Source: a virus
Taxonomy: Duplodnaviria; Caudoviricetes
Virus record (IMG/VR): IMGVR_UViG_3300020316_000005
Span: 32,001 to 96,000 of that record
Reading direction: 5' to 3' (one strand)
Length of the DNA stretch: 64,000 bases
The translations under genes and the position numbers were made by a program. Shown here piece after piece: positions 1 through 64,000 of the stretch. Within the stretch, counting starts at the first letter, position 1. Every line of letters begins with the position of its first letter. The notes below the pieces were generated by a model that saw only the letters and a program-made list of their open reading frames with translations, had not been told where the DNA came from and did not search any database.

Positions 1-1204
1 CAATCTCTTTAGTGTTGAAATCATTTTTCAGTTTCTGGAGATACTCTTTCTCTCCCTGAATGTCGGGTTGATTGTTCAACTCTCGAACCTGAGCAATGAT
101 GTCAGTGTTCTGTCGCATCAAACGTTGTTCTTCATTGAACAAACGCTTCACCTCAAATTGCATCTCGGTGATGTTCTCACATTCCTTACGGAAGTCTGCA
201 ACAAGTTGATTTGTTTTGTCAATCTCTTCTCTCAACTGCGACACAGCAGTATTGAGTTCTTCCCGTTTAGCACCAAGTTCTTTCATCTTAGTGCTACGAA
301 GTTCTTCGCCAATGCTTTGAGAACAGGTTGGGCATTGGTCAGTGTTGCTAAAGAACTCGTAATCATTATCGAGTCTTTGTTTCTTAGAACCAATCTTAGT
401 TCTAATAGTCTGCTGCTTCAGCAACTTGTCTTCTGTTTTCCTGAGGTTGAAAGAACTATCTTCCATAACCTTCAGTTGCTTGTCGAATTCGGAGATCTCA
501 TTTTTGATCTCAATCATCCGATCTTCGTTCTCAGCAAACTTCTTCTGGAACCAGTTGATCCTGTCTTGGTTTGCACCAGTCAGTTTCTCCAGGTTTCTTT
601 CCTGAGAGGTGATTGCTTGAGAAGCGAGTTCCAGTTGATGCTGACACTCCTTCAGTGTTTGGTTAGTTTCTTTTACCCGATCCTTTAGCAGGAAATTCAT
701 CTGGGAGAAGATTTGAATATCGAGAATATCTTCGATAACTTCTCTTCGATGAGCAGCAGACAACTGCATAAAAGGAACAAAAGTTGAACTACCAAGAATA
801 ACAACTTGAGTGAAAGACTTGTAGTTAAGTTTAAGTATGCTCTGCTCAAGGTACTTTTGATAGTCCCTATTTGCGGCATCTTGATCAATAAGGGATCCGT
901 TACGGTAAACCTCAAAGACATTTGGTTTGATTCCTCTTACTACCTTGTACTCTACACTACCGATTCTAAACTCAATCTCAACCTGAGTCTCCCGCTCGTT
1001 AACAGTGTTAACAAGTTGTGACTTGGTAATCTTGCGAAACGGTTTGTTGAAGAGACAGAAGCACAAGGCGTCCAGCATAGTGGACTTACCAGCACCGTTA
1101 GATCCCACAATCAATGTGGAGTGAGTAGCGGTTAGATCGATTTCTGTAAACTGATTACCAGTCGAAAGAAAATTTTTCCAACGCAACTTCTCAAAGATAA
1201 TCAT
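1..1204 (-). CDS. g46: Recombination endonuclease ATPase subunit gp46 (SbcC/Rad50-like), 3' end outside window
   Basis: Not in ORF track. Hand translation from ATG at 1204: MIIFEKLRWKNFLSTGNQFTEIDL...GSNGAGKSTMLDALCFCLFNKPFRKITK (Walker A), followed by coiled-coil; lies downstream of g47. Confidence 0.95.
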   Translation of the reverse strand, partial: MIIFEKLRWKNFLSTGNQFTEIDLTATHSTLIVGSNGAGKSTMLDALCFCLFNKPFRKITKSQLVNTVNERETQVEIEFRIGSVEYKVVRGIKPNVFEVYRNGSLIDQDAANRDYQKYLEQSILKLNYKSFTQVVILGSSTFVPFMQLSAAHRREVIEDILDIQIFSQMNFLLKDRVKETNQTLKECQHQLELASQAITSQERNLEKLTGANQDRINWFQKKFAENEDRMIEIKNEISEFDKQLKVMEDSSFNLRKTEDKLLKQQTIRTKIGSKKQRLDNDYEFFSNTDQCPTCSQSIGEELRSTKMKELGAKREELNTAVSQLREEIDKTNQLVADFRKECENITEMQFEVKRLFNEEQRLMRQNTDIIAQVRELNNQPDIQGEKEYLQKLKNDFNTKEI

Positions 1205-1455
1205 AACGGTGGAACTACAACATCATCTGGATTGATAATCACATAATCATACTCGTGGACTTGGCAGTTTTGGACCACCAGTTCTAGTTCGACTTCTGTG
1301 ATCTCAAGACGGCGACTGAAATCAACCGCCTCAAGCATTAGATTATACCGTTCGGCGTCCTCTTTGTCAACAAAGATTTGTACTGTTTTAACACCAGTGT
1401 CGTCGTTGTTGACAGCGTAGATACCGCCCGTTTTATCGTCTAATAGAATATACAT
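1201..1455 (-). CDS. Hypothetical protein between g47 and g46 (84 aa)
   Basis: ORF with coupled start/stop overlaps to both neighbours. Confidence 0.8.
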   Translation of the reverse strand: MYILLDDKTGGIYAVNNDDTGVKTVQIFVDKEDAERYNLMLEAVDFSRRLEITEVELELVVQNCQVHEYDYVIINPDDVVVPPL

Positions 1456-2501
1456 TAGAGATCTAATGCCTCAACGTAGAGTGATTTTAGAATTGATGTG
1501 ACATTTTTCTTGTCAATCGCCTCTTCCAATCCCTCAACGTAAGTTTCCAGAATAGTCATCGTGTCTTCCATCTTGATGGAATCGTCAACGTCTTCTAATT
1601 CAACGGTGACATCTTCGATGATTTTTAGATCAGCAACGTCAGCATCATTCAATGCTTTGATATACCGATCAAACCAAACTTGGTTTTCTCTATTCTGGAC
1701 GACAACTTTGACGTATGAACCCTTCAGGTTTTTGAAGTCTGGGAGTTCTTCATAGTTATCTTTCACGTCATCATACCATAGTTTATTGAAGATGGTATAA
1801 GGATTCTTGTGGAAAGAAAGAGTCAGAGTGTCAGTATTTAGGATGTGAAAACCACGGGTGTGTCCAAAGTCATTCCAATAAAGTTGGTAAGGATTACCAA
1901 GGTATTGGATGTTACCTTGACGTGATTTCATATGGAAGTGTCCAGAGCAGGTGAGATCAAACTTCTCAAATGGTTCTGGATCCATCCCGTGTTCCATACG
2001 AACTCCAGGGACTGCTTCAAATCCCGTGAGTTCAAGGTGTCCAAGACAGACTTTCGCTTTGCTGTCTGCAACAACATTCATACATTCCTTCTTGTTTTCC
2101 TCACACATCCAGGGAAGAAGAAGGAAGTCCGTCTTGTCAAATTTGGTATGCGTAGGTTGATCAATAACAGTGATGTTATCAAACTCACCCAGCAAGTGAG
2201 ACGGTGCATTTACTTTGACGGTGTTCTTGTAATAGATGTCGTGGTTACCCAGAATCATATACAAGTTGACGCCAAGTTCAGCAAGCGGTTTGAACCACAT
2301 TTGCTTAGCAGCATCAAGAGAAAGAAAGTTGATGCTTTTGCGTTTGTCAAATGTGTCCCCTAAGCAGATAACAGTTTTGATTTTGTTACGCTTAATATAT
2401 GGGATGACTGTCTTGGTGTAAAACTCTCTGTACTTATCAATGAATACCTGATTGTCATTACGGACGCCGAAGTGTTGGTCTGTAATAAGGAGGATCTTCA
2501 T
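1455..2501 (-). CDS. g47: Recombination endonuclease nuclease subunit gp47 (SbcD/Mre11-like)
   Basis: Metallophosphoesterase motifs ITDQHFG, LGDTFD, GNHD, GHFH, YLGNPYQ; synteny. Confidence 0.95.
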   Translation of the reverse strand: MKILLITDQHFGVRNDNQVFIDKYREFYTKTVIPYIKRNKIKTVICLGDTFDKRKSINFLSLDAAKQMWFKPLAELGVNLYMILGNHDIYYKNTVKVNAPSHLLGEFDNITVIDQPTHTKFDKTDFLLLPWMCEENKKECMNVVADSKAKVCLGHLELTGFEAVPGVRMEHGMDPEPFEKFDLTCSGHFHMKSRQGNIQYLGNPYQLYWNDFGHTRGFHILNTDTLTLSFHKNPYTIFNKLWYDDVKDNYEELPDFKNLKGSYVKVVVQNRENQVWFDRYIKALNDADVADLKIIEDVTVELEDVDDSIKMEDTMTILETYVEGLEEAIDKKNVTSILKSLYVEALDL

Positions 2502-2635
2502 CGACTAAGTTCTTCTACGAGTTTACTAGATTTTTCAAGTTGGGCGAGTGCTTTAACGAGTTCAGGAGTTTCTTCCCATTCCCAGTGTTGCTTGTGTTGA
2601 GGATTTGTCTTCTCAATGATGAGTTGCTTTTTCAT
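2498..2635 (-). CDS. Small hypothetical protein (45 aa, MKKQLIIEKTNPQHKQHWEWEETPELVKALAQLEKSSKLVEELSR)
   Basis: Hand-translated, below ORF-track cutoff; fills the gap exactly with 4-nt ATGA overlaps at both ends. Confidence 0.75.
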   Translation of the reverse strand: MKKQLIIEKTNPQHKQHWEWEETPELVKALAQLEKSSKLVEELSR

Positions 2636-2949
2636 AATTTACCTCCGACAATACCGTCGTTAATGGTGCGTGTGTAATCATCAAGTGATCCATCCTGTAG
2701 ACACTTGAGATGCCATCTAGAAACTGTCAAGACAGCATCATATGTAGCACCTGTGATAAAGTTGGCACCAAGAATTGGTTCCTTCAAAACACTGGTGTAC
2801 ATACCAAAACGTGTCTTCTTAATATAGAAGGCGTTATCGATCCATTCTACATCATCAGGGATCTTCTTTTCAACCGTCGGATTCGGACCCAGAGAGGTCA
2901 GGATCGACTGCTTCTTCTTCACTTCCTGCATTTTGTTTGTTGAATCCAA
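2632..2949 (-). CDS. Hypothetical protein (start may be 2931)
   Basis: ORF in co-directional operon; overlaps the 3' end of the upstream ORF. Confidence 0.7.
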   Translation of the reverse strand: MDSTNKMQEVKKKQSILTSLGPNPTVEKKIPDDVEWIDNAFYIKKTRFGMYTSVLKEPILGANFITGATYDAVLTVSRWHLKCLQDGSLDDYTRTINDGIVGGKL

Positions 2950-3136
2950 ATGGTCCTACCTTCTGTTTAGCGCGGTCTTTCATAACAGCACCCGAGAGTG
3001 CTTCCATAACTTTCAGAATGTCTTCTGCTTTTTTTGTGACGCCAAGACGGTCTGCCACAAAGTTATATTTCTGGAAAAACTCGTCGCTAACCAACTTGTA
3101 GTCTTCCACTGTAATAGGTTCGTCCTTCATAGTCAA
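2870..3136 (-). CDS. Hypothetical protein downstream of g55
   Basis: ATGA overlap with the g55 stop. Confidence 0.75.
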   Translation of the reverse strand: MTMKDEPITVEDYKLVSDEFFQKYNFVADRLGVTKKAEDILKVMEALSGAVMKDRAKQKVGPFGFNKQNAGSEEEAVDPDLSGSESDG

Positions 3137-3612
3137 TACCTGTTGTTCATTTCAATTCGAGACTTGATGGAGTTCAATGTAGATGCGTCTCCATCTCCAT
3201 CAGAATGGAAGACCTGATCGTAACCAGACTTTTCAATGATCTTATCTTTAATATCCATCTGTCGCTTCTCTTTAGCAATCCTTCTTAGGAAAGCATAGTA
3301 TACAATCTGTGTGAAATATGCAAATGGGTTTCTGCTCTTTGCAGGATCGAAGTTATCAATATACTGTACACAGTTCTCTACACCATCAGAAATCATATCT
3401 TCCTTGTACATATAGTTAATGAAGTTAGGTCTATATGACAGGTGTGTGGCGATCTTTAGAAAACAGTCACCGATATATTCATCGATACGAGGTTTCTTCG
3501 TACCACGAATTTTAGACAGCTCAACTTTTTCACGGTAAGCAATGATTGCCGCAAGGAACTGTTGGTTATCAACGTAGTGTTGGCTCTTTTTTCTTTCCAT
3601 TAACAAAGGCAT
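3133..3612 (-). CDS. g55: Late-transcription sigma factor gp55
   Basis: HYVDNQQFL, YIGDCFLKIATHLSYRPNFINYMYKEDMISDGVENC, NPFAYFTQIVYYAFLRRI are typical gp55 motifs. Confidence 0.96.
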   Translation of the reverse strand: MPLLMERKKSQHYVDNQQFLAAIIAYREKVELSKIRGTKKPRIDEYIGDCFLKIATHLSYRPNFINYMYKEDMISDGVENCVQYIDNFDPAKSRNPFAYFTQIVYYAFLRRIAKEKRQMDIKDKIIEKSGYDQVFHSDGDGDASTLNSIKSRIEMNNRY

Positions 3613-3637
3613 TTACTTGTACCCGTTTCATAACAAA

Positions 3638-3666
3638 AGTATATCAGAAAACCAAGGACTTGACAA
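3638..3666 (-). promoter_or_regulatory. Sigma70-type promoter driving g55 (TTGTCA-N17-TATACT)
   Basis: -35 at 3666-3661, 17-bp spacer, -10 at 3643-3638, about 25 bp upstream of the g55 ATG. Confidence 0.75.
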
Positions 3667-3688
3667 GACCTAATAATTTAATTATACT
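3660..3688 (+). promoter_or_regulatory. Sigma70-type promoter on the antisense strand (TTGACA-N17-TATACT)
   Basis: Perfect -35 at 3660-3665, 17-bp AT-rich spacer, TATACT at 3683-3688. Confidence 0.6.
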
Positions 3689-3715
3689 CAACACTGTCAG
3701 GGTTGGAAAGAGACA

Positions 3716-4162
3716 TTAGCTATTATCTGAGTTAAACAGATCTTCTAACATCTTTCTGTGTTGGTCAACTTTACCAAGGAACCCCATTGAGTCGTTTAGA
3801 TCGCGGGCGTCTTTGGATGCTGCTTTGACATCGGTTCCTCCGCCCAGTTCGGTTCTGACAAAATACTTATACATCAACATCGCCTCGTGGGACATCGGCG
3901 CGATGGTGACGATTCTATCTTGAGGGATAATAAAGAAGTCTTCATCAGAGAAGACCATCCATTTTTTCAATCCAACAGCAACTGCTCTCTTCTCATCTTT
4001 CATTGTCTCAGTTGCGTGAACCTTTGCAGGGTCCTGCACAAATGCTACGTGTGTACCTTCAGATTCTTCAACTACAATAGTGCGAGCGAGTACCTCTTCA
4101 CCGTTCGTCAATTTGAGAACGCCAAAGAACTCTTCATCAGGTCTTACATAGTTTAGAGACAT
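3716..4162 (-). CDS. Hypothetical protein between uvsW and g55, possible Sm-like fold
   Basis: 148 aa; KLTNGEEVLA...QDPAKV...LKKWMVFSDEDFFIIPQDRIV pattern. Confidence 0.75.
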   Translation of the reverse strand: MSLNYVRPDEEFFGVLKLTNGEEVLARTIVVEESEGTHVAFVQDPAKVHATETMKDEKRAVAVGLKKWMVFSDEDFFIIPQDRIVTIAPMSHEAMLMYKYFVRTELGGGTDVKAASKDARDLNDSMGFLGKVDQHRKMLEDLFNSDNS

Positions 4163-4166
4163 ACGT

Positions 4167-5633
4167 TTAGTTTCCTCCTAATTTGATCTCTGTGATTGAG
4201 TAGTCAAACTTTTCATCCTTGTAAATGCGGATACGTTCAACCAAGTGATTCAAAGTTGCGTTACGAAAACGCCCATTGCTAATATCATCAGCGAAATCAT
4301 ATAGAGTTGCGCGACCTTTAGAGTCGTGCGTTCTGAGAGCTCTACCTATAGATTGTAAGTTTCGTATTCTTGATTTAGATGGGGATGCAAATATTACGTT
4401 GTGTAGGTTTTTAATATTGATACCAGTTGAGAAAGTACCGTATGAAGCAAGAATGATGGCGTTGTCACTTTGCTCACATATGCTGCGAATCTCTTCTCGT
4501 TCTTCAGTGGGGACACCACCGTGTACGAAGAAAAGTTTTTTACCTTCCCCACGACTATTTAGCAGGTCCCAAAGTGGGTCTCCGTGTTTTTCCACGTAGT
4601 TGAATAGGATCAGCGTGTTGCCAGTTAGATCCCGCGCAAGTCCTGTGATGATTTTGTTGCGTTTTTCGTGAGAGATGATATAGTTCATCTCGTCGTGATA
4701 ACTATCAAACCCAATATAATCGTGCTTACACACTAGGATATTGATCTTCAGGTCAGACAATGCGCCACGTTCCTGTAGATCCTTAGTTCTGATATTACGA
4801 TTCACTTGTCCGAATACACCTTCCAGTTGTAACTGGTGAGATTGCATTCCATCTAACGTGCCAGTCAAACCAATACGATGATTGGCATCGTGACACTTGT
4901 TCAGGATTGATGTTAGGGACTTTGCTTTGAAGAGGTGCGCTTCATCACCGATAACAACATCAAACCTATTAAAGTAATTCTTAGGCTCTTTGTAGATAGA
5001 TTGCCACGTAGATATGACGACAGGACTTGTGACATAACGGTCTTGCCCTCCATAGATCTTACTGACGTAATGCTTTGCGTTCCATCCATACTCTTGAAAG
5101 TCTTGATAAAGTTGTTCAACCAAAGAGGTTGTGGGAACAATGATTAGAATCTCGCGGTTGAACTGTAAGTGCCAACGTACGAGACTGTAGATAATCAGAG
5201 ATTTCCCAGACCCAGTGGGTGATAGTAAGAGTCTACGGCGATGTCGAAGTGCGCTATAAATTGATTGCAGTTGGTAATCTCTTGCCTTGAAAGGCAGACG
5301 TAGAGATCTAACAAAACCCGCAACTGCCTCAGGTGATATGCTGACATCTTGGTCCCCAGGTGTTCCATAATACTTAGACTCCTCAATGGTATATTCGTAG
5401 CCTTTTGTTTCAAGCCACTCAGTTAGGTATGGAAACAATCCCACGTGAAGTTCTCCAGTGCCAGGAGAGTACAAACGGATGTGTCCGTCCCATCTCTTAT
5501 ACCTGCGTTGCTTCTGGAGAAACTTCGCTTCGGGTACCTCAAACTTAAAGTATTCTGAGAGTTCCTGGTGGATATGTAAGTCTGTTCTAATCTTGAGGAA
5601 TACTTCGTTCTTCTTCTCAATAATCGTCATCAT
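4167..5633 (-). CDS. uvsW: RNA-DNA/DNA-DNA helicase UvsW
   Basis: SPTGSGKS Walker A, DEAH box, GLTGT, STGINIKNLHN, QSIGR. Confidence 0.96.
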   Translation of the reverse strand: MMTIIEKKNEVFLKIRTDLHIHQELSEYFKFEVPEAKFLQKQRRYKRWDGHIRLYSPGTGELHVGLFPYLTEWLETKGYEYTIEESKYYGTPGDQDVSISPEAVAGFVRSLRLPFKARDYQLQSIYSALRHRRRLLLSPTGSGKSLIIYSLVRWHLQFNREILIIVPTTSLVEQLYQDFQEYGWNAKHYVSKIYGGQDRYVTSPVVISTWQSIYKEPKNYFNRFDVVIGDEAHLFKAKSLTSILNKCHDANHRIGLTGTLDGMQSHQLQLEGVFGQVNRNIRTKDLQERGALSDLKINILVCKHDYIGFDSYHDEMNYIISHEKRNKIITGLARDLTGNTLILFNYVEKHGDPLWDLLNSRGEGKKLFFVHGGVPTEEREEIRSICEQSDNAIILASYGTFSTGINIKNLHNVIFASPSKSRIRNLQSIGRALRTHDSKGRATLYDFADDISNGRFRNATLNHLVERIRIYKDEKFDYSITEIKLGGN

Positions 5634-6052
5634 ACAGGAAACTCAAACCGCTTTGCATCAATCGCGTTCTTCACTTGGAATCCGCGATTGTTAATCATCT
5701 TGAGAATGTTCTCAATGTAATTTATGCAAGTTTCAAAGTATGCGATTTTGAGTTGCTGTTTTTGAATGTCCTCATCACTCTCAAGGAATGTGTTAATATC
5801 TCCCTTAAGAACTTTTAGATCAAATGCTTCTCCGTCGTCGTTGCACGTCTTACCGTTGTACCACAACCACTTCTCACGCCAAATCCTCTTGAGTTTCATC
5901 TTTTCATCCTCAAGAATCAATTTGTATTTGTTGAAGTATACGAAGTATTTTTGATGTAGTCTGGGTATGACTAGAGATTCCTCTCCCAGATTCATCTCAT
6001 CAAACAGACAGTCCTTTGCCCAGGACTGCTGCAATTCATCAAGTAGTGCCAT
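5630..6052 (-). CDS. uvsY: Recombination mediator UvsY
   Basis: LHQKY, KWLWYNGK, INNRGFQVKNAID; adjacent to uvsW. Confidence 0.92.
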   Translation of the reverse strand: MALLDELQQSWAKDCLFDEMNLGEESLVIPRLHQKYFVYFNKYKLILEDEKMKLKRIWREKWLWYNGKTCNDDGEAFDLKVLKGDINTFLESDEDIQKQQLKIAYFETCINYIENILKMINNRGFQVKNAIDAKRFEFPV

Positions 6053-6055
6053 AAT

Positions 6056-6619
6056 TTATTTTAGTTTGGCAACTCGTGTGCCATCAAGTGTTTGGATTTC
6101 GTATGATAGGAAGTCGAAGGTTGCTTGCGCTTGGAAATACTCTTGATCACCTAAAGTTGCATCAAAGTCGAGTGTACTAAGATCAACAGGTTTCAGATCT
6201 TGGAATACAACATTGAACTTTGGATTGAAGTTTGAATCTAAGATGCTCAGAGTTCCATCAGCAAAACGGAAGTCTGATCCCAAATCACGGTTTCGTGAAG
6301 TGGTATTAGCTTCAAGTTCAAATTCTGCTCGCTCGGAGAATCTATCTGGAACACCAAGTGCTCTCATCCAGTTATGGAGGATGATATAGTTTTCGAGATC
6401 CTCGTCCACAATGAACGTAAGGTTCAACCTACTGTAAGAAATTGTTCCGTCAATGAATGTTTCACGGTACGGGGTAGGCGCTTGAACCATAGACAACTGC
6501 ATACCAGGTATGCTTGCCATTTGTGCAAAGTATGCAACCTTAGGATACTTTGCCAGGGTAAAACGGAAACCACCTGGGGAAAGAAAGTTTCTATTGCTGA
6601 TTTGAGTAGCGAATGACAT
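6056..6619 (-). CDS. g3: Tail completion / tail tube terminator gp3
   Basis: NRNFLSPGGFRF, FIVDEDLENY..LHNWMRALG, tube-like fold pattern; position between g23 and uvsY. Confidence 0.85.
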   Translation of the reverse strand: MSFATQISNRNFLSPGGFRFTLAKYPKVAYFAQMASIPGMQLSMVQAPTPYRETFIDGTISYSRLNLTFIVDEDLENYIILHNWMRALGVPDRFSERAEFELEANTTSRNRDLGSDFRFADGTLSILDSNFNPKFNVVFQDLKPVDLSTLDFDATLGDQEYFQAQATFDFLSYEIQTLDGTRVAKLK

Positions 6620-6645
6620 TTGCTATATTAGTGGTCTCCGTACTC

Positions 6646-6653
6646 TATTTAGT
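6646..6653 (-). promoter_or_regulatory. gp55 late promoter (ACTAAATA) upstream of g3
   Basis: TAAATA core of the T4 late consensus TATAAATA. Confidence 0.6.
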
Positions 6654-6813
6654 ACCGATACTCCTCAATAATGTTCAGGACTTTGTTGAGCATCTCGTGT
6701 GCACCGTCGTGGAAGTCTCCATTCTTGTGCTGGTAGTTTCCGTTGTAGAGCATATGCTTGAGCTTGAGGACGCGACATTCCATTTCCTTTCGTGTCATTC
6801 CATTCCTTGGCAT
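6649..6813 (-). CDS. Small hypothetical protein (54 aa, MPRNGMTRKEMECRVLKLKHMLYNGNYQHKNGDFHDGAHEMLNKVLNIIEEYRY; may start at 6828)
   Basis: Hand-translated; lies between the g23 terminator/late promoter and g3. Confidence 0.75.
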   Translation of the reverse strand: MPRNGMTRKEMECRVLKLKHMLYNGNYQHKNGDFHDGAHEMLNKVLNIIEEYRY

Positions 6814-6834
6814 AGGTACTAGCATCATATCATT

Positions 6835-6842
6835 TATTTACA
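6835..6842 (-). promoter_or_regulatory. Late promoter (TGTAAATA)
   Basis: TAAATA core immediately after the g23 terminator. Confidence 0.5.
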
Positions 6843-6843
6843 C

Positions 6844-6868
6844 AAAAAAAGGACCCCGAAGGGTCCTT
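6844..6868 (-). terminator. Intrinsic terminator after g23
   Basis: GGACCC-UUCG-GGGUCC hairpin followed by U7. Confidence 0.92.
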
Positions 6869-6893
6869 GTGTGTTGAATATATGACCAACGGA

Positions 6894-8240
6894 TCACATA
6901 AGGTTGTCAACCAGAACACGTCTGTAGTAACGGTTAGCGTTAGCGGTGAGTGCACCACTACCCTGGGAGGTACCTTCTGCGAAGGGGTTAGCAACGAGAC
7001 CGTATCTGGTCTTGAAGCCGATCTTCGGCTGGAAGGTGTCCTGACCAACGGCGCGAACCATCTGCAGAGGCACGTAAGGGCAGTAGAAGAGACCTGCGTC
7101 ATATGCACTGCTACCTTTGTAACCTGCCACATAGAAGTGACGGTCAGAAACGTTAGCAGAGTAAGGATCGACGTAGACCTTAATACGACCGTTAAGAGTA
7201 CCTGCGAGGGTGCTGCTGTTGTCGTCGGGGAGCAGGTTGCTGTTACCAGCAAGTGCGGGGGTGTAGTCAAGAACACCAGCCATAGACAGAGCAGATGCCA
7301 CATCAGCGGAGCAGATGAGGATGTTGCCCTTTCCACGACGAGTCTCGTGACCGATTGCGTTCATATCTCTCTCAATCTGGAAGAGGAGACCCTTGAACTT
7401 CTCAACAGACCAGCGACCGTTGGAGTCAACGTCGAGGTCGAAGATACCTGCAGTTGCAGTGTTGTTCTGAGCGCCAGGACGAGCGATCTTGTAGACAGTT
7501 CTAACAACTTCTCTGTTGATCTCAGCGAGAACTTCAGTAGAAAGGATGTTAGCGAGTTCGCTCTCAGCATCCAGACCGTGAACTGCTTTCAGGTCTTGAG
7601 CAAGTTCCAAGCTGTACTCAGCTTTCAGTGCTCTGGACTTAGCAGTCACAGTGACCTTCTCGATGGAGAAGTTCATTTCTGCGAACTGGTTACCTGCAGC
7701 ATCACCCAGTGCTTCTGCCTCGGCGGTAGGCATACCGTCGGAGGTGTTGTAGGTGCCGCTGTCGTTCAGCAGACCAGGGTTGCTACCTGCCTGAGCAGTT
7801 CTACCCAGATCAGATGCTGCGTTCTCTGCGGAGAACTCGGTGTCTGCCTCGTTGAAGAATGCTTCAGTACCAGCAGTACGGTTGGTGCCATAACGGGAGC
7901 GCATTGCGAAGATCAGACCAGTAGGTCCAGTCATCGGTTGCACACCTGCGATGTCATAAGCAATCAGCTTAGGCATCGAACGGCGAATGAGGCTAATCAG
8001 AACGGGGTCGAAACCAGCAACAGGACCAGTTGCAGTGGAAGAACCACTGAAACCAGCAGTGCCAGCAGACATTGTAGGTGCTGCTTCAGTCAGCACGCCA
8101 CGCTCTTCAGCCAGGAACTTTTCTTGGTTTTCAAGCAGGACTGCGGTTACCGCTTTCTTATAGCTATCCTTGATGGAATCAAGACCTTCGCAATTAAGAA
8201 CGGGGGACCACTTTTCCTGCAGATGCTCGGATTTGAACAT
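6894..8240 (-). CDS. g23: Major capsid protein gp23
   Basis: EKWSPVL, AVLLENQE, FDPVLISLIRR, GVQPMTGPTGLIFAMR, FQPKIGFKTRYG. Confidence 0.99.
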   Translation of the reverse strand: MFKSEHLQEKWSPVLNCEGLDSIKDSYKKAVTAVLLENQEKFLAEERGVLTEAAPTMSAGTAGFSGSSTATGPVAGFDPVLISLIRRSMPKLIAYDIAGVQPMTGPTGLIFAMRSRYGTNRTAGTEAFFNEADTEFSAENAASDLGRTAQAGSNPGLLNDSGTYNTSDGMPTAEAEALGDAAGNQFAEMNFSIEKVTVTAKSRALKAEYSLELAQDLKAVHGLDAESELANILSTEVLAEINREVVRTVYKIARPGAQNNTATAGIFDLDVDSNGRWSVEKFKGLLFQIERDMNAIGHETRRGKGNILICSADVASALSMAGVLDYTPALAGNSNLLPDDNSSTLAGTLNGRIKVYVDPYSANVSDRHFYVAGYKGSSAYDAGLFYCPYVPLQMVRAVGQDTFQPKIGFKTRYGLVANPFAEGTSQGSGALTANANRYYRRVLVDNLM

Positions 8241-8294
8241 TTGCTTTTTACCTCTTTAGGTTATAGTTTTGGAAAAATTGGTTTAATGACTAAT

Positions 8295-9287
8295 TCACTT
8301 AGTCCAGCGACGGAGCGCATCGACGTAACGTGACATCGATTCCGTCATATCGCTATCCACAACAGGTTGGACATCTTCAGCAATCGTCTCTGCTGCCGCT
8401 TGGGGCTTGCTAGAGAAATACGACTCTTTCAGAGTCTCGATTTTGCTGCGGAATGACTCTTCATCTTCAAACTCAACACCCTCTGCCAGACCAGCAAGCT
8501 TTTCCCTTTCGGTAGCTGCCAGACCCTCAGAGATCTCACTCACAATCCCATTCTTCACGAATGCACCAACCTCACGGGTCAGAGCAACGTTCTTATCGAT
8601 TTGCTCGTTGAGTTTTGCTTCCATCGAATCTAGTTCTGTCACCATCTCAGAGATGATGTCAGTTTTTTCTTCGGGAACCTCAATATGGTTCTCGACGAAT
8701 ACTTTTTTGAGACCAGCAACAACGCTCTCAGCAATCTCGGACTTCAGTCCAGTTTCGATTGCGATCTCGTTCTTGCCCATCCACTCTTGCACAGCATAAG
8801 TCAGATACTCATCGACTTGCTCTGCGAGAGAAGCTTTGACTGACTCAACCTGCTCACTGAGTGCTGTTGCATACTCACCGTGAACACGATCGAGTTCCTC
8901 GTTGAGGCGGGAAACAACTGCAGCTTCAAAGATTGTTGCTGCTTTTGCCTTGAACTCCTCACTCAGGTCCTCGCCCTCAGTCAGTGCTGCCACGTCTGCG
9001 CTCAGATCGATTTCGATCAGTTCATCACCTTCAGCATTCTCTGCTTCCACAGATTCGTGCTTCTTGGGCGATGCGTCAGAGGGCTTGGTCTTGGGCGCGG
9101 ATGCCTGGGTCTGAGAAGGAGTCTTCAGTTTGTTAGACTCATCATCAGGTTTGTTGTTTGTAGGGGTAGGACCGCCCAGGTCCTCAACCGATCCCAGCGA
9201 AGAACCATCAGCAACGGCACCGTCGAACTTAGCTTCGGTGACTTCTTGTTGTTCTTCGGAAACCATCACTTCTTTTTCTTGCGACAT
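8295..9287 (-). CDS. g22: Prohead core scaffold gp22
   Basis: LSEEFKAKAATIFEAAV, acidic coiled-coil, KESYF; synteny. Confidence 0.95.
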   Translation of the reverse strand: MSQEKEVMVSEEQQEVTEAKFDGAVADGSSLGSVEDLGGPTPTNNKPDDESNKLKTPSQTQASAPKTKPSDASPKKHESVEAENAEGDELIEIDLSADVAALTEGEDLSEEFKAKAATIFEAAVVSRLNEELDRVHGEYATALSEQVESVKASLAEQVDEYLTYAVQEWMGKNEIAIETGLKSEIAESVVAGLKKVFVENHIEVPEEKTDIISEMVTELDSMEAKLNEQIDKNVALTREVGAFVKNGIVSEISEGLAATEREKLAGLAEGVEFEDEESFRSKIETLKESYFSSKPQAAAETIAEDVQPVVDSDMTESMSRYVDALRRWTK

Positions 9288-9324
9288 TGGTTGTCTCCTT
9301 AGTAGTCTTTGCTATTCTTAGAAA

Positions 9325-9332
9325 TATTTATC
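9325..9332 (-). promoter_or_regulatory. Late promoter (GATAAATA) upstream of g22
   Basis: 7/8 match to TATAAATA, intergenic. Confidence 0.75.
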
Positions 9333-9334
9333 GT

Positions 9335-9985
9335 TTACAGAGTTTTAAGGAACTGAGAAAACGCGGAAAGTTTGCGCTCTTCCAGAACTGCTCTGTTAGG
9401 AGCATTGTCAATACTCCTTTTAATCGTTGCAACTTCGGACTCTCTAATGATTCCGTTGTTCCAGACCCACTCTTTACCTTCCATAATTCCGTTCACAAAT
9501 GCGTCAGGAGCAGAAGGATCAGCAACAATATCTGCTGCTGTAGCGAGCATAAAGTCGTCGGCAACGATCTTTACACCTTCACTGGAGGTTTGCAGTGAAC
9601 CAATGCCACGAGAAGAAACGCCAAGTTTGACGCCTTCATCGAGAAGATTCTTTGCGATGTTACCCATAGGTGTATCAAGGATGCGTGCACGTCCCTTGAA
9701 GTTATTTCCTTCCTGAACCAGGGAGGTGATAACGTGGGAGACACGATCCAAGTTGACGGTAGGACCGTCGGGATGACCCAGTTCACCAAGAGCGCGACCC
9801 GTCTTAATGAATGATTCATTATATTTAGCGACTTCGCGAGCAAGTGTACTGATGGGATACATCCGACCATTGCGGTTTTTGATCTCACCTTGAAGGAAAG
9901 TACCTTCAATGTACAGACGCTTCTTACCGTTCTTTTCTTCGGTTAGAAGTTCAATGTCTTCAATCGTTTCCGTGATCAGTTTCAT
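9335..9985 (-). CDS. g21: Prohead protease gp21
   Basis: MKLITE, NRNGRMY, ALGELGHP, GVSSRGIGS, DIVADPSAPDAFV. Confidence 0.97.
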   Translation of the reverse strand: MKLITETIEDIELLTEEKNGKKRLYIEGTFLQGEIKNRNGRMYPISTLAREVAKYNESFIKTGRALGELGHPDGPTVNLDRVSHVITSLVQEGNNFKGRARILDTPMGNIAKNLLDEGVKLGVSSRGIGSLQTSSEGVKIVADDFMLATAADIVADPSAPDAFVNGIMEGKEWVWNNGIIRESEVATIKRSIDNAPNRAVLEERKLSAFSQFLKTL

Positions 9986-10160
9986 CAGTTTCCTCTTCAG
10001 GTGTTTCTGTGGGGTTCATCCAGTTACCAGCAATGTCCTTCTTTTTTGCTTCAAGAGCATCAGCAGTCATTGCCTTCAGTGCGACATCGACCTCCTTACT
10101 GAGATCCTTAGATCCCGTAAAAAGTTTATTTACGATGTCCATAGCATCTACGCTAGCCAT
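9960..10160 (-). CDS. Small acidic protein at the gp67/68 position (putative prohead core protein)
   Basis: 66 aa between g20 and g21; positional inference. Confidence 0.65.
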   Translation of the reverse strand: MASVDAMDIVNKLFTGSKDLSKEVDVALKAMTADALEAKKKDIAGNWMNPTETPEEETDETDHGND

Positions 10161-10184
10161 AATGTTAGATTGTCATAACAGTAT

Positions 10185-10192
10185 TATTTAGA
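10185..10192 (-). promoter_or_regulatory. Late promoter (TCTAAATA)
   Basis: TAAATA core overlapping the g20 stop codon. Confidence 0.6.
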
Positions 10193-11810
10193 ATTCTCCG
10201 CGTTTGTAGTCTGCGGGCGCAATAGATTCAACTCCGCCAGGACCAGTTTCTTCTTCAGGAACTTCGCCCATAGCATTAGGATCTTCTAATGGCATTCCAG
10301 TTGCGGGATCAACAGATGCGGGATCCATCAACTTTCCACTTTCAATTTCTTTTTCAATTTGCTTGTCGATTTCTCTGATCTCAGCATCAGTCTGCTTAAG
10401 GATCTGACGGCGGAGATAATCAAGTGAGAAATACTTACCAGCAAAAGGATCCATTGTCGCAAGGAGATTCAGACGTTCAGTCATAATCTCTTTCTCCTTC
10501 AGTTCCGCGAAGTAGTTATCCGCGATGAAGTCATACTGAATGTGCTCTGCCATATCTTCCCAATCTTCGATTGAGCAGATACCTTTGAGAACCAGTTGTG
10601 TCTTCAGCAGATCGTGGAACAGTTCGGAGAACTTCTTACGAAGGCGAGTGACAAATTTTTGAAATTTAATTTCGTCGCGTGTGATTTCAGCAGCGCGACC
10701 CAAATTAAATGTTGACTCAGATTCAAGACGTGACTCAGGAACATTGAGTGCACGGTAGAGTTTCTTTTGGAAATACTTTACGTCCTCAAGCTCTCCAAGA
10801 TTTTGTCCACCTGGGAGCGTAGTGATTTCAGTACCTCTTCCACCTTCACGTCTTGGGAGCCAGAAGTCTTCGAGCATCGACATAAATTTTCTGTCGTCTC
10901 GGATTTCCCCTGTGTCGGCATTGTATACAAGTTTGTTTCTATAACGGGACATCACCTCACGGAGGTATTGTTCCGCTTTTTGTTTGGGAAGATTGCCCAC
11001 GTCAATGTAGAAAATTCTACGTTCTGGTGCGCGGGACAAACGATAGATCACAAGACTGTCTTCAATCATTCTAAGTTGATTGAGAGCTTTGATTGCCTTG
11101 TGCAAATGTGACATAATCACATTCTTGTTCATATCCTTCAGACCAGAGTGGCAGAAGGCAATAGCATCAGGAGCAACCTTGATACCAGCAGTCTCTGCCG
11201 CTCGCAGACCTTTCGGATTGTAAACGTAATATTCAGCAGACTTAGGAGCGAGGTTCGACTCCATAGTGCGCGGATCGACAAACTGCTTATCCTTCGGACG
11301 CTCCAGCTCGATGACCTTGCGAATCTTACGCGGGTCAATGTATCTAAGTTCTGTGATACCACGACGAGGTGACTTTGTATCGATCACCTTGTGGTAATAA
11401 AGTTTCCCGTCAATATACCACCGACGGAAAATGTCGTATGCTTTCTTGTCAAAGTCAAGAAGGCGAAGAACATTCTGAAATTCTTCTCGGATACGCTTCT
11501 TAATTGATTGACTTACTTCGAGGTTGGACAGTTCGATGTCCACTGGAGTATCATCCAGTTCACCTGCGATTGCTTCGTTGACAACATCGTCGATAGCGCG
11601 GTCACATTCTGGATGAATGGACATTTCTCGGTAGCGACGAATCAAATCGTTTTCGTCTTTGTAACTACCATCTAGGTCGATAGCAGTGCCAAAGTATCCA
11701 CCGCCTGCTACGGGAGTAGCAGCATCATCTGACTCTTTACGCACGAAAGAAGGGCCAGGAGACTGACCCTTCTTAGCACGCTCAAGAGAATAACCAAATA
11801 ACTGAGACAT
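10188..11810 (-). CDS. g20: Portal protein gp20
   Basis: WYIDG, YRLSRAPERRIFYIDVGNLPK, EDFWLPRREGGRGTEITTLPGGQNLG. Confidence 0.99.
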   Translation of the reverse strand: MSQLFGYSLERAKKGQSPGPSFVRKESDDAATPVAGGGYFGTAIDLDGSYKDENDLIRRYREMSIHPECDRAIDDVVNEAIAGELDDTPVDIELSNLEVSQSIKKRIREEFQNVLRLLDFDKKAYDIFRRWYIDGKLYYHKVIDTKSPRRGITELRYIDPRKIRKVIELERPKDKQFVDPRTMESNLAPKSAEYYVYNPKGLRAAETAGIKVAPDAIAFCHSGLKDMNKNVIMSHLHKAIKALNQLRMIEDSLVIYRLSRAPERRIFYIDVGNLPKQKAEQYLREVMSRYRNKLVYNADTGEIRDDRKFMSMLEDFWLPRREGGRGTEITTLPGGQNLGELEDVKYFQKKLYRALNVPESRLESESTFNLGRAAEITRDEIKFQKFVTRLRKKFSELFHDLLKTQLVLKGICSIEDWEDMAEHIQYDFIADNYFAELKEKEIMTERLNLLATMDPFAGKYFSLDYLRRQILKQTDAEIREIDKQIEKEIESGKLMDPASVDPATGMPLEDPNAMGEVPEEETGPGGVESIAPADYKRGEF

Positions 11811-11839
11811 TGATATGCCGTGTAATTCCTTATCAGATC

Positions 11840-11847
11840 TATTTATC
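11840..11847 (-). promoter_or_regulatory. Late promoter (GATAAATA) upstream of g20, within an inverted repeat
   Basis: 7/8 consensus; flanked by ATCAGAT/ATCTGAT. Confidence 0.75.
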
Positions 11848-11862
11848 TGATTTAGAAATCAC

Positions 11863-12537
11863 TTAGTTTTGGGCATTACCAGTGTTGATGTCAGTATCGT
11901 AGGTCCAGTATTGAACTTGGAACTCGACGGTGTACTCTTCAGGAGTATCGTTGTTGCCCCAATCCAGATCAATCGCGCTGATGTTGCTTGGCCAAATACC
12001 TTCAAACTTGTAGGTACGGATGACGCTACCCTTGCGATCCATCTGTCTAACCTTTGCCATTGCCTGATAGTCAGCGATGGTGTTAGCGTTCTGGAAGTTT
12101 TGCTGGAGTGCTTGAATATTGGAAGACCAAGATTCAAAGAATGCACGGAACTTGAAGGACTGGTCGTTAAGAACAGTCACGGTCCAAGGTTCAAATGTGC
12201 GGTCACCAGCGATCTTCAGCATACGACCACGGTAAGGAACCTCAACAACACCCACTGTAGAAGCGGGGATGTTTGCTGCCTTCACAAGGAAGGTACCGAA
12301 AGCGGATGCGTCAGCTGCGTTAAGTTGGGATGCACCTGCCGAATTCTCCACTCCATCGAGTGCAGAACCAGCGATACCGCCAGACTGAGGGGTAACCCCG
12401 TCCTGAAGGATCGGGGGTGCATAAATTTCGACTTGGAATAGGTTAGGACGTGCAAAGTCTCTAACTTGATCGCGGAAGGTGAAGATCGGAGCTCTTACCG
12501 AGCTCTGCTCCACTTGTCCTGGTTGTGCTTCTGCCAT
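11863..12537 (-). CDS. g19: Tail tube protein gp19
   Basis: ARPNLFQV, KAANIPAS, YRGRMLKIAGDRTFEPWTVTVLND, EEYTVEFQVQYW. Confidence 0.97.
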   Translation of the reverse strand: MAEAQPGQVEQSSVRAPIFTFRDQVRDFARPNLFQVEIYAPPILQDGVTPQSGGIAGSALDGVENSAGASQLNAADASAFGTFLVKAANIPASTVGVVEVPYRGRMLKIAGDRTFEPWTVTVLNDQSFKFRAFFESWSSNIQALQQNFQNANTIADYQAMAKVRQMDRKGSVIRTYKFEGIWPSNISAIDLDWGNNDTPEEYTVEFQVQYWTYDTDINTGNAQN

Positions 12538-12565
12538 TGTTTTCTCCTAGTTAATTCTCTTGAGA

Positions 12566-15340
12566 TCAGTTAGTAACTTCAGCGAAACTAGAACCAGTTC
12601 TAGTTGCAGTGAAGGTGAGGGTGATGTAGTTGATCGAGCGGGTCGGCTTCACGAAGATCTCCGCGAAGAATTCGCCACGGTCGATTGCTTCTGCAGGGTT
12701 GTTGCTAGTGTCGCAAACAACCAAGAAGTCGATGATGCCACGACGGGACTGGACGGAACGCAGGAAGGGTTCCACAATGTTCTTGAACGAAGCGCGAGTA
12801 AACTCGTCATTCAGTTCAAACAGTTGTGTCTTAGCAGCGGACGCGATTGCATCTTCCAGAACCAGGAACAGACGACGGACGTTGATTCTGTCGAATGCGG
12901 ACTGGTAAGAAAGAGCAGTCTTGTCACCGAAGAGGACGATACCCTGACCAGGGAATGCCACGACGGGGTTGACACGTGCTGCGTACAAGCGATCTCTGTG
13001 ATCCTTCAGAGGGGAGTAAGACAGTTTGATTGCGTTACGGAGTTGTCCTCTGTTGAAACCAGCAGGAGAGAACCAAGCCTCAGAGTTGAGGGTTGTGCTC
13101 AGAACAAGACCTGCAACGTCAGCGTTACAAGGGATGTAACGATACTTGTCGTTGTACTTGTCGTAGATGTACTTGTAGTTGTTATCGAACACCGCGTAAG
13201 AGGTGCTGCTCAACTGATTGAAGAAGTCAATCGTACGGTTGACGATGACGTTAGTGTCGGACTGACCGATCACATCGCCACGTGAGGGAGAAACAAATGC
13301 GAGGCAATCCTTACGGGTTGCTGCAATGTCAATGATCTTCTGTGCTTTAGCGACTGTATCGCTAGTGTCTGCCATCGAGGGACCCATCAGGATGTAATCA
13401 ACATCGATGGTTTCCTTGTCAGCAACCAGGTCGTAAGAACCGAGGATCTCGCCACGTGCCAGGGTGTAACCGTCAGCACCACCTTGGAGGTGGAAGGTTG
13501 CGGTAGAACCGTGTGCAGTACCGATGATCTCGCGACCAAGGGATGTTTCGTTAGTCTTGATAGCAGCAGTTTGCTTGATCAGGTCGAATGTGCGGGACAC
13601 ACCAGACTGACCGAAACCACCGTTGTTCACGGAGTCAACGTCAAAGATGCTGCCAGTTTCGTGAGAACCCCAGTAGATGTACTGAGAGTTGTTCTTGATA
13701 ACGTCTGCATAGTAGACTGTCTCGCCCTGTGTACCACGTGCGTCAGTTGCCTTAGACACGAACAGGAACTTCTCAAGGACAGATCCAGGAGTACCAGTCA
13801 GTTTGCCGTCACCATCAAGGATGAGGATGTGCATCTGGTCATCAGCACCACCACGGTCAGCGACCCAAGGAGATGTGCCAGGACGAGGTGCGACAGATGC
13901 CCAACGCTGACCACCACCGAAATAACGCTCGTCATACTCAGAGCGGACGGAAGCAACGTTTACGTTAGGTGAACCAGAAGCGTTGTCGTCAGACAGGGTG
14001 TAGTTTGCTTCGTAGCGGTTTGCGTTTGCATCGTTGATGACGTGCAGTTGACGGTCGATAGACTCGACAGTTGCCTTGTCACCAGTTCTTGTACCACCAG
14101 TCTCAGCGGTCCAGAGTGCGATCACATCGCCAACTTCCAGCACGTCAGAAGACAGTGAGTAGTTAACGTCGATCTCAATCTTGCGAGTCAGTGGATCGTA
14201 TGCTTTAACCTGACCTTGGACAGGGATGGAGACTGCGCTACCATCTTCTGCTCTCCAATACTCGTTGACGTTGAAGTCACCAGTAATGGTTCCAGAGTCC
14301 AGAGTTGCAACGATGTTGTAACGATAGATCTTAGCGGTAGCGTTTGCTGCGCTGTAGGAAACATCAGTTGTGCTGCCGAATTCCCACTCAGCAGTGGTAG
14401 GTTGTGTGAGAGACAGGATCTGGTCTGCACCAGCGTCAGTCATCACAACACGGAGGGAGTTACCGTAGAGACCAGGGTGACGTGCACCGAACTTCCAGGA
14501 GTTGGAACCAGACTCAACGCTGGACTCATACTCTTCAAGGTTCTTGATGAGAGGAGCAACCACACCAGAGGAAGTGGTTTCGTTGATTGTGGTCTTGGAA
14601 GCAGTAACAGTCAGTTTGGTGACGGTCTGAGAATCGGTCTGTGCTGCTGCGGTAGTACCGAGTTCGCCACGAGTGACGGTCAGGTCATTACCAGAGATGC
14701 CAGAAACGCGAAGAATTTCGTCAGAGATCTTGATGTAATCGTTGATCGTCACACCCAGTGTTGCCACAGAGGTCACGGTCAGAGTTGTACCACCAGCTGC
14801 CAGAGTACCGCCCTGGTTCATTGTGGTGCTTGTGCCTGCATCTTCGATCAGAGTGACAGCAGCGCCACCAGCGTGAGAAGTTGCTGCGGTTGCGAGTTGA
14901 CCACGTTGGACAGTCAGGTCGTTACCAGTGATAACTGTAACGCGAAGAATTTCAGCGTCGATCAGCAAGAAATCGTTCTGTGCGATGTCTGCAGAAGATG
15001 CCACTGTCAAAGTGGTGTCCGATGCACTGAAAGTTGTGACTGTAGTCTGAGCAGTATCAATCGCGTTCTTCAGCGCGGCGCTGTTAGCACGGATGACTTT
15101 GAGGGTTCCGCCGTAAAGAAGGAACTGTGATGCTGTATACCAGTATTCGTAGTTGTAGTCGTTGGGGCGTCCAAACACAGAGAGAAGTTCTTTCTCTGAT
15201 GTAATGTCAACAATCTTGTTGACGGGACCCTTTTCAAAGGAACCGACGATCACCGCAACATTATCAAGGGTTGCGTTTGCAACCGTAGTCAGATCCTTTT
15301 CAAGAACAACGACCCCTGGCGAAAGTTGGGTAGATGCCAT
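12566..15340 (-). CDS. g18: Tail sheath protein gp18 (924 aa, with inserted domains)
   Basis: SPGVVVLEKDLT N-terminus; WFSPAGFNRG, GDKT, FDRINVRRLF, FELNDEFTR C-terminus. Confidence 0.98.
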   Translation of the reverse strand: MASTQLSPGVVVLEKDLTTVANATLDNVAVIVGSFEKGPVNKIVDITSEKELLSVFGRPNDYNYEYWYTASQFLLYGGTLKVIRANSAALKNAIDTAQTTVTTFSASDTTLTVASSADIAQNDFLLIDAEILRVTVITGNDLTVQRGQLATAATSHAGGAAVTLIEDAGTSTTMNQGGTLAAGGTTLTVTSVATLGVTINDYIKISDEILRVSGISGNDLTVTRGELGTTAAAQTDSQTVTKLTVTASKTTINETTSSGVVAPLIKNLEEYESSVESGSNSWKFGARHPGLYGNSLRVVMTDAGADQILSLTQPTTAEWEFGSTTDVSYSAANATAKIYRYNIVATLDSGTITGDFNVNEYWRAEDGSAVSIPVQGQVKAYDPLTRKIEIDVNYSLSSDVLEVGDVIALWTAETGGTRTGDKATVESIDRQLHVINDANANRYEANYTLSDDNASGSPNVNVASVRSEYDERYFGGGQRWASVAPRPGTSPWVADRGGADDQMHILILDGDGKLTGTPGSVLEKFLFVSKATDARGTQGETVYYADVIKNNSQYIYWGSHETGSIFDVDSVNNGGFGQSGVSRTFDLIKQTAAIKTNETSLGREIIGTAHGSTATFHLQGGADGYTLARGEILGSYDLVADKETIDVDYILMGPSMADTSDTVAKAQKIIDIAATRKDCLAFVSPSRGDVIGQSDTNVIVNRTIDFFNQLSSTSYAVFDNNYKYIYDKYNDKYRYIPCNADVAGLVLSTTLNSEAWFSPAGFNRGQLRNAIKLSYSPLKDHRDRLYAARVNPVVAFPGQGIVLFGDKTALSYQSAFDRINVRRLFLVLEDAIASAAKTQLFELNDEFTRASFKNIVEPFLRSVQSRRGIIDFLVVCDTSNNPAEAIDRGEFFAEIFVKPTRSINYITLTFTATRTGSSFAEVTN
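14609..15046 (-). repeat. Two tandem ~70-aa beta-domain repeats inserted in gp18
   Basis: TTLTV...ND(F/Y)..I..EILRV..I.GNDLTV.RG.L.T.A occurs twice (aa ~99-166 and ~171-244). Confidence 0.85.
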
Positions 15341-15348
15341 TGCTTAAT

Positions 15349-15407
15349 CTCCTGAAAATTCTTCAAATCTTTTCTAATAATATTTAGAATTACCGATGTT
15401 TCAGGAG
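15349..15407 (-). promoter_or_regulatory. Late promoter (TCTAAATA, 15381-15388) inside an RBS-sequestering stem-loop upstream of g18
   Basis: mRNA arm CUCCUGAAA (15407-15399) is complementary to UUUCAGGAG (15357-15349), which contains the SD. Confidence 0.75.
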
Positions 15408-15426
15408 GGGAAACAGAACGTGAACA

Positions 15427-15663
15427 TTACCAGTCTGGGTAGTCAGTTTCCAGTCTGGTTCTATATCTTCTCCTCTTCCTACTTTTACTGACTCTCTTTA
15501 TTGTGCAATACTTACACTCGTATGAATATGCTGATGGGTTCGACCCTCTATCAGGTCTTGTCTTATAGAAATGTTCTAGTAAATCGAGCTTGCGAAGACA
15601 CGTCCTGCACTGTCGTTCTTTGAACAGGAAATGCTCTAGTTCAAACTCATCATCTAGATTCAT
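15427..15663 (-). CDS. Small Zn-finger protein (CxxC...CxxC, basic tail)
   Basis: RQCRTC...YECKYC followed by RKRRRYR; ATGA-like overlap with g17 end. Confidence 0.75.
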   Translation of the reverse strand: MNLDDEFELEHFLFKERQCRTCLRKLDLLEHFYKTRPDRGSNPSAYSYECKYCTIKRVSKSRKRRRYRTRLETDYPDW

Positions 15664-17312
15664 CTATATTCCCACATAAAGGATCTATCACCATACTCAT
15701 CAGTATGCCACACCTGCCCTTCTGGATCGACGAATGAGGTCTCTTGTAGACCATCATCCATAAACCCAAATGGTGCCATATCTGCTTCGATCGCTTCACG
15801 CTGTTCTTGATACATCCTTGCTCGGATGTCATTATCGTGCAGTTCCTTAAAGTAATCCTGCACTGCCAACCAGGAGAACATTACCAGACACATTGCCAAG
15901 TCATCGTGACAACCTTCTTCTGCCTGCCAGGACTGTCCTTTCTGAATGAACGTAGTCAGTTCAGCAATGATGTCATAGTCAGACAGCAATAGTTTGTCAG
16001 CTTCAATCAACTGCTTAAGGTTAGAACATCCAACCTTCTTAACTGCGGTTGACATCTTGACTCCAAGTTGTACCTTGCCACCAGAGAATCCTTGACCAAC
16101 AACCTGACCAGCACGACCACGCATTGCTGCCATCAGGAGGTTGTCATATTCAAGATCGTATTGTATGATGTCTGCAACTTGACCACCGATGTCATTAACC
16201 TCCACAAGAACGTAAGCGTGATTATACGCTTTAGCAGTCTCAGTAATAATATCGGGGAATAGTAATGGTTTTATTTCGTTATTTCTATACTTCGCTACCA
16301 ATTTATATGGTACAGTCGTAGTATCGAAAACAGTAAATGCTGAGTAGTCACCATCGATTCCTCTGGCAACGTCAACAGTCATCGTATAATTATGATCTTT
16401 TTCTGGTTGTGTGTAAACATCCAAACCATTACTGCTTGTTGCTGGATCATCGTATGCCATCACACGCAACTTGCTTGGCGAGATCAGGGTATCAACAGAT
16501 CCCAGGAACTCACATTCAAACTCAACACGGAACTGCTGTTCGGACGTGTTGCGGATAGTTTGTTCTTTCCACTTCTGATCTCTTCCTGGTACCTGAGACC
16601 AGTGAACTTCTGTAGGAATATATTCGTTAGTACCACGCTCGGCATCGTGCCAAAGCTTGTAGTACATATTCATCCCGTGTGGGGTAGAGATGATAATAAC
16701 TTTGGTAGATTTACCAGACGAAATAGTAGGATAAACAGAACTAAAGAACTGCTCAGCAATATTATTCGGAACGAACGCAAATTCGTCCAGAAAAATAACA
16801 TTGAAAGACATACCCCTGACGGCAGAAGCAGAAGTAGATGCAGCCAGGATACGAGAGCCGTTCTCCAGTTCCACTGACCCTCGGTTCCACGCAATAATAC
16901 CTTGCTGCATCCACTTAGGAAGATTCTCGTAAGAGAGTTGTAAGCGTCCAAGCATCTCTCTAGCGGTTGCTGCTTTGTTTGCGAGGATTGCGACATTAAC
17001 GTTATCAGTAAAAATCACGTACCACAAAAGGTACGCTGTAACAACAGTGGACTTACCAGACTGACGAGGTAGTTTAGCAATATTAAATCTATTCTCGTGG
17101 AAGTTTGTGACCATCTTCTCTTGAAAATCATACAAGTTGAAGTTGATCACACCCTCATCCAGAGAGACAATCTTGATATAATTTTTGATGAAGTAGACTG
17201 GATCTTGGCTGCACTTAATAAACTCCTCCACCTGTTCAGGCGTGAAGTTAGTTGTAGCGTTTGCTTTCTTTAGGTTAGGATTACCTAAGTATACAGATTT
17301 ATCAGTCGTCAT
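15660..17312 (-). CDS. g17: Terminase large subunit gp17
   Basis: YLGNPNLK, PRQSGKST Walker A, IFLDEFAF Walker B, STPHG, DVARG, HDDLAM. Confidence 0.99.
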   Translation of the reverse strand: MTTDKSVYLGNPNLKKANATTNFTPEQVEEFIKCSQDPVYFIKNYIKIVSLDEGVINFNLYDFQEKMVTNFHENRFNIAKLPRQSGKSTVVTAYLLWYVIFTDNVNVAILANKAATAREMLGRLQLSYENLPKWMQQGIIAWNRGSVELENGSRILAASTSASAVRGMSFNVIFLDEFAFVPNNIAEQFFSSVYPTISSGKSTKVIIISTPHGMNMYYKLWHDAERGTNEYIPTEVHWSQVPGRDQKWKEQTIRNTSEQQFRVEFECEFLGSVDTLISPSKLRVMAYDDPATSSNGLDVYTQPEKDHNYTMTVDVARGIDGDYSAFTVFDTTTVPYKLVAKYRNNEIKPLLFPDIITETAKAYNHAYVLVEVNDIGGQVADIIQYDLEYDNLLMAAMRGRAGQVVGQGFSGGKVQLGVKMSTAVKKVGCSNLKQLIEADKLLLSDYDIIAELTTFIQKGQSWQAEEGCHDDLAMCLVMFSWLAVQDYFKELHDNDIRARMYQEQREAIEADMAPFGFMDDGLQETSFVDPEGQVWHTDEYGDRSFMWEYR

Positions 17313-17604
17313 CTAAATGTTCATCCTCATAGGTAGATGGTTCATCAAATAATTCATCCATCTTTAATTTATGTATTCTTTCTGACAATTCTTTGTAATC
17401 CTCGTCAGGTAGTTTATCGAACTTAGCAGTCATCAGAGTTCCAGTATCTCCTTTGAGTTCAGAAATTTCAGGATGTGATTTATAGTTTGGTTTCTTTTGA
17501 TAACCAGCACGTTCCCCCATAATCATCCAACCTTGAATGACCATAGAAATAGCAATACCCATTAGTACCAACCAAGGTACAAAAAAGAGTATATGGTAAT
17601 CCAT
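17302..17604 (-). CDS. Membrane-anchored hypothetical protein, DUF2973-like
   Basis: N-terminal TM helix then HPE motif, as recalled for cyanobacterial DUF2973. Confidence 0.6.
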   Translation of the reverse strand: MDYHILFFVPWLVLMGIAISMVIQGWMIMGERAGYQKKPNYKSHPEISELKGDTGTLMTAKFDKLPDEDYKELSERIHKLKMDELFDEPSTYEDEHLDDD

Positions 17605-18066
17605 TTATTCGACTAGAGTACCGTACCTTCTTCTAATCTCACGAAGCTCTTCAAAATCTTTCTTCTTTGTACCACCGTCATATTCCCAAGCATACCCTTC
17701 GGTAATCATCTGCTCGTTCAGCGATACCTCTGCATCTCCAATATATAACCAACCAAGAAGGCGACCATACTTACCCATACCACCAACCAGTTCAGTTCTA
17801 ATACAGAGTTCATCATCGCCAGCGATAGCTCCCTCTAGTTTTTCTTTCATCCAGTTAGTAGCGTCGATTCCTAACGCCTTCTCTTCGAGATCTCTCGTTC
17901 TTTTCTCTGGCGTATCAACGCCTGCAATTCTAACTCTTTCTTTCTTGTATAAGTCAAACCCAAGATCAATGGTGACATCAATAGTATCGCCGTCAAGAAC
18001 ACGGTTTATCTCCGTCACTCGGAAGTTGTAGCAGCTCTTCCTGCTCGGTGGCACCATCGCTCCCAT
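17605..18066 (-). CDS. Thermonuclease (SNase-like) family nuclease
   Basis: RVLDGDTIDV, RVRIAGVDTPE, GKYGRLLG, LNEQMITEGYAW; start placed at MGAMVPP. Confidence 0.9.
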   Translation of the reverse strand: MGAMVPPSRKSCYNFRVTEINRVLDGDTIDVTIDLGFDLYKKERVRIAGVDTPEKRTRDLEEKALGIDATNWMKEKLEGAIAGDDELCIRTELVGGMGKYGRLLGWLYIGDAEVSLNEQMITEGYAWEYDGGTKKKDFEELREIRRRYGTLVE

Positions 18067-18199
18067 TAGATTCTCGCTCATCAATACCTAATATATAGAC
18101 GATCACATAAAAAACACAAGCAAGAAGTATCACCAAACACCAAACGATACTCCAAGTGACATCATTTACATCTTCTAATGGGCGAAGGAAGAGATTCAC
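17993..18199 (-). CDS. Small single-TM protein
   Basis: WSIVWCLVILLACVFYVIVYILGI hydrophobic helix; ATGA overlap with the zwf stop. Confidence 0.7.
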   Translation of the reverse strand: MNLFLRPLEDVNDVTWSIVWCLVILLACVFYVIVYILGIDERESNGSDGATEQEELLQLPSDGDKPCS

Positions 18200-19530
18200 T
18201 CAGGATACTCCCAATTTGTTATGAATTGTGTTTTGTGAGATGGTCCCCAAGTACCAGCTGTGTAGAGATATGGTGTTGTTCTAATCTTACAGTTATCTCC
18301 AACACACAGAAGATCATCTACAATACGCCAAGATTCAAGAACTTCTTCTGCGTGTACAAAGTGTGACTGATTTCCTGCCATCGCTTCATACAGAAGTTTT
18401 GTATATCCTTGACTTGCATTCTCCATTGGATAATCGTGACTGAGAGTTGCTAGTTCAACACTCTCATCAAGTCCAGGTTTCTTAATATCAATACGAATAT
18501 CAAGGTGAGCATTTGGTTGGAAGCGCATTACGATACGATCGTTTGCTTCGTGTCCATCAAACAACTGCTGAGGTGGAGACTTGAGTTTTACAACAACCTC
18601 CACACAACCATATGGTAGGTTCTTTCCAGTCATATAATAGAAAGGAACTCCCTGCCATCTCCAGTTGTCAACATAAATGTCACCCGCAACGAATGTGGGA
18701 ACTTCACTGTTTGAATCAACTCCATCTTCTTCCCTATAACCAATGTATTGACCTGGGATAAGATTCTTACCAAGGCGCATTGCAGCAAGAACTTTCACCT
18801 TCTCACGACGGATTTCTCGTGCATCTAGTTTTGATGGTGGTTCCATAGCAACCAGAGAGATAATCTGAAGCAGATGATTCTGCAACATATCTCTGATAAC
18901 ACCTGATCCCTCATAATATTGAGACCGACCTTCACAACCGATAGTTTCAGTTGCATAGATCTGGACCTCATCTATGTAATTGCGGTTCCATAGAGGTTCC
19001 AACAGAATGTTGCTAAACCGTGTAGCAAGAATATTGTTGACAGTATCTTTGCCAAGATAATGGTCAATGCGATAGACTTGTTTTTCGCGTAAATATCGCT
19101 GAACCACAGACTGTAAATGATCAGCAGATTTATAGTCGTGCCCAAAGGGTTTCTCAATAACCACACGGGATGTTTCGGGGTTATCGAGGAGTCCTGCTTC
19201 TTTGAGATTGATGATAGCATCTTCATATCTCTCTGGGGGTACAGATAAAAAGTAGGTTACATCTTCTGCCTGAGGTAAGCACTGTAGAGATTCAACCTTA
19301 GTCAGGTCAGATGGTTGGTAATCGAGGTGATGCAAAAATTCTTCTGGATACTCACCAAGAGATTCCTTCCACTGCGTCACAGTAGGTTCTCTCCTGGCAG
19401 TACCAGTAATTAAAAGATTGTCTTCGAGAAGACCTCTCTCCCAAAGTTTGTGGAGTGCAGGGATAAGTTTCTTCTTACAAAGATCACCAGTCGCACCAAA
19501 GATAACTAATTGTTTAGTGCGCTGTTCCAT
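18196..19530 (-). CDS. zwf: Glucose-6-phosphate 1-dehydrogenase (auxiliary metabolic gene)
   Basis: IFGATGDL, EKPFG, RIDHYLGK, RDMLQNHL, NWRWQGVPFY; start moved to 19530 because the upstream extension encodes ndhP in another frame. Confidence 0.97.
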   Translation of the reverse strand: MEQRTKQLVIFGATGDLCKKKLIPALHKLWERGLLEDNLLITGTARREPTVTQWKESLGEYPEEFLHHLDYQPSDLTKVESLQCLPQAEDVTYFLSVPPERYEDAIINLKEAGLLDNPETSRVVIEKPFGHDYKSADHLQSVVQRYLREKQVYRIDHYLGKDTVNNILATRFSNILLEPLWNRNYIDEVQIYATETIGCEGRSQYYEGSGVIRDMLQNHLLQIISLVAMEPPSKLDAREIRREKVKVLAAMRLGKNLIPGQYIGYREEDGVDSNSEVPTFVAGDIYVDNWRWQGVPFYYMTGKNLPYGCVEVVVKLKSPPQQLFDGHEANDRIVMRFQPNAHLDIRIDIKKPGLDESVELATLSHDYPMENASQGYTKLLYEAMAGNQSHFVHAEEVLESWRIVDDLLCVGDNCKIRTTPYLYTAGTWGPSHKTQFITNWEYPE

Positions 19531-19645
19531 TTCCGTCATAGTCGTCTGAGTCATAGTAATTATTTTCACCTTTTCGTATCCCGAAATAGATGGTGGATAG
19601 TACAAAGGGTACTGCTGCCCAAAGTAAGACATCAGAGAATATCAT
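19514..19645 (-). CDS. ndhP: NdhP-like small subunit of photosynthetic complex I (NDH-1L), 43 aa
   Basis: Hand translation MIFSDVLLWAAVPFVLSTIYFGIRKGENNYYDSDDYDGNGTAH: one TM helix plus the NdhP C-terminal signature FG..nG.Yd.d.Y.GNG(S/T)AH. Confidence 0.88.
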   Translation of the reverse strand: MIFSDVLLWAAVPFVLSTIYFGIRKGENNYYDSDDYDGNGTAH

Positions 19646-19790
19646 TGTTAGGACCTAATCCAAGGGACGCAAGGTAATCAATCCACCATTGTGGATTTTT
19701 ATTATACTTCCAATTCGGAACAGGTTTTCCCTGCTCCGAATAGTATTCTTCGAGTGCACTATCTATAGTCTGTGCGATCTCCATATTCAT
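19632..19790 (-). CDS. Small hypothetical protein (MNMEIAQTIDSALEEYY...PQWWIDYL)
   Basis: 3' part of track ORF 19632..19880; start trimmed to reduce overlap. Confidence 0.65.
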   Translation of the reverse strand: MNMEIAQTIDSALEEYYSEQGKPVPNWKYNKNPQWWIDYLASLGLGPNNDIL

Positions 19791-19971
19791 CTTCCTCCGA
19801 GTCAACATCTTCATACGGGTTCTCCACAAAGGGTCCTCGTTTTCGTAGAGGTTCTTGTCTGACATAATCCGACTCAGCATTGATAGCGGACATCCACACT
19901 GCTACTTTCATTACTATGTAGATAACCGCGAGGGGAACAAAGCATAGAAACAGTGTGAATTGTGATTTCAT
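19759..19971 (-). CDS. Small single-TM protein
   Basis: N-terminal hydrophobic helix, acidic tail; ATGA overlap with the gnd stop. Confidence 0.7.
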   Translation of the reverse strand: MKSQFTLFLCFVPLAVIYIVMKVAVWMSAINAESDYVRQEPLRKRGPFVENPYEDVDSEEDEYGDRTDYR

Positions 19972-21032
19972 CTGACGTTGTGACCTCCGAATTTGAATCG
20001 CATTCCATTGAGAACTCTGTTTGCAAAGTTACCTAATCTTCGAGAGTTGAACCTCTCAAATAGTGCAGTGCTAAGGACAGGAGTGGGAACGCCAAGATCC
20101 ACAGCAGCGTGAACAGTCCAACGCCCTTCACCACTGTCTGATACTCCCCCATCAAATCTGCTAAGCTCGTGATCGCTCCGTAGTACATCAGCGGCAAGGT
20201 CAAGTAACCAAGAACCAACAACGCTACCACGACGCCAAAGCTCAGCCACCTCAGCAGTGTCAATGTCATAGCAATAGGACTCAGGGTCTGCCATAGGCGC
20301 AACCTCAGCGTCTCCTTCTTTGACGTATCTTGATCCTGCATTTGCCTCGTGGATAATGTTGAAACCTTCGGCATACGCCTGCATAATTCCATACTCTACA
20401 CCATTGTGAACCATCTTCACAAAATGACCTGCTCCAGGCGGTCCACAATGCAACCAACCGTGTTCACTACTGGACTCATAATCATATGGGTCTGTACGAG
20501 CGGCAGATCCGATGCCTGGGGCGAGTGCCCTAAAGATAGGAGCGCAGGCGGATACTGCAGTAGTTGCACCACCAACCATAAGACAGTATCCACGGTCCAG
20601 ACCGTAAACACCACCAGAAGTGCCGCAGTCAATATATTGGATACCCAATTTAGCCAGACGCTCTGCCCTTTTCCGACTGTCCTTAAAATTGCTATTGCCG
20701 TTATCAATAATAATATCTCCTTCACTACAAAATTGTAGTAGCTCATTGATTGTGTCCTCTACGGTTTCTGCTGGTACAACCATCATAAAAATGCCTGGTT
20801 GCTCAGAGATGATTGTCTCTCCAGACTTCTCCCCATAAATGGATTTCTTTTCCTTGACTACTTGAACAAGGCTTTCCAAAGAAGTGGTACATCCACTGAT
20901 ATAACCCGCTTCATATTGTTTACAAGCTTTTTCATAATTGTTTCTGTAACCGTGAACTTCAATACCTGCTTTGATCATACGACGAGACATACCCTCGCCC
21001 ATACGACCCAGACCAATCATTCCTACTTTCAT
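19968..21032 (-). CDS. gnd: 6-phosphogluconate dehydrogenase (short type; auxiliary metabolic gene)
   Basis: GMIGLGRMG, GTSGG, GAGHFVKMVHNGVEYG, DSGEGRWT, FGGH. Confidence 0.97.
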   Translation of the reverse strand: MKVGMIGLGRMGEGMSRRMIKAGIEVHGYRNNYEKACKQYEAGYISGCTTSLESLVQVVKEKKSIYGEKSGETIISEQPGIFMMVVPAETVEDTINELLQFCSEGDIIIDNGNSNFKDSRKRAERLAKLGIQYIDCGTSGGVYGLDRGYCLMVGGATTAVSACAPIFRALAPGIGSAARTDPYDYESSSEHGWLHCGPPGAGHFVKMVHNGVEYGIMQAYAEGFNIIHEANAGSRYVKEGDAEVAPMADPESYCYDIDTAEVAELWRRGSVVGSWLLDLAADVLRSDHELSRFDGGVSDSGEGRWTVHAAVDLGVPTPVLSTALFERFNSRRLGNFANRVLNGMRFKFGGHNVR

Positions 21033-21217
21033 TTTGATTCGTTAATAAAATACTCTGGTAGGGGGCATCCCTTGAAATTTTGAATCTCGTCCACAGCGAG
21101 AACGAACATAGTTACAAATCCTAAACAGAATGCAAATAGCATCTGTGGGAAGTTATAGTTACAGTCGTTTGCTGTAGGATCTTCTGGCTCATCATCGTGT
21201 GGAAATCGCATCCGCAT
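21029..21217 (-). CDS. Small single-TM protein
   Basis: MLFAFCLGFVTMFVLAV helix; coupled to PTOX and gnd. Confidence 0.7.
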   Translation of the reverse strand: MRMRFPHDDEPEDPTANDCNYNFPQMLFAFCLGFVTMFVLAVDEIQNFKGCPLPEYFINESK

Positions 21218-21717
21218 CAGATCATCTCCATTGCTTTATGTAGTTCCGCCGAATGTTCGAGTTCATCATTCAAGATCTCAAGGATCTTTTCATCAGGACC
21301 TTCCAAAGCAAGATACTTTGCATAGGTCTCTGCTGCGTGAATCTCAACCTCTTCTGCTAGATGATAAGCATACTTTGGAGCAAGAAGATAATAGACCACG
21401 TTACTCCAATAGTAGACAAGAACCAGATGATAAGCGAAAAAGCGATCAATCCAATGATCAGCTCCTCCACGTCTCTCCATTTCTTGTAAATGTTCTGTTT
21501 CATTTACCGTTTGTTGAAAGTGTTCTCTCATTAGGTAAAAATGCGTCTCGGTCCTTAGACCTAGAGACTCCCTAAAATGAAGTACACTTAGAAAGGCAAA
21601 GTATGGTGCTCGTGCAATTACCTCAAGCACCCAGAAACGTTGAAAGTATCGACCTCTATAAAGAGAATCGATTATGAAAACTGTTAAATCGAGAATTGCT
21701 GTGTTGACTTTTTTCAT
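21217..21717 (-). CDS. ptox: Plastoquinol terminal oxidase (auxiliary metabolic gene)
   Basis: RFWVLEVIARAPYF, ETEHL, EEVEIHAAETY, DELEH di-iron motifs; start at MKKVN. Confidence 0.95.
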   Translation of the reverse strand: MKKVNTAILDLTVFIIDSLYRGRYFQRFWVLEVIARAPYFAFLSVLHFRESLGLRTETHFYLMREHFQQTVNETEHLQEMERRGGADHWIDRFFAYHLVLVYYWSNVVYYLLAPKYAYHLAEEVEIHAAETYAKYLALEGPDEKILEILNDELEHSAELHKAMEMI

Positions 21718-21863
21718 TTGTGCTTCCTCACGAAAGGTTCCCAGTGTTCCCAACCATATTTGTGCACTAAGTGCATACCAATGATAGGAACGAAAACTAA
21801 AAGGAAGCAGAGACTACCTAGAAAGAACTCATTGTTCACTAGGTGTCTGACGACAACTAGCAT
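21714..21863 (-). CDS. Small single-TM protein (49 aa, MLVVVRHLVNNEFFLGSLCFLLVFVPIIGMHLVHKYGWEHWEPFVRKHK)
   Basis: Hand-translated, below cutoff; ATGA overlap with the PTOX start. Confidence 0.75.
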   Translation of the reverse strand: MLVVVRHLVNNEFFLGSLCFLLVFVPIIGMHLVHKYGWEHWEPFVRKHK

Positions 21864-22011
21864 TTTCTACATACCCCTTGAATGAATTTGACATATCACG
21901 GTACCCAGAGCCCACATAGATCTGTCCACCAACAACCGCTATGGTTGCAATGCCCCAAAAAATGTAATACCACTGGGATTTGATTTGATGCTTTTTAGAT
22001 TTTTTACACAT
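21829..22011 (-). CDS. Small single-TM protein
   Basis: WYYIFWGIATIAVVGGQIYVG helix. Confidence 0.7.
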   Translation of the reverse strand: MCKKSKKHQIKSQWYYIFWGIATIAVVGGQIYVGSGYRDMSNSFKGYVENASCRQTPSEQ

Positions 22012-22250
22012 TATGAAAGTTGATCGACAATAGGTTTAATGATGTTAATATCTATCCCTGCAAATGGTGGGATTTTGCCTACCATTCTAAGCATTCCATC
22101 GAGAAAAGCAGCGAACACAATGGCACCTAACCATATCGAAATCAAAGATGCGTTACGGTTGTGTCTTGTGATCGCTTTATCGATCATATACTGGGCTTCC
22201 TCTTTACTGATATAATGAGGGGGATCCAGTTTTTCAAATCTGTGAGTCAT
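22011..22250 (-). CDS. Small membrane protein
   Basis: HNRNASLISIWLGAIVFAAFLDGML; TAATG coupling to petE. Confidence 0.75.
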   Translation of the reverse strand: MTHRFEKLDPPHYISKEEAQYMIDKAITRHNRNASLISIWLGAIVFAAFLDGMLRMVGKIPPFAGIDINIIKPIVDQLS

Positions 22251-22573
22251 TACTCTACGTGAACAGTACCGATCATACCCGCACCTTTATGGGGGGCACA
22301 CCAATAAGTATAGTCACCAGCGTCACTAAAGACAACATCAAACTCTTCACCAGGCAGCATTGCTAGTGCCTCGTGATCAAGTTCTGGATGATCTTCCACA
22401 ATCACATTGTGAGGTGGAAGCATATTATTAACGAAGTGTACTGATTCACCTGCAGCAATAGTTACCTCTGCTGGTTCAAATACAAGGTTACCATCGTAAC
22501 CCATCTGAACATCTACAGCCCAAGCAGGTGCAGAAAAGAAGAGTGTCGCTAGAAGTGCAAAGAAAAACTTCAT
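22250..22573 (-). CDS. petE: Plastocyanin (auxiliary metabolic gene)
   Basis: Signal peptide ending AWA, LVFEP, PPHNV, YWCAPHKGAGM type-1 Cu ligands. Confidence 0.97.
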   Translation of the reverse strand: MKFFFALLATLFFSAPAWAVDVQMGYDGNLVFEPAEVTIAAGESVHFVNNMLPPHNVIVEDHPELDHEALAMLPGEEFDVVFSDAGDYTYWCAPHKGAGMIGTVHVE

Positions 22574-22599
22574 TCGATAGTTAGAAATAACTAATCTAT

Positions 22600-22815
22600 C
22601 TATATCTTCCTGATAGATCTGTAACGAGGATTTGTTTTGACTTCCTCACTAACCATCTCACCAAATTCTGTAACACATTCGCACCATTTTTTTCTCGCTT
22701 CTATGGTTGCTTTAGTGTGTTTTGTCTCTATATTTTCAAATAACGCAAACCATTCGCACCAGAGGGAAGCACACTGATTAGATTTTGTTTCAAGGTGCTC
22801 CTCTCTGTACGCCAA
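22600..22815 (-). CDS. Hypothetical helical protein (71 aa)
   Basis: ORF with AGGA SD in co-directional island. Confidence 0.7.
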   Translation of the reverse strand: MAYREEHLETKSNQCASLWCEWFALFENIETKHTKATIEARKKWCECVTEFGEMVSEEVKTNPRYRSIRKI

Positions 22816-22828
22816 TCATTCCTCACTG

Positions 22829-23113
22829 CTACTCTCTATTCCACCACTGCTCTGCGCCTTCACCATATTTCTCACCAAAAGTATCAAGATCTTGTATTCG
22901 TTTATCCCAGGTATCACCACCTGTGGATCCCTTCATAGGATTGATACATTGGTTATCTGCTAGTCTGTTGCAGACGAGACCAGCAAGATCAAGTTCATTA
23001 CCCTTTACTCCTGTACCAGACCAACGGTGTTCACCATTGATCCAGGTTGCGCCACATTTCGGGCATTCCTTTCTGCTCATAAACAGATCGGACAGCTCTT
23101 TATCAGCGGTCAT
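22829..23113 (-). CDS. Cys-rich hypothetical protein (CPKC...LDLAGLVC...CINP)
   Basis: Four Cys, probable metal binding. Confidence 0.75.
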   Translation of the reverse strand: MTADKELSDLFMSRKECPKCGATWINGEHRWSGTGVKGNELDLAGLVCNRLADNQCINPMKGSTGGDTWDKRIQDLDTFGEKYGEGAEQWWNRE

Positions 23114-23324
23114 TAGGATTGTTCTCCTTGATTAGTTGTGTGTATTTGGCGGTGTCTCTAAGCAAAGATCGCTTGAGTTTCCTTTTCATCAGATACATCC
23201 TAAACCTGATCCAGGAATACCGCAACTCTAGATCCACATATGCGAATAACCTCATCGTTGCATCATACCCTGCTACAGCGAACAGGATGGTTACAAAGAC
23301 AAGGATAAGGTATACACCTGCCAT
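23103..23324 (-). CDS. Small membrane protein
   Basis: N-terminal TM helix, basic tail. Confidence 0.7.
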   Translation of the reverse strand: MAGVYLILVFVTILFAVAGYDATMRLFAYVDLELRYSWIRFRMYLMKRKLKRSLLRDTAKYTQLIKENNPNDR

Positions 23325-23347
23325 AGTGGTATCATCCAGATACAGAA

Positions 23348-23365
23348 ATTATACCACTATTTAAT
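23348..23365 (-). promoter_or_regulatory. Tandem late-like promoter (ATTAAATA) and extended -10 element (TGGTATAAT) at the head of the AMG cluster
   Basis: TGnTATAAT at 23356-23348; TAAATA core within 23365-23358. Confidence 0.5.
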
Positions 23366-23368
23366 AAA

Positions 23369-23806
23369 TTAGCACTTCCACTTTCTAAGTGCGAGTGCTT
23401 TACGTGTTGGTTTCCCATTTTCGTCCTTCATTGGACCTTTCATACCACCCATACGGGCACAGAAAGATCTCTTACGAGGACCACCTTCGGGTTGAGGTGC
23501 CTTCAAATCTGAACCAGGGTTCTCTCTTTCATAGGACTTACGTCCTTTCTCATTCAGACCACCAGAAGGATTCTTTCCTTCTTTGCGCTGCCAAGCACTT
23601 TCCTTGACATCAGCAGCTGCTTTTCCAGAATACTTTCTCTTTGAATTACGTTTCGCTGTATCGTCAATCTCTTTCATTTTAAGAGCGTGACTCATTTTTC
23701 TACGAATAGACGGTCTACCAATAGGAGGATTAGTCCTATCAATAACACGTGCAACCTTTAGGGCTACACCCTCGTCAAATTCGTGGAACTCAGCGAAAGT
23801 CTTCAT
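23369..23806 (-). CDS. Basic putative internal head protein, DUF6321-like C-terminus
   Basis: N-terminal MKTFAEF resembles the T4 capsid-targeting sequence; C-terminal GGLNEKGRKSY...SFCARM...ALRKWKC. Confidence 0.7.
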   Translation of the reverse strand: MKTFAEFHEFDEGVALKVARVIDRTNPPIGRPSIRRKMSHALKMKEIDDTAKRNSKRKYSGKAAADVKESAWQRKEGKNPSGGLNEKGRKSYERENPGSDLKAPQPEGGPRKRSFCARMGGMKGPMKDENGKPTRKALALRKWKC

Positions 23807-23946
23807 TGTTCTTGATTATGTTTTGGGTTAGAGGGGCAGTTCTCTTCGTGCTTCTCAATCCAAGTTTTAGGACGCCAATGTCCTTTGGGAGAAGTCAGAC
23901 CGCAATACTGACACACATAAGTGCCATCTTCACGTCGTTCAGCCAT
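23803..23946 (-). CDS. Small C2HC Zn-finger protein (MAERREDGTYVCQYC...HEENC)
   Basis: 3' part of track ORF 23803..24105; ATG at 23946 overlaps the upstream stop. Confidence 0.7.
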   Translation of the reverse strand: MAERREDGTYVCQYCGLTSPKGHWRPKTWIEKHEENCPSNPKHNQEQ

Positions 23947-24625
23947 AGTGAAATTTCCTGTCTTTGGTTTTCTTAGGTAGTTTAGCAGATCGTACCTTCG
24001 TGGATGACGTTTCGCCATACCCTTCAGGATGTTTTCCGCCTTTTGCCTTACCGATGGAATCAGACTTAGCCTTACTTCCTTTCTCGGTATAATGTAGTTT
24101 AGCATCTTTTCCAGGCTTTTTGGTAATCACGGATTCTTGACCGTGCTTCCTACCCAGACGACGCATCACTTTACCAAAGCGGCGTCTCGACATCTTATCA
24201 GGTTTGGACGTGTGATATGAAACCTCACGACCAGTTTTACCGTCGGCATACTTGTATTCACCGACGCCTTTCTTGTGTCCGATACCGTGCTTCTTGAGAT
24301 CTTTCTCAAGACTCTTACGCTTTTCACGGTTCTTCTTCTCGTCAGAACCACGGTCAGCAGAAATGTGTCCAGTATCTTTTTTCTTTGCTTTGTCCATTGC
24401 ACGTGCGAGACCACCCTCAGCAATGAAGGTTCCGAACGGCATCAAGTAGGACTGAGTTTGCATCATCATATCCGTGCTACCTCCTCTTTGGACAGTCTTT
24501 CTTTGTAGTTGTAATCTTCTCAAGTTGAGCATCAGTTGCCTACGATCAAGCATCTGCTTTTGCTTCTTAACTTGATTACCAGCACCACCTTTTTGTTGCT
24601 GTTGTTCTGGTTGATTTTCCATCAC
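23939..24625 (-). CDS. Basic protein with SAM lyase (T3 gp0.3-like) motifs, putative capsid-packaged
   Basis: ISADR, N...R..L...L, GEY, EVS, LG...GQESVI motif series; internal MPFGTFIAE. Confidence 0.55.
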   Translation of the reverse strand: MMENQPEQQQQKGGAGNQVKKQKQMLDRRQLMLNLRRLQLQRKTVQRGGSTDMMMQTQSYLMPFGTFIAEGGLARAMDKAKKKDTGHISADRGSDEKKNREKRKSLEKDLKKHGIGHKKGVGEYKYADGKTGREVSYHTSKPDKMSRRRFGKVMRRLGRKHGQESVITKKPGKDAKLHYTEKGSKAKSDSIGKAKGGKHPEGYGETSSTKVRSAKLPKKTKDRKFHYG

Positions 24626-24903
24626 TGACGAGCAACTTTAGTACACTTGAGACCATTACCATCGATAGTTTCGAGTGCATCTTTCTCAAGATACATAACA
24701 CCGCCTGCTTCGATGCTGACAGTACGCGAACCCAGTGCAACATACTTGGTGCCATCACCACGGGCGCTAACAACAGCAGCGTCATCAATCGTCAAAACAA
24801 TGGTTGCTCCAGTGTCATTCACAACACGTACAGCAGTTGCTTTGCTCAAGTTAGTTGCACTACTGAGAGTCACCTCAGCAGCCATTACTCTTACTCTATC
24901 CAT
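24622..24903 (-). CDS. Hypothetical beta-rich protein (93 aa)
   Basis: ORF downstream of a late promoter, coupled to the next gene. Confidence 0.75.
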   Translation of the reverse strand: MDRVRVMAAEVTLSSATNLSKATAVRVVNDTGATIVLTIDDAAVVSARGDGTKYVALGSRTVSIEAGGVMYLEKDALETIDGNGLKCTKVARQ

Positions 24904-24926
24904 TTCTGATTACAGGGTGGTGTGTA

Positions 24927-25385
24927 CTATTTATCATTTTGTTTCTGTTGTTTCAGAAACTTGGCAAGTTCTGCTGTGCTACCAACGAACATAGTGTTGT
25001 TAGTGACATTTTGTGCTGCCTTACCTTGTGGACCTTCTTCCAGTTCCTGCATCTTTTTCTGCAGGTCGATAAGTTTGTCCGTAGTGTCAGCAATATTTTT
25101 AATCATATTGCCAGCGACTTCATATGCTCTAGGAGAATCGGACTCTTGTGCTAACTCAAGAATACCGTCAACTGCCTCTTGACCCTTTTCGATTAAAGAG
25201 TATAAGTTCCCACGAGTATATTCATAGTCTTTGGAAACTTGTTCTGATGTTGCAGCAGGAACTATCTCAGCAGTTTTTTTCTCTGCTGGTACGATTTGGG
25301 TTTCAACATCAAGAGCATCTTCAATACCCTCATACTTTTGAAACTTATTCGTCGTTTCCTGTGACTGGGTTTCTTGAGAGTCCAT
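24927..25385 (-). CDS. g16: Terminase small subunit gp16 (start uncertain)
   Basis: DYEYTRGNLY, ESDSPRAYEV, NNTMFVGSTAEL. Confidence 0.93.
   Translation of the reverse strand: MDSQETQSQETTNKFQKYEGIEDALDVETQIVPAEKKTAEIVPAATSEQVSKDYEYTRGNLYSLIEKGQEAVDGILELAQESDSPRAYEVAGNMIKNIADTTDKLIDLQKKMQELEEGPQGKAAQNVTNNTMFVGSTAELAKFLKQQKQNDK
24928..24935 (-). promoter_or_regulatory. Late promoter (GATAAATA)
   Basis: 7/8 consensus at the end of g16. Confidence 0.7.
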
Positions 25386-26142
25386 CTGTAAATTCACTGA
25401 ATAGTTCATTAAAACCAAAGTTGTCGTCTGGATCTGCCGTAATGGGATCAGGCGTGACGGTATAACGTTGTTCACGAGGTGCAGTCCTCTTAGAATCCAA
25501 CGCAGTATCAACGATTGCCTTCTTGATAAGCTTATCGGTTGTATCGGTAACGGGACCGTACAGATAAGTCTTAGCGGTAAACGACAGTGTGTAGATCAGA
25601 GTTCTACGTGTTGTATAGTCTCCCTCATAATCATCTTCATAAGATACTGAGTTGAGAGACACTGGGAAATCCTTTGATTCTCCAAGTTCAGGAACTAGGT
25701 TGATCGTGATATTGAAGAATGGTTGGAAGAACGGAAGAATCTGCTCTAGAATTTGTAGACCATCATCTTGGTTCTTCGACATAATTGCCAGTTCAAAATC
25801 CACATTGTATGGAACTGGCATAAAGGATTTCTTAGTTTTACCGTCCGACTGAACGTGACGGAGCACCTGTGTAGGTGAAACTTTTCTGGTTGCATCGTAA
25901 GAGAATCCAGAGATCTCAAACGAGATTCTGGGCAAGGTAATCTGAATAGCGTCTTTAGTTGTCAGATCACCAACCTGTCTCAAACGAGCAAGGAATTTTT
26001 CTTTAGGACCATATGCCAAAGGCACCTTCATAACTTCAGTCTTGGATCCACTTGTTCGTTTGATCTCAATGTTATTGAAGAGTGTACCGAAAGCAACTAC
26101 AGTCTTTCTAAAGATTTCATTGTAAGAGTATGTACCTAGCAT
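25345..26142 (-). CDS. g15: Tail sheath stabiliser / terminator gp15
   Basis: FGTLFNNI, VPLAYGPKEKF, LPRISFE, QILEQILPFFQP. Confidence 0.96.
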   Translation of the reverse strand: MLGTYSYNEIFRKTVVAFGTLFNNIEIKRTSGSKTEVMKVPLAYGPKEKFLARLRQVGDLTTKDAIQITLPRISFEISGFSYDATRKVSPTQVLRHVQSDGKTKKSFMPVPYNVDFELAIMSKNQDDGLQILEQILPFFQPFFNITINLVPELGESKDFPVSLNSVSYEDDYEGDYTTRRTLIYTLSFTAKTYLYGPVTDTTDKLIKKAIVDTALDSKRTAPREQRYTVTPDPITADPDDNFGFNELFSEFTDGLSRNPVTGNDE

Positions 26143-27008
26143 TAGTTAGCGCCTCCGATTTCACCGAAGGGATTGGATTGCGTAAAGTCAAGAATGGAAT
26201 CTGCCTCAGTCTCAAATAATTGATTCTGATCGTATTCCGAATTTGTATTATTTAGAGTATTGTAACTGCTAGTGGTCCAGGCAGCACCAGAAGTCTGACC
26301 TGTGAGAGTCTCGGGAATAGTAAAGATGCCTGTTCTGTTATAGACTTGCAGTTGTCTATTTGCACTATCGAACGACTTGACTTCTGCCTGAACGTTGGAT
26401 GTGCCACCAACAATAGTTTCACCAACAGTAAATGTACCAGTACCACCTTCTGCAAAGTTGATGGTAATGGTTTGATCCAGATTGCGTTCGATAACATCGA
26501 TTGCTTCGACGCCAGTGTCGAGATCCTCGCCGCTGTACTCGTACAGCTCACACTTGAGACCCCAGACGTGAATCTTGTTTAACTGATAGAAAGGTTGTTC
26601 GTGCTCAACATATTGAATCTGGAACAACTTACCTGCCAGCGGGAAGTATATAAGGTCACCTTCATTAGGTCTTCCTTCTACAACCAGGGTTGTATTGTCA
26701 TCAACGAGATCTTGGAATCTCTTACGTGCAATGATGAAGTTTACCTGGTCCGAAATACGAACACCAAACTTGGAAAAGAGATCTCCATCTCCACCAAATC
26801 CCTGAACGTTTTCTAGATACGCTTCAATTTGATATGCTGAGTCAAAAGAAGACAGAGCATCTTCGCCAAATACTTGATCCTCACCCACCAAAGTTCTGGG
26901 GATATAATAAACGTCTGTCCCGAACATCTTAATTTGTTCGACGACAAGATCCTCCACGAGCTGCTGCTCGCCAGTTGTACCTTGAGTGAAATAGGAATTA
27001 GTAGGCAT
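26142..27008 (-). CDS. g14: Neck protein gp14
   Basis: EQIKMFGTDVYYIPR, RPNEGDLIYFP, PFYQL, DFTQSNPFG. Confidence 0.96.
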   Translation of the reverse strand: MPTNSYFTQGTTGEQQLVEDLVVEQIKMFGTDVYYIPRTLVGEDQVFGEDALSSFDSAYQIEAYLENVQGFGGDGDLFSKFGVRISDQVNFIIARKRFQDLVDDNTTLVVEGRPNEGDLIYFPLAGKLFQIQYVEHEQPFYQLNKIHVWGLKCELYEYSGEDLDTGVEAIDVIERNLDQTITINFAEGGTGTFTVGETIVGGTSNVQAEVKSFDSANRQLQVYNRTGIFTIPETLTGQTSGAAWTTSSYNTLNNTNSEYDQNQLFETEADSILDFTQSNPFGEIGGAN

Positions 27009-27009
27009 C

Positions 27010-27804
27010 TTATCCGATCATATCTAGGGGTGGCATTTCGTATGTAGCGCGAAGTTTCTCTTCCAGTGCTTGCAGTTCTTCAACAGCATCACTGTAGATC
27101 TTTTCGCCATTGAGGGTAACACCACCAGGAAGTTGTACGTTTTGGAACTTCGTCAGGTTGGTACCCCAATACTTTTTGATCAGTGCAGTTGCATAATCTT
27201 TGACCCACATAGTCCCGTAGATTTTGGACCAATTAGCAGGATCAAGTGCACGCACACAATCGATAATGATATATTCATCTTCACGGATGTCGGATAAAAC
27301 ATCCATATCAATGTACAGACGATTGTTGACTTGGTTATATCTTGTAGGTTTCATACCTTCCAGAAGGAAGTTGATAGTCTCCAAGTGTGTCTGAATCATA
27401 AAGTAATGATAGAACTGTGTTGATGTGAAATCAAACAAATCATTCAGTCTCAACTGGTAACGAATGTCGAACATATTCTGAGTACCTTTATCTTGGAAAG
27501 AAAAGATACCGTTGACAGAAGTTACGTGGTCGGGAACTGTAATATAATTGTTCTGTGTAAAGAACTCATTACTACCAACAGTCTCAGTGGTATTTGTCCT
27601 AAACGCATCAATCTCTGCCTGAGAGAATTGGTGCTTCAGGAAAACTTTCTCACTACCACTGTAGTGGAACTCTTGGAACATCTCGATAGTGTAATCGAGA
27701 GCATCATCAACTTGATCATCAGATACATTAACTTCCAAGACTGGTTTACCCAATCTACGGAGCGCATACTCCTTGAGTTCTGCTTTGCTTGTTGGATTAG
27801 CCAT
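27010..27804 (-). CDS. g13: Neck protein gp13
   Basis: LRRLGKPVLEVNV, KDYATALIK..WGTNLTKF, LPGGVTLNG. Confidence 0.96.
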   Translation of the reverse strand: MANPTSKAELKEYALRRLGKPVLEVNVSDDQVDDALDYTIEMFQEFHYSGSEKVFLKHQFSQAEIDAFRTNTTETVGSNEFFTQNNYITVPDHVTSVNGIFSFQDKGTQNMFDIRYQLRLNDLFDFTSTQFYHYFMIQTHLETINFLLEGMKPTRYNQVNNRLYIDMDVLSDIREDEYIIIDCVRALDPANWSKIYGTMWVKDYATALIKKYWGTNLTKFQNVQLPGGVTLNGEKIYSDAVEELQALEEKLRATYEMPPLDMIG

Positions 27805-27810
27805 TAGTTA

Positions 27811-30800
27811 TCAGCGAGTGAGAGCGGCAAGTGCTGCCTTGAGTTGAGTCACAGTTGTGATAGAAGCATCATTACCGATCGCGTTGAGAGCGGTGAAGAG
27901 ATCATCAATGTCAGTATCATTGGTGTCTGCCTGCGTGCCCTGTGCAGCAGTTGCATATGCAGTGCTGTCAGTAGCAGCGGCACTACCCAGAGTGGGTTTG
28001 CCAGTCAGGTCAGCATAAGCACCAGAGAATAATGTAGGTTTGCCAGTCAGATCTGCATATGCTCCAGAGAAGAGCGTAGGCAGGTTGCCAAGATCATTGT
28101 AGGATCCAGTGGTTGCTACGGTTGCCAGGTCACCTGGTTGTGTAGCGGAATCTGCCAGAGCACCCTGTGCAGTAGTAGCAGCGAGAGCACCGATACGAGC
28201 ATCAACACGAGCCTGTGTGTAATAAAGGTTGGTGCCTTCTGCAAGATCACCAGTGTCCTTAGCAGCGAATCCTGCATCAACTCTTGCGTCAGCACGAGCT
28301 TGTGTATAGTAAAGGTTTGTTCCTTCAGTAAGATCGCCAGTATCCTTAGTAGCGAGACTTGCGTCAAAGCGTGCCTCAGTATAGAAGATGTTCGTAGAAC
28401 CTTCTGTAAGGTTGTCTGTATTGATGTCTGCGGGAACTGCGGACAACGTAAGCATATTGCCTGCGTCATCATACGTTGCCGAAATACCTGTGCCGCCAGT
28501 AATCAGGTTAGCAACACGATCATCAACTCTCTCCTCGGTGAAGTAGAGGTTGGTAGATCCTTCAGTCAGAGCATCAGTATCGTGGTTTGCGATAGAACCA
28601 ACCTGAGACTGGAAGAAGGTAATGGTTCCAGTAACGTTCAAGTTACCCTGAACCTCAAAGTTCGTCGTGGAGACGAAGTTCGTAACACTCAGAGTGTTAG
28701 AGAACGGGTTGTAAGTGAGGTTCTGAGAGTCAACAAACGCACCAGTGTGACCAGTGTTTGCAGCAGCAAACATTGGATAGAAGGTGGTGTTGTTGTTCGT
28801 ATTTGTAATATCAATGTTGTCTGCATTAGTTGCAGTACCTGTCACATCACCAGTCAAGTTACCAGTGATTTGACCAGTAACACCCAGAGTGCCACCGATA
28901 GTCGTTGCTTGTGCAACGTTCAGAGTACCGTCGGTGCTGATGTTACCGTTGGTTGCAGTGATTGTGGTCTTAACACCACCGCTGCCACCGACCATAAAGT
29001 TGCCGCCAACGTTCAGTCTCTTGGAGATGGATGCACCACCAGCAGTGTAGAACGCAGCAGAAGTGTTGTTGTATCCAGTAGAGTCGGAAGACTTCAGGAT
29101 ACGCATAATACCGCTAACGTTAGTGGTAGAGTTCGAGTTGCTAATAGCAATCGAAGTACCGCTAAAGTCAACATTGTTATCAGCGTTAAGAACGCCAAGT
29201 TCAGTTGTTCCAGTAACGTCAAGAGCACCAGCAATATCTGTGTTACCAGTTGAAGATGCAACGACAAACTTGTTAGTATTGATGGAGAAGTTACCACCAA
29301 GAGTCAAAGTAGACTGGAGATCCGCAACACCAGATGCTGACAGAGATGTCAGAGTTGTTGCACCAGTGACACCCAAGGTACCTGCAACAGCACTGTTACC
29401 AGTAGGTCCGTCAACAGTGAAGTTACCAGCACCAACGTCGAGGTCATCACCGATGAATGCTTTCTTGGTTACTGCAAGACCACCAGAGGTGAAGATAGAA
29501 GCACCATTGTTGGTTGCGCTAATTGCATCACTTGAATTATTAAAACGTGCTTTCTCTGTATAAGTTTGAATGCCTGCATAGTTGACAGTTCCATCAATGA
29601 CGGAGTTGCCATAAACGCGAACATCACCTTGAGCAACCAGATTGCCACCGATAGATGCACCACCCGTAACTCTAAGAGCACCGTCACCACTGTAAGAACC
29701 AGTTGTGGTTGCAGCAGATGCGTTAGTAATGGTGGTGATTCCAGTAACACCCAGGCTGTTATTGACGTTAGATGCACCACTGACATCAAATGTGCCACCA
29801 ACTGTTGTGTTAGAGGTCACTGCAAGGGTGCTAGACAGCGTTGTAGCCGCTGTTACGCCCAAAGTGCCACCGACGGTTGTATTGCTGCTTACAGCGAGTC
29901 CTTGTTGGAGGGTTGCTTGTCCAGCAGATGTGAACGTACCTGCAACAAGAGTGTTACCAGACGAAGAGGCAACAGTAAACTTATTAGTATTAACTCTAAA
30001 GTCGCTGGTAAGATCGAAGTCACCAGTTACATCAAGGTTGCCACCGATTGCTGTATCATCGGCAACTGAGAGGTCATCTCCCACATAAAGATCCATACCG
30101 ATGCCAGCACCGCCGCCAACGATAAGAGCACCAGAAGAAGAGTTAGTTGCGTTGGTTGTATCGAATAGTTTGATTGAACCTGCATCGATACCTGATCTTG
30201 TTCCTGAGAATGCTTCACTTGAATTTGTTGCGTTATGATAAAGAGCAAATCTTGAGGCAGAATTATCCCAACCAAAGAAACCGATCTTTGCGCTGCCAGA
30301 ATAATATCTAAACTCAATACCTCTGTCCTTAGCATCTGCCTGAGAAGGAGCAGTATCGCCACCCAGAGTAAAGACGGGATCATCCAGAGTCTGAGTTGTG
30401 GAGTTAATAGTTGTTGTAGAACCATTAACAGTCAGGTTTCCTTCCAGTACGGTGTTTCCATCAACTGTAAAGTCACCATTAACAGTAGCGTTGTCAGTAA
30501 AGGTAGCATCGCTATTAACTGTCAATGTGTCAGAATTGGCATTACCAATAGTGACGTTGTGTGTAAATGAGGTCGGGTTGTTAAAGGTTGCCTCACCGTG
30601 GACTGTAAGGGTACCAGCAGAGTTAGAACCCTGACCCACACGTCCAATCTCGGTGTTACCAGATTCACCAAGGACACTGAATTCAACAGTATCACCAGAA
30701 TTCAGTTTACCGATGTATAGGTCATCACCAATGTGGAGGTCGGTAGCAATACCAGCACCACCATAAACTCTCAGGTTGGAATTACCGTGAGTCGCATAAT

Positions 30801-33576
30801 TAGGCGTATAAGCAATGGTTGAACCTGCACGGATTTTATATCTGACTCGCAGATAGTTCTGGGTGCTGAAGGTTTCAGTTGCGCCAAGGTCTTTCTGGTT
30901 GAGAGCACCGTTAAGATATAGATCTGAATTGAAGAGAGTGTCACCTTCAATGTAACCACCACCATCAAAGCGGAAAGCACCGTAATCGCCCCCAGAGATG
31001 ACAAAATTGTCATTGGCGTCAGTGGAAATTGTTGGATCATCAGTATCTTCAAGGTGAACGAATTGGGCAACATTCAGAGTGCCTTCGATGTCAGTGTTAC
31101 CATTGGTGCTACTGATTTGGAATTTGTTTGCTGTTCCATTGGTAATTGTAAATGTCTTACCAGTGGTATCCAACAGCATATTGTCGTGGAACGTGGATGC
31201 AGCATCCACATCCAAAGTGCTGTTCAGAGTTGTAGCAGCATCAACATCAAGAGTGCTGTTGAAAGTTACACCACCATCAACATCGAGGGTGCCATCCGAA
31301 TGGGTGTTGCCGTTATCAGTATCGATAACAAACTTCTCAGCAGTTCCATCAGTGATGGAGAAGACAGTATTGGGTCCAACAACTCTTACGTCGTCTTCAA
31401 ACGTGCTGTCAGAGTTGACAGTGACAGTATCGCTAGAAGCATTACCAAGAGTCACGTTGCCTTGGATATTCAGGTCACCCTGAGACAAGACATTACCGTT
31501 GGATGCAGTAACATAGAACTTGCCACTGTTTACATCCACATCACCAGCAATATCTGTGGTGCCACCGATGTAAACGTTTTCAGAAATACCAGCACCACCA
31601 GTGACCACGAGGGTTCCAGTTGTGGTGGAAGTGGATCCAGTATTTGTTGTCAGTGAAAGTGCACCTGCCTTCAGGTAAGCATCAACTCCACTAAAGACTT
31701 CGTTAGTATTGGTTGCGTTATACAGGAATGAATAACCACCTGTACCACCGTCAAGACGAGTTACACTCTCATCCCAACCATAGAAACCAACTCTTGCTTG
31801 TGAATCATAGTAAGAGAACTCAACACCACGGTCCTTACCATCATCAGTTGTAGGAGCAGTGTCGCCACCAAGAACGATGATGGGATCATCGACTGTGATT
31901 GTCGTCGAGTTTACAGTTGTGGTTGTACCATCAACTTGGAGGTTACCACGAATCTGGACAGTACCAGTGATACCATCGTCATCCTCAGGATCCAGAACCA
32001 ACGTACCGTTGCTAGTACCAAGGTGGTTCTCTTGGAAGTAGAAATCTTCTACTTGGACTTTTGCTGCTGCGTCTGTCGCTGTGAGGACAATTCCATTATC
32101 CGCTGTAACGTTAATAATTGCAGTGCCAGAACCAGCGTTATTGGATACAATGTCAAGTACCCTATCAGTCGCAGAAGAAACATTGTGATGAATTTTAAGT
32201 GATCCAGCGGTACGCTCAATAGTTTGAAGCGGAGTGACACCAGAACGGTCAAGAATAATCTTCTCACCACTGATGTGGGATGTTACATTGATGTCAACAT
32301 CACCAGCACCACTGTTACCAGTGTTGTTAGCACCAAACAGCAGGTTACCAGAAGTGTCATTTACCTTAATATAGTTCAGGTAATCAAAACCAGTGTGAGC
32401 ATTTGCTGTTGTCAGCTCATCATCCAGTTCAAAATGCTGAACAGTATTACCATCAGTAAAGATGATTCTATTGTTCTCTAGTTGAGTATTGTCAACACCA
32501 CTAAGAGCGATGGTAACGTGACCGTTTGCATCGACATCAAAGTCTTCTTGAGCAAACGAAGCAAGACCTTTCTGCTCAACAGCAGCGTTATTAAGGAATC
32601 TCCAACCGTTGTTATCGCCACTGTTATGTGTCGGTGCTGCTTGACCAGCAGTAATACCAACGTATGCTTGGTATACCCTACCGCCTTCTTCAATAATATC
32701 GTAACGATTATATGCAGTTCCAGAGTTAAATGCGGGATACTTACTGCCTTCAGTTGCCGTTGCAATGGGTACAGTCAGGGCAGCCGTGAGGCGACCATAT
32801 CTATCGACGGTAAACTTAGTAGCATTAACAGTTTCGCTACCTGTACCAGAAGATGTCAGTGCTTCAGTATTATAGCTACCGACAACAACAGTGGTATCTG
32901 CCAGGTCAATGAACGGGTTCTGAGTAGAACCATCAGGAACTGTGAAAATAATACGACCGCCACCACCAGTCAACTGTCTAGTAACAACGTTGCCCTGAGA
33001 TGCACGGCAAAGAATACCAACAGTTGTCAGAGTTGACAGTGAAGTCAGGTCATCATCTAATGGTTGAGCGTCAGTGATACCGTAGTCAGACAGGGTAGAC
33101 GCAAGTTCTGCACCAACAACACGACCCTGTGAGTTAACACGAACTCTAGTATAGAGTGCTTCAGCGTTAGGATCGTTGGGGTTATAGTGAGGCAGTGTCG
33201 TGATCAGCGACAGATCGGTGTTCAGGTTGAGGTTGGCAGAACCATCAAAAGAACCAGAACCAGTGATCTGACCTGTTAACTGAATCTGACGTGCGTTTGC
33301 AAGACGAGTCGCGGTAGAGGCATTACCAATCAACGTAGCAGTAATGGCACCTGCTTGGAAGTTACCGTCAGCATCACGCTTAACAAGAGTGTTTGCAGCG
33401 TTAGACTCTGTTTCTAGTGGTCGCTCATATTTCAATGAGTTCCACGGAGTAACGCCATCACCGATTTTAATACGTGACGTGTCGATCTCGATTCCGAGTT
33501 CGCCTTGTGCAAGGATGGGGTTGATGTTTGCCCACTGCTGAGCACCATCACGCCTTAATTGAATTCTATTTGCCAT
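27811..33576 (-). CDS. Long fibre protein (1,921 aa) at the wac/fibritin position
   Basis: N-terminal RIQLRRD...NPILAQGELGIE...KIGDG..WNSL anchor domain, G/T/V-rich beta repeats, C-terminal tandem repeats. Confidence 0.85.
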   Translation of the reverse strand: MANRIQLRRDGAQQWANINPILAQGELGIEIDTSRIKIGDGVTPWNSLKYERPLETESNAANTLVKRDADGNFQAGAITATLIGNASTATRLANARQIQLTGQITGSGSFDGSANLNLNTDLSLITTLPHYNPNDPNAEALYTRVRVNSQGRVVGAELASTLSDYGITDAQPLDDDLTSLSTLTTVGILCRASQGNVVTRQLTGGGGRIIFTVPDGSTQNPFIDLADTTVVVGSYNTEALTSSGTGSETVNATKFTVDRYGRLTAALTVPIATATEGSKYPAFNSGTAYNRYDIIEEGGRVYQAYVGITAGQAAPTHNSGDNNGWRFLNNAAVEQKGLASFAQEDFDVDANGHVTIALSGVDNTQLENNRIIFTDGNTVQHFELDDELTTANAHTGFDYLNYIKVNDTSGNLLFGANNTGNSGAGDVDINVTSHISGEKIILDRSGVTPLQTIERTAGSLKIHHNVSSATDRVLDIVSNNAGSGTAIINVTADNGIVLTATDAAAKVQVEDFYFQENHLGTSNGTLVLDPEDDDGITGTVQIRGNLQVDGTTTTVNSTTITVDDPIIVLGGDTAPTTDDGKDRGVEFSYYDSQARVGFYGWDESVTRLDGGTGGYSFLYNATNTNEVFSGVDAYLKAGALSLTTNTGSTSTTTGTLVVTGGAGISENVYIGGTTDIAGDVDVNSGKFYVTASNGNVLSQGDLNIQGNVTLGNASSDTVTVNSDSTFEDDVRVVGPNTVFSITDGTAEKFVIDTDNGNTHSDGTLDVDGGVTFNSTLDVDAATTLNSTLDVDAASTFHDNMLLDTTGKTFTITNGTANKFQISSTNGNTDIEGTLNVAQFVHLEDTDDPTISTDANDNFVISGGDYGAFRFDGGGYIEGDTLFNSDLYLNGALNQKDLGATETFSTQNYLRVRYKIRAGSTIAYTPNYATHGNSNLRVYGGAGIATDLHIGDDLYIGKLNSGDTVEFSVLGESGNTEIGRVGQGSNSAGTLTVHGEATFNNPTSFTHNVTIGNANSDTLTVNSDATFTDNATVNGDFTVDGNTVLEGNLTVNGSTTTINSTTQTLDDPVFTLGGDTAPSQADAKDRGIEFRYYSGSAKIGFFGWDNSASRFALYHNATNSSEAFSGTRSGIDAGSIKLFDTTNATNSSSGALIVGGGAGIGMDLYVGDDLSVADDTAIGGNLDVTGDFDLTSDFRVNTNKFTVASSSGNTLVAGTFTSAGQATLQQGLAVSSNTTVGGTLGVTAATTLSSTLAVTSNTTVGGTFDVSGASNVNNSLGVTGITTITNASAATTTGSYSGDGALRVTGGASIGGNLVAQGDVRVYGNSVIDGTVNYAGIQTYTEKARFNNSSDAISATNNGASIFTSGGLAVTKKAFIGDDLDVGAGNFTVDGPTGNSAVAGTLGVTGATTLTSLSASGVADLQSTLTLGGNFSINTNKFVVASSTGNTDIAGALDVTGTTELGVLNADNNVDFSGTSIAISNSNSTTNVSGIMRILKSSDSTGYNNTSAAFYTAGGASISKRLNVGGNFMVGGSGGVKTTITATNGNISTDGTLNVAQATTIGGTLGVTGQITGNLTGDVTGTATNADNIDITNTNNNTTFYPMFAAANTGHTGAFVDSQNLTYNPFSNTLSVTNFVSTTNFEVQGNLNVTGTITFFQSQVGSIANHDTDALTEGSTNLYFTEERVDDRVANLITGGTGISATYDDAGNMLTLSAVPADINTDNLTEGSTNIFYTEARFDASLATKDTGDLTEGTNLYYTQARADARVDAGFAAKDTGDLAEGTNLYYTQARVDARIGALAATTAQGALADSATQPGDLATVATTGSYNDLGNLPTLFSGAYADLTGKPTLFSGAYADLTGKPTLGSAAATDSTAYATAAQGTQADTNDTDIDDLFTALNAIGNDASITTVTQLKAALAALTR
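27992..28110 (-). repeat. 42-bp (14-aa LFSGAYADLTGKPT) tandem repeat, ~3 copies
   Basis: Visible in protein and DNA. Confidence 0.85.
28190..28585 (-). repeat. Four copies of the DT.DL.EG.TNL(Y/F)(Y/F)T..R motif
   Basis: Visible in fibre C-terminal region. Confidence 0.85.
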
Positions 33577-33624
33577 TTGTAATTCAGTTAATATCCGCTG
33601 GACGGACAGAATATGCCTCTGTGA

Positions 33625-33632
33625 TATTTATA
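33625..33632 (-). promoter_or_regulatory. Late promoter TATAAATA upstream of the fibre gene
   Basis: Perfect T4 late consensus directly after a terminator. Confidence 0.88.
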
Positions 33633-33638
33633 CGCAAT

Positions 33639-33660
33639 AAAAAAGGACCCTTGCGGGTCC
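33639..33660 (-). terminator. Intrinsic terminator
   Basis: GGACCC-GCAA-GGGUCC hairpin plus U6. Confidence 0.9.
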
Positions 33661-33668
33661 AAAGGTTA

Positions 33669-33872
33669 TCAAACGTCCGCGTTATCAACCTCATCAGGTT
33701 GTGCGAGATACTCTAGCGTCTCGATTGCACCCAGAAGCTTAAGTGCTTGATTTTCATTTGCTTTGATTTGGTCTACCATTTTCTTGTTATCTTCAAGAAG
33801 TTGCTGGTAGCGTGCTTTGAAATCACCAAGGAGTTTTTCCTGGTCAACGTTTTCAGATACGTCAGCTGTCAT
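33669..33872 (-). CDS. Small coiled-coil hypothetical protein
   Basis: 67 aa, KLLGAIETLE; coupled to neighbour. Confidence 0.75.
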   Translation of the reverse strand: MTADVSENVDQEKLLGDFKARYQQLLEDNKKMVDQIKANENQALKLLGAIETLEYLAQPDEVDNADV

Positions 33873-34098
33873 TACGATGCTCCAATAATTTGTGTAGTAG
33901 GGATTTGATTTCCGACAAATCAGATTTTAGCACATCCACCTCGTCTTTCAACGAGTCGATCTGCTCATTCCTCTTTTTCCTTGCTTTAGCAGCAGTTCCA
34001 GGAGGGGTTGCTTTTGTATTTAGAATAGCACCAGATGAGGTATCCCGAACCAAATCGGGATGTCCCTCAACGTGGAGAAAGTTTTTCTTAGAGGTCAC
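33862..34098 (-). CDS. Small hypothetical protein (VEGHPDLVRD..SGAILN + coiled-coil)
   Basis: 78 aa, coupled to the upstream structural gene. Confidence 0.8.
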   Translation of the reverse strand: MTSKKNFLHVEGHPDLVRDTSSGAILNTKATPPGTAAKARKKRNEQIDSLKDEVDVLKSDLSEIKSLLHKLLEHRNDS

Positions 34099-37000
34099 TC
34101 AGAGCCATTACGCGAAGGTTTCTAATATTAGGAACGTACGCTTGGTTCTTAGATGTCATAATAATCTTGACCTGTGCAGCAGTAAATTCTGCATTACTTT
34201 CAAGACTATACTCTAGATCGCGCAGGAGGTAAGATTCAGTCTTCTGGACTGTCTTATCCTCTTTACCGTTTCCGTTAAAATATGTATAACCGATCTCATC
34301 GAAGGCAAGCGAGGTGCCAACGGGGAGAATCCTGTACATAACGTAAATCTCAGTGTCAGGATGACGCCAAGCTTCAAATTGAACCTTCAAAGTATTTGCA
34401 GCATTCAGAAGATTAACCTGCTTAGTAATGTAAACAGCATCATTCTTGTCACCAGCGTTCTTCTCAGCATCAGAACTTGTTTGTGGAAGTTCGTTGATTC
34501 TATTGGAGGTGGTGATCAAAGAGCAACGATCAGTATCAATCACAGGAGTAATTGCTTCGTTCTCTGTGCTCATCAGCAGTTCCATAGTCAGTGACTTAGC
34601 ACCACTCAACTTAGCATCTTCATTCACCTGGGAACAAACCAGTTTGGGGAATGTGAGATAGTTGTCTTCGTTCGCGATAACGTCAAGATAGACGCCATCG
34701 TTAATGAAGGATGCATTATCAGTGTTTGCACCATCTTTGATTGATGTTGCAGAAACTGCGTTGAATCTAGGAATAACATCAGTTTCAGGGAAGTTGTTCA
34801 TCTGAATCTGAGGCAGGAATTGCTCAAACTGGATGTTCTGAGTTGCAGTAACATTAAATCCACCGTTGTTAATTCCGTTAGTGGAAACGGATGTAACTGC
34901 CAACTTGTAGCTGTCCAGAGTGGGTGCACCAATCTGGGTGTGCAGTTTGTTAATCTCAGTCAGAGGAATACCGTCAAGGTTGTAGCATTCAACGATACTG
35001 TTGGAAGAGTGGACAAGAGCAGTAGTTCCTGCCTTACCACGTGATCCAGAAGGAAGTGTGATGATCTTACCGTCATCGGAGATATTGCTATATTCAATAA
35101 TCTCAAAGTGACGTTGACCAACTTCGGGGTCGCGAATGATGATATAACCAGGGTTGCTAGTTGCAACACCCTGTCCATTGATGATTGTGTGGAATGCAGA
35201 TGCATCAGCAACGTGCAACTGGAATGTACCAGACACACCATCAGCAGCAGTAATACCGTTTGTATGGTATGCAGAGTCAATAATTGTGGGAGAAACCTCA
35301 GAGATAACTCCTTCAATCTTCACGTTGTTTGCTGTATCGTGCATACAGTGGTTTGCGTGATGCACGGTGATCTCAGTTGCTTTGTTAAAGTAAGAGATCG
35401 GAGCAGCAGGATAATCATTGATGTCATCACCACTGGTAGCAACACCGCCAGCAGCAATAGTACCAGAACCAGTTGTAACAGAATCGATTGTTTGAGTGAC
35501 TGCATCACCAGCAGTGAATGTTCCAGTCACGGACTTAATGGTAACAACACCAGTACCAGAGTTCCATTCAGTCACGATACCAGATGCACCCTGACCATTT
35601 GTAATACTCTGATCTGTTTGGAATGTACCCGTCACACCAGACAATGTGATGTTTGCAATAGATCTAGAAGAAACCAATCTATAGATGAAGTTTTGTCCAG
35701 ATGCAACACCTTCACGGAAACTACCCTGAACATCATCCAAGATGATATAAGCGTTAGACGAACCTTGGACACCTTGGACAACTTCGCGAACAATCGCAGA
35801 AGGAACAGGTGAAGTATCAGTCTGAGTAATCTCAGCACCGATAGTGAAGTTTGCAACGTGATCAGAAAGGATAACCTTAATCTCTGGTTTCAGAGTTTCA
35901 ATCGGGTTATTGCGAAGCTGTGAAATCCCAGCGTTGCCGAGAGCGAGCTCAGCGTTATTAAACACAGCAGTACCAGTTGTGTTCGGTGTAAACTCCGCTT
36001 TGTACAGCACAAACTTGAGGTCTTCGTACTGGTCAGCGGTCCAGGTTGATGCGTTCTGTGACTTGAAGAGGACACCTGCATATGGTTGCTCAGAAATCGT
36101 TCTGTCGCTTGTCACGTCATCTTCACCCATTCTGGAGATCCAGAGTTTATATTCGTTAGAGTCAGACAGAACAACGAGACAATACTCGCGGTTCTCTGTG
36201 ACATAGATGGGAGAAGCGAAGTTGAATCTGGTAGCAACTGTGCCATTTTCAGACAGATTGATCTGTGAAGGCAGAAGAGTTGTATCCGAGAAGGCAAGAA
36301 CCTTCGTGGTCGGATAACCATTTGCCATCTCACGAACCTGAACGGAAACAGGAATCTTCTCGTCTCTTGTGTTGAAGTACAAATCGCAACCAGTCAGGAA
36401 TGCACCACCCTTAGACTCAACCAAGAAGGATTGTGCCAGGGGATCGTACCAACCAGTATCACGAGTAGATGTGCTGCTGTTATCAACCGTACGGTTCTGA
36501 GTAACAGTATCTCTAACCAGTTCTGCATTTCTAACAGCAAGAATAGTTTGCTGCTTAGTTTCCAGAATACCCGATGCAACGTAGTTTGCGTTTGCAGCAG
36601 AGTCAACCTGACCAGGAATACGAGAGTCATTCGCAGAAGTTGTCAAACGAATAACACGAGTACCAGTCGCAAATCTAGGGTTGGTGCTTACAGCAGGATT
36701 CGGAATCCACATAATACCTTGGAGGTCACCGTTGGTGTTTGCCACCAAACGCTTCTTCTTAACCACGGCACGAGCACCAGAGGTTTGACCAACAAGAATT
36801 TCAGTCTCAATAGGGTTGCCGTAGAAGTCGCCTTGGACAGTCTCCGACATAATCTTGGTGTTGATATTCAAGAGAGGTGTCGTCGATGCATAGGAGCTAG
36901 GCAGCTCAGACTTATCATACGGAGACAGACCATCGTCAAATCCATTGTTAGGATCGACAAGGATGAGTCTACATCCAGATGTCTGACCAATAACAGTCTC

Positions 37001-40000
37001 TCCAGTAACAAACGGGGTATCGTTTGTACGAACGTCATCAACAGGATTCTTGATAACTTCGATCAGTTTTGGAGTTGTATAGAAGTTAACGTCAACGTTA
37101 TCAATGAAAGAATAGAATCTGGTGTTGGGCTTCAGACGCTGAATTGAAAATGCAATGTTTCTGGAGCGAATGAACGGAATCACTGTTCTTTCGATCGTGT
37201 TATCACCCAGTGACTGACGGTCAACTCTAGGCACAACACGTGTTCTCAAACCAGTTCTAGTCTGGTTACGAATGTTAATGTTAACAGTTCTAGTAATTCT
37301 TCTAATAAATGGCCAGTTACCACGACGCATAAACTGAGAAGTTGTTCTAGAGGAGTTGGAAGACCAGTTGGTTCTCCAAGCATTCCATTGAACAGGAGCA
37401 AAACCAGTGTTCTGGTCAGCACCAAGACGGAGCATAGTCGCTGTAAAGTCTCCTTCCAGGTTCACAACACGGTCAGGAGCACGACGAGTATCCACCCAGT
37501 CATCAGAAGAGGGGAACAAGTCAAGACGACCGATGTATGCAAACACGTTGAACGGGTTGACGTTCTCAACACGGGATGCATAGGGTTGAACGATGAACTG
37601 AATCTGCTCATATGGAAGAGTCAGAGTTCCAGTTTCGTGCAGAGTAACACCAGTTGATGCTGTCTCGTTGAACTGCAACGGAACGTTCGTAGTGTAGTGA
37701 GAAGGACGGAGTTCTCCTTTACCAAAGTCGATAGAGCAAGCAAAGTCTTGCTGAGTAGTATCAGCAGAATCAAATGATGTAAAGCTATCAACTAGGAATC
37801 CATTCTTGAACTTATCGAAACCATCACTATCCTTAACAGATGTGGTGCTAGTTTCAAGTTCAAGCAGACTCAAAGAGGTGTAATATTCGAGGTTGTCAAC
37901 ACGTCTTTCGATGTGACCAATGTCACGCATTGTGAAACGACGATTGTTCTCTCTAACAATATGGACGTTCTCAGGTCCATAACCATATGCTTCGTGATAG
38001 AAGGTTGCCAGAAGCATTGCATTATCAATGTCAGCAGGAATATCTTCCGACTCACCAGCAATACCTTTAACAATCTTAAATTCTTGCTGGTCAGTCAGGA
38101 ACATCTTGTCGATTCTGCCAACAAAATAATCGTAGTCACAACGGAAATCGGATTCGGGTTTCGGAATATCGATAACCGTAGCGTTGTTTGCAACACCACC
38201 AGATGAGAAACCACGATCTTTGAAGTCCAAAGATGCACAGTTTACATAATACGGGCTACCAACAGTACCAGAACCAGATAGAACAGGAGTAACAGCAGGT
38301 CTGAAATCAAGGACATCTCTAAGTTCACGGGTTTCACCTAAGATCTTAACTGAAGGAATATCCTTGTAGTTGATACCAACATAAGATTGAGATGCAAAAT
38401 AGTCACCCGTTGCTTCGTGGGTGAATCTATCAAACACAATCATCAACTTACGAAGTGGTTTGGTTGAACCAGCAAAACGAATCATCTTAGAGATGTCGTA
38501 GAAATGACCTTGCTGGTTGGGATCAAGGAAGAATGTATCGGTAATATTTCTGGAACCGTTGTTAACAGAACCATCGGCGTCGTTAATCAGACCAGAAATG
38601 ACATTACCATTAGCATCAAAACCACGGACAGTTTCACCCAGAGTGAAGAAGTTGTCATTCTCATAAACAAAGTGGCAGACATAAGACACTGGGTTGAAGT
38701 TCACAACACGTGCTTTTGCCTTAGAAGTCAAACCTTCAATGATAGTACCCTTTTGGAAGATGGTTGCATCCTGCATCGTCAGATGAGGAATTTGCGCTGC
38801 ATTGTCATCCAGAGATTCATAAACAGCGTGAATCTTGTAAACGTCAGTAGAACCGAGAGAGATCTCATCATCTTCGATACGTGTTCCATACAAGGAACCA
38901 TATGTCAGACCATACTTAACGTTATCAGAAGAGTTTGAAGTTCTTTCGACCTTCATCACTTCCATCTGGGTTGCGTTCTTAAGTTTCTTCTCCGCTTGGT
39001 TCTTGGAGACAGAAGCAATCAAACGACAGGTAGAGACACCAGACAGACCAGAGACGGTCAGAGATGTTCTAGGAGTACCAGTAGAGTTGAATGTAATATT
39101 GGATTCAATATCAATCAAAGTGCCTGCTGTAGGAGCAAGAGACACCAGTTGATAGTGATCCTTATCATATGCCAGGAACTGTTCGTCAGCAGGCAGAGAG
39201 ATCGTAAAGTCATTTGCACCAGTAACAGTGATGTCATCAAAGGAACGTGCAACGATTGCAGATTCATCACTAATATTGTTGATCGATTCCTTAGGCATCT
39301 CGATCATCAGATCAGCAGTCTCTTTGTCATAGACTTGAGCACGCTGTCTCACCAAGAATGCATAGTCACCAGCTGCCAGTCCGTTACCGCTGTAACTAGC
39401 AGTGGTTGCGTTAGTAATTTTGTTGTCAATATTTGTACTGACAGTGCTAATTAGATTGATTTGGAATGTATCAGTACCATTTGCAGTCAAGATGTCACCA
39501 GGACGAATGTCCAGAGTGAAGTTAGACTGTGTACCAGTCAATGTACCAGTAGCACCGCTGCTGCTGATGTTGAAGTTACTACCAAGGATAAGTGTCTCAC
39601 TATCCAAGATAAAGTCACCAGCAAATGTAATAGAGTTTGTGTCAGGGTCTCTACCAGTGATACCTTTAGCATCAGTAATCTCAAACGAGAACATATCGTT
39701 GAGTGTACCGATTTCAACTCCATCACGTTCAATAACTTCACCTGCACGGAAGTTACCATACACCTGATAGACATTAAACATCTGTCCACCAACAACATCT
39801 GCCTCAACAAATGCCTTTGCCTTGGAGCTACGACCACGAATAACGTGACCTTGGGACAGAGTAACAGCAGCATCCATCTTGAAGATGGTTAGTGGCTGAA
39901 TATCAAACAGGTATGCTTTGAATACAGTTGAAGTGGAGTTTACATTAGTACCACTATGGTATTCATATGCTGCAACACGTGCTAGACCAATAACACGACC

Positions 40001-41302
40001 AGATGCGGTCAGAGCATTATTGGGTGCAACATCACGGAGCTCAACAACCTGATAGTTTGCAGTAATACCAGTACCATTGATGATGGGAGAACCCTTCACG
40101 TTGTTCATCAGCATATAGTTGCCGAGTTCAAACGGAATAATCGAGTTCTGGAGACCAACAGTTGTTCTGGGTTTGATCAGGTCAACATATGTGGGTGCAA
40201 GAGTTTCAGACTCAAAACCACGGACATATGCTTTACCAGGACCAACCTCAACACAATAGTGTGCTTCAGAAGATTCAATACCATCAGGTGAATTCACACC
40301 AGGCAGATAAACACCATCATTGACACCATCATTCTGGTGCTCTCTAACACGGATGTCAAAGTCACGAACGGTATAATCACCAGATTCGTCGTATGTTCTT
40401 CTAGCAAGTTCTCTTGCCAGTTCGTTATATGCGCTTCTCTCAACGAATGTCTCGATCTGAGACTTGTTAATTCTTAAAAGTTCGATGAAATTCTTATCAG
40501 TATCATCATCGATAACTTTTTTGACTAGACTGGTTCTAATTCTAAATCTATGAGCACCAGGTGCCGAATAGTTAGAAGTACCAGTAGCGTTATCGTTTAG
40601 ACTCGGATCGTCTTCAGGAGTAACGATCGATTCAAAGATTTCTAGACCAACCCTATAAGAAGGATCGTTTGTATATTGATCAAGAATAATGGTCTGTTCG
40701 TCAACATCGACGAAGTAACCACGGATGAAGTACACACCCTTAGCAACAGATGCAGTCGAACCAACAGCAGTAGCATTAGTTGGGAGCAACTGAGAGAAAG
40801 GAGTTCCGATCTCAATCAGGGAGTTGCCATAAGTGATCTCATTATCACAAATCAACTGCTCGTTATTAACGAAAGTGTTGATGTCACTATCATCACCACC
40901 AGAGGTCAGATACTTAAGATACAGTGTGATATATCCACGCTCAGAGGTAGCAGCAGGGATAGAGAACAAAACCTTTGCTCTAACACCTGTTGTCAGACCT
41001 TCAATGATCTTACCATCGAGTTGTTGTCTATATTGCTCAACGTCAGAACCCAAGAAGGATTCCTGCAGCAGAACTGCCTTAGCGTCCAGATCGTAACCAA
41101 TCTGACCAGGGATGACCATACTGCCATCCTTGAACATATGCGTACCAAACGATTCAATCTGATTCTGCATCAGAGATTGAAGCGTAGTCAGTTCACGCGC
41201 CTGAATGGGGTACCCAGGACGGAATAGCACTCGGTAAAAATTGTTCTCCTTATCGAAGTCGTCGAAATATGGAGAGATGTTCAGATTGGTATTCTGAGGC
41301 AT
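34088..41302 (-). CDS. Large virion structural protein (2,404 aa; DUF4815/VrlC-like)
   Basis: PYFDDF, RVLFRPG..QARELT, APGAHR, LARRTYDESG, RFTMRDIG..E.R..NLEYYT, KNGFLVDSF, DPLAQSF. Confidence 0.88.
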   Translation of the reverse strand: MPQNTNLNISPYFDDFDKENNFYRVLFRPGYPIQARELTTLQSLMQNQIESFGTHMFKDGSMVIPGQIGYDLDAKAVLLQESFLGSDVEQYRQQLDGKIIEGLTTGVRAKVLFSIPAATSERGYITLYLKYLTSGGDDSDINTFVNNEQLICDNEITYGNSLIEIGTPFSQLLPTNATAVGSTASVAKGVYFIRGYFVDVDEQTIILDQYTNDPSYRVGLEIFESIVTPEDDPSLNDNATGTSNYSAPGAHRFRIRTSLVKKVIDDDTDKNFIELLRINKSQIETFVERSAYNELARELARRTYDESGDYTVRDFDIRVREHQNDGVNDGVYLPGVNSPDGIESSEAHYCVEVGPGKAYVRGFESETLAPTYVDLIKPRTTVGLQNSIIPFELGNYMLMNNVKGSPIINGTGITANYQVVELRDVAPNNALTASGRVIGLARVAAYEYHSGTNVNSTSTVFKAYLFDIQPLTIFKMDAAVTLSQGHVIRGRSSKAKAFVEADVVGGQMFNVYQVYGNFRAGEVIERDGVEIGTLNDMFSFEITDAKGITGRDPDTNSITFAGDFILDSETLILGSNFNISSSGATGTLTGTQSNFTLDIRPGDILTANGTDTFQINLISTVSTNIDNKITNATTASYSGNGLAAGDYAFLVRQRAQVYDKETADLMIEMPKESINNISDESAIVARSFDDITVTGANDFTISLPADEQFLAYDKDHYQLVSLAPTAGTLIDIESNITFNSTGTPRTSLTVSGLSGVSTCRLIASVSKNQAEKKLKNATQMEVMKVERTSNSSDNVKYGLTYGSLYGTRIEDDEISLGSTDVYKIHAVYESLDDNAAQIPHLTMQDATIFQKGTIIEGLTSKAKARVVNFNPVSYVCHFVYENDNFFTLGETVRGFDANGNVISGLINDADGSVNNGSRNITDTFFLDPNQQGHFYDISKMIRFAGSTKPLRKLMIVFDRFTHEATGDYFASQSYVGINYKDIPSVKILGETRELRDVLDFRPAVTPVLSGSGTVGSPYYVNCASLDFKDRGFSSGGVANNATVIDIPKPESDFRCDYDYFVGRIDKMFLTDQQEFKIVKGIAGESEDIPADIDNAMLLATFYHEAYGYGPENVHIVRENNRRFTMRDIGHIERRVDNLEYYTSLSLLELETSTTSVKDSDGFDKFKNGFLVDSFTSFDSADTTQQDFACSIDFGKGELRPSHYTTNVPLQFNETASTGVTLHETGTLTLPYEQIQFIVQPYASRVENVNPFNVFAYIGRLDLFPSSDDWVDTRRAPDRVVNLEGDFTATMLRLGADQNTGFAPVQWNAWRTNWSSNSSRTTSQFMRRGNWPFIRRITRTVNINIRNQTRTGLRTRVVPRVDRQSLGDNTIERTVIPFIRSRNIAFSIQRLKPNTRFYSFIDNVDVNFYTTPKLIEVIKNPVDDVRTNDTPFVTGETVIGQTSGCRLILVDPNNGFDDGLSPYDKSELPSSYASTTPLLNINTKIMSETVQGDFYGNPIETEILVGQTSGARAVVKKKRLVANTNGDLQGIMWIPNPAVSTNPRFATGTRVIRLTTSANDSRIPGQVDSAANANYVASGILETKQQTILAVRNAELVRDTVTQNRTVDNSSTSTRDTGWYDPLAQSFLVESKGGAFLTGCDLYFNTRDEKIPVSVQVREMANGYPTTKVLAFSDTTLLPSQINLSENGTVATRFNFASPIYVTENREYCLVVLSDSNEYKLWISRMGEDDVTSDRTISEQPYAGVLFKSQNASTWTADQYEDLKFVLYKAEFTPNTTGTAVFNNAELALGNAGISQLRNNPIETLKPEIKVILSDHVANFTIGAEITQTDTSPVPSAIVREVVQGVQGSSNAYIILDDVQGSFREGVASGQNFIYRLVSSRSIANITLSGVTGTFQTDQSITNGQGASGIVTEWNSGTGVVTIKSVTGTFTAGDAVTQTIDSVTTGSGTIAAGGVATSGDDINDYPAAPISYFNKATEITVHHANHCMHDTANNVKIEGVISEVSPTIIDSAYHTNGITAADGVSGTFQLHVADASAFHTIINGQGVATSNPGYIIIRDPEVGQRHFEIIEYSNISDDGKIITLPSGSRGKAGTTALVHSSNSIVECYNLDGIPLTEINKLHTQIGAPTLDSYKLAVTSVSTNGINNGGFNVTATQNIQFEQFLPQIQMNNFPETDVIPRFNAVSATSIKDGANTDNASFINDGVYLDVIANEDNYLTFPKLVCSQVNEDAKLSGAKSLTMELLMSTENEAITPVIDTDRCSLITTSNRINELPQTSSDAEKNAGDKNDAVYITKQVNLLNAANTLKVQFEAWRHPDTEIYVMYRILPVGTSLAFDEIGYTYFNGNGKEDKTVQKTESYLLRDLEYSLESNAEFTAAQVKIIMTSKNQAYVPNIRNLRVMALSDL

Positions 41303-41306
41303 TGTT

Positions 41307-42842
41307 TTAGAACTCTACTACGATCTTAATGTCTTCAATTTGGTCGCCAGCACGGGAGATTGCTCTCCTATTGTCTATGTAGATAACTTTTCCTGAGTCC
41401 TTTTTCACTTCAGGTTTGGCGTAACCAGAGGTGAATGACATACCCAAATCATACTCAGTGTTGTTAATAACACGAGTTGCTTCACCAGGAACAATCGGGA
41501 AGTTAATATCTGGATCGGCAGAAGTACCAGAACCAGAACCAACGACGGTGTTACCACCATCAAACACGGTCTTACTACCAGAAATTTCGGGGAAGATACC
41601 GTCAACTCTGTTCTGATAGAACTTCAGAACTTTTGTTGTGGAGTTCCAGGAAACAACACGACCTCTAGCAGTCACTTGCTGACCACCAATAGTACGAGTC
41701 TGTGTAATAATTTCGTCTGTGTTAAACGAACCTGTGAAATCTGGGGAGAAAATCACAGCGTTAGTAGCAGAAAGCGTAATAGCATCTGCCAATTCTTCTG
41801 TACCATACTTGAGGGGGTTCAGAACCAAACCGATACGTCTGTAGTCGTTATCAGTCGGGAAGTCGCCCGAACCTTCATCGTAGGTAAACTTAGTGTTAAT
41901 CATCACACGGAAACCACCAAGTTCAACTTGGGGACCTGATCCGTGACCACCTTTCGGGGGAATGATAACGTCGATAGCACCACCAGATCCAGTACCAGCA
42001 CCGATACCGTTCACTTCATCGATGATGACTTTACCGAAGGAGTAGTTAGATCCACCTGATGTAACCGTTGCAGATACGATTCTACCGCCGTCAACAACGA
42101 TAGAAATACGACCACCTGTACCATCGCCCTTAATCGGTACGTTCTCATAGGTACCATTATTATATCCAGAACCAGAAGACTGAATAACAACGGTGTCAAT
42201 CTCACCACCAACAGCGTCAGAGATAACAGCGGTGTCACTCAAAACTGGCATATAGTCGCCAGAGAAAAACTTCAGCACCTGTCCCACAGGCACAGTGAAC
42301 ATATACTTCCAACGATAACCATCTGCGGTGGTAATAATAGAAGTAGATGTACCAGTAGGTTCAACAGTAGAAGGTTTACCGTTGGGATCGCTAGGAGATG
42401 TACCGTTGTAGATACACTTGTAGCACTGATACGAAGAGTTCACCACATAGAAGTCTGCATCATATAGTTTGGTAGCACCAGAAGATGCAGTTTTGGAGGA
42501 TGAATAGTCGTGACGATACATATCGTACACATAACCCAAACCACCAGTGGTTTGCTCAGGGGGAATCCAGTCAATACGACGAATAACCTGAATAGCATCG
42601 TTCGCAAGAACACGCTTCATCGAGATCATATCGTCAAAAGAATCCGAAAATTCTTGGAATGAATCGACTGGGGTAGGAGGATTATTCTCGTTATCCCATT
42701 CCTGAGGGCGTCCAATGAACACATACAGGCGATCACGATTCGCACCAGCAGCGATGTCACTCTGGTTCTTATCGGGACCTTCCAGAGACTTGATGAATTT
42801 TTCCGCAGTAAAAATTCTAAATTGGTCAGTAAGTAGTGCCAT
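41307..42842 (-). CDS. g8: Baseplate wedge subunit gp8
   Basis: YVFIGRP, YKCIYNG, DGYRWKYMF, NDYRRIG, GKVIYIDNR, QIEDIKIVVEF. Confidence 0.93.
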   Translation of the reverse strand: MALLTDQFRIFTAEKFIKSLEGPDKNQSDIAAGANRDRLYVFIGRPQEWDNENNPPTPVDSFQEFSDSFDDMISMKRVLANDAIQVIRRIDWIPPEQTTGGLGYVYDMYRHDYSSSKTASSGATKLYDADFYVVNSSYQCYKCIYNGTSPSDPNGKPSTVEPTGTSTSIITTADGYRWKYMFTVPVGQVLKFFSGDYMPVLSDTAVISDAVGGEIDTVVIQSSGSGYNNGTYENVPIKGDGTGGRISIVVDGGRIVSATVTSGGSNYSFGKVIIDEVNGIGAGTGSGGAIDVIIPPKGGHGSGPQVELGGFRVMINTKFTYDEGSGDFPTDNDYRRIGLVLNPLKYGTEELADAITLSATNAVIFSPDFTGSFNTDEIITQTRTIGGQQVTARGRVVSWNSTTKVLKFYQNRVDGIFPEISGSKTVFDGGNTVVGSGSGTSADPDINFPIVPGEATRVINNTEYDLGMSFTSGYAKPEVKKDSGKVIYIDNRRAISRAGDQIEDIKIVVEF

Positions 42843-42864
42843 TGAACAGAATCTACCTTCTCTT

Positions 42865-42872
42865 TATTTATA
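42865..42872 (-). promoter_or_regulatory. Late promoter TATAAATA upstream of g8
   Basis: Perfect consensus, intergenic. Confidence 0.85.
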
Positions 42873-42876
42873 GGGG

Positions 42877-44751
42877 TTAGTCGGGTTCGTTTCTGACGAA
42901 TGTTGGGAAATTGATCTCTTGGATCGTTCCCACAACACCAGATGATCCACCCGTTATTAGTTCGTTCTTGTTCCAAAGGTAATTACCTGAGTTTGGAACA
43001 ATGGATCCGACAGTCAATACCTTGGTTGCATAATTCCAACCTTCAACTGTCGCGGAGATACCTGTAATCGAACCTGTTACAGTTTCACCGATGGTATAGT
43101 TACCAGTGGTTGGTGCAAGAAGTCTGAATGTAAACTCAACTGTTGCATCGTGTACATCACCATCACCCAACTGTCCAGCGATGGACACTGTGGGTGCAAG
43201 AGGTGGGTTGGAACCATCAGACATTTGGTCACCAACAGCAAACAGAGTAGTGTTCTGTCCACCAACTGTCTCTTCAATACCATACAGAGAAGATGCGATA
43301 CCACCATCAAGGTTGATCTCGCCTTCAAAGTCTGTATTTGTGTTGATCAAATCGGGAATACCATCACCAAGTCCTTGCAATTCCGCAATATCTTCAAACG
43401 ATCTGTCTTGGATATAACTGATAGGAACCGTTAAAGTGACGATTCTTTCACCAATATCTTCCACAGTATTGTGTGGTGCAACACCAGTGGCAGACGCTGA
43501 GGACACACCACCAGTGAAGTCAATAACCTGTGACTTGACCTGGGAAGATCCACCATCAATAAAAGCAAGTTCATCAACCTCAAAGACGAGGTAGAGTGCT
43601 CTCTGAGATGGAATCCAGTCGTAAACACGAGCAATCTTGTTGGATGCACTCTCAGTTGTTCTAACAACCCTGTCGCCAACGTTGAAATTGTACTGAGACA
43701 CCCCGTAACTGTCATTTGCCAGTGAGTCCAGAGTTACTTTCTGATCGTATCTGAAGTTAAGAGCACGGTCGCAACCTGTGAACGAGGTAAGTGTTTTACC
43801 CGTATATCTAATAACCTCTCTTCCGACAAGAATTTTGCCTGAACCAGGGTAAGGAGTAGTCGTCTGTACATAGATGGTAGTGTCGTTTTCACCAACATCT
43901 CCCAACAAACCAGTTACATTATATAAATTTGAGTTGAAAGATTGTCTGTTCCTAGAAGCTCTAGTGAGGTTGGTCTTTCTAGTAAACAGAACCTGGGGGT
44001 TAGATGAATAACCGCCGCCGCCATCAAGAATATCGATGGATTCAATAGCGCCCAGATTCAGGTTGGCAACTGCTCTGGCACCAGAACCACCACCACCATT
44101 CAGAAGAATGACAGGGGGAGTTTCATAGAATTCACCAGGGTTGGTGACTCTAACTTGTTTAACAACACCGAATTCATCAACCTCAGCAACACCAGTAGCA
44201 CCTTGACCGCCGCCACCAGAAACAATGAGGTTAATATCTCCGAGTTCATAGTTTGAACCTGGTTGTTCCAGGGACAAACCAGTAATCAGACCTGTAACTG
44301 GACGTAATTCAGCTCCAGATCCGCCACCGCCTCTAACAACGGCAGTTGTCTCATCATTAAAATAGAAATCACCATTAGACAAAACTTGTATATACTGAAT
44401 CGATCCAGCAGGAGCGATAACAGTACCATCAGGTGCTAACTGATCAGTCTCGTATAGAATTGCTTTTGCTTCAGCACCAGCACCGTCACCAACGGTACTG
44501 ATGTCAATTCTAAATGGATCGTAACCTTCACCTGGGTCGAGAACTTTAACTGCAGCAATCTGACCATTCTGAATGACTGGTTCTAAGATTGCTTCGCGGA
44601 TTGGTGTACCGCAATTAGCAATTTTTAATTCTGGTGGGTCTGATGCATTATACCCACTCCCACCATCGTTTACGAAAACGTCTTTAACGCCAAAGATGGA
44701 ATTAAAGACGGGTTCAATTACAGCACCAGATCCAGGAACAGTTCTCGGCAT
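42877..44751 (-). CDS. Baseplate-associated structural protein (624 aa)
   Basis: Repeated G.GY..P.V...GGGG.GA.A modules as in gp7/gp8. Confidence 0.8.
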   Translation of the reverse strand: MPRTVPGSGAVIEPVFNSIFGVKDVFVNDGGSGYNASDPPELKIANCGTPIREAILEPVIQNGQIAAVKVLDPGEGYDPFRIDISTVGDGAGAEAKAILYETDQLAPDGTVIAPAGSIQYIQVLSNGDFYFNDETTAVVRGGGGSGAELRPVTGLITGLSLEQPGSNYELGDINLIVSGGGGQGATGVAEVDEFGVVKQVRVTNPGEFYETPPVILLNGGGGSGARAVANLNLGAIESIDILDGGGGYSSNPQVLFTRKTNLTRASRNRQSFNSNLYNVTGLLGDVGENDTTIYVQTTTPYPGSGKILVGREVIRYTGKTLTSFTGCDRALNFRYDQKVTLDSLANDSYGVSQYNFNVGDRVVRTTESASNKIARVYDWIPSQRALYLVFEVDELAFIDGGSSQVKSQVIDFTGGVSSASATGVAPHNTVEDIGERIVTLTVPISYIQDRSFEDIAELQGLGDGIPDLINTNTDFEGEINLDGGIASSLYGIEETVGGQNTTLFAVGDQMSDGSNPPLAPTVSIAGQLGDGDVHDATVEFTFRLLAPTTGNYTIGETVTGSITGISATVEGWNYATKVLTVGSIVPNSGNYLWNKNELITGGSSGVVGTIQEINFPTFVRNEPD

Positions 44752-44754
44752 TTA

Positions 44755-46437
44755 TCAACGAATATCAAGTGTACCATTCATAGCAGAGTGTGCAGTACAC
44801 TGATAGTACAGTGTAGTTGGAGCATCGTGAGGAACTGTGAAAGTCTGAACACCAGACTCAGAACCAGTGATACCAGCAGTATATGCACTTTGACCCAGAC
44901 CAGTAGTGGACTGGATTCTCAATGGGTGAGCACCGCCACCTACGTTATTCAAAACGTATGTAAATCCACGATACAGAACGATCGTTGCATTACTCACACC
45001 AGGACCAACAAACCCAGGACCCTGAACTGTGTAAGCAGAAGATCCACCTGCTGGGGAGAATCTGAAGAGTAGTGCAGGAGAGGGTTGATGAATAGTTGCG
45101 TTATCGTGACCTTTGATGATGGATGCACCTACAGGAGCATTACCCATCTGACGACGGAATCCTTGGTCAACGTCTTGGAAGTTAGTACCATCGTTTGCGA
45201 TCTGCAACTCACCGTTGGTATCGATCTTGATACGCTTAGTTCCAACCTTAATCTCAGCATCTGTAGGGAGAACTAGGTTATCGTCGGTGTCAATAGCGAT
45301 CTTCTTGGTTCCACCAGAACCGAAACGAATTTCAGCGCCAGTAGGAATCTCAAGGTTGCCGCTACCATCAAACTTGATTGCCTTGTTAGCATCAGCACCA
45401 AAACGGATGTCTGTTCCAGCAGCAAGATCGAGGTTACCGTTTGCGTCAATAGCAATCGTCTTGGTTGAAGCAATGTCACCAAAACGGATAGAGCTGTTAG
45501 CAGGCAGTTCTAAAATGCCATCACCATCGATGGACATTGTACGACCAGCACCAAAGGAAAGCGGTTGACCACCAAGATCAATCGCACCACCTTCATCAAA
45601 AGAAACGAGGTTGTTGACAGAAGTGATATGAATATCACCAGTAACATTCAGTTCTTGAGATTGGTTTGCACCTGCAGCAGTAACACGAATAAAACCACGT
45701 GCACCGCCATTCTCAGCAGTAAAGTCTACAAAATCTGCTACAAACTTAGCACCAGAAGGATCAGCGAACTCCAACTTAGTGCCAGCCTTCATTGCACTAA
45801 AACGAGTGCGGAACTTTTCCTCTGCAGTTGAGTTCTCGGAAGCAAGCTTAGAAGCAACAGTACGAGTAGCACCAGTATCAATGCTATTCACAGTATGAAC
45901 TTGCTTTTTCTTTCTCTGCAGTTCTTGTGTTGTTGGGTCAGAGGAAAGCGCGGTATCACCCAAGTAAATGGTTGAATCGCTCAGATAGATGTCACGAAAC
46001 TTGAGTGTAGAAGAACCGATGTCGTAAGTTTCGTTTGTATTAGGAAGGAAGTGGGTGTCAATAACAACGTTACCCGATCCATTGTTTGACAGGTTCGTGA
46101 TAGACGAACCTCCACCTCCACCGCCTTGTAAGTCGTCTCCAGGTTGCCAACGTGCATTAGCATCGTTCCATTTCAGAACCTGACCGTTAGTGACTCCACT
46201 AACATCAATGTCTGTCAGGTTAGAAACTGCAAGTTGTCCTTCGGTGAAGACGCTGCCATTCCACTTCAGAACCTGATTGGTAGACGGAGAACCAATACTA
46301 ATCTGCAGGTTGGTGTTATCACCCAGAGCGGTGTACAACTCATTGATGACGTTATTCAGTTTAATAGCGCCGTCTCTGAGGGTATCTCCAGTTCCGTCAT
46401 TAGCGGAAACGCCAATATTCAGATTCTGCTTAGCCAT
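44755..46437 (-). CDS. gp9/gp10-like baseplate-attached fibre with C-terminal cupredoxin-like domain
   Basis: N-terminal MAKQNLNIGVSANDGTGDTLRDG; ~26-aa IRFG repeats; C-terminal HPL...YYQCTAHSAM. Confidence 0.8.
   Translation of the reverse strand: MAKQNLNIGVSANDGTGDTLRDGAIKLNNVINELYTALGDNTNLQISIGSPSTNQVLKWNGSVFTEGQLAVSNLTDIDVSGVTNGQVLKWNDANARWQPGDDLQGGGGGGSSITNLSNNGSGNVVIDTHFLPNTNETYDIGSSTLKFRDIYLSDSTIYLGDTALSSDPTTQELQRKKKQVHTVNSIDTGATRTVASKLASENSTAEEKFRTRFSAMKAGTKLEFADPSGAKFVADFVDFTAENGGARGFIRVTAAGANQSQELNVTGDIHITSVNNLVSFDEGGAIDLGGQPLSFGAGRTMSIDGDGILELPANSSIRFGDIASTKTIAIDANGNLDLAAGTDIRFGADANKAIKFDGSGNLEIPTGAEIRFGSGGTKKIAIDTDDNLVLPTDAEIKVGTKRIKIDTNGELQIANDGTNFQDVDQGFRRQMGNAPVGASIIKGHDNATIHQPSPALLFRFSPAGGSSAYTVQGPGFVGPGVSNATIVLYRGFTYVLNNVGGGAHPLRIQSTTGLGQSAYTAGITGSESGVQTFTVPHDAPTTLYYQCTAHSAMNGTLDIR
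45200..45560 (-). repeat. ~26-aa L.LP...IRFG....K.I.ID..GN repeats (4-5 copies)
   Basis: Visible in translation. Confidence 0.75.
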
Positions 46438-46461
46438 AATAGGGGGGTTTTTCTACAGTTT

Positions 46462-46469
46462 TATTTATG
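46462..46469 (-). promoter_or_regulatory. Late promoter (CATAAATA)
   Basis: 7/8 consensus overlapping the upstream stop. Confidence 0.7.
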
Positions 46470-48207
46470 TAAGGTCAAACTCATAGCTGGTGCTGTCTAA
46501 TCTGATAGAAGTTGTTGTAAAACCAGGGTTTGTATTGTCTCTATCAAATGTGACTGCGGTAACATCATATCTTCCATTAGTATCGTCAAACTTGAGAATC
46601 GATGTGTAATCAATCTGTGACTCACTACCAGTGACAGTGAGAATAACAAGGTTTGATGCCAAAGGAGAGTTTTGTGCTTGTTGGGGAGCACCAATAGGTC
46701 CAGTGAGGATACATCTGTACCTATACCCCGTCATATACGCCAGAGCAACAAATGAATATGTTGATGAGGTTGCACCACTAACGTTTGACCACGCAAAGCC
46801 ACCGTCAGTAGATACTTGCCATTGATAATTTATAGGTCCGTTTTCAGGTTCGACGATTGCCAAGACCGAAAATTGTTGAGTACCACCTGCTGCAATAGTT
46901 GCATTAGTTGGTTGATTATTGATAACGAGAGAGGGAGGTTCTGCTGGTCCACCACCTTCACCACCGCCTTGTTCACCACCACCCGATTCTTCCTGACCAA
47001 TACCTTGGTTTGCAGGAATGTTCAGTGCCTCTTTCGATGCAAGACCAAACATATATGGGAACTTAGGTTCCAAAAACTTGTTAGGTCTAGTGGTAACGAC
47101 AGCATTATTTGCCATACCAGAGTGATTTACACAGTAATAGTAAATCGTTGCTGGAGCATCATTAGGAACAACAATTTGAGTATATGCTCCTGCTTGTCCA
47201 GCCTCACCAACTACAGTAACTCCATTGGTATATTCTTGCCCACCAGCGTGGGTACCATTGAGTTGAGTAGAAAAACGAATGGAGTGACTAGCATTTGATG
47301 CATCACTTTGATCAAACTTGTAAGTGCTACCACGAACAAACTCTAGATCAGGATATAGATTGCCATCCAAACGGTATTTATTACCATCACTTTCACTTGT
47401 TACGGTTACAGTATATGTGATGTTCTCAGATTCATCTGGGAACACTGTGACAAAATAAGCAAATGTTCCTAAGGGGAACTCAGGAGTTTTTGCAAACCTT
47501 CCGTTAAATGAATCTAGGTGTCTTCCAGGAATAGACTCGTCATACACAAAATCCTGCATAAAGGATCCTGCAGGGTATGTGCTATAAGAAGGTCTATTTA
47601 CTGCTTCAGTTTCTCTGAGTTTATACCCAGGTTTCATAATCTGCACAGCAGATTCATTATCATTTGGATCGGAGTATCCATAGGGTCCATAAACAGGATA
47701 CCCATCAAAACAATAACCAAGAATCTTGGAGTGCCCATCAGGGTGACGAAGGTTATCACCTTGGAACTGAGTCAAACCATAATAATCATTATATCCAGCA
47801 ATCACCTGGTTTGCTTTCCAGCAATCCATAAAATGAGCATCGTGATAGTGGTATTGCCCCGATTGCTCAGGGTGACCACCACATTCATCCTCACCAAAAT
47901 TAACCTGTGGATTGTGTCCAGCAGCAATCCAGTTAAATCCCGCTGGAGGATCTCCACCATCACCAGCACTGGGATTAAAGAGTGCAACACCATTTGCTGC
48001 AATACCAACAATACCTAAAGGTACAGTAGATCCTCCAGATGTATTATCACCGCCTCTATCTGTAAAAGCGTGACTAAAGGTATAACTTGTAACTGAGTTT
48101 GGGTTATTTGCATTAGGGAACGTTCCGTAACTGACTGGTGTTGGTAATCCATCACCCGTTACCGTTAGGATGTCTGTTACTGCGTTGTAAGAACCTGTTG
48201 CTGCCAT
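46465..48207 (-). CDS. YHYH-domain structural protein with cupredoxin-like and Ig-like domains
   Basis: GIAANGVALFNP, GGHP..GQYHYH, HSKILG...DGYPVYGPYG; YYYCVNHSGM; I..QP...YQWQ...YRC Ig pattern. Confidence 0.85.
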   Translation of the reverse strand: MAATGSYNAVTDILTVTGDGLPTPVSYGTFPNANNPNSVTSYTFSHAFTDRGGDNTSGGSTVPLGIVGIAANGVALFNPSAGDGGDPPAGFNWIAAGHNPQVNFGEDECGGHPEQSGQYHYHDAHFMDCWKANQVIAGYNDYYGLTQFQGDNLRHPDGHSKILGYCFDGYPVYGPYGYSDPNDNESAVQIMKPGYKLRETEAVNRPSYSTYPAGSFMQDFVYDESIPGRHLDSFNGRFAKTPEFPLGTFAYFVTVFPDESENITYTVTVTSESDGNKYRLDGNLYPDLEFVRGSTYKFDQSDASNASHSIRFSTQLNGTHAGGQEYTNGVTVVGEAGQAGAYTQIVVPNDAPATIYYYCVNHSGMANNAVVTTRPNKFLEPKFPYMFGLASKEALNIPANQGIGQEESGGGEQGGGEGGGPAEPPSLVINNQPTNATIAAGGTQQFSVLAIVEPENGPINYQWQVSTDGGFAWSNVSGATSSTYSFVALAYMTGYRYRCILTGPIGAPQQAQNSPLASNLVILTVTGSESQIDYTSILKFDDTNGRYDVTAVTFDRDNTNPGFTTTSIRLDSTSYEFDLT

Positions 48208-48212
48208 AGCAG

Positions 48213-48404
48213 TTACATATTAGAGAAGTTATAGTCCATAATCATTGCAAACAAACTCGATTTCAACTGCTGAAGATACACTTGCTCTTCAGCAGGTCGA
48301 GCAGGAGAACCAGGCCAAATCTCAATTAAATATGATATAGAGTTGTGAAGAGCACGAATTTCATCAATGCTCATCGACCACTGGATGGTGAATTCTTCGT
48401 CCAT
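48213..48404 (-). CDS. Small hypothetical protein (WPGSPARP..EQ..L)
   Basis: 63-aa ORF filling the gap between structural genes. Confidence 0.75.
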   Translation of the reverse strand: MDEEFTIQWSMSIDEIRALHNSISYLIEIWPGSPARPAEEQVYLQQLKSSLFAMIMDYNFSNM

Positions 48405-48409
48405 AATGC

Positions 48410-48417
48410 TATTTAGT
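48410..48417 (-). promoter_or_regulatory. Late promoter (ACTAAATA), 5 bp from the ATG
   Basis: TAAATA core overlapping the stop of the giant gene. Confidence 0.5.
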
Positions 48418-51400
48418 TGTCGTCAAAGATCTGGTCTGAGGTGAATCCTGGGATCACGGTTGCACCGATATTGATCGTTAGGACTGCAGAGTTGGAGAGC
48501 GTTGGAGTTGCGCCCGCTGCAGTGAGACCACATCTGAACTCGTCACCACCATCACCTTGAGTTGTAGCACTCGTAGTGTAAGTTGGGCTAGTTGCGCCTG
48601 GGATGTTAGTCCAGGAAGTTGTTCCATAGTCCTTCTTCTGCCACTGGTAAGCGATTGTACCGCCTGCAGGGTTAGTGGAAGCGACCACGGTGAACGATGC
48701 GGTTTGTCCTTGGTTGACAGTTGTGTTAACTGGTTGAGATTCGATGACGATTGCCTGTTCGCCCTGTGCCTCAGTTTCGCCAGGAGGAACGTAATTCGGA
48801 TCGTAGATGTCAATACCACCGTTGAGAGGAGCACCAGTAGGTGCGAAGAAGTTGTCTGCAACAGTCGTGTTGACTGCAACGGTAGGTTGAACATAACCCT
48901 GACCTGCGTTCTTCACGTCAATGCGTGCGAGACCAACAAGTGCCTTAATGCGTGCACCAAAACCAGAGGAGGAAATCACATCAACCTGTGGGCGTGAACT
49001 GTAACCATCACCAGAGTTGGTAAGAATTGCCTTGGTAACGCGACCCTTTTCAATCTCTGCCAACGCTTGACCGTTACGACCGCGAACAGCGCCTGAGTAT
49101 TCAAACGTGATCAGGGAGTTGGAAGATTCAATCAGAGCAACCTCTCTATTCTCGTCCTCACCTTCGATCTGCAGAATGTCACCCGATTCGATCGGAGGAA
49201 CGACGGTTGCCGCGATAACGTCAACGTCAGAACCGATGTAGGAGAAGGCAACGAAGGTCGAACCTGCGCGAGGAATCTCGGAGAAGATGATTCTAGAACC
49301 AACGATCTCGAAACCAATTCCAGGTTCCTGAATAACACCGTTCAACTGACAGATGATGTTATTCTCAGGTCTAATCGTGTTGGACTGAACACCTTCAGTC
49401 AGAGTCAGTGAGTAGAACACACCACCCAGTTTCAGGTTGAAGGAGTTCCTCAACGAGTCGAAGTCGAAGGAGATGTCATCCAACTGTCTCAGTTTACCCA
49501 CGTAGACGCCGTGGAACGTGGAGTTGATAGCAGGTGCTTCAGTGAACTGAATGTTGTCAGAGAATGCCGTGTAAGCGTTGTTACCGCCAGGAGGTTGGAG
49601 GATACCATTCACGAAGATCATCATATGACCTGCGGGATCTGGGAAGTAAGGAGTTCCGTTCTCAGTGGTCAACTTGAAGTTCTGTTGAGAACCATCAAAA
49701 CCACGGAAGAATCTCTTCACGCGCCCGCGTAAGTATTTCGCCCCACCACAAGCACCTTGGAATCCAAAGTCACCAATAATCTGAGAGTTCTTCTGGAATG
49801 TTCCCCTAGTATCTTCCAGGTGGATAATCAGACGAAGACCAACTTGTTCAATCTTCGCGACCTTACCATATGCAGAAGTCGGTGTGATTGTAACGTTAGA
49901 GATCGCGCTGGTGTAAACACTTGGGAAGTTAGAACCAGGAGGAATCTTGGCAAGTTGATATGCAGTATTGTTTGCAATAGCAGTCAGGTCATTACTCAAA
50001 TCGTTAATGATACCAATGTATCTGTTCGTCTCGTTAGCGAGGTAAACGTGATTGTTATCAGTATCGTGCTCGGTAACCACGAAGGTGTGACCCACAGACT
50101 GACCTGCGTTTTGGAGTTGCAGCACGTCACCGACCTCGAATGTGTCTGTAACACCAGTATCAGTGGTCAAACTTGCATACGTGAAGCGTGTGATCTCTGT
50201 AGAGTGCAGATACTCACCAAATCCAGGAAGAATATTAAATCCTTCAATATCAATGATCTGATCGGTAACAGAACCGTAGATAACATCTCTCTCCTTGAAT
50301 TCGCCTTTGACAGTTTCGATGTCAAATGTAACGCGACCAAGTTGGTTAGCGGTAAGAGCACCGTCATTATTACGGACGATTAGTGCATTTGCCTTACCAG
50401 AATCTTCTTTGGAGTAAATGATGTCAGTTGCAATGAACTCACCCTTGTCGAAGTTGACCAGGATTCTATCGTCGGGAATACTTGTGATCGATGCTTGTGC
50501 ACCGCTAGTAGTTCCCTCAATAACATCACCTTGCTGGAATTGACCACCATTGACGATGAGTTTGACGTAACCCGTACCAGTTGCTCCAGTAGAAGCGAGC
50601 AACGTTGAGGTATTTCCAGTAGCACCCTGAACAACCACAGTTTCACCAAGAGTGAAGAAGGTTTCAGTTGTGACATTAACTTCTGCGTGCTTAACCTTGT
50701 ACATAACCTCTGCGAGGTTGTCCTGAATACGGATAACCTCACCGTATGCACCCGAAGAAGTGCCATAGAAGATGTCAGCAGGTTGAATACCACCAGTGAT
50801 AGGAGTAGGAATGACACGATCACCATATGTAGTGGCAATTCTGTCAATACCGCTCTCACGCAAGCAGACGAGAGTGTGAATTTGACCTGCAGTTCCAGGT
50901 GTCAGACTTGTAATCTTGTGACCATCGATATATTCTGCCAACCAAATGGTATTTGCAGTCGTATCGGGGTGAATATAATATTGCGTGAATGTAAGTTCAG
51001 CAATATTGCTACCGAGAACTTGATAATTGACTCTATCGTATGCCTCAAACGGATGACCCGCAGCAGTGATAGAACCGTTGGTATTGACTGCAACACCAGC
51101 GTCGAAGGACTGCTTAAGGATAACTGTCGGAGGAGTAGAACGCAGCAGAGCAGTCTGAATAAAATGATCAAGTTGATCGATCTTATGCTCAGCGTAAACA
51201 GTTGGGCGAAGTTCGCGATCCGTGTACGTGGGTTCCTGATTGTAAACACCAGGAGTAGTTGCTCTCTGACCAATGATTTCCTTACAGAAATCTTTAATTG
51301 CAGTTGCGTGATAGATCAAATAAGTTCTGAAGACGCCAGGGAATGCAATAAAGTTACCCTCAGCATCGAACCAAGAGTTAACGAGTTGCAGGGTTGCAGC

Positions 51401-54400
51401 ATTACCATCGGTGAGCAAGTCGTAAATGAATGCTTTACGGATAGCACTACCGTATGCTTCATCACCACCATAACCACTATACTGCTGAGCAGTCTTGTAG
51501 TATGCCTCACGGTTGATGTAATTATCGTTGATAATGAGCAGACGTGCTGCCTGACGATACATCTCACCTGCTCTACCCAGAGTATCCTCAAGAAGATCGA
51601 AGAGAACATTGGAAGCAGATCTAACGTTGTAGCAAAGACCACCACCATTATTCAGAGTGTTACCAGTTGCCTTGGTGGTTCTAACGAGACCACTATTTGT
51701 CAACCAGTTGCCGCTACCTGCTGCAGCAGTTTCAACGACGTTGATCACGTAAGAGAACAGGGTGTCAATAGAAGCAGAAACCAGAGCACAGTCACCGTTA
51801 CCTGCCATATCATAGGTAATATCGATGTCACGTCTGAGTGCACGCTCACCAGTAAGTGGCCACTCATCAGGAAGTGTTCTCGTCACACCATTCAGATAAG
51901 CCTGAGGGTTAGCAGTTTGCGTGAACAGGTTGATAGGAATACCCATCAGTGTTGTAACTGCTGCTGCCTCATTCTGGCAAGTAGGGTTAGCACTGTCAGT
52001 TGTGATTGTGCTGTCAATCGCTTGAGTTCCTTCTGTTGTACCGTTGGTTGTAACAGACTGATTTCTGAGAACCTCAATAGCAATATCGCGTGCCTGTTCC
52101 ATAATGTACTTGGTCTCAGTTGCCTGAGAAAGCACGTGAACAACTGCGTTAGCGTTGCTGATGTAGAACTCAGTTGCGTAGTACATCTTGTTGTTGCCAC
52201 CGTGCTTCAAGTTGAAGATCAGAGCATTCAGGATGTCAATAACGTCGTCAACACAGTTCTGATAACCACCAGGGATGACGAGAGAAGGATAGTTTGTGAT
52301 GCCACGTCCAACTGCAGTTGTAGCAATGAATCTAAGGTTATTTTCAATGCTATTTGCAGAATCGTAGAAACCATTTGCAGTTGCATTGTTATCATAATCA
52401 CCGCGAGGGACGCCACCGCCACCGCCGCCACCAAGAGCACCACCGCCTCCAGTGGACTCCTCGAAGGGATTAAACCCAAGCTTGTTGCGGATCGCGAGAA
52501 TTGACATATCACGTGCCAACTTATAGGCGTGAACAGTCTCTGCAGATTGATTGGTAACGTGCTGCAGACCCATCTGAGTATCCAGATAGAGTGCAGATGC
52601 GTCGTAAGACTTCTCGTTTACTGTGAATCTGAGGTCGTGGCAGACTGCATTGATGTAATCAACCAGGTCATCTTCACAGTTGACCTTACCACCAGGAACT
52701 TTGAATCCATTATGCTTAAACGCAGAGGTCTTCATAACCAGATCAACCGCTTCCTCAGCGATGATACGTGCATTTGCCTCTAGGATGTTTGCAGAATCAA
52801 GTGCACGATCGGTACCAGAGAAGATGTGGGGATCGGGAGGATAGAAAGTGCTCTCAGTAATTTCAGCACCATCAACACTGTAGTTGACAGCAGGATCGTA
52901 AACCTTTCTGTATGCGGGGAGGTCAGTGTACTGATACTGATAGAAATCGTTAATTGTTTGAGCGTTAGTTCCAGTCAGGTTAGCAATGTTCTCATTACGA
53001 CCAACCAACAGGTTTTCCAGTGCTTTACCACACAGGAACTTCACATCTTCAAATGCATCCAGCATAGGAAGAAGTTCACCTTCAATGTAGTTGATGTCTT
53101 CTTGACTATCCAGGTAAGAATCGATAATACCTTGGATATTGGAGTTACCACCAGTAATCAAGTCACCAGCAACAGCAGGGATAATGTGATCTCTGAGATC
53201 TCGGATGCACTTCTCTCTGTTGGGGATAGTGAGTTTGCTTTGCTGATAGAACGCAATGTTGACAAGCCATTTCTCTTCCAGCATTGCCACTGCCTCATCA
53301 GCAATAGACTTACGGTTGAAGTAGAGAAGGTCAGCACCATCACGGAATCTGTGACCAGTTGGAGCAATAACATCCAACATATTGTCAATCAGATCAGTAA
53401 TAAAGGTTGTGATTTGAGAAGACGCTGGTGAAGAGAAGTAGTTGGGAACACGAATTCTGTCGGTATATTCACCAGTCAGATCATCTTGGTTTGCAGTGAT
53501 AACATCAATACAGATCTTACCAACTTCACGCCAGGTATAGATGGACTGGAGAAGTTCACCATTCACGTGCTTCAGAGCACCAGATCCTTCCAGGTATCCA
53601 CGACCTGCAACGATAGTGTTGAAGTTGCCACCATAACGAAGATCGTTAATGATTGCGGGGATGATAAAGGAGTGAGTATCACGGAGACACTTGTCGGTAC
53701 CTGTAGTAGCGAGACCAACGTCTCCAGGAATAACAAAGTCAGGATACTTTGCCTTCATACGACCAACTGCTTCTTCTGCAATCCAGAAGCGGTTCTTATC
53801 AATGATCTCAGCACATTCACGATAATCATCGCGAGAAACATCAACTTCCTCAGTCATAATCTCACTACGCCACAGTTCAACACCGTCAGCAGTTGCAGAA
53901 GAGATTATGGTCTGACCATAAGTCGCGTAGATTGCAGTAGTTTCCATCGGGAACGGTTGACTACCGTTAAGACCGAATGTGACATCAAGACCTTCGTATA
54001 TTGTAGTGTATACGGTGGGGGGAGTAAAAGTAGAAGAATATGCAGCGGATTTTCTGATGACCATTTGGTCCAGATGTCCGTCATAGGTTTCACCATTGTT
54101 CCAAGCAGCACCAACCTTGAACGCTGTATCGCCATAGTCGTTATTGTCGGTATAATCAGAACCGACTTGCGTACCGTTCACGAACATCTTAGTAACGTTC
54201 GATGCACGGGAAACAGCGATGTGATACCAGGTATCGATGGTTGTGATAGCACCAGTAGCAGTGATATGGTCACCAGCACCAGTACCATAACGGAGAGAGG
54301 TTCCACTCATAAAGATTGTTGGTGCAACGCTTGAAGATGTGGGACGAGCGTCGATAATTCTTTGAACACCAGTTACGCTGTCAGGGCGAATCCAAGCTTC

Positions 54401-57400
54401 AATAGTGAAGTCGGCAGTACCAAAATTGACTCTTTGGTCAGCAATCATATCAATTTTGCTACCAGATCCACTGAAATCAAGAGATCCAGGTCCAACACCA
54501 AATGTAATGTTGTCTACGGAGACGTTTGCATAGGTAATCTTGGAGTTGGTGATATACTCATTTCCAGAGAACGAACCAGTAACACCCTTGGTGTAGATCC
54601 ACTTGTTACCAGCATTTGTACCGATAATTTCGGCGGTAGCACCAGAGGTGATACCCTTCATCGTGTCACCGAAGTTGAAGAATCCACCAGAAGACTTATT
54701 ACTATAGTTGTGCTTGATAGAACGAATAGTTTCGTTATCTTCAAACGCATAAGGGGGTTCAACACGAGTAACATTACTGATAGACCACTGATAGGTTGCA
54801 GGATCTGCACCTGTAGGATCTTGCAAAGAATCTGTAATGATCTTAATAAAGTTGGTAACAGCAGATGTCTGACTCACGCAAGCAGTGCTGCTACCGATAG
54901 ATGTTCTACCATCAGCATAGTTTGCTTGAGGTGCAGTCTTGGTATATGCTGCTTCAAATGCTGCCAAAGTTCCAGGAGATGCTGTAGTACCCAGAGCATT
55001 GATGGGAATATCCATCAGAGTTGTAATTGCAGCAGCAACTGCTTGACAAGTCGGGTTAGCAGGATCGGCAGTAATAGAAGTGTCAGTCACTTGGTTCCAA
55101 CCGTGGGAACCTTGCTTAACAACAGCTTCGTTTCTCATAATGCTGATTGCCATCGCCTTTGCCTTGGTGAAGGCATTTACGGTGTCATCTTCATAGCCAG
55201 CAACGTGTGCACCTGCCATATAGTAACGAGTTGCATCGTAAACGAAATCATTACCACCGTGTGCCAAGTTATATGCCATCGACTCAACCATATCCACGAT
55301 GTCGGACAGGCAGTTAACATCTCCACCAGGAACTGTCAGAGATGGATTCTGCACCTTAGCGTAGTGCAGTGATTCGTGTGCGATATACCACTTGTTAGCA
55401 AGGATCAGTGTACGAGCGTCAGCGTGACTGTTGCTAACAACTTCATATTCAGGAGTTAGAGTCAGATCCTTCCACTGAGTCAGATTTGTATACTCAGTAT
55501 CAATATTCTCCATTCTGATGCACTTCAGAGCAAGATCTCTTGCTGCGTTCATTGCATAGATGGTTTGAGGAACTGCACCGTCAAGATGGTAGATTGCCTG
55601 GTTCTGGACATATGTGTTAGCAATATCCCAGATCTCAGAGTTGCCATCAAACTCAAGTTGCCAAGCAGCTGCGTTGATAACATCAACGATGTCATCCATA
55701 CAATCCTGATTACCACCAACACTATTGATACTAAAGGAGGGGTAGAAATTCAACATATCACCCACGGCTTCTTCAGCAATGAAGCGTGCATTCTTCACCA
55801 ATGCGTCAGATGCGTTCTTAGCACGAGTATCAGTAACTTGCTTGAGAGAAGAGTTGCCGAAGTAAATCTTCTTCAATCTGATATTGGTTCCAGGTGCAAA
55901 ATCGGTACCAGTCAGCTGATCGTAACGAATTTCTTGGTTGCGAACAGACTCAAAGTCAAGGAAATCTTGGTTATTAGGAGTCTCAAGATCATTGAGTTCT
56001 GTTGGGTTAATAACAGTTTCACCAATGTCGTCAAGAATGACGTTCGGGAATGTTGTTGAGGGAACTCTCTGGAAGACAAGAGCAAAGAACGAAGATGCAG
56101 GAGACAAATCAACCTGGTCAATAACCTGATTGCTAGTATCATCGGTATATGGAGCGATGACAGTAACAGTTGCGGCAATTTTAGATCTGGAAGAGTAGAT
56201 AACATCGTTGAACTTGATGTTAAATTCACCAGTCTCAAACTTATCAGTACCAGAAGTACGAGAAACGACCAAATCAGTACCAATAACACCACCAGACAAG
56301 TTATTTTCTTCAATAATTGCAAAGTCGCCCTTGAGGTTGGTGATTCTCTCACCTTGTTCAAAGATCGTCTTAGAAGTAACGGGGTTTACAGTTGCAAGAG
56401 TGGAGTTGAATCCAGTTGCACTACTCAGAATTTGTTCGTTGGTTTGGAATGTACCTTCAATATCAAAAACATCGATGTAGTCAACACCAGAATCAATAAC
56501 AGTTGCGGTTGCCTCAGAAACAATACCTCTAACAGTATTACCAGTCAGCGGGAAGATACCACCAATATTGCTGAACGTTAAACGGGTCAGAGAAATTTGA
56601 GAATATGTAAGTTCACGGAATTTAATTCTAGAAGGTGCCTTTGGAGGTTCAGAGAACACAATAGAAGGACCAGCAGTAGAGAATGATTCTTGAGGTGCCT
56701 GTGCAACACCGTTAATCAACACAAACATCTGAGTTTCAGTTGCTGTGATAGATTCACCCTCAACATTCAGCGGGAACTGAGTTTTAATACCATTGAAGTC
56801 ACCAGAAACATCATCGATCTTCTTAACGATAGAGGTTAGAATTTCCTCAGAGTTAGTAAGTCTCTTCTGTCTGAAAAGTACCTCAGTGTTATTGAACTGG
56901 GTATAGATCGGTTGTGCGTTAGCAAATGATGTAATTTCATTGATATTAGTGAAGGAGTTGATATTAACTTCCTTGATCAAGTCGGAAATAACTTTACGAC
57001 CCGAAATATCCTTACCACCCGTGATTGCTAGTTCACCGAAGAGGTTGAAACCAACAGGGTGATTTGTTTCCAGAACAGACTTTCTCCAGTCGTTAATAGG
57101 TGTCTGAGACTTAATAACGTAAGAGAAGTTCTGATAGAAATAAGAATCTTGGATCTTCTGAACGATTTCGGAGGGTTTACCCACGTCATCGATAAACTGA
57201 CCAGGTGTATTAGTCAGAGATGCAATGTTCAGAGTACCGCGAGCAATAGACAGGTTATCAACCAAACCAGATGCACGAGACACCTGACCAGTTACACGCT
57301 CACCTTCTTTCCAGATACCATCATAGTTTTCAAGTTTCAGGATACGAGGACCGATCTGCCAACCTTCGTTAGTAGAAACATAACCAGTTGCAGATGCAAG

Positions 57401-60400
57401 TTCCAGCGAAGAACCCTGATAAACAAGTTCACCTTCAAGGAATCTGGAGGTTTCAACGATTGCAGTCGCTTGACCACCGAACACTTCGGTCAACAGAACC
57501 TGACGACCTTCACCTTGAGTCAAGAATGTGATGAAAGAACCAGATTCTGCATCAAGTTTGGTCAGTGCAATACGAAGTTGGTCGGATTCCAAAGAGTTTT
57601 GCTCACCAGCGATTGCATAGTAAGTCTGATTAGGGTTCAAGCTAACCAAACCTGCAGAACTCGGTTTCGGCAAAATACCAACCGTAGAACCAAGATCTTC
57701 TGCTCTCAACTGCACTTCTGCACCAGTTGTGATGCCGTGCGGGAAGTTGAACTGCAAATAACCCAAGTCAACGTTGACAACGTAGTTAAATTCAGACTTC
57801 AGGGTAACAGTCGGTTCGGAAGAATAACCAGAACCAGGGTTTTTGATGATAACTTCAGAAAGTCTGTTGTTCTTGACGATTGCTTCTGCTTCTGCACCAG
57901 ATCCACCGCCACCACTGATAACCACAGCAGGAACGGAGGTGTAACCAGAACCAGGATCGGTGATCTTGATTTCTGACAGAATAGCGGTATTAAACAGTTG
58001 AAGGTTGACAGGGAAAGTAATTTCGGGTCTCAGAGTATAGTCGTGAGAATAACCGAAACCAAATTCGTTGTTCTTCAGCTTCTTAATCTTACCGATGCTC
58101 TTACCTTGCAGGAACACCGATGCACCCGAACCTTCATCAGGAATCACAACTTCAAGTTGTGCACCAGAACCTGCAAGCAGGGGTCCAAGGATGCCAGGAA
58201 TAGCATCAACGTCGATAGATGCAGTTTTATATCCTTTACCAGCAGACGTGAGAGTGACATCGGTGATAACACCAGTGAAATCTCCATCATCCTGAACTGT
58301 AATGTTACAACTTGCACCTTCACCATCACCAGTAATAGGTACGTTGTAATAAATACCGTTCACATATTCAGTACCACCGTTGAGAATACGAACTTTTTCG
58401 ATCTCTCTGTTCGATGCGATGTCTGTAACGATGGGAAGTTTCTGGTAGAAACCACCTGGGTTGACAAGCTTGATGCTTGCAATAGGTCCAATCGCTTTTG
58501 GAGAGGTTGTAGAATAGAGGGAACGTGGGTTTCCAAACTCATTATTACCAACGGGAGCGATAGTCTTCTCAGGTTCAACGAGAAGTGGGAAATCGAAGGT
58601 AGTTCCTTGAGTTCCAGTTGCAGAAACTCTAAATCTACCAGAATAAGGACTCTGGATAACGTCAATAAAGGATCCTTCACCAACAGGAGAGTCTGCTCCA
58701 GTTCTAGATGGATCAAAATAGTATGAAATGTTGGTAACAGAGTCTGTAACGATGAATTTAACCAACGGAGTAGGCGAATCATCGTCAGTTAGACCAGGTG
58801 TACCCTCTCTAATGATGTTAATAAACGGATATTCCAGTTTGTACTGATTATCCTTAGAGAAAGACAGATAATAACCGAGGTTTGATGGATCATCCAGGTC
58901 AAAAATGTACTGGTGATAGCGAACAAACAGCAGTTTGGGGTGCTTGGCGTAGATATTGACGTTGGAAACAGAAGAACCTGTGCCTGAGAATGTGGGATCC
59001 TGAACAGCAGTTGCTCTCAAACGGAATGTAAACTCTCTAGAACTAAAGACTTCTTCAACAAAGAAGGATCCGTTGTAGTCATTAGTGGCAAATCTCTCTG
59101 TAAAGATGATTTCATTTGCCTCAAAGTTGTGTCTGCTGTTAGCAGAGCAGTATACAAGGTCCGTATTTGCAAGAGCAGAAGCAGGAATAACGTCTTTGTC
59201 AAGTGTAGCAATCAAAGAGAACTTCTTGACACCGATCAATCCAGCAAATGTAGCAATCTTGCCAGTTGCATCAACAGTAAATTGCAGGTTGACTGCATCT
59301 GCGTCAATGGTGTCGCCCTTAATAAAGGTGGAATCACCATAGATTTCTTCAATCTTAATAGTATAATCTTCTGCAGCAAATGCTCTCCACGAAGTAAACG
59401 CTCCCAGAGTGCTGCCATTGTAAGCAGTATTTGCCAGATCAACGTCGAAACTGCCAGAAACACTGGTGAAAGACCAGTTGACATTACCATCGGTCACAAT
59501 ACCAGTGGTGTGCTCTGGTTCCAAAGGACCAGAAACGCCTGTAGAAGTTGCAGTGTAAACCTTACCAGCATTGTAAACAACATCACCAACAGTATATGAG
59601 AAGTTCTCAACCCATTGAGGTGTTGTAGTTTCAACAGTGAAGTTACGATCAAGAGTATTGATGTCACCTGCCGTTGACTTCAGGAGTTTTGTGGTGTCAA
59701 AGTTACCAATAATCTTACCGATCTTTGCATAGTTTGTTCCAGCTTCAACGATTGTTCCATATGCAGAAACAACATCGCTTCCACCAATCACAGAATACTG
59801 CTGTAGGATAGAACCTTTAGTGAAAGATGCAGGTTGATTGAATGTAAGCGTCTTAACAAGGTCAATACTGTTATACTTTGCATCACGCAAGTAGAACTTG
59901 GGAATGACAGTTGCAGAAAGTAGAAGCTTCGTACCACCCTGTGTAGGAATAGTTGCAGTTCTCTCACTATACTTCTCTGAAGTATCTGTAAATGTGTAGA
60001 TACCAGGAACGTGAGTGGAGGTTACATCAGAATAATCAAGAATCTGAATACCTGCAGGACCAATAACCCAAGGATTGATAGTAACGGGTTGGGTATTAAA
60101 CGTATAACCACTCTCAGCGGCGGTTACAAGAGTGTGACCTGTCTCAACATCATCAAGGTTAAAGGTGCCAAGTTTCGTCTTGTCCTTATCAATCTTGTAG
60201 AGGAATGCTTGAGTTGCGCTGTTTGTACCAGCAACAACTGCAGCGGTAAATGAATCGTTATATTTGAATGCTGGGGTGACAACAAAGTTATCAACCCATC
60301 CCATCCAGGTATTGGTGGAATTCGGTGTGGATACAGGTCCAAGGGTTGCATCCTTAAGATTGACATCAACAGTTGTGCTCAAAGTTTCGAGAGCAAGTGT

Positions 60401-63400
60401 ACCGTTAATGAAAACACGATAACGATAGTTACCAACACCAGGACGCTCCTTAGTGAATGCAACGTGAACGAAGCTTTCACCATTGAACGCTGCACGATAA
60501 GTTGCTGCAGCAGAATATGTTGTGGATCCTCCAATATCAATAAACACCTTACCATTATTGGCATCTGATTGATCAGCAATAAGACCACACTTAACAGTGT
60601 TGCTCAGAGCATCAGAAACAGAGAAGAACTCAGGTTCAGTGTTATTTGCAGTGTAGGTAGCTGCAGGCATTGCGAAATAAGCTTCAGATGCCCACTCAGT
60701 TGCTACATCAGAACCATATTGAAGAACAAGTGAGTTGAAGTCTGTGATCTGAACAGAAGATGCACCATCTTGCTTTTTAGAAGTATCGATAGTTGCAAAG
60801 GCAGGATCATACCAAGCCTTGTTCGTACCAGTTTTCAGAGTGTCATTGTAAGTTTCATCAAGCAGATTATCGGCAGTGTTCCAGTTGAAGATTGCAAGTT
60901 GATCTGCTTCAACCTTATTACCGATAACAACTGTGTCGCCAGAGTTATCACTTGACAAGTCAACAGCGTGATAACCAATACCACTACTCTCACTTGCAGA
61001 GGAAGCACTGATAATGTTGCCACTATTCCAAGAAATCTTCAGAGTTGTGGACTGAACATCATTAAATGCCTTAGTGACAGAGACTCCAAGGTCAATGTTA
61101 CCAAACACGTCGAACTTAATACCAGCATTGTGGCATCCATCATAGGTTCCAGTAGGAACATAAATCTTGTGCTCAACAGGTGTAGTGTAGTCATTATTAT
61201 CAAACTTGACGTACAACACACCATAATTCTTGTCCTGAGCATTCACAGCAGTTGCTGCGACATATACAGCACCATATTCATCAATGGTGAAGGTGGGGTG
61301 CATAAACTTGTATGCGCCACTCTCAATTTTCTTTGCCCACTGCAGTTCAACAGTTGCAGTATCGTAGTAAGTTTCACCAAGAATAATATCACTTGCACCA
61401 GCAGGATCAGAAATACCGATGAACATAAAGGTGTCATTGGATTTCCATTGGAGATCCACCAGATGCTCACTACCACTTTCAGAAGCAATCTTACGCTTCT
61501 CCATAATGGTGCCGTCAATATCCAGCAGTGCTACCCACATATCGTCGGGAGCAAGGGAGTTTGCATCGGTATAACCACCAATCATCACCCTACCATCTTG
61601 ATCTAGGGCAATAGATGATGCATAGTCACGTCTGGTGCTACCAGAGATACCAGCAATATCACGTTGCCACTGGATAATACCATCAGGGTTGTTAGCATTA
61701 TCGAAACCAGATCTATACTTAGCAACAACAACGTCAGGATTGTGTGTAAGGTTAACACTGTTGGGGACAGTCTCACCAACAACATAGATGTTGTGGGGAT
61801 TGCTGTTTTCAACATACAGTGCTTTCCATTCCAAACTCTTGGTCCCTGATGCGGGAACAGTTGGGAACAATGTACGCTGCCAGAGAAGACGACCATCGCT
61901 GTTGAACTTAGCGAGGATACCAGCGGTATCACCGTCAGACTTTACAGTTTTACCACAAACATAGATTGTCCTGTCATCTGCAACTTTAACATCAGTGATA
62001 GTAGTTGTAGATGCATTTTCCTTCAAGAAGGACAGGAAGTAAGTTGCTTTCTTAAATCTCTGTGGGTGAGAGACACGAATTTGAGGGGGTTCGTCCTTAT
62101 CGTATCCAGAACCAGAGTTAATAATATTAACAGTGTTAACAGCACCCGCTTCTGTTCTTGGGATGTCAATTCTAAAGTCTTGACCAGTGGAAGAGATAAC
62201 CTCATATGTGGGAGGTAGTTCTTCGGAGTAACCAGAACCAGCTTGAGTAACAGTAACAGATTCAACACCAGAGATGACCTTAACCTTAAAGGTCTTGTTG
62301 GTATCGTCGATAATAGGTGTACTTTGGACGATAACTTCATCGCCAACACGCAATTCGTGCTCATCGGGAGTGGTGATACGTCCATAAGGAGTATCATTTG
62401 ACATATAACTGGAATAACCAGAAATTGTCAGACCCTTAACAGCATCAACTTTTGCAGATGCACCGAAACCTTCAGTGCCCTCATTATCAAAGTACAGTTT
62501 GTCACTGACTTTATAGGAGATACCAGGGTTCTCAATAACAAATCCGTCAACTTGAGCATCCTCAAACTTGGTAGTTGTTTCAATGTCAATGTCAACTTCA
62601 GAACGAGTAGAAACTCTAGGATAGTAATCAAAGAGTTGCAGGACAGGTTCTTCAGCAATATTGATTGTTGCGGTAGATTCATCACCATCAATGATACCGT
62701 TTCTGTTAGTATCTTCGATTTCAAAGATTAGATCAAGACCTTCTTCTGTAACAAGAGTATCGGTGTCTTGGTTGGGTTGACGGTCAATATCAATATCAAC
62801 ATCCTCATATGGATCACGGAAGCGAACCACATCTGCTGGGATATTAGTCTGAACAGCATTCTGAGAGTAGTTCCACTGATCGGGAGAAGAATACAGTTGA
62901 GGACCGCAAACATACGGGAAAACTGGATTACCGAAGTCAGATGCATCAATAGAAACAAAGTATGCATACACACCCTCGGGGAACTGTGGTGTTTTACAGA
63001 AACGACCGTTATATTGGTCTAGATCGCCCTCTTGGAAGACATACTCATAGTCATCAATGAATGAACCCGCAGGATAGTCAGTGAGAAGTGGACCATCTGC
63101 ACGCACAGGGTTTGGATTTGTTGCAGCATCATATACCAGTGCATCCTTAACCTTGTAAGAAGAACGGATTCTTCTAATGCCAGAAGACTGGTCGGTAGCA
63201 TCGATATAACCATATGGACCATAAATCGGGTTACCATCAAATGCCCATCCAAGAATTGGGGAGTGAACATAACCAGTAGACAGTTCTTGGAGTTGACCAG
63301 TTGACTGATTTCTGAACACGTTGTCTCCAAGAACGTATCTCAGTTGCTTAGGATCGGAAACGTGTGCATATTCACCGCCATATTGGGTGTTATATCCAGC

Positions 63401-64000
63401 AAACACGTAACCACGCGCTGCGTCAAAGTTCAGAGACAGTTCATCTTGAAGGTTACGAGTCCATTCAAAGACATTTGCAGAGAATTGTGCTTGCTCACCA
63501 ATAGATTCAAGGCGGATGGTAGTCATTCCAGTGGAATAACCAATACCTCTGTTTACAACAGTAACGCCAATAACCTTACCTCTATCCTCACCAATGGTAC
63601 CAATAGTTGCTCTAGCAACAGCACCATAACCATCACCATTGATAACAACTTCAGGTGCAGTGGTATATCCTCTACCAGCAGCAATGATAGCGATAGAAAC
63701 GATACGACCATTGATAATAATTGGTTGTGCAACAGCACCTTCACCCGAATTCAGTTTAATTTCAGGAGATAGTGTGTACGAGCTACCAGAGTTGGTAACA
63801 GATACGGATTGAATCGGACCACGAACTGATGCTGTTGCAGTACAACCTGTTCCACCCCCACCAGAAACAGAAACGGTGGGTTGTGATGTATATCCTTGAC
63901 CTGGCGATTCGACCAGAATTCTACTAACTACACCATTGGTAATAACAGCGGTAGCAGTAGCGCCGAATCCACCACCACCCACGATAGAAACAAGAGGGCT
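48413..64000 (-). CDS. g7: Giant baseplate wedge initiator gp7-like multidomain protein (>5,190 aa; 5' end outside window)
   Basis: Frame is open to the window edge. IQDSYFYQNFSYVIKS...HPVGFNLFGE wedge motif, GxGY modules, YHYH-like, propeller-like, LamG-like, helical repeats, C-terminal Ig; lies upstream of g8. Confidence 0.85.
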   Translation of the reverse strand, partial: SPLVSIVGGGGFGATATAVITNGVVSRILVESPGQGYTSQPTVSVSGGGGTGCTATASVRGPIQSVSVTNSGSSYTLSPEIKLNSGEGAVAQPIIINGRIVSIAIIAAGRGYTTAPEVVINGDGYGAVARATIGTIGEDRGKVIGVTVVNRGIGYSTGMTTIRLESIGEQAQFSANVFEWTRNLQDELSLNFDAARGYVFAGYNTQYGGEYAHVSDPKQLRYVLGDNVFRNQSTGQLQELSTGYVHSPILGWAFDGNPIYGPYGYIDATDQSSGIRRIRSSYKVKDALVYDAATNPNPVRADGPLLTDYPAGSFIDDYEYVFQEGDLDQYNGRFCKTPQFPEGVYAYFVSIDASDFGNPVFPYVCGPQLYSSPDQWNYSQNAVQTNIPADVVRFRDPYEDVDIDIDRQPNQDTDTLVTEEGLDLIFEIEDTNRNGIIDGDESTATINIAEEPVLQLFDYYPRVSTRSEVDIDIETTTKFEDAQVDGFVIENPGISYKVSDKLYFDNEGTEGFGASAKVDAVKGLTISGYSSYMSNDTPYGRITTPDEHELRVGDEVIVQSTPIIDDTNKTFKVKVISGVESVTVTQAGSGYSEELPPTYEVISSTGQDFRIDIPRTEAGAVNTVNIINSGSGYDKDEPPQIRVSHPQRFKKATYFLSFLKENASTTTITDVKVADDRTIYVCGKTVKSDGDTAGILAKFNSDGRLLWQRTLFPTVPASGTKSLEWKALYVENSNPHNIYVVGETVPNSVNLTHNPDVVVAKYRSGFDNANNPDGIIQWQRDIAGISGSTRRDYASSIALDQDGRVMIGGYTDANSLAPDDMWVALLDIDGTIMEKRKIASESGSEHLVDLQWKSNDTFMFIGISDPAGASDIILGETYYDTATVELQWAKKIESGAYKFMHPTFTIDEYGAVYVAATAVNAQDKNYGVLYVKFDNNDYTTPVEHKIYVPTGTYDGCHNAGIKFDVFGNIDLGVSVTKAFNDVQSTTLKISWNSGNIISASSASESSGIGYHAVDLSSDNSGDTVVIGNKVEADQLAIFNWNTADNLLDETYNDTLKTGTNKAWYDPAFATIDTSKKQDGASSVQITDFNSLVLQYGSDVATEWASEAYFAMPAATYTANNTEPEFFSVSDALSNTVKCGLIADQSDANNGKVFIDIGGSTTYSAAATYRAAFNGESFVHVAFTKERPGVGNYRYRVFINGTLALETLSTTVDVNLKDATLGPVSTPNSTNTWMGWVDNFVVTPAFKYNDSFTAAVVAGTNSATQAFLYKIDKDKTKLGTFNLDDVETGHTLVTAAESGYTFNTQPVTINPWVIGPAGIQILDYSDVTSTHVPGIYTFTDTSEKYSERTATIPTQGGTKLLLSATVIPKFYLRDAKYNSIDLVKTLTFNQPASFTKGSILQQYSVIGGSDVVSAYGTIVEAGTNYAKIGKIIGNFDTTKLLKSTAGDINTLDRNFTVETTTPQWVENFSYTVGDVVYNAGKVYTATSTGVSGPLEPEHTTGIVTDGNVNWSFTSVSGSFDVDLANTAYNGSTLGAFTSWRAFAAEDYTIKIEEIYGDSTFIKGDTIDADAVNLQFTVDATGKIATFAGLIGVKKFSLIATLDKDVIPASALANTDLVYCSANSRHNFEANEIIFTERFATNDYNGSFFVEEVFSSREFTFRLRATAVQDPTFSGTGSSVSNVNIYAKHPKLLFVRYHQYIFDLDDPSNLGYYLSFSKDNQYKLEYPFINIIREGTPGLTDDDSPTPLVKFIVTDSVTNISYYFDPSRTGADSPVGEGSFIDVIQSPYSGRFRVSATGTQGTTFDFPLLVEPEKTIAPVGNNEFGNPRSLYSTTSPKAIGPIASIKLVNPGGFYQKLPIVTDIASNREIEKVRILNGGTEYVNGIYYNVPITGDGEGASCNITVQDDGDFTGVITDVTLTSAGKGYKTASIDVDAIPGILGPLLAGSGAQLEVVIPDEGSGASVFLQGKSIGKIKKLKNNEFGFGYSHDYTLRPEITFPVNLQLFNTAILSEIKITDPGSGYTSVPAVVISGGGGSGAEAEAIVKNNRLSEVIIKNPGSGYSSEPTVTLKSEFNYVVNVDLGYLQFNFPHGITTGAEVQLRAEDLGSTVGILPKPSSAGLVSLNPNQTYYAIAGEQNSLESDQLRIALTKLDAESGSFITFLTQGEGRQVLLTEVFGGQATAIVETSRFLEGELVYQGSSLELASATGYVSTNEGWQIGPRILKLENYDGIWKEGERVTGQVSRASGLVDNLSIARGTLNIASLTNTPGQFIDDVGKPSEIVQKIQDSYFYQNFSYVIKSQTPINDWRKSVLETNHPVGFNLFGELAITGGKDISGRKVISDLIKEVNINSFTNINEITSFANAQPIYTQFNNTEVLFRQKRLTNSEEILTSIVKKIDDVSGDFNGIKTQFPLNVEGESITATETQMFVLINGVAQAPQESFSTAGPSIVFSEPPKAPSRIKFRELTYSQISLTRLTFSNIGGIFPLTGNTVRGIVSEATATVIDSGVDYIDVFDIEGTFQTNEQILSSATGFNSTLATVNPVTSKTIFEQGERITNLKGDFAIIEENNLSGGVIGTDLVVSRTSGTDKFETGEFNIKFNDVIYSSRSKIAATVTVIAPYTDDTSNQVIDQVDLSPASSFFALVFQRVPSTTFPNVILDDIGETVINPTELNDLETPNNQDFLDFESVRNQEIRYDQLTGTDFAPGTNIRLKKIYFGNSSLKQVTDTRAKNASDALVKNARFIAEEAVGDMLNFYPSFSINSVGGNQDCMDDIVDVINAAAWQLEFDGNSEIWDIANTYVQNQAIYHLDGAVPQTIYAMNAARDLALKCIRMENIDTEYTNLTQWKDLTLTPEYEVVSNSHADARTLILANKWYIAHESLHYAKVQNPSLTVPGGDVNCLSDIVDMVESMAYNLAHGGNDFVYDATRYYMAGAHVAGYEDDTVNAFTKAKAMAISIMRNEAVVKQGSHGWNQVTDTSITADPANPTCQAVAAAITTLMDIPINALGTTASPGTLAAFEAAYTKTAPQANYADGRTSIGSSTACVSQTSAVTNFIKIITDSLQDPTGADPATYQWSISNVTRVEPPYAFEDNETIRSIKHNYSNKSSGGFFNFGDTMKGITSGATAEIIGTNAGNKWIYTKGVTGSFSGNEYITNSKITYANVSVDNITFGVGPGSLDFSGSGSKIDMIADQRVNFGTADFTIEAWIRPDSVTGVQRIIDARPTSSSVAPTIFMSGTSLRYGTGAGDHITATGAITTIDTWYHIAVSRASNVTKMFVNGTQVGSDYTDNNDYGDTAFKVGAAWNNGETYDGHLDQMVIRKSAAYSSTFTPPTVYTTIYEGLDVTFGLNGSQPFPMETTAIYATYGQTIISSATADGVELWRSEIMTEEVDVSRDDYRECAEIIDKNRFWIAEEAVGRMKAKYPDFVIPGDVGLATTGTDKCLRDTHSFIIPAIINDLRYGGNFNTIVAGRGYLEGSGALKHVNGELLQSIYTWREVGKICIDVITANQDDLTGEYTDRIRVPNYFSSPASSQITTFITDLIDNMLDVIAPTGHRFRDGADLLYFNRKSIADEAVAMLEEKWLVNIAFYQQSKLTIPNREKCIRDLRDHIIPAVAGDLITGGNSNIQGIIDSYLDSQEDINYIEGELLPMLDAFEDVKFLCGKALENLLVGRNENIANLTGTNAQTINDFYQYQYTDLPAYRKVYDPAVNYSVDGAEITESTFYPPDPHIFSGTDRALDSANILEANARIIAEEAVDLVMKTSAFKHNGFKVPGGKVNCEDDLVDYINAVCHDLRFTVNEKSYDASALYLDTQMGLQHVTNQSAETVHAYKLARDMSILAIRNKLGFNPFEESTGGGGALGGGGGGGVPRGDYDNNATANGFYDSANSIENNLRFIATTAVGRGITNYPSLVIPGGYQNCVDDVIDILNALIFNLKHGGNNKMYYATEFYISNANAVVHVLSQATETKYIMEQARDIAIEVLRNQSVTTNGTTEGTQAIDSTITTDSANPTCQNEAAAVTTLMGIPINLFTQTANPQAYLNGVTRTLPDEWPLTGERALRRDIDITYDMAGNGDCALVSASIDTLFSYVINVVETAAAGSGNWLTNSGLVRTTKATGNTLNNGGGLCYNVRSASNVLFDLLEDTLGRAGEMYRQAARLLIINDNYINREAYYKTAQQYSGYGGDEAYGSAIRKAFIYDLLTDGNAATLQLVNSWFDAEGNFIAFPGVFRTYLIYHATAIKDFCKEIIGQRATTPGVYNQEPTYTDRELRPTVYAEHKIDQLDHFIQTALLRSTPPTVILKQSFDAGVAVNTNGSITAAGHPFEAYDRVNYQVLGSNIAELTFTQYYIHPDTTANTIWLAEYIDGHKITSLTPGTAGQIHTLVCLRESGIDRIATTYGDRVIPTPITGGIQPADIFYGTSSGAYGEVIRIQDNLAEVMYKVKHAEVNVTTETFFTLGETVVVQGATGNTSTLLASTGATGTGYVKLIVNGGQFQQGDVIEGTTSGAQASITSIPDDRILVNFDKGEFIATDIIYSKEDSGKANALIVRNNDGALTANQLGRVTFDIETVKGEFKERDVIYGSVTDQIIDIEGFNILPGFGEYLHSTEITRFTYASLTTDTGVTDTFEVGDVLQLQNAGQSVGHTFVVTEHDTDNNHVYLANETNRYIGIINDLSNDLTAIANNTAYQLAKIPPGSNFPSVYTSAISNVTITPTSAYGKVAKIEQVGLRLIIHLEDTRGTFQKNSQIIGDFGFQGACGGAKYLRGRVKRFFRGFDGSQQNFKLTTENGTPYFPDPAGHMMIFVNGILQPPGGNNAYTAFSDNIQFTEAPAINSTFHGVYVGKLRQLDDISFDFDSLRNSFNLKLGGVFYSLTLTEGVQSNTIRPENNIICQLNGVIQEPGIGFEIVGSRIIFSEIPRAGSTFVAFSYIGSDVDVIAATVVPPIESGDILQIEGEDENREVALIESSNSLITFEYSGAVRGRNGQALAEIEKGRVTKAILTNSGDGYSSRPQVDVISSSGFGARIKALVGLARIDVKNAGQGYVQPTVAVNTTVADNFFAPTGAPLNGGIDIYDPNYVPPGETEAQGEQAIVIESQPVNTTVNQGQTASFTVVASTNPAGGTIAYQWQKKDYGTTSWTNIPGATSPTYTTSATTQGDGGDEFRCGLTAAGATPTLSNSAVLTINIGATVIPGFTSDQIFDDN
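51200..55850 (-). repeat. Six intact plus one degenerate alpha-helical repeats (phycobiliprotein-like) in gp7
   Basis: Consensus (D)A...(L/I)..N..(F/W)IA.EA.......P....PG....C..D.......L..GGN; interrupted by a LamG-like domain. Confidence 0.85.

Follow-up and report, generated by a model that had tools for sequence, protein, structure and literature searches.

Phycobiliproteins (PBPs; Pfam PF00502, with CpcA/B, CpeA/B, ApcA/B and the bilin-binding domain of ApcE) are free subunits of about 160–170 amino acids located on thylakoids. In PBPs, the loop between helices B and E (B-E loop) helps enclose the bilin. The bilin-binding globin clade also has members that are not antenna proteins, namely the BBAGs (bilin biosynthesis-associated globins) and the photoglobins/photocobilins (PMC10151467). 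The CXRD motif serves for bilin attachment and hydrogen bonding, and CXRD-bearing BBAGs attach bilins by themselves (Rockwell et al., 2023; PMC10151467), so that BBAG-1/3 provide a precedent for lyase-independent loading of a CXRD site. By their description, BBAGs are small cytoplasmic bacterial proteins clustered with HO and FDBR genes, whereas the phage domains described here are repeats in a baseplate protein. The phage homologue of T-type lyases, PhiCpeT (Gasper et al., 2017, as referenced by PMC10452541), is a candidate partner of the phage domain and not a relative; T-type lyases act on β-153/155 and not on Cys-84 (PMC10452541). No description of PBP-fold domains in a cyanophage baseplate protein was found in the literature.

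The window, a stretch of 64,000 nucleotides, contains seven units that belong to the bilin-binding-globin (phycobiliprotein/BBAG) superfamily, all within a gp7-like giant protein of a T4-like cyanomyovirus. gp7 of T4 is about 1000 amino acids long, whereas the cyanophage proteins exceed it 5–7 times in size and contain modules of the PBP-fold, LamG and YHYH types. The minus-strand frame is open over 5195 amino acids and is 5′-open at the window edge, so the protein is longer than 5195 amino acids. Like T4 gp7, it is encoded within the baseplate wedge module ahead of gp9-/gp10-like genes; genes for a gp9-like connector and baseplate wedge subunits lie downstream of it. In PHROG it matches several “baseplate wedge subunit” families as well as phrog_701 and phrog_18802 (“virion structural protein”), and its homologues in S-RIM2 and P-RSM1 are annotated “similar to gp7” in GenBank notes. 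A direct gp7 match was not obtained in the Pfam search. The features are as follows.

48413..64000, minus strand: giant gp7-like baseplate/virion structural protein (ORF list and translation; PHROG matches)
55451..55843, minus strand: D1, PBP-fold unit with CMDD (Cys codon 55702-55700)
54791..55450, minus strand: D2, PBP-fold unit with CLSD (Cys codon 55312-55310)
54053..54436, minus strand: Laminin_G_3/concanavalin-like lectin domain between D2 and D3 (Pfam PF13385, E 6.3e-18)
53366..53848, minus strand: D3, PBP-fold unit with full K-C-L-R-D and PBP-length B-E loop (Cys codon 53689-53687)
52826..53365, minus strand: D4, PBP-fold unit with full K-C-I-R-D and PBP-like spacing (Cys codon 53209-53207)
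52406..52825, minus strand: D5, PBP-fold unit with CEDD, followed by a Gly-rich linker (Cys codon 52678-52676)
51671..52405, minus strand: D6, PBP-fold unit with CVDD (Cys codon 52255-52253)
51131..51670, minus strand: D7, degenerate copy without the motif Cys, Arg or Asp (unit alignment and HMM)

The seven tandem helical units (about 130–245 amino acids each, window 51131-55843) are 22–31% identical in pairwise alignment. A regex scan of the whole giant ORF found exactly six C-x-x-D motifs, one in each of D1 to D6, with the Cys codons where the earlier sequence-only reading of this DNA had placed them; its sequence of repeat 3 also matches the translation exactly. The Cys-less copy that it had noticed near 51500 is a real unit, D7, by unit alignment and HMM, and the D7 counterpart in a near-identical locus (L001) gives an HMM domain E of 3e-44. 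Its observation of a Cys in six repeats is thus confirmed, with the correction that in the window the full Cys-x-Arg-Asp triad with a PBP-length B-E loop is found only in D3 (CLRD) and D4 (CIRD). D1, D2, D5 and D6 keep the Cys and the Asp, and the propionate-binding Arg is replaced by Asp or Ser in these four of the six Cys copies. D2 has an additional Cys (PTCQAV) where its last helix starts, plus another Cys-headed segment. D6 likewise has an additional Cys (PTCQNE) where helix H makes its first turn, and its C-terminal 70 or so residues have no confident fold in the AF2 model.

The units D1 to D7 are almost certainly homologous to PBPs and share their fold. PF00502, which had been proposed as a check, scores 35.8 bits against the whole giant ORF (cut-off 22.2, E 9.7e-9), and 22.2 bits, exactly the cut-off, against D3 alone. 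It matches 12 of 45 copies at E ≤ 1 and is the only family that recurs across copies. The significance of profile searches against the PDB grows with depth, from E 4e-4 with seven sequences to 4.8e-7 with 45, and the top 60 matches of the 45-copy profile are all PBPs in a common register. Comparison with 67 cyanobacterial PBPs by hhalign gave a Prob of 96% and an E of 4.5e-9 over 135 columns. Because of these last two E values, the PBP resemblance is not a chance one. The sequence-only reading had aligned repeat 3 with allophycocyanin without gaps, and phmmer reproduces this, pairing residues 11–62 of D3, the unit nearest to PBPs, with PBP residues 39–90 in a gapless match. The homology covers helices B to E and goes on through the Gly-Gly turn, and K-C-x-R-D occupies the equal place in helix E of D3 and D4, with their CLRD and CIRD in register with PBP Cys-82/84. 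P-HM2 has KCARD, which matches the AKCARD that the alignments to PDB entries show for alpha chains of phycocyanin.

The AF2 models of D3 (pLDDT 89, pTM 0.87) and D6 (pLDDT 80–97 for residues 11–175) show a globin-type fold made up of helices A, B, E, F, F′, G and H, and PBPs are alike from helix A to helix H. In Foldseek, all top matches of the D3 model are PBPs (TM 0.6–0.72). In VIA, PBPs and the bilin domain of ApcE make up the eight best matches for both D3 (Z 15.5–12.4) and D6 (Z 15.6–12.1). The best match is 5aqd_M in each case (D3, Z 15.5, rmsd 3.0, 150 residues aligned; D6, Z 15.6, rmsd 4.6, 152 residues aligned). Lower scores, at Z of about 11, go to photocobilin globins, RsbR and globin sensors, with the photocobilin globin domain still a strong match at 11.7, and haemoglobins score 7–9. 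The N-terminal X-Y helical hairpin of PBPs is absent, as the match of the D3 and D6 models to PBP chains begins only at residue ~21–29, and D4 starts straight after helix H of D3 with no space for two further helices. Therefore, the units are not strict light-harvesting PBP subunits and would not form a canonical αβ monomer. Since the hairpin is missing and the units are fused in tandem into a baseplate protein of the extracellular particle, assembly into (αβ)3 discs or phycobilisome rods is unlikely. Segments resembling the G and H helices of β-phycocyanin, with a second bilin Cys, had also been claimed downstream, and this holds in part. In D2 and D6, the last helix has the PTC Cys in its first turn, and this Cys aligns with the β-153/155 Cys in a forced-global hhalign comparison of low column confidence, and some phage copies have a Cys at the helix-H N-cap like Cys-153/155 of β subunits. 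The GDCALV segment of D6, on the other hand, has pLDDT below 50 and no confident fold.

Across 1213 copies from related giant proteins, which carry 3 to 26 copies each, the motif Cys (96%), Arg at +2 (92%) and Asp at +3 (99%) are among the most conserved columns. This supports strong constraint on the residues that correspond to the bilin site across the family. As for the disulfides suggested in the earlier alternative, the motif Cys is the sole Cys in 65% of units and no other alignment column exceeds 7% Cys; the alignment thus supports that it is not a conserved disulfide partner. The surroundings of the site differ from PBPs. Asn-to-Cys spacing is 35 in D3, and D4 is also of PBP length, whereas the B-E loop of the modal family copy is about 9–10 residues shorter than in PBPs (Asn-to-Cys 26 versus 35–37). 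Therefore, the bilin pocket may be open or lost in the modal copy. The family also has polar residues of its own at or after helix E, Asp at Cys+10 (77%), Asp at Cys+15 (97%) and Gly-Gly-Asn, and these conserved Asp, Asp and Asn are lacking in PBPs.

Regarding hosts, all cultured phages with the domain infect Synechococcus or Prochlorococcus, in agreement with the phototroph association expected earlier. GenBank phage records matched by tblastn (358 and 77) are all from cyanophages, and the named structural matches in BFVD are likewise. Very copy-rich proteins (19–23 copies) come from a marine T4-like lineage; the relatives of this lineage that are in culture have Flavobacterium and Microcystis as hosts and are without the domain. 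As for the proposed link to bilin genes, it is seen with cpeT and is weak for ho1, pebS and pcyA, given that P-SSM2 has a bilin reductase and no PBP-fold domain. Among 19 phage genomes, 16 have the domain and all 16 have a cpeT-like ORF (14 at E ≤ 1e-3, two as weak two-piece matches), and in the three domain-negative genomes cpeT was not found even at E ≤ 10, local searches confirming the absence. For the co-occurrence, Fisher's test gives P = 0.010 if cpeT is called strictly and P = 0.001 under the relaxed call, values that ignore phylogeny and, like the adsorption correlation below, reflect few independent events, as one loss may account for both P-SSM2 and S-SSM7. In S-CAM4, S-RSM4 and S-PM2, a “short tail fiber” gene with PBP repeats has cpeT as its immediate upstream neighbour. 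Searches of the 110-kb genome fragment for cpeT, HO (PF01126) and FDBR (PF05996) found none, and this is uninformative since the fragment is only 62% complete. What fits PhiCpeT poorly as a partner is that the conserved phage Cys is equivalent to Cys-84, the site that T-type lyases do not serve.

Bilin binding in the virion by the copies with the full C-x-R-D is a plausible candidate function, judged to fall just short of probable. As virions are assembled in the cyanobacterial cytoplasm, at least D3 and D4 would take up a bilin (PEB or PCB) made by the host or the phage. A thioether would link the bilin to the conserved Cys. This bond would form autocatalytically, as it does in BBAG-1/3 and ApcE, or with assistance of a lyase, phage CpeT or a host S/U-type enzyme. 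The baseplate would then present a few biliprotein domains. D1, D2, D5 and D6 (C-x-D-D or C-x-S-D) and the Cys-less D7 may be structural spacers that do not bind bilin or bind it differently. Against bilin binding stands the loss of the Arg in four of the six Cys copies, and against binding by means of a T-type lyase, the presence of the helix-H N-cap Cys in only about 7% of copies. The shortened B-E loop of the modal copy and the copy-rich proteins of the marine T4-like lineage also count against bilin binding. We know of no reports of coloured or fluorescent cyanomyovirus preparations.

The conserved residues may serve other purposes. A captured PBP/BBAG gene may have been multiplied as a helical “bead” for baseplate or fibre appendages without any chromophore, C-x-R-D being kept for folding, inter-domain packing or assembly; we regard this as possible, if somewhat doubtful. 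The units without the hairpin stand amid modules of lectin-like, Ig-like and fibre type, the whole proteins being 3000–7000 amino acids long, their copy number varies as that of spacers would, the B-E loop is shortened in most copies, and D7 has lost all motif residues and was retained nonetheless, as were the copies without the Arg. No report of pigmented virions was found in full-text literature searches directed at this link, which also suits a chromophore-free role. However, fold stability alone hardly explains a lone unpaired Cys conserved with its Arg and Asp at such frequencies, and the conserved trio is exactly the set of bilin-contact residues of PBPs though the copies are otherwise only about 20–30% identical. 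Nor does this explanation predict the cpeT co-occurrence and partial synteny.

It is improbable that the Cys/Arg/Asp cleft binds something other than bilin, such as a metal ion or a host-surface ligand, or performs thiol chemistry as a redox-sensitive thiol or as an intermolecular disulfide or thioester cross-linking baseplate subunits. The polar residues absent from PBPs and the acidic cluster formed in C-x-D-D copies would suit such a cleft, but the family searches gave no match to any known family that binds metals or ligands, the nearest relatives in sequence and structure are all bilin binders, and an intermolecular cross-link needs no adjacent Arg-Asp. That the PBP resemblance is convergent, a generic globin-like helical bundle and not common descent, is very hard to believe. 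The best Foldseek E is marginal (1.6e-3), and helical bundles often reach a VIA Z of up to about 13, with globin sensors and RsbR at about 11. Nevertheless, three independent sequence tests (the Pfam threshold, the PDB profile and hhalign) give only PBPs in one register, significance climbs with profile depth, and PBPs outrank every other kind of globin for both D3 and D6, which were modelled separately.

If bilin binding is the function, light absorption by the chromophore might, speculatively, change the conformation of the baseplate or fibres and gate adsorption to the daytime. With relatives of the host light-harvesting pigment proteins that keep the attachment residues now located in the giant baseplate protein, virion pigment and light sensing become testable. 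P-HM1, P-HM2 and S-PM2 adsorb only in the light, independently of host photosynthesis, and P-SSM2 and P-SSP7 adsorb in the dark (PMC6628666). The former three carry the domain and the latter two lack it. By itself, this table of five phages gives P = 0.1, and P-HM1 and P-HM2, alike in the adsorption study (PMC6628666), may be close relatives. The tie to light-dependent adsorption put forward in the sequence-only reading is in line with this pattern, as presence or absence of the domain tracks the published light dependence in all five scorable phages.

The giant open frame that runs along one strand of the window carries seven tandem domains with the fold of phycobiliproteins (PBPs; Pfam PF00502), numbered D1 to D7. 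The frame and its features have the following window coordinates.

48413-64000, minus strand: single open frame of 5195 aa, running past the window edge
62942-63487, minus strand: YHYH domain (PF14240, E 3.5e-30), near the N-terminal part of the giant protein
51131-55843, minus strand: units D1 to D7
between D2 and D3: Laminin_G_3 domain (Pfam)
53366-53848, minus strand: unit D3
52826-53365, minus strand: unit D4
about 52406-52470, minus strand: glycine-rich linker GGGGALGGGGGGG between D5 and D6, the sole low-complexity spacer among the PBP-fold units

The frame matched phrog_701 and phrog_18802 (cyanophage 'virion structural protein') together with several 'baseplate wedge subunit' families, and genes for a gp9-like connector and baseplate wedge subunits lie downstream on the same strand. 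Its GenBank homologues are 5363-7351 aa long and are annotated with phrases such as 'similar to gp7'. The repeat region is nearest to the cultured Prochlorococcus phages P-TIM40 and P-RSM6 (44-47% identity), and 11 close IMG/VR loci are related to this single giant protein. The repeat region had no megablast match among 50,697 phage records, a word-based homologue search returned only 4 fragments, and ESM Atlas gave no usable match. A phmmer search of a 1551-aa region against PDB found nothing at E<=0.01; therefore, no solved cyanomyovirus baseplate structure covers this region.

The sequence-only reading described six repeats with a C-x-x-D motif and a seventh, degenerate copy lacking Cys. 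Indeed, a regular-expression scan of the 5195 aa gives exactly six such motifs, at the same Cys codons (near 55701, 55311, 53688, 53208, 52677 and 52254), and D7 can be aligned with the other units in spite of having no Cys. The motifs are CMDD, CLSD, CLRD, CIRD, CEDD and CVDD, so that within the window the Arg is kept solely in D3 and D4. All seven units are mutually alignable, with pairwise identities of 22-31%.

Homology to PBPs was supported at several levels of sequence comparison. PF00502 matched the repeat region with 35.8 bits against a cut-off of 22.2, as the sequence-only reading anticipated, and D3 by itself scored exactly the cut-off. Matches of D3 in PDB by phmmer were weak, and 26 of 30 were PBPs or PBP-derived fluorescent proteins. 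The gapless register proposed earlier is also real: residues 11-62 of D3 correspond to PBP residues 39-90 throughout the phmmer PBP matches. A profile of 7 rows reached E 4e-4 against PDB, and one of 45 rows, to which both IMG/VR loci and seven GenBank cyanophages contributed copies, reached 4.8e-7; such improvement with profile depth is as expected of true homology. The deeper profile gave 142 PDB matches at E<=1, the best 60 of which were all PBPs. When the 45 copies were scanned singly, PF00502 appeared in 12 and was the sole recurring family. From 149 PBPs gathered from cyanobacterial loci, 67 representatives were aligned to this profile by hhalign (Prob 96%, E 4.5e-9, 135 columns). These comparisons, together with the structural ones below, establish that the D1-D7 region is homologous to PBPs and has their fold.

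The AF2 model of D3, from a 20-row alignment, consists of six helices (pLDDT 89, pTM 0.87) and predicts the PBP-like globin fold that was suspected. In Foldseek, the top PDB entries for this model were solely PBPs (TM 0.6-0.72 over ~160 columns), with marginal E-values (best 1.6e-3). A VIA search, which is independent of Foldseek, placed PBPs and the bilin domain of ApcE at ranks 1-8 (Z 15.5-12.4), followed by photocobilin globins (11.7), RsbR and globin-coupled sensors (~11) and haemoglobins (7-9). With D6, a C-x-D-D copy, as the query model, the eight leading entries did not change (Z 15.6-12.1). PBP chains are covered by either model only from residue ~21-29 onward. Because the X-Y hairpin present in antenna PBPs is thus missing, the units are placed in the wider clade of bilin-binding globins and not among the antenna subunits.

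The bilin-site residues on helix E are strongly conserved in this family. When 1.84 billion representatives were searched exhaustively with a profile, 1294 proteins matched at E<=1e-3, 880 of them at E<=1e-10. The best 150 of the 1294 are giants of 730-6982 aa, in which 1213 full copies were counted, up to 26 per protein. In these copies the helix-E site has Cys in 96%, Arg (+2) in 92%, Asp (+3) in 99% and Lys (-1) in 52%. This Cys-x-Arg-Asp triad (CXRD) is among the most conserved columns of the family, the copies being ~20-30% identical elsewhere. PBPs use CXRD to hold the pigment, with a thioether to Cys and hydrogen bonds from Arg and Asp to the bilin, and bilin biosynthesis-associated globins (BBAGs) bearing CXRD attach bilins by themselves (Rockwell et al. 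2023, PMC10151467).

Disulfides were offered earlier as an alternative role for the motif Cys, and this candidate was rejected. The motif Cys is the sole Cys in 65% of the units, and every other column has Cys in at most 7%; thus, it has no conserved partner column and a conserved intradomain disulfide is excluded. The helix-G Cys of D1, D3 and D4 belongs to a column with Cys in 4.5% of copies and usually Ala. A second bilin Cys, as in beta-phycocyanin, was also proposed. The segment GDCALVSASIDTLFSYV, taken as helix H-like, gained no support, having pLDDT <50. The Cys of the PTC motif in D2 and D6 does lie in the first turn of helix H and aligns to the beta-153/155 Cys, but with low column confidence in a forced-global hhalign alignment. 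The PTC column has Cys in 7% of copies, and the idea of a second Cys in helix H is weakly supported.

The distribution of the domain is largely a matter of cyanophages. With D3-D4 as tblastn query, 358 of 50,697 phage records matched, all of them Synechococcus or Prochlorococcus phages, and the repeat segment of another giant protein matched 77 records, again all cyanophages. Named structural matches in BFVD were cyanophage tail or structural proteins and those of uncultured Caudovirales. The expected tie to phototroph hosts holds for every phage record matched by tblastn. The domain also occurs in a copy-rich marine lineage outside Kyanoviridae. Three marine metagenome contigs (L176 5567-18721, L181 7517-20671 and L182 6646-19197) encode proteins of 4183-4384 aa made almost wholly of 19-23 PBP-fold units with C-x-R-D, beside gp23, gp13 and gp15. 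Judged by their capsid protein, which shares 53-55% identity with its counterparts in Flavobacterium phage immuto and Microcystis phage Mel-JY01, these contigs are a second, non-Kyanoviridae lineage with the domain. No PBP-fold domain was found in the cultured relatives of this lineage (Mel-JY01, Flavobacterium immuto phages and RM378) or in a 484-kb uncultured phage.

The role of cpeT and bilin-synthesis genes in T4-like cyanophages has been termed unresolved or a mystery (PMC3037559, PMC2984593, PMC11480375). Among 19 phage genomes, the domain is present in 16, and all 16 have a CpeT-like ORF, 14 at E<=1e-3 and 2 as weak two-piece matches (P-SSM7, sum 28.6 bits; S-ShM2, sum 23 bits). In the other 3, even a threshold of E<=10 yields no CpeT candidate. 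A Fisher test of this association gives P 0.010 to 0.001, without correction for shared ancestry. Three cyanomyovirus genera have cpeT directly upstream of, and co-oriented with, a 'short tail fiber' gene of ~3800-4500 aa that is rich in PBP-fold units with K-C-x-R-D; the interval holds no more than tRNAs, an HNH gene or a few small ORFs.

Arrangement of cpeT and the downstream 'short tail fiber' gene
S-CAM4, 17514-30501 (L214): 290 bp apart, two tRNAs between
S-RSM4, 162121-177047 (L215): tRNAs and an HNH gene between
S-PM2, 163952-177267 (L205): 1.45 kb apart

In the S-PM2 RefSeq record (NC_006820, 165928-177267), sixteen tRNA features under one locus tag, S-PM2t009, are placed inside the 'short tail fiber' CDS, which looks like an artefact of annotation coordinates. 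Co-occurrence with bilin genes was found for cpeT but not for the bilin reductase (FDBR, PF05996): P-SSM2 has FDBR without the domain and S-PM2 the domain without FDBR, so that the suggested link to ho1, pebS or pcyA is weak. The window's own record, a 109,882-bp IMG/VR fragment estimated to be 62% complete, gave no cpeT, heme oxygenase-type (HO, PF01126) or FDBR gene.

Light-dependent adsorption is reported for some of these phages. Darkness prevents adsorption of P-HM1 and P-HM2 but not of P-SSM2 or P-SSP7 (PMC6628666). Adsorption of S-PM2 depends on light and is independent of photosynthesis, according to published work. By the 45-row profile, P-HM2 has 6 copies and S-PM2 has 13, whereas P-SSM2 and P-SSP7 have none; P-HM1 is also domain-positive. 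Presence of the domain fits light-dependent adsorption perfectly (n=5, P = 0.1). Unfiltered hmmsearch with two HMMs over the whole P-SSM2 and S-SSM7 genomes confirmed absence of the domain (best E 0.17 and 0.45), with the window as positive control giving 7 domains. These are the largest cyanomyovirus genomes tested (P-SSM2, L187-L200, 252 kb; S-SSM7, L216-L228, 233 kb); each contains giant open frames that reach 3000 aa or more, though neither PBP-fold domain nor cpeT candidate, and P-SSM2 keeps its bilin reductase.

The conserved triad, the lone Cys, the precedent of BBAGs and ApcE and the association with cpeT are the grounds for proposing that the units bind pigment, for which the chance seems just short of even. 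The principal alternative is that they serve as a structural module devoid of chromophore. The modal Asn-to-Cys spacing in the family, 26 residues against 35-37 in PBPs, counts against bilin binding, the PBP-like exceptions being D3 (35) and D4 (36). If pigment is bound, PBP-fold domains in baseplate and short-tail-fibre proteins might take on phycoerythrobilin or phycocyanobilin during assembly, phage CpeT acting as a dedicated lyase or chaperone for loading, and the loaded domains would form a virion-borne photoreceptor permitting adsorption only in light. Gating of adsorption is a further step and a doubtful one, and the full scheme, with cyanomyovirus virions as CpeT-loaded biliproteins, is likewise improbable. 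If true, it would be the first light sensor on a virus particle and would account for cpeT and for why S-PM2, P-HM1 and P-HM2 depend on light to adsorb. The pigment-binding fold, an attachment triad conserved in more than 1000 copies and location in the adsorption apparatus make the domain a concrete candidate answer to why T4-like cyanophages carry cpeT and bilin-synthesis genes and why, in some cyanomyoviruses, adsorption is confined to the light irrespective of host photosynthesis. Both questions become directly testable with a named substrate.

If the units are pigment-free, they would still be an unusual exaptation of a photosynthetic-antenna fold as a phage structural module. The bilin-binding globin superfamily now reaches virus structural proteins, host antenna-type domains having been taken into the virion; in the full-text literature, no paper was found that joins PF00502 or phycobiliprotein-like domains to phage virion proteins. 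Apart from phages, the exact DNA pattern for MAACLRDME, the bilin site of PBP beta-subunits, also occurs in contigs of non-cyanobacterial MAGs (L061, Tatlockia; L082, Chitinophaga; L131, Sericytochromatia), which could reflect bin contamination or PBP-like genes beyond cyanobacteria.
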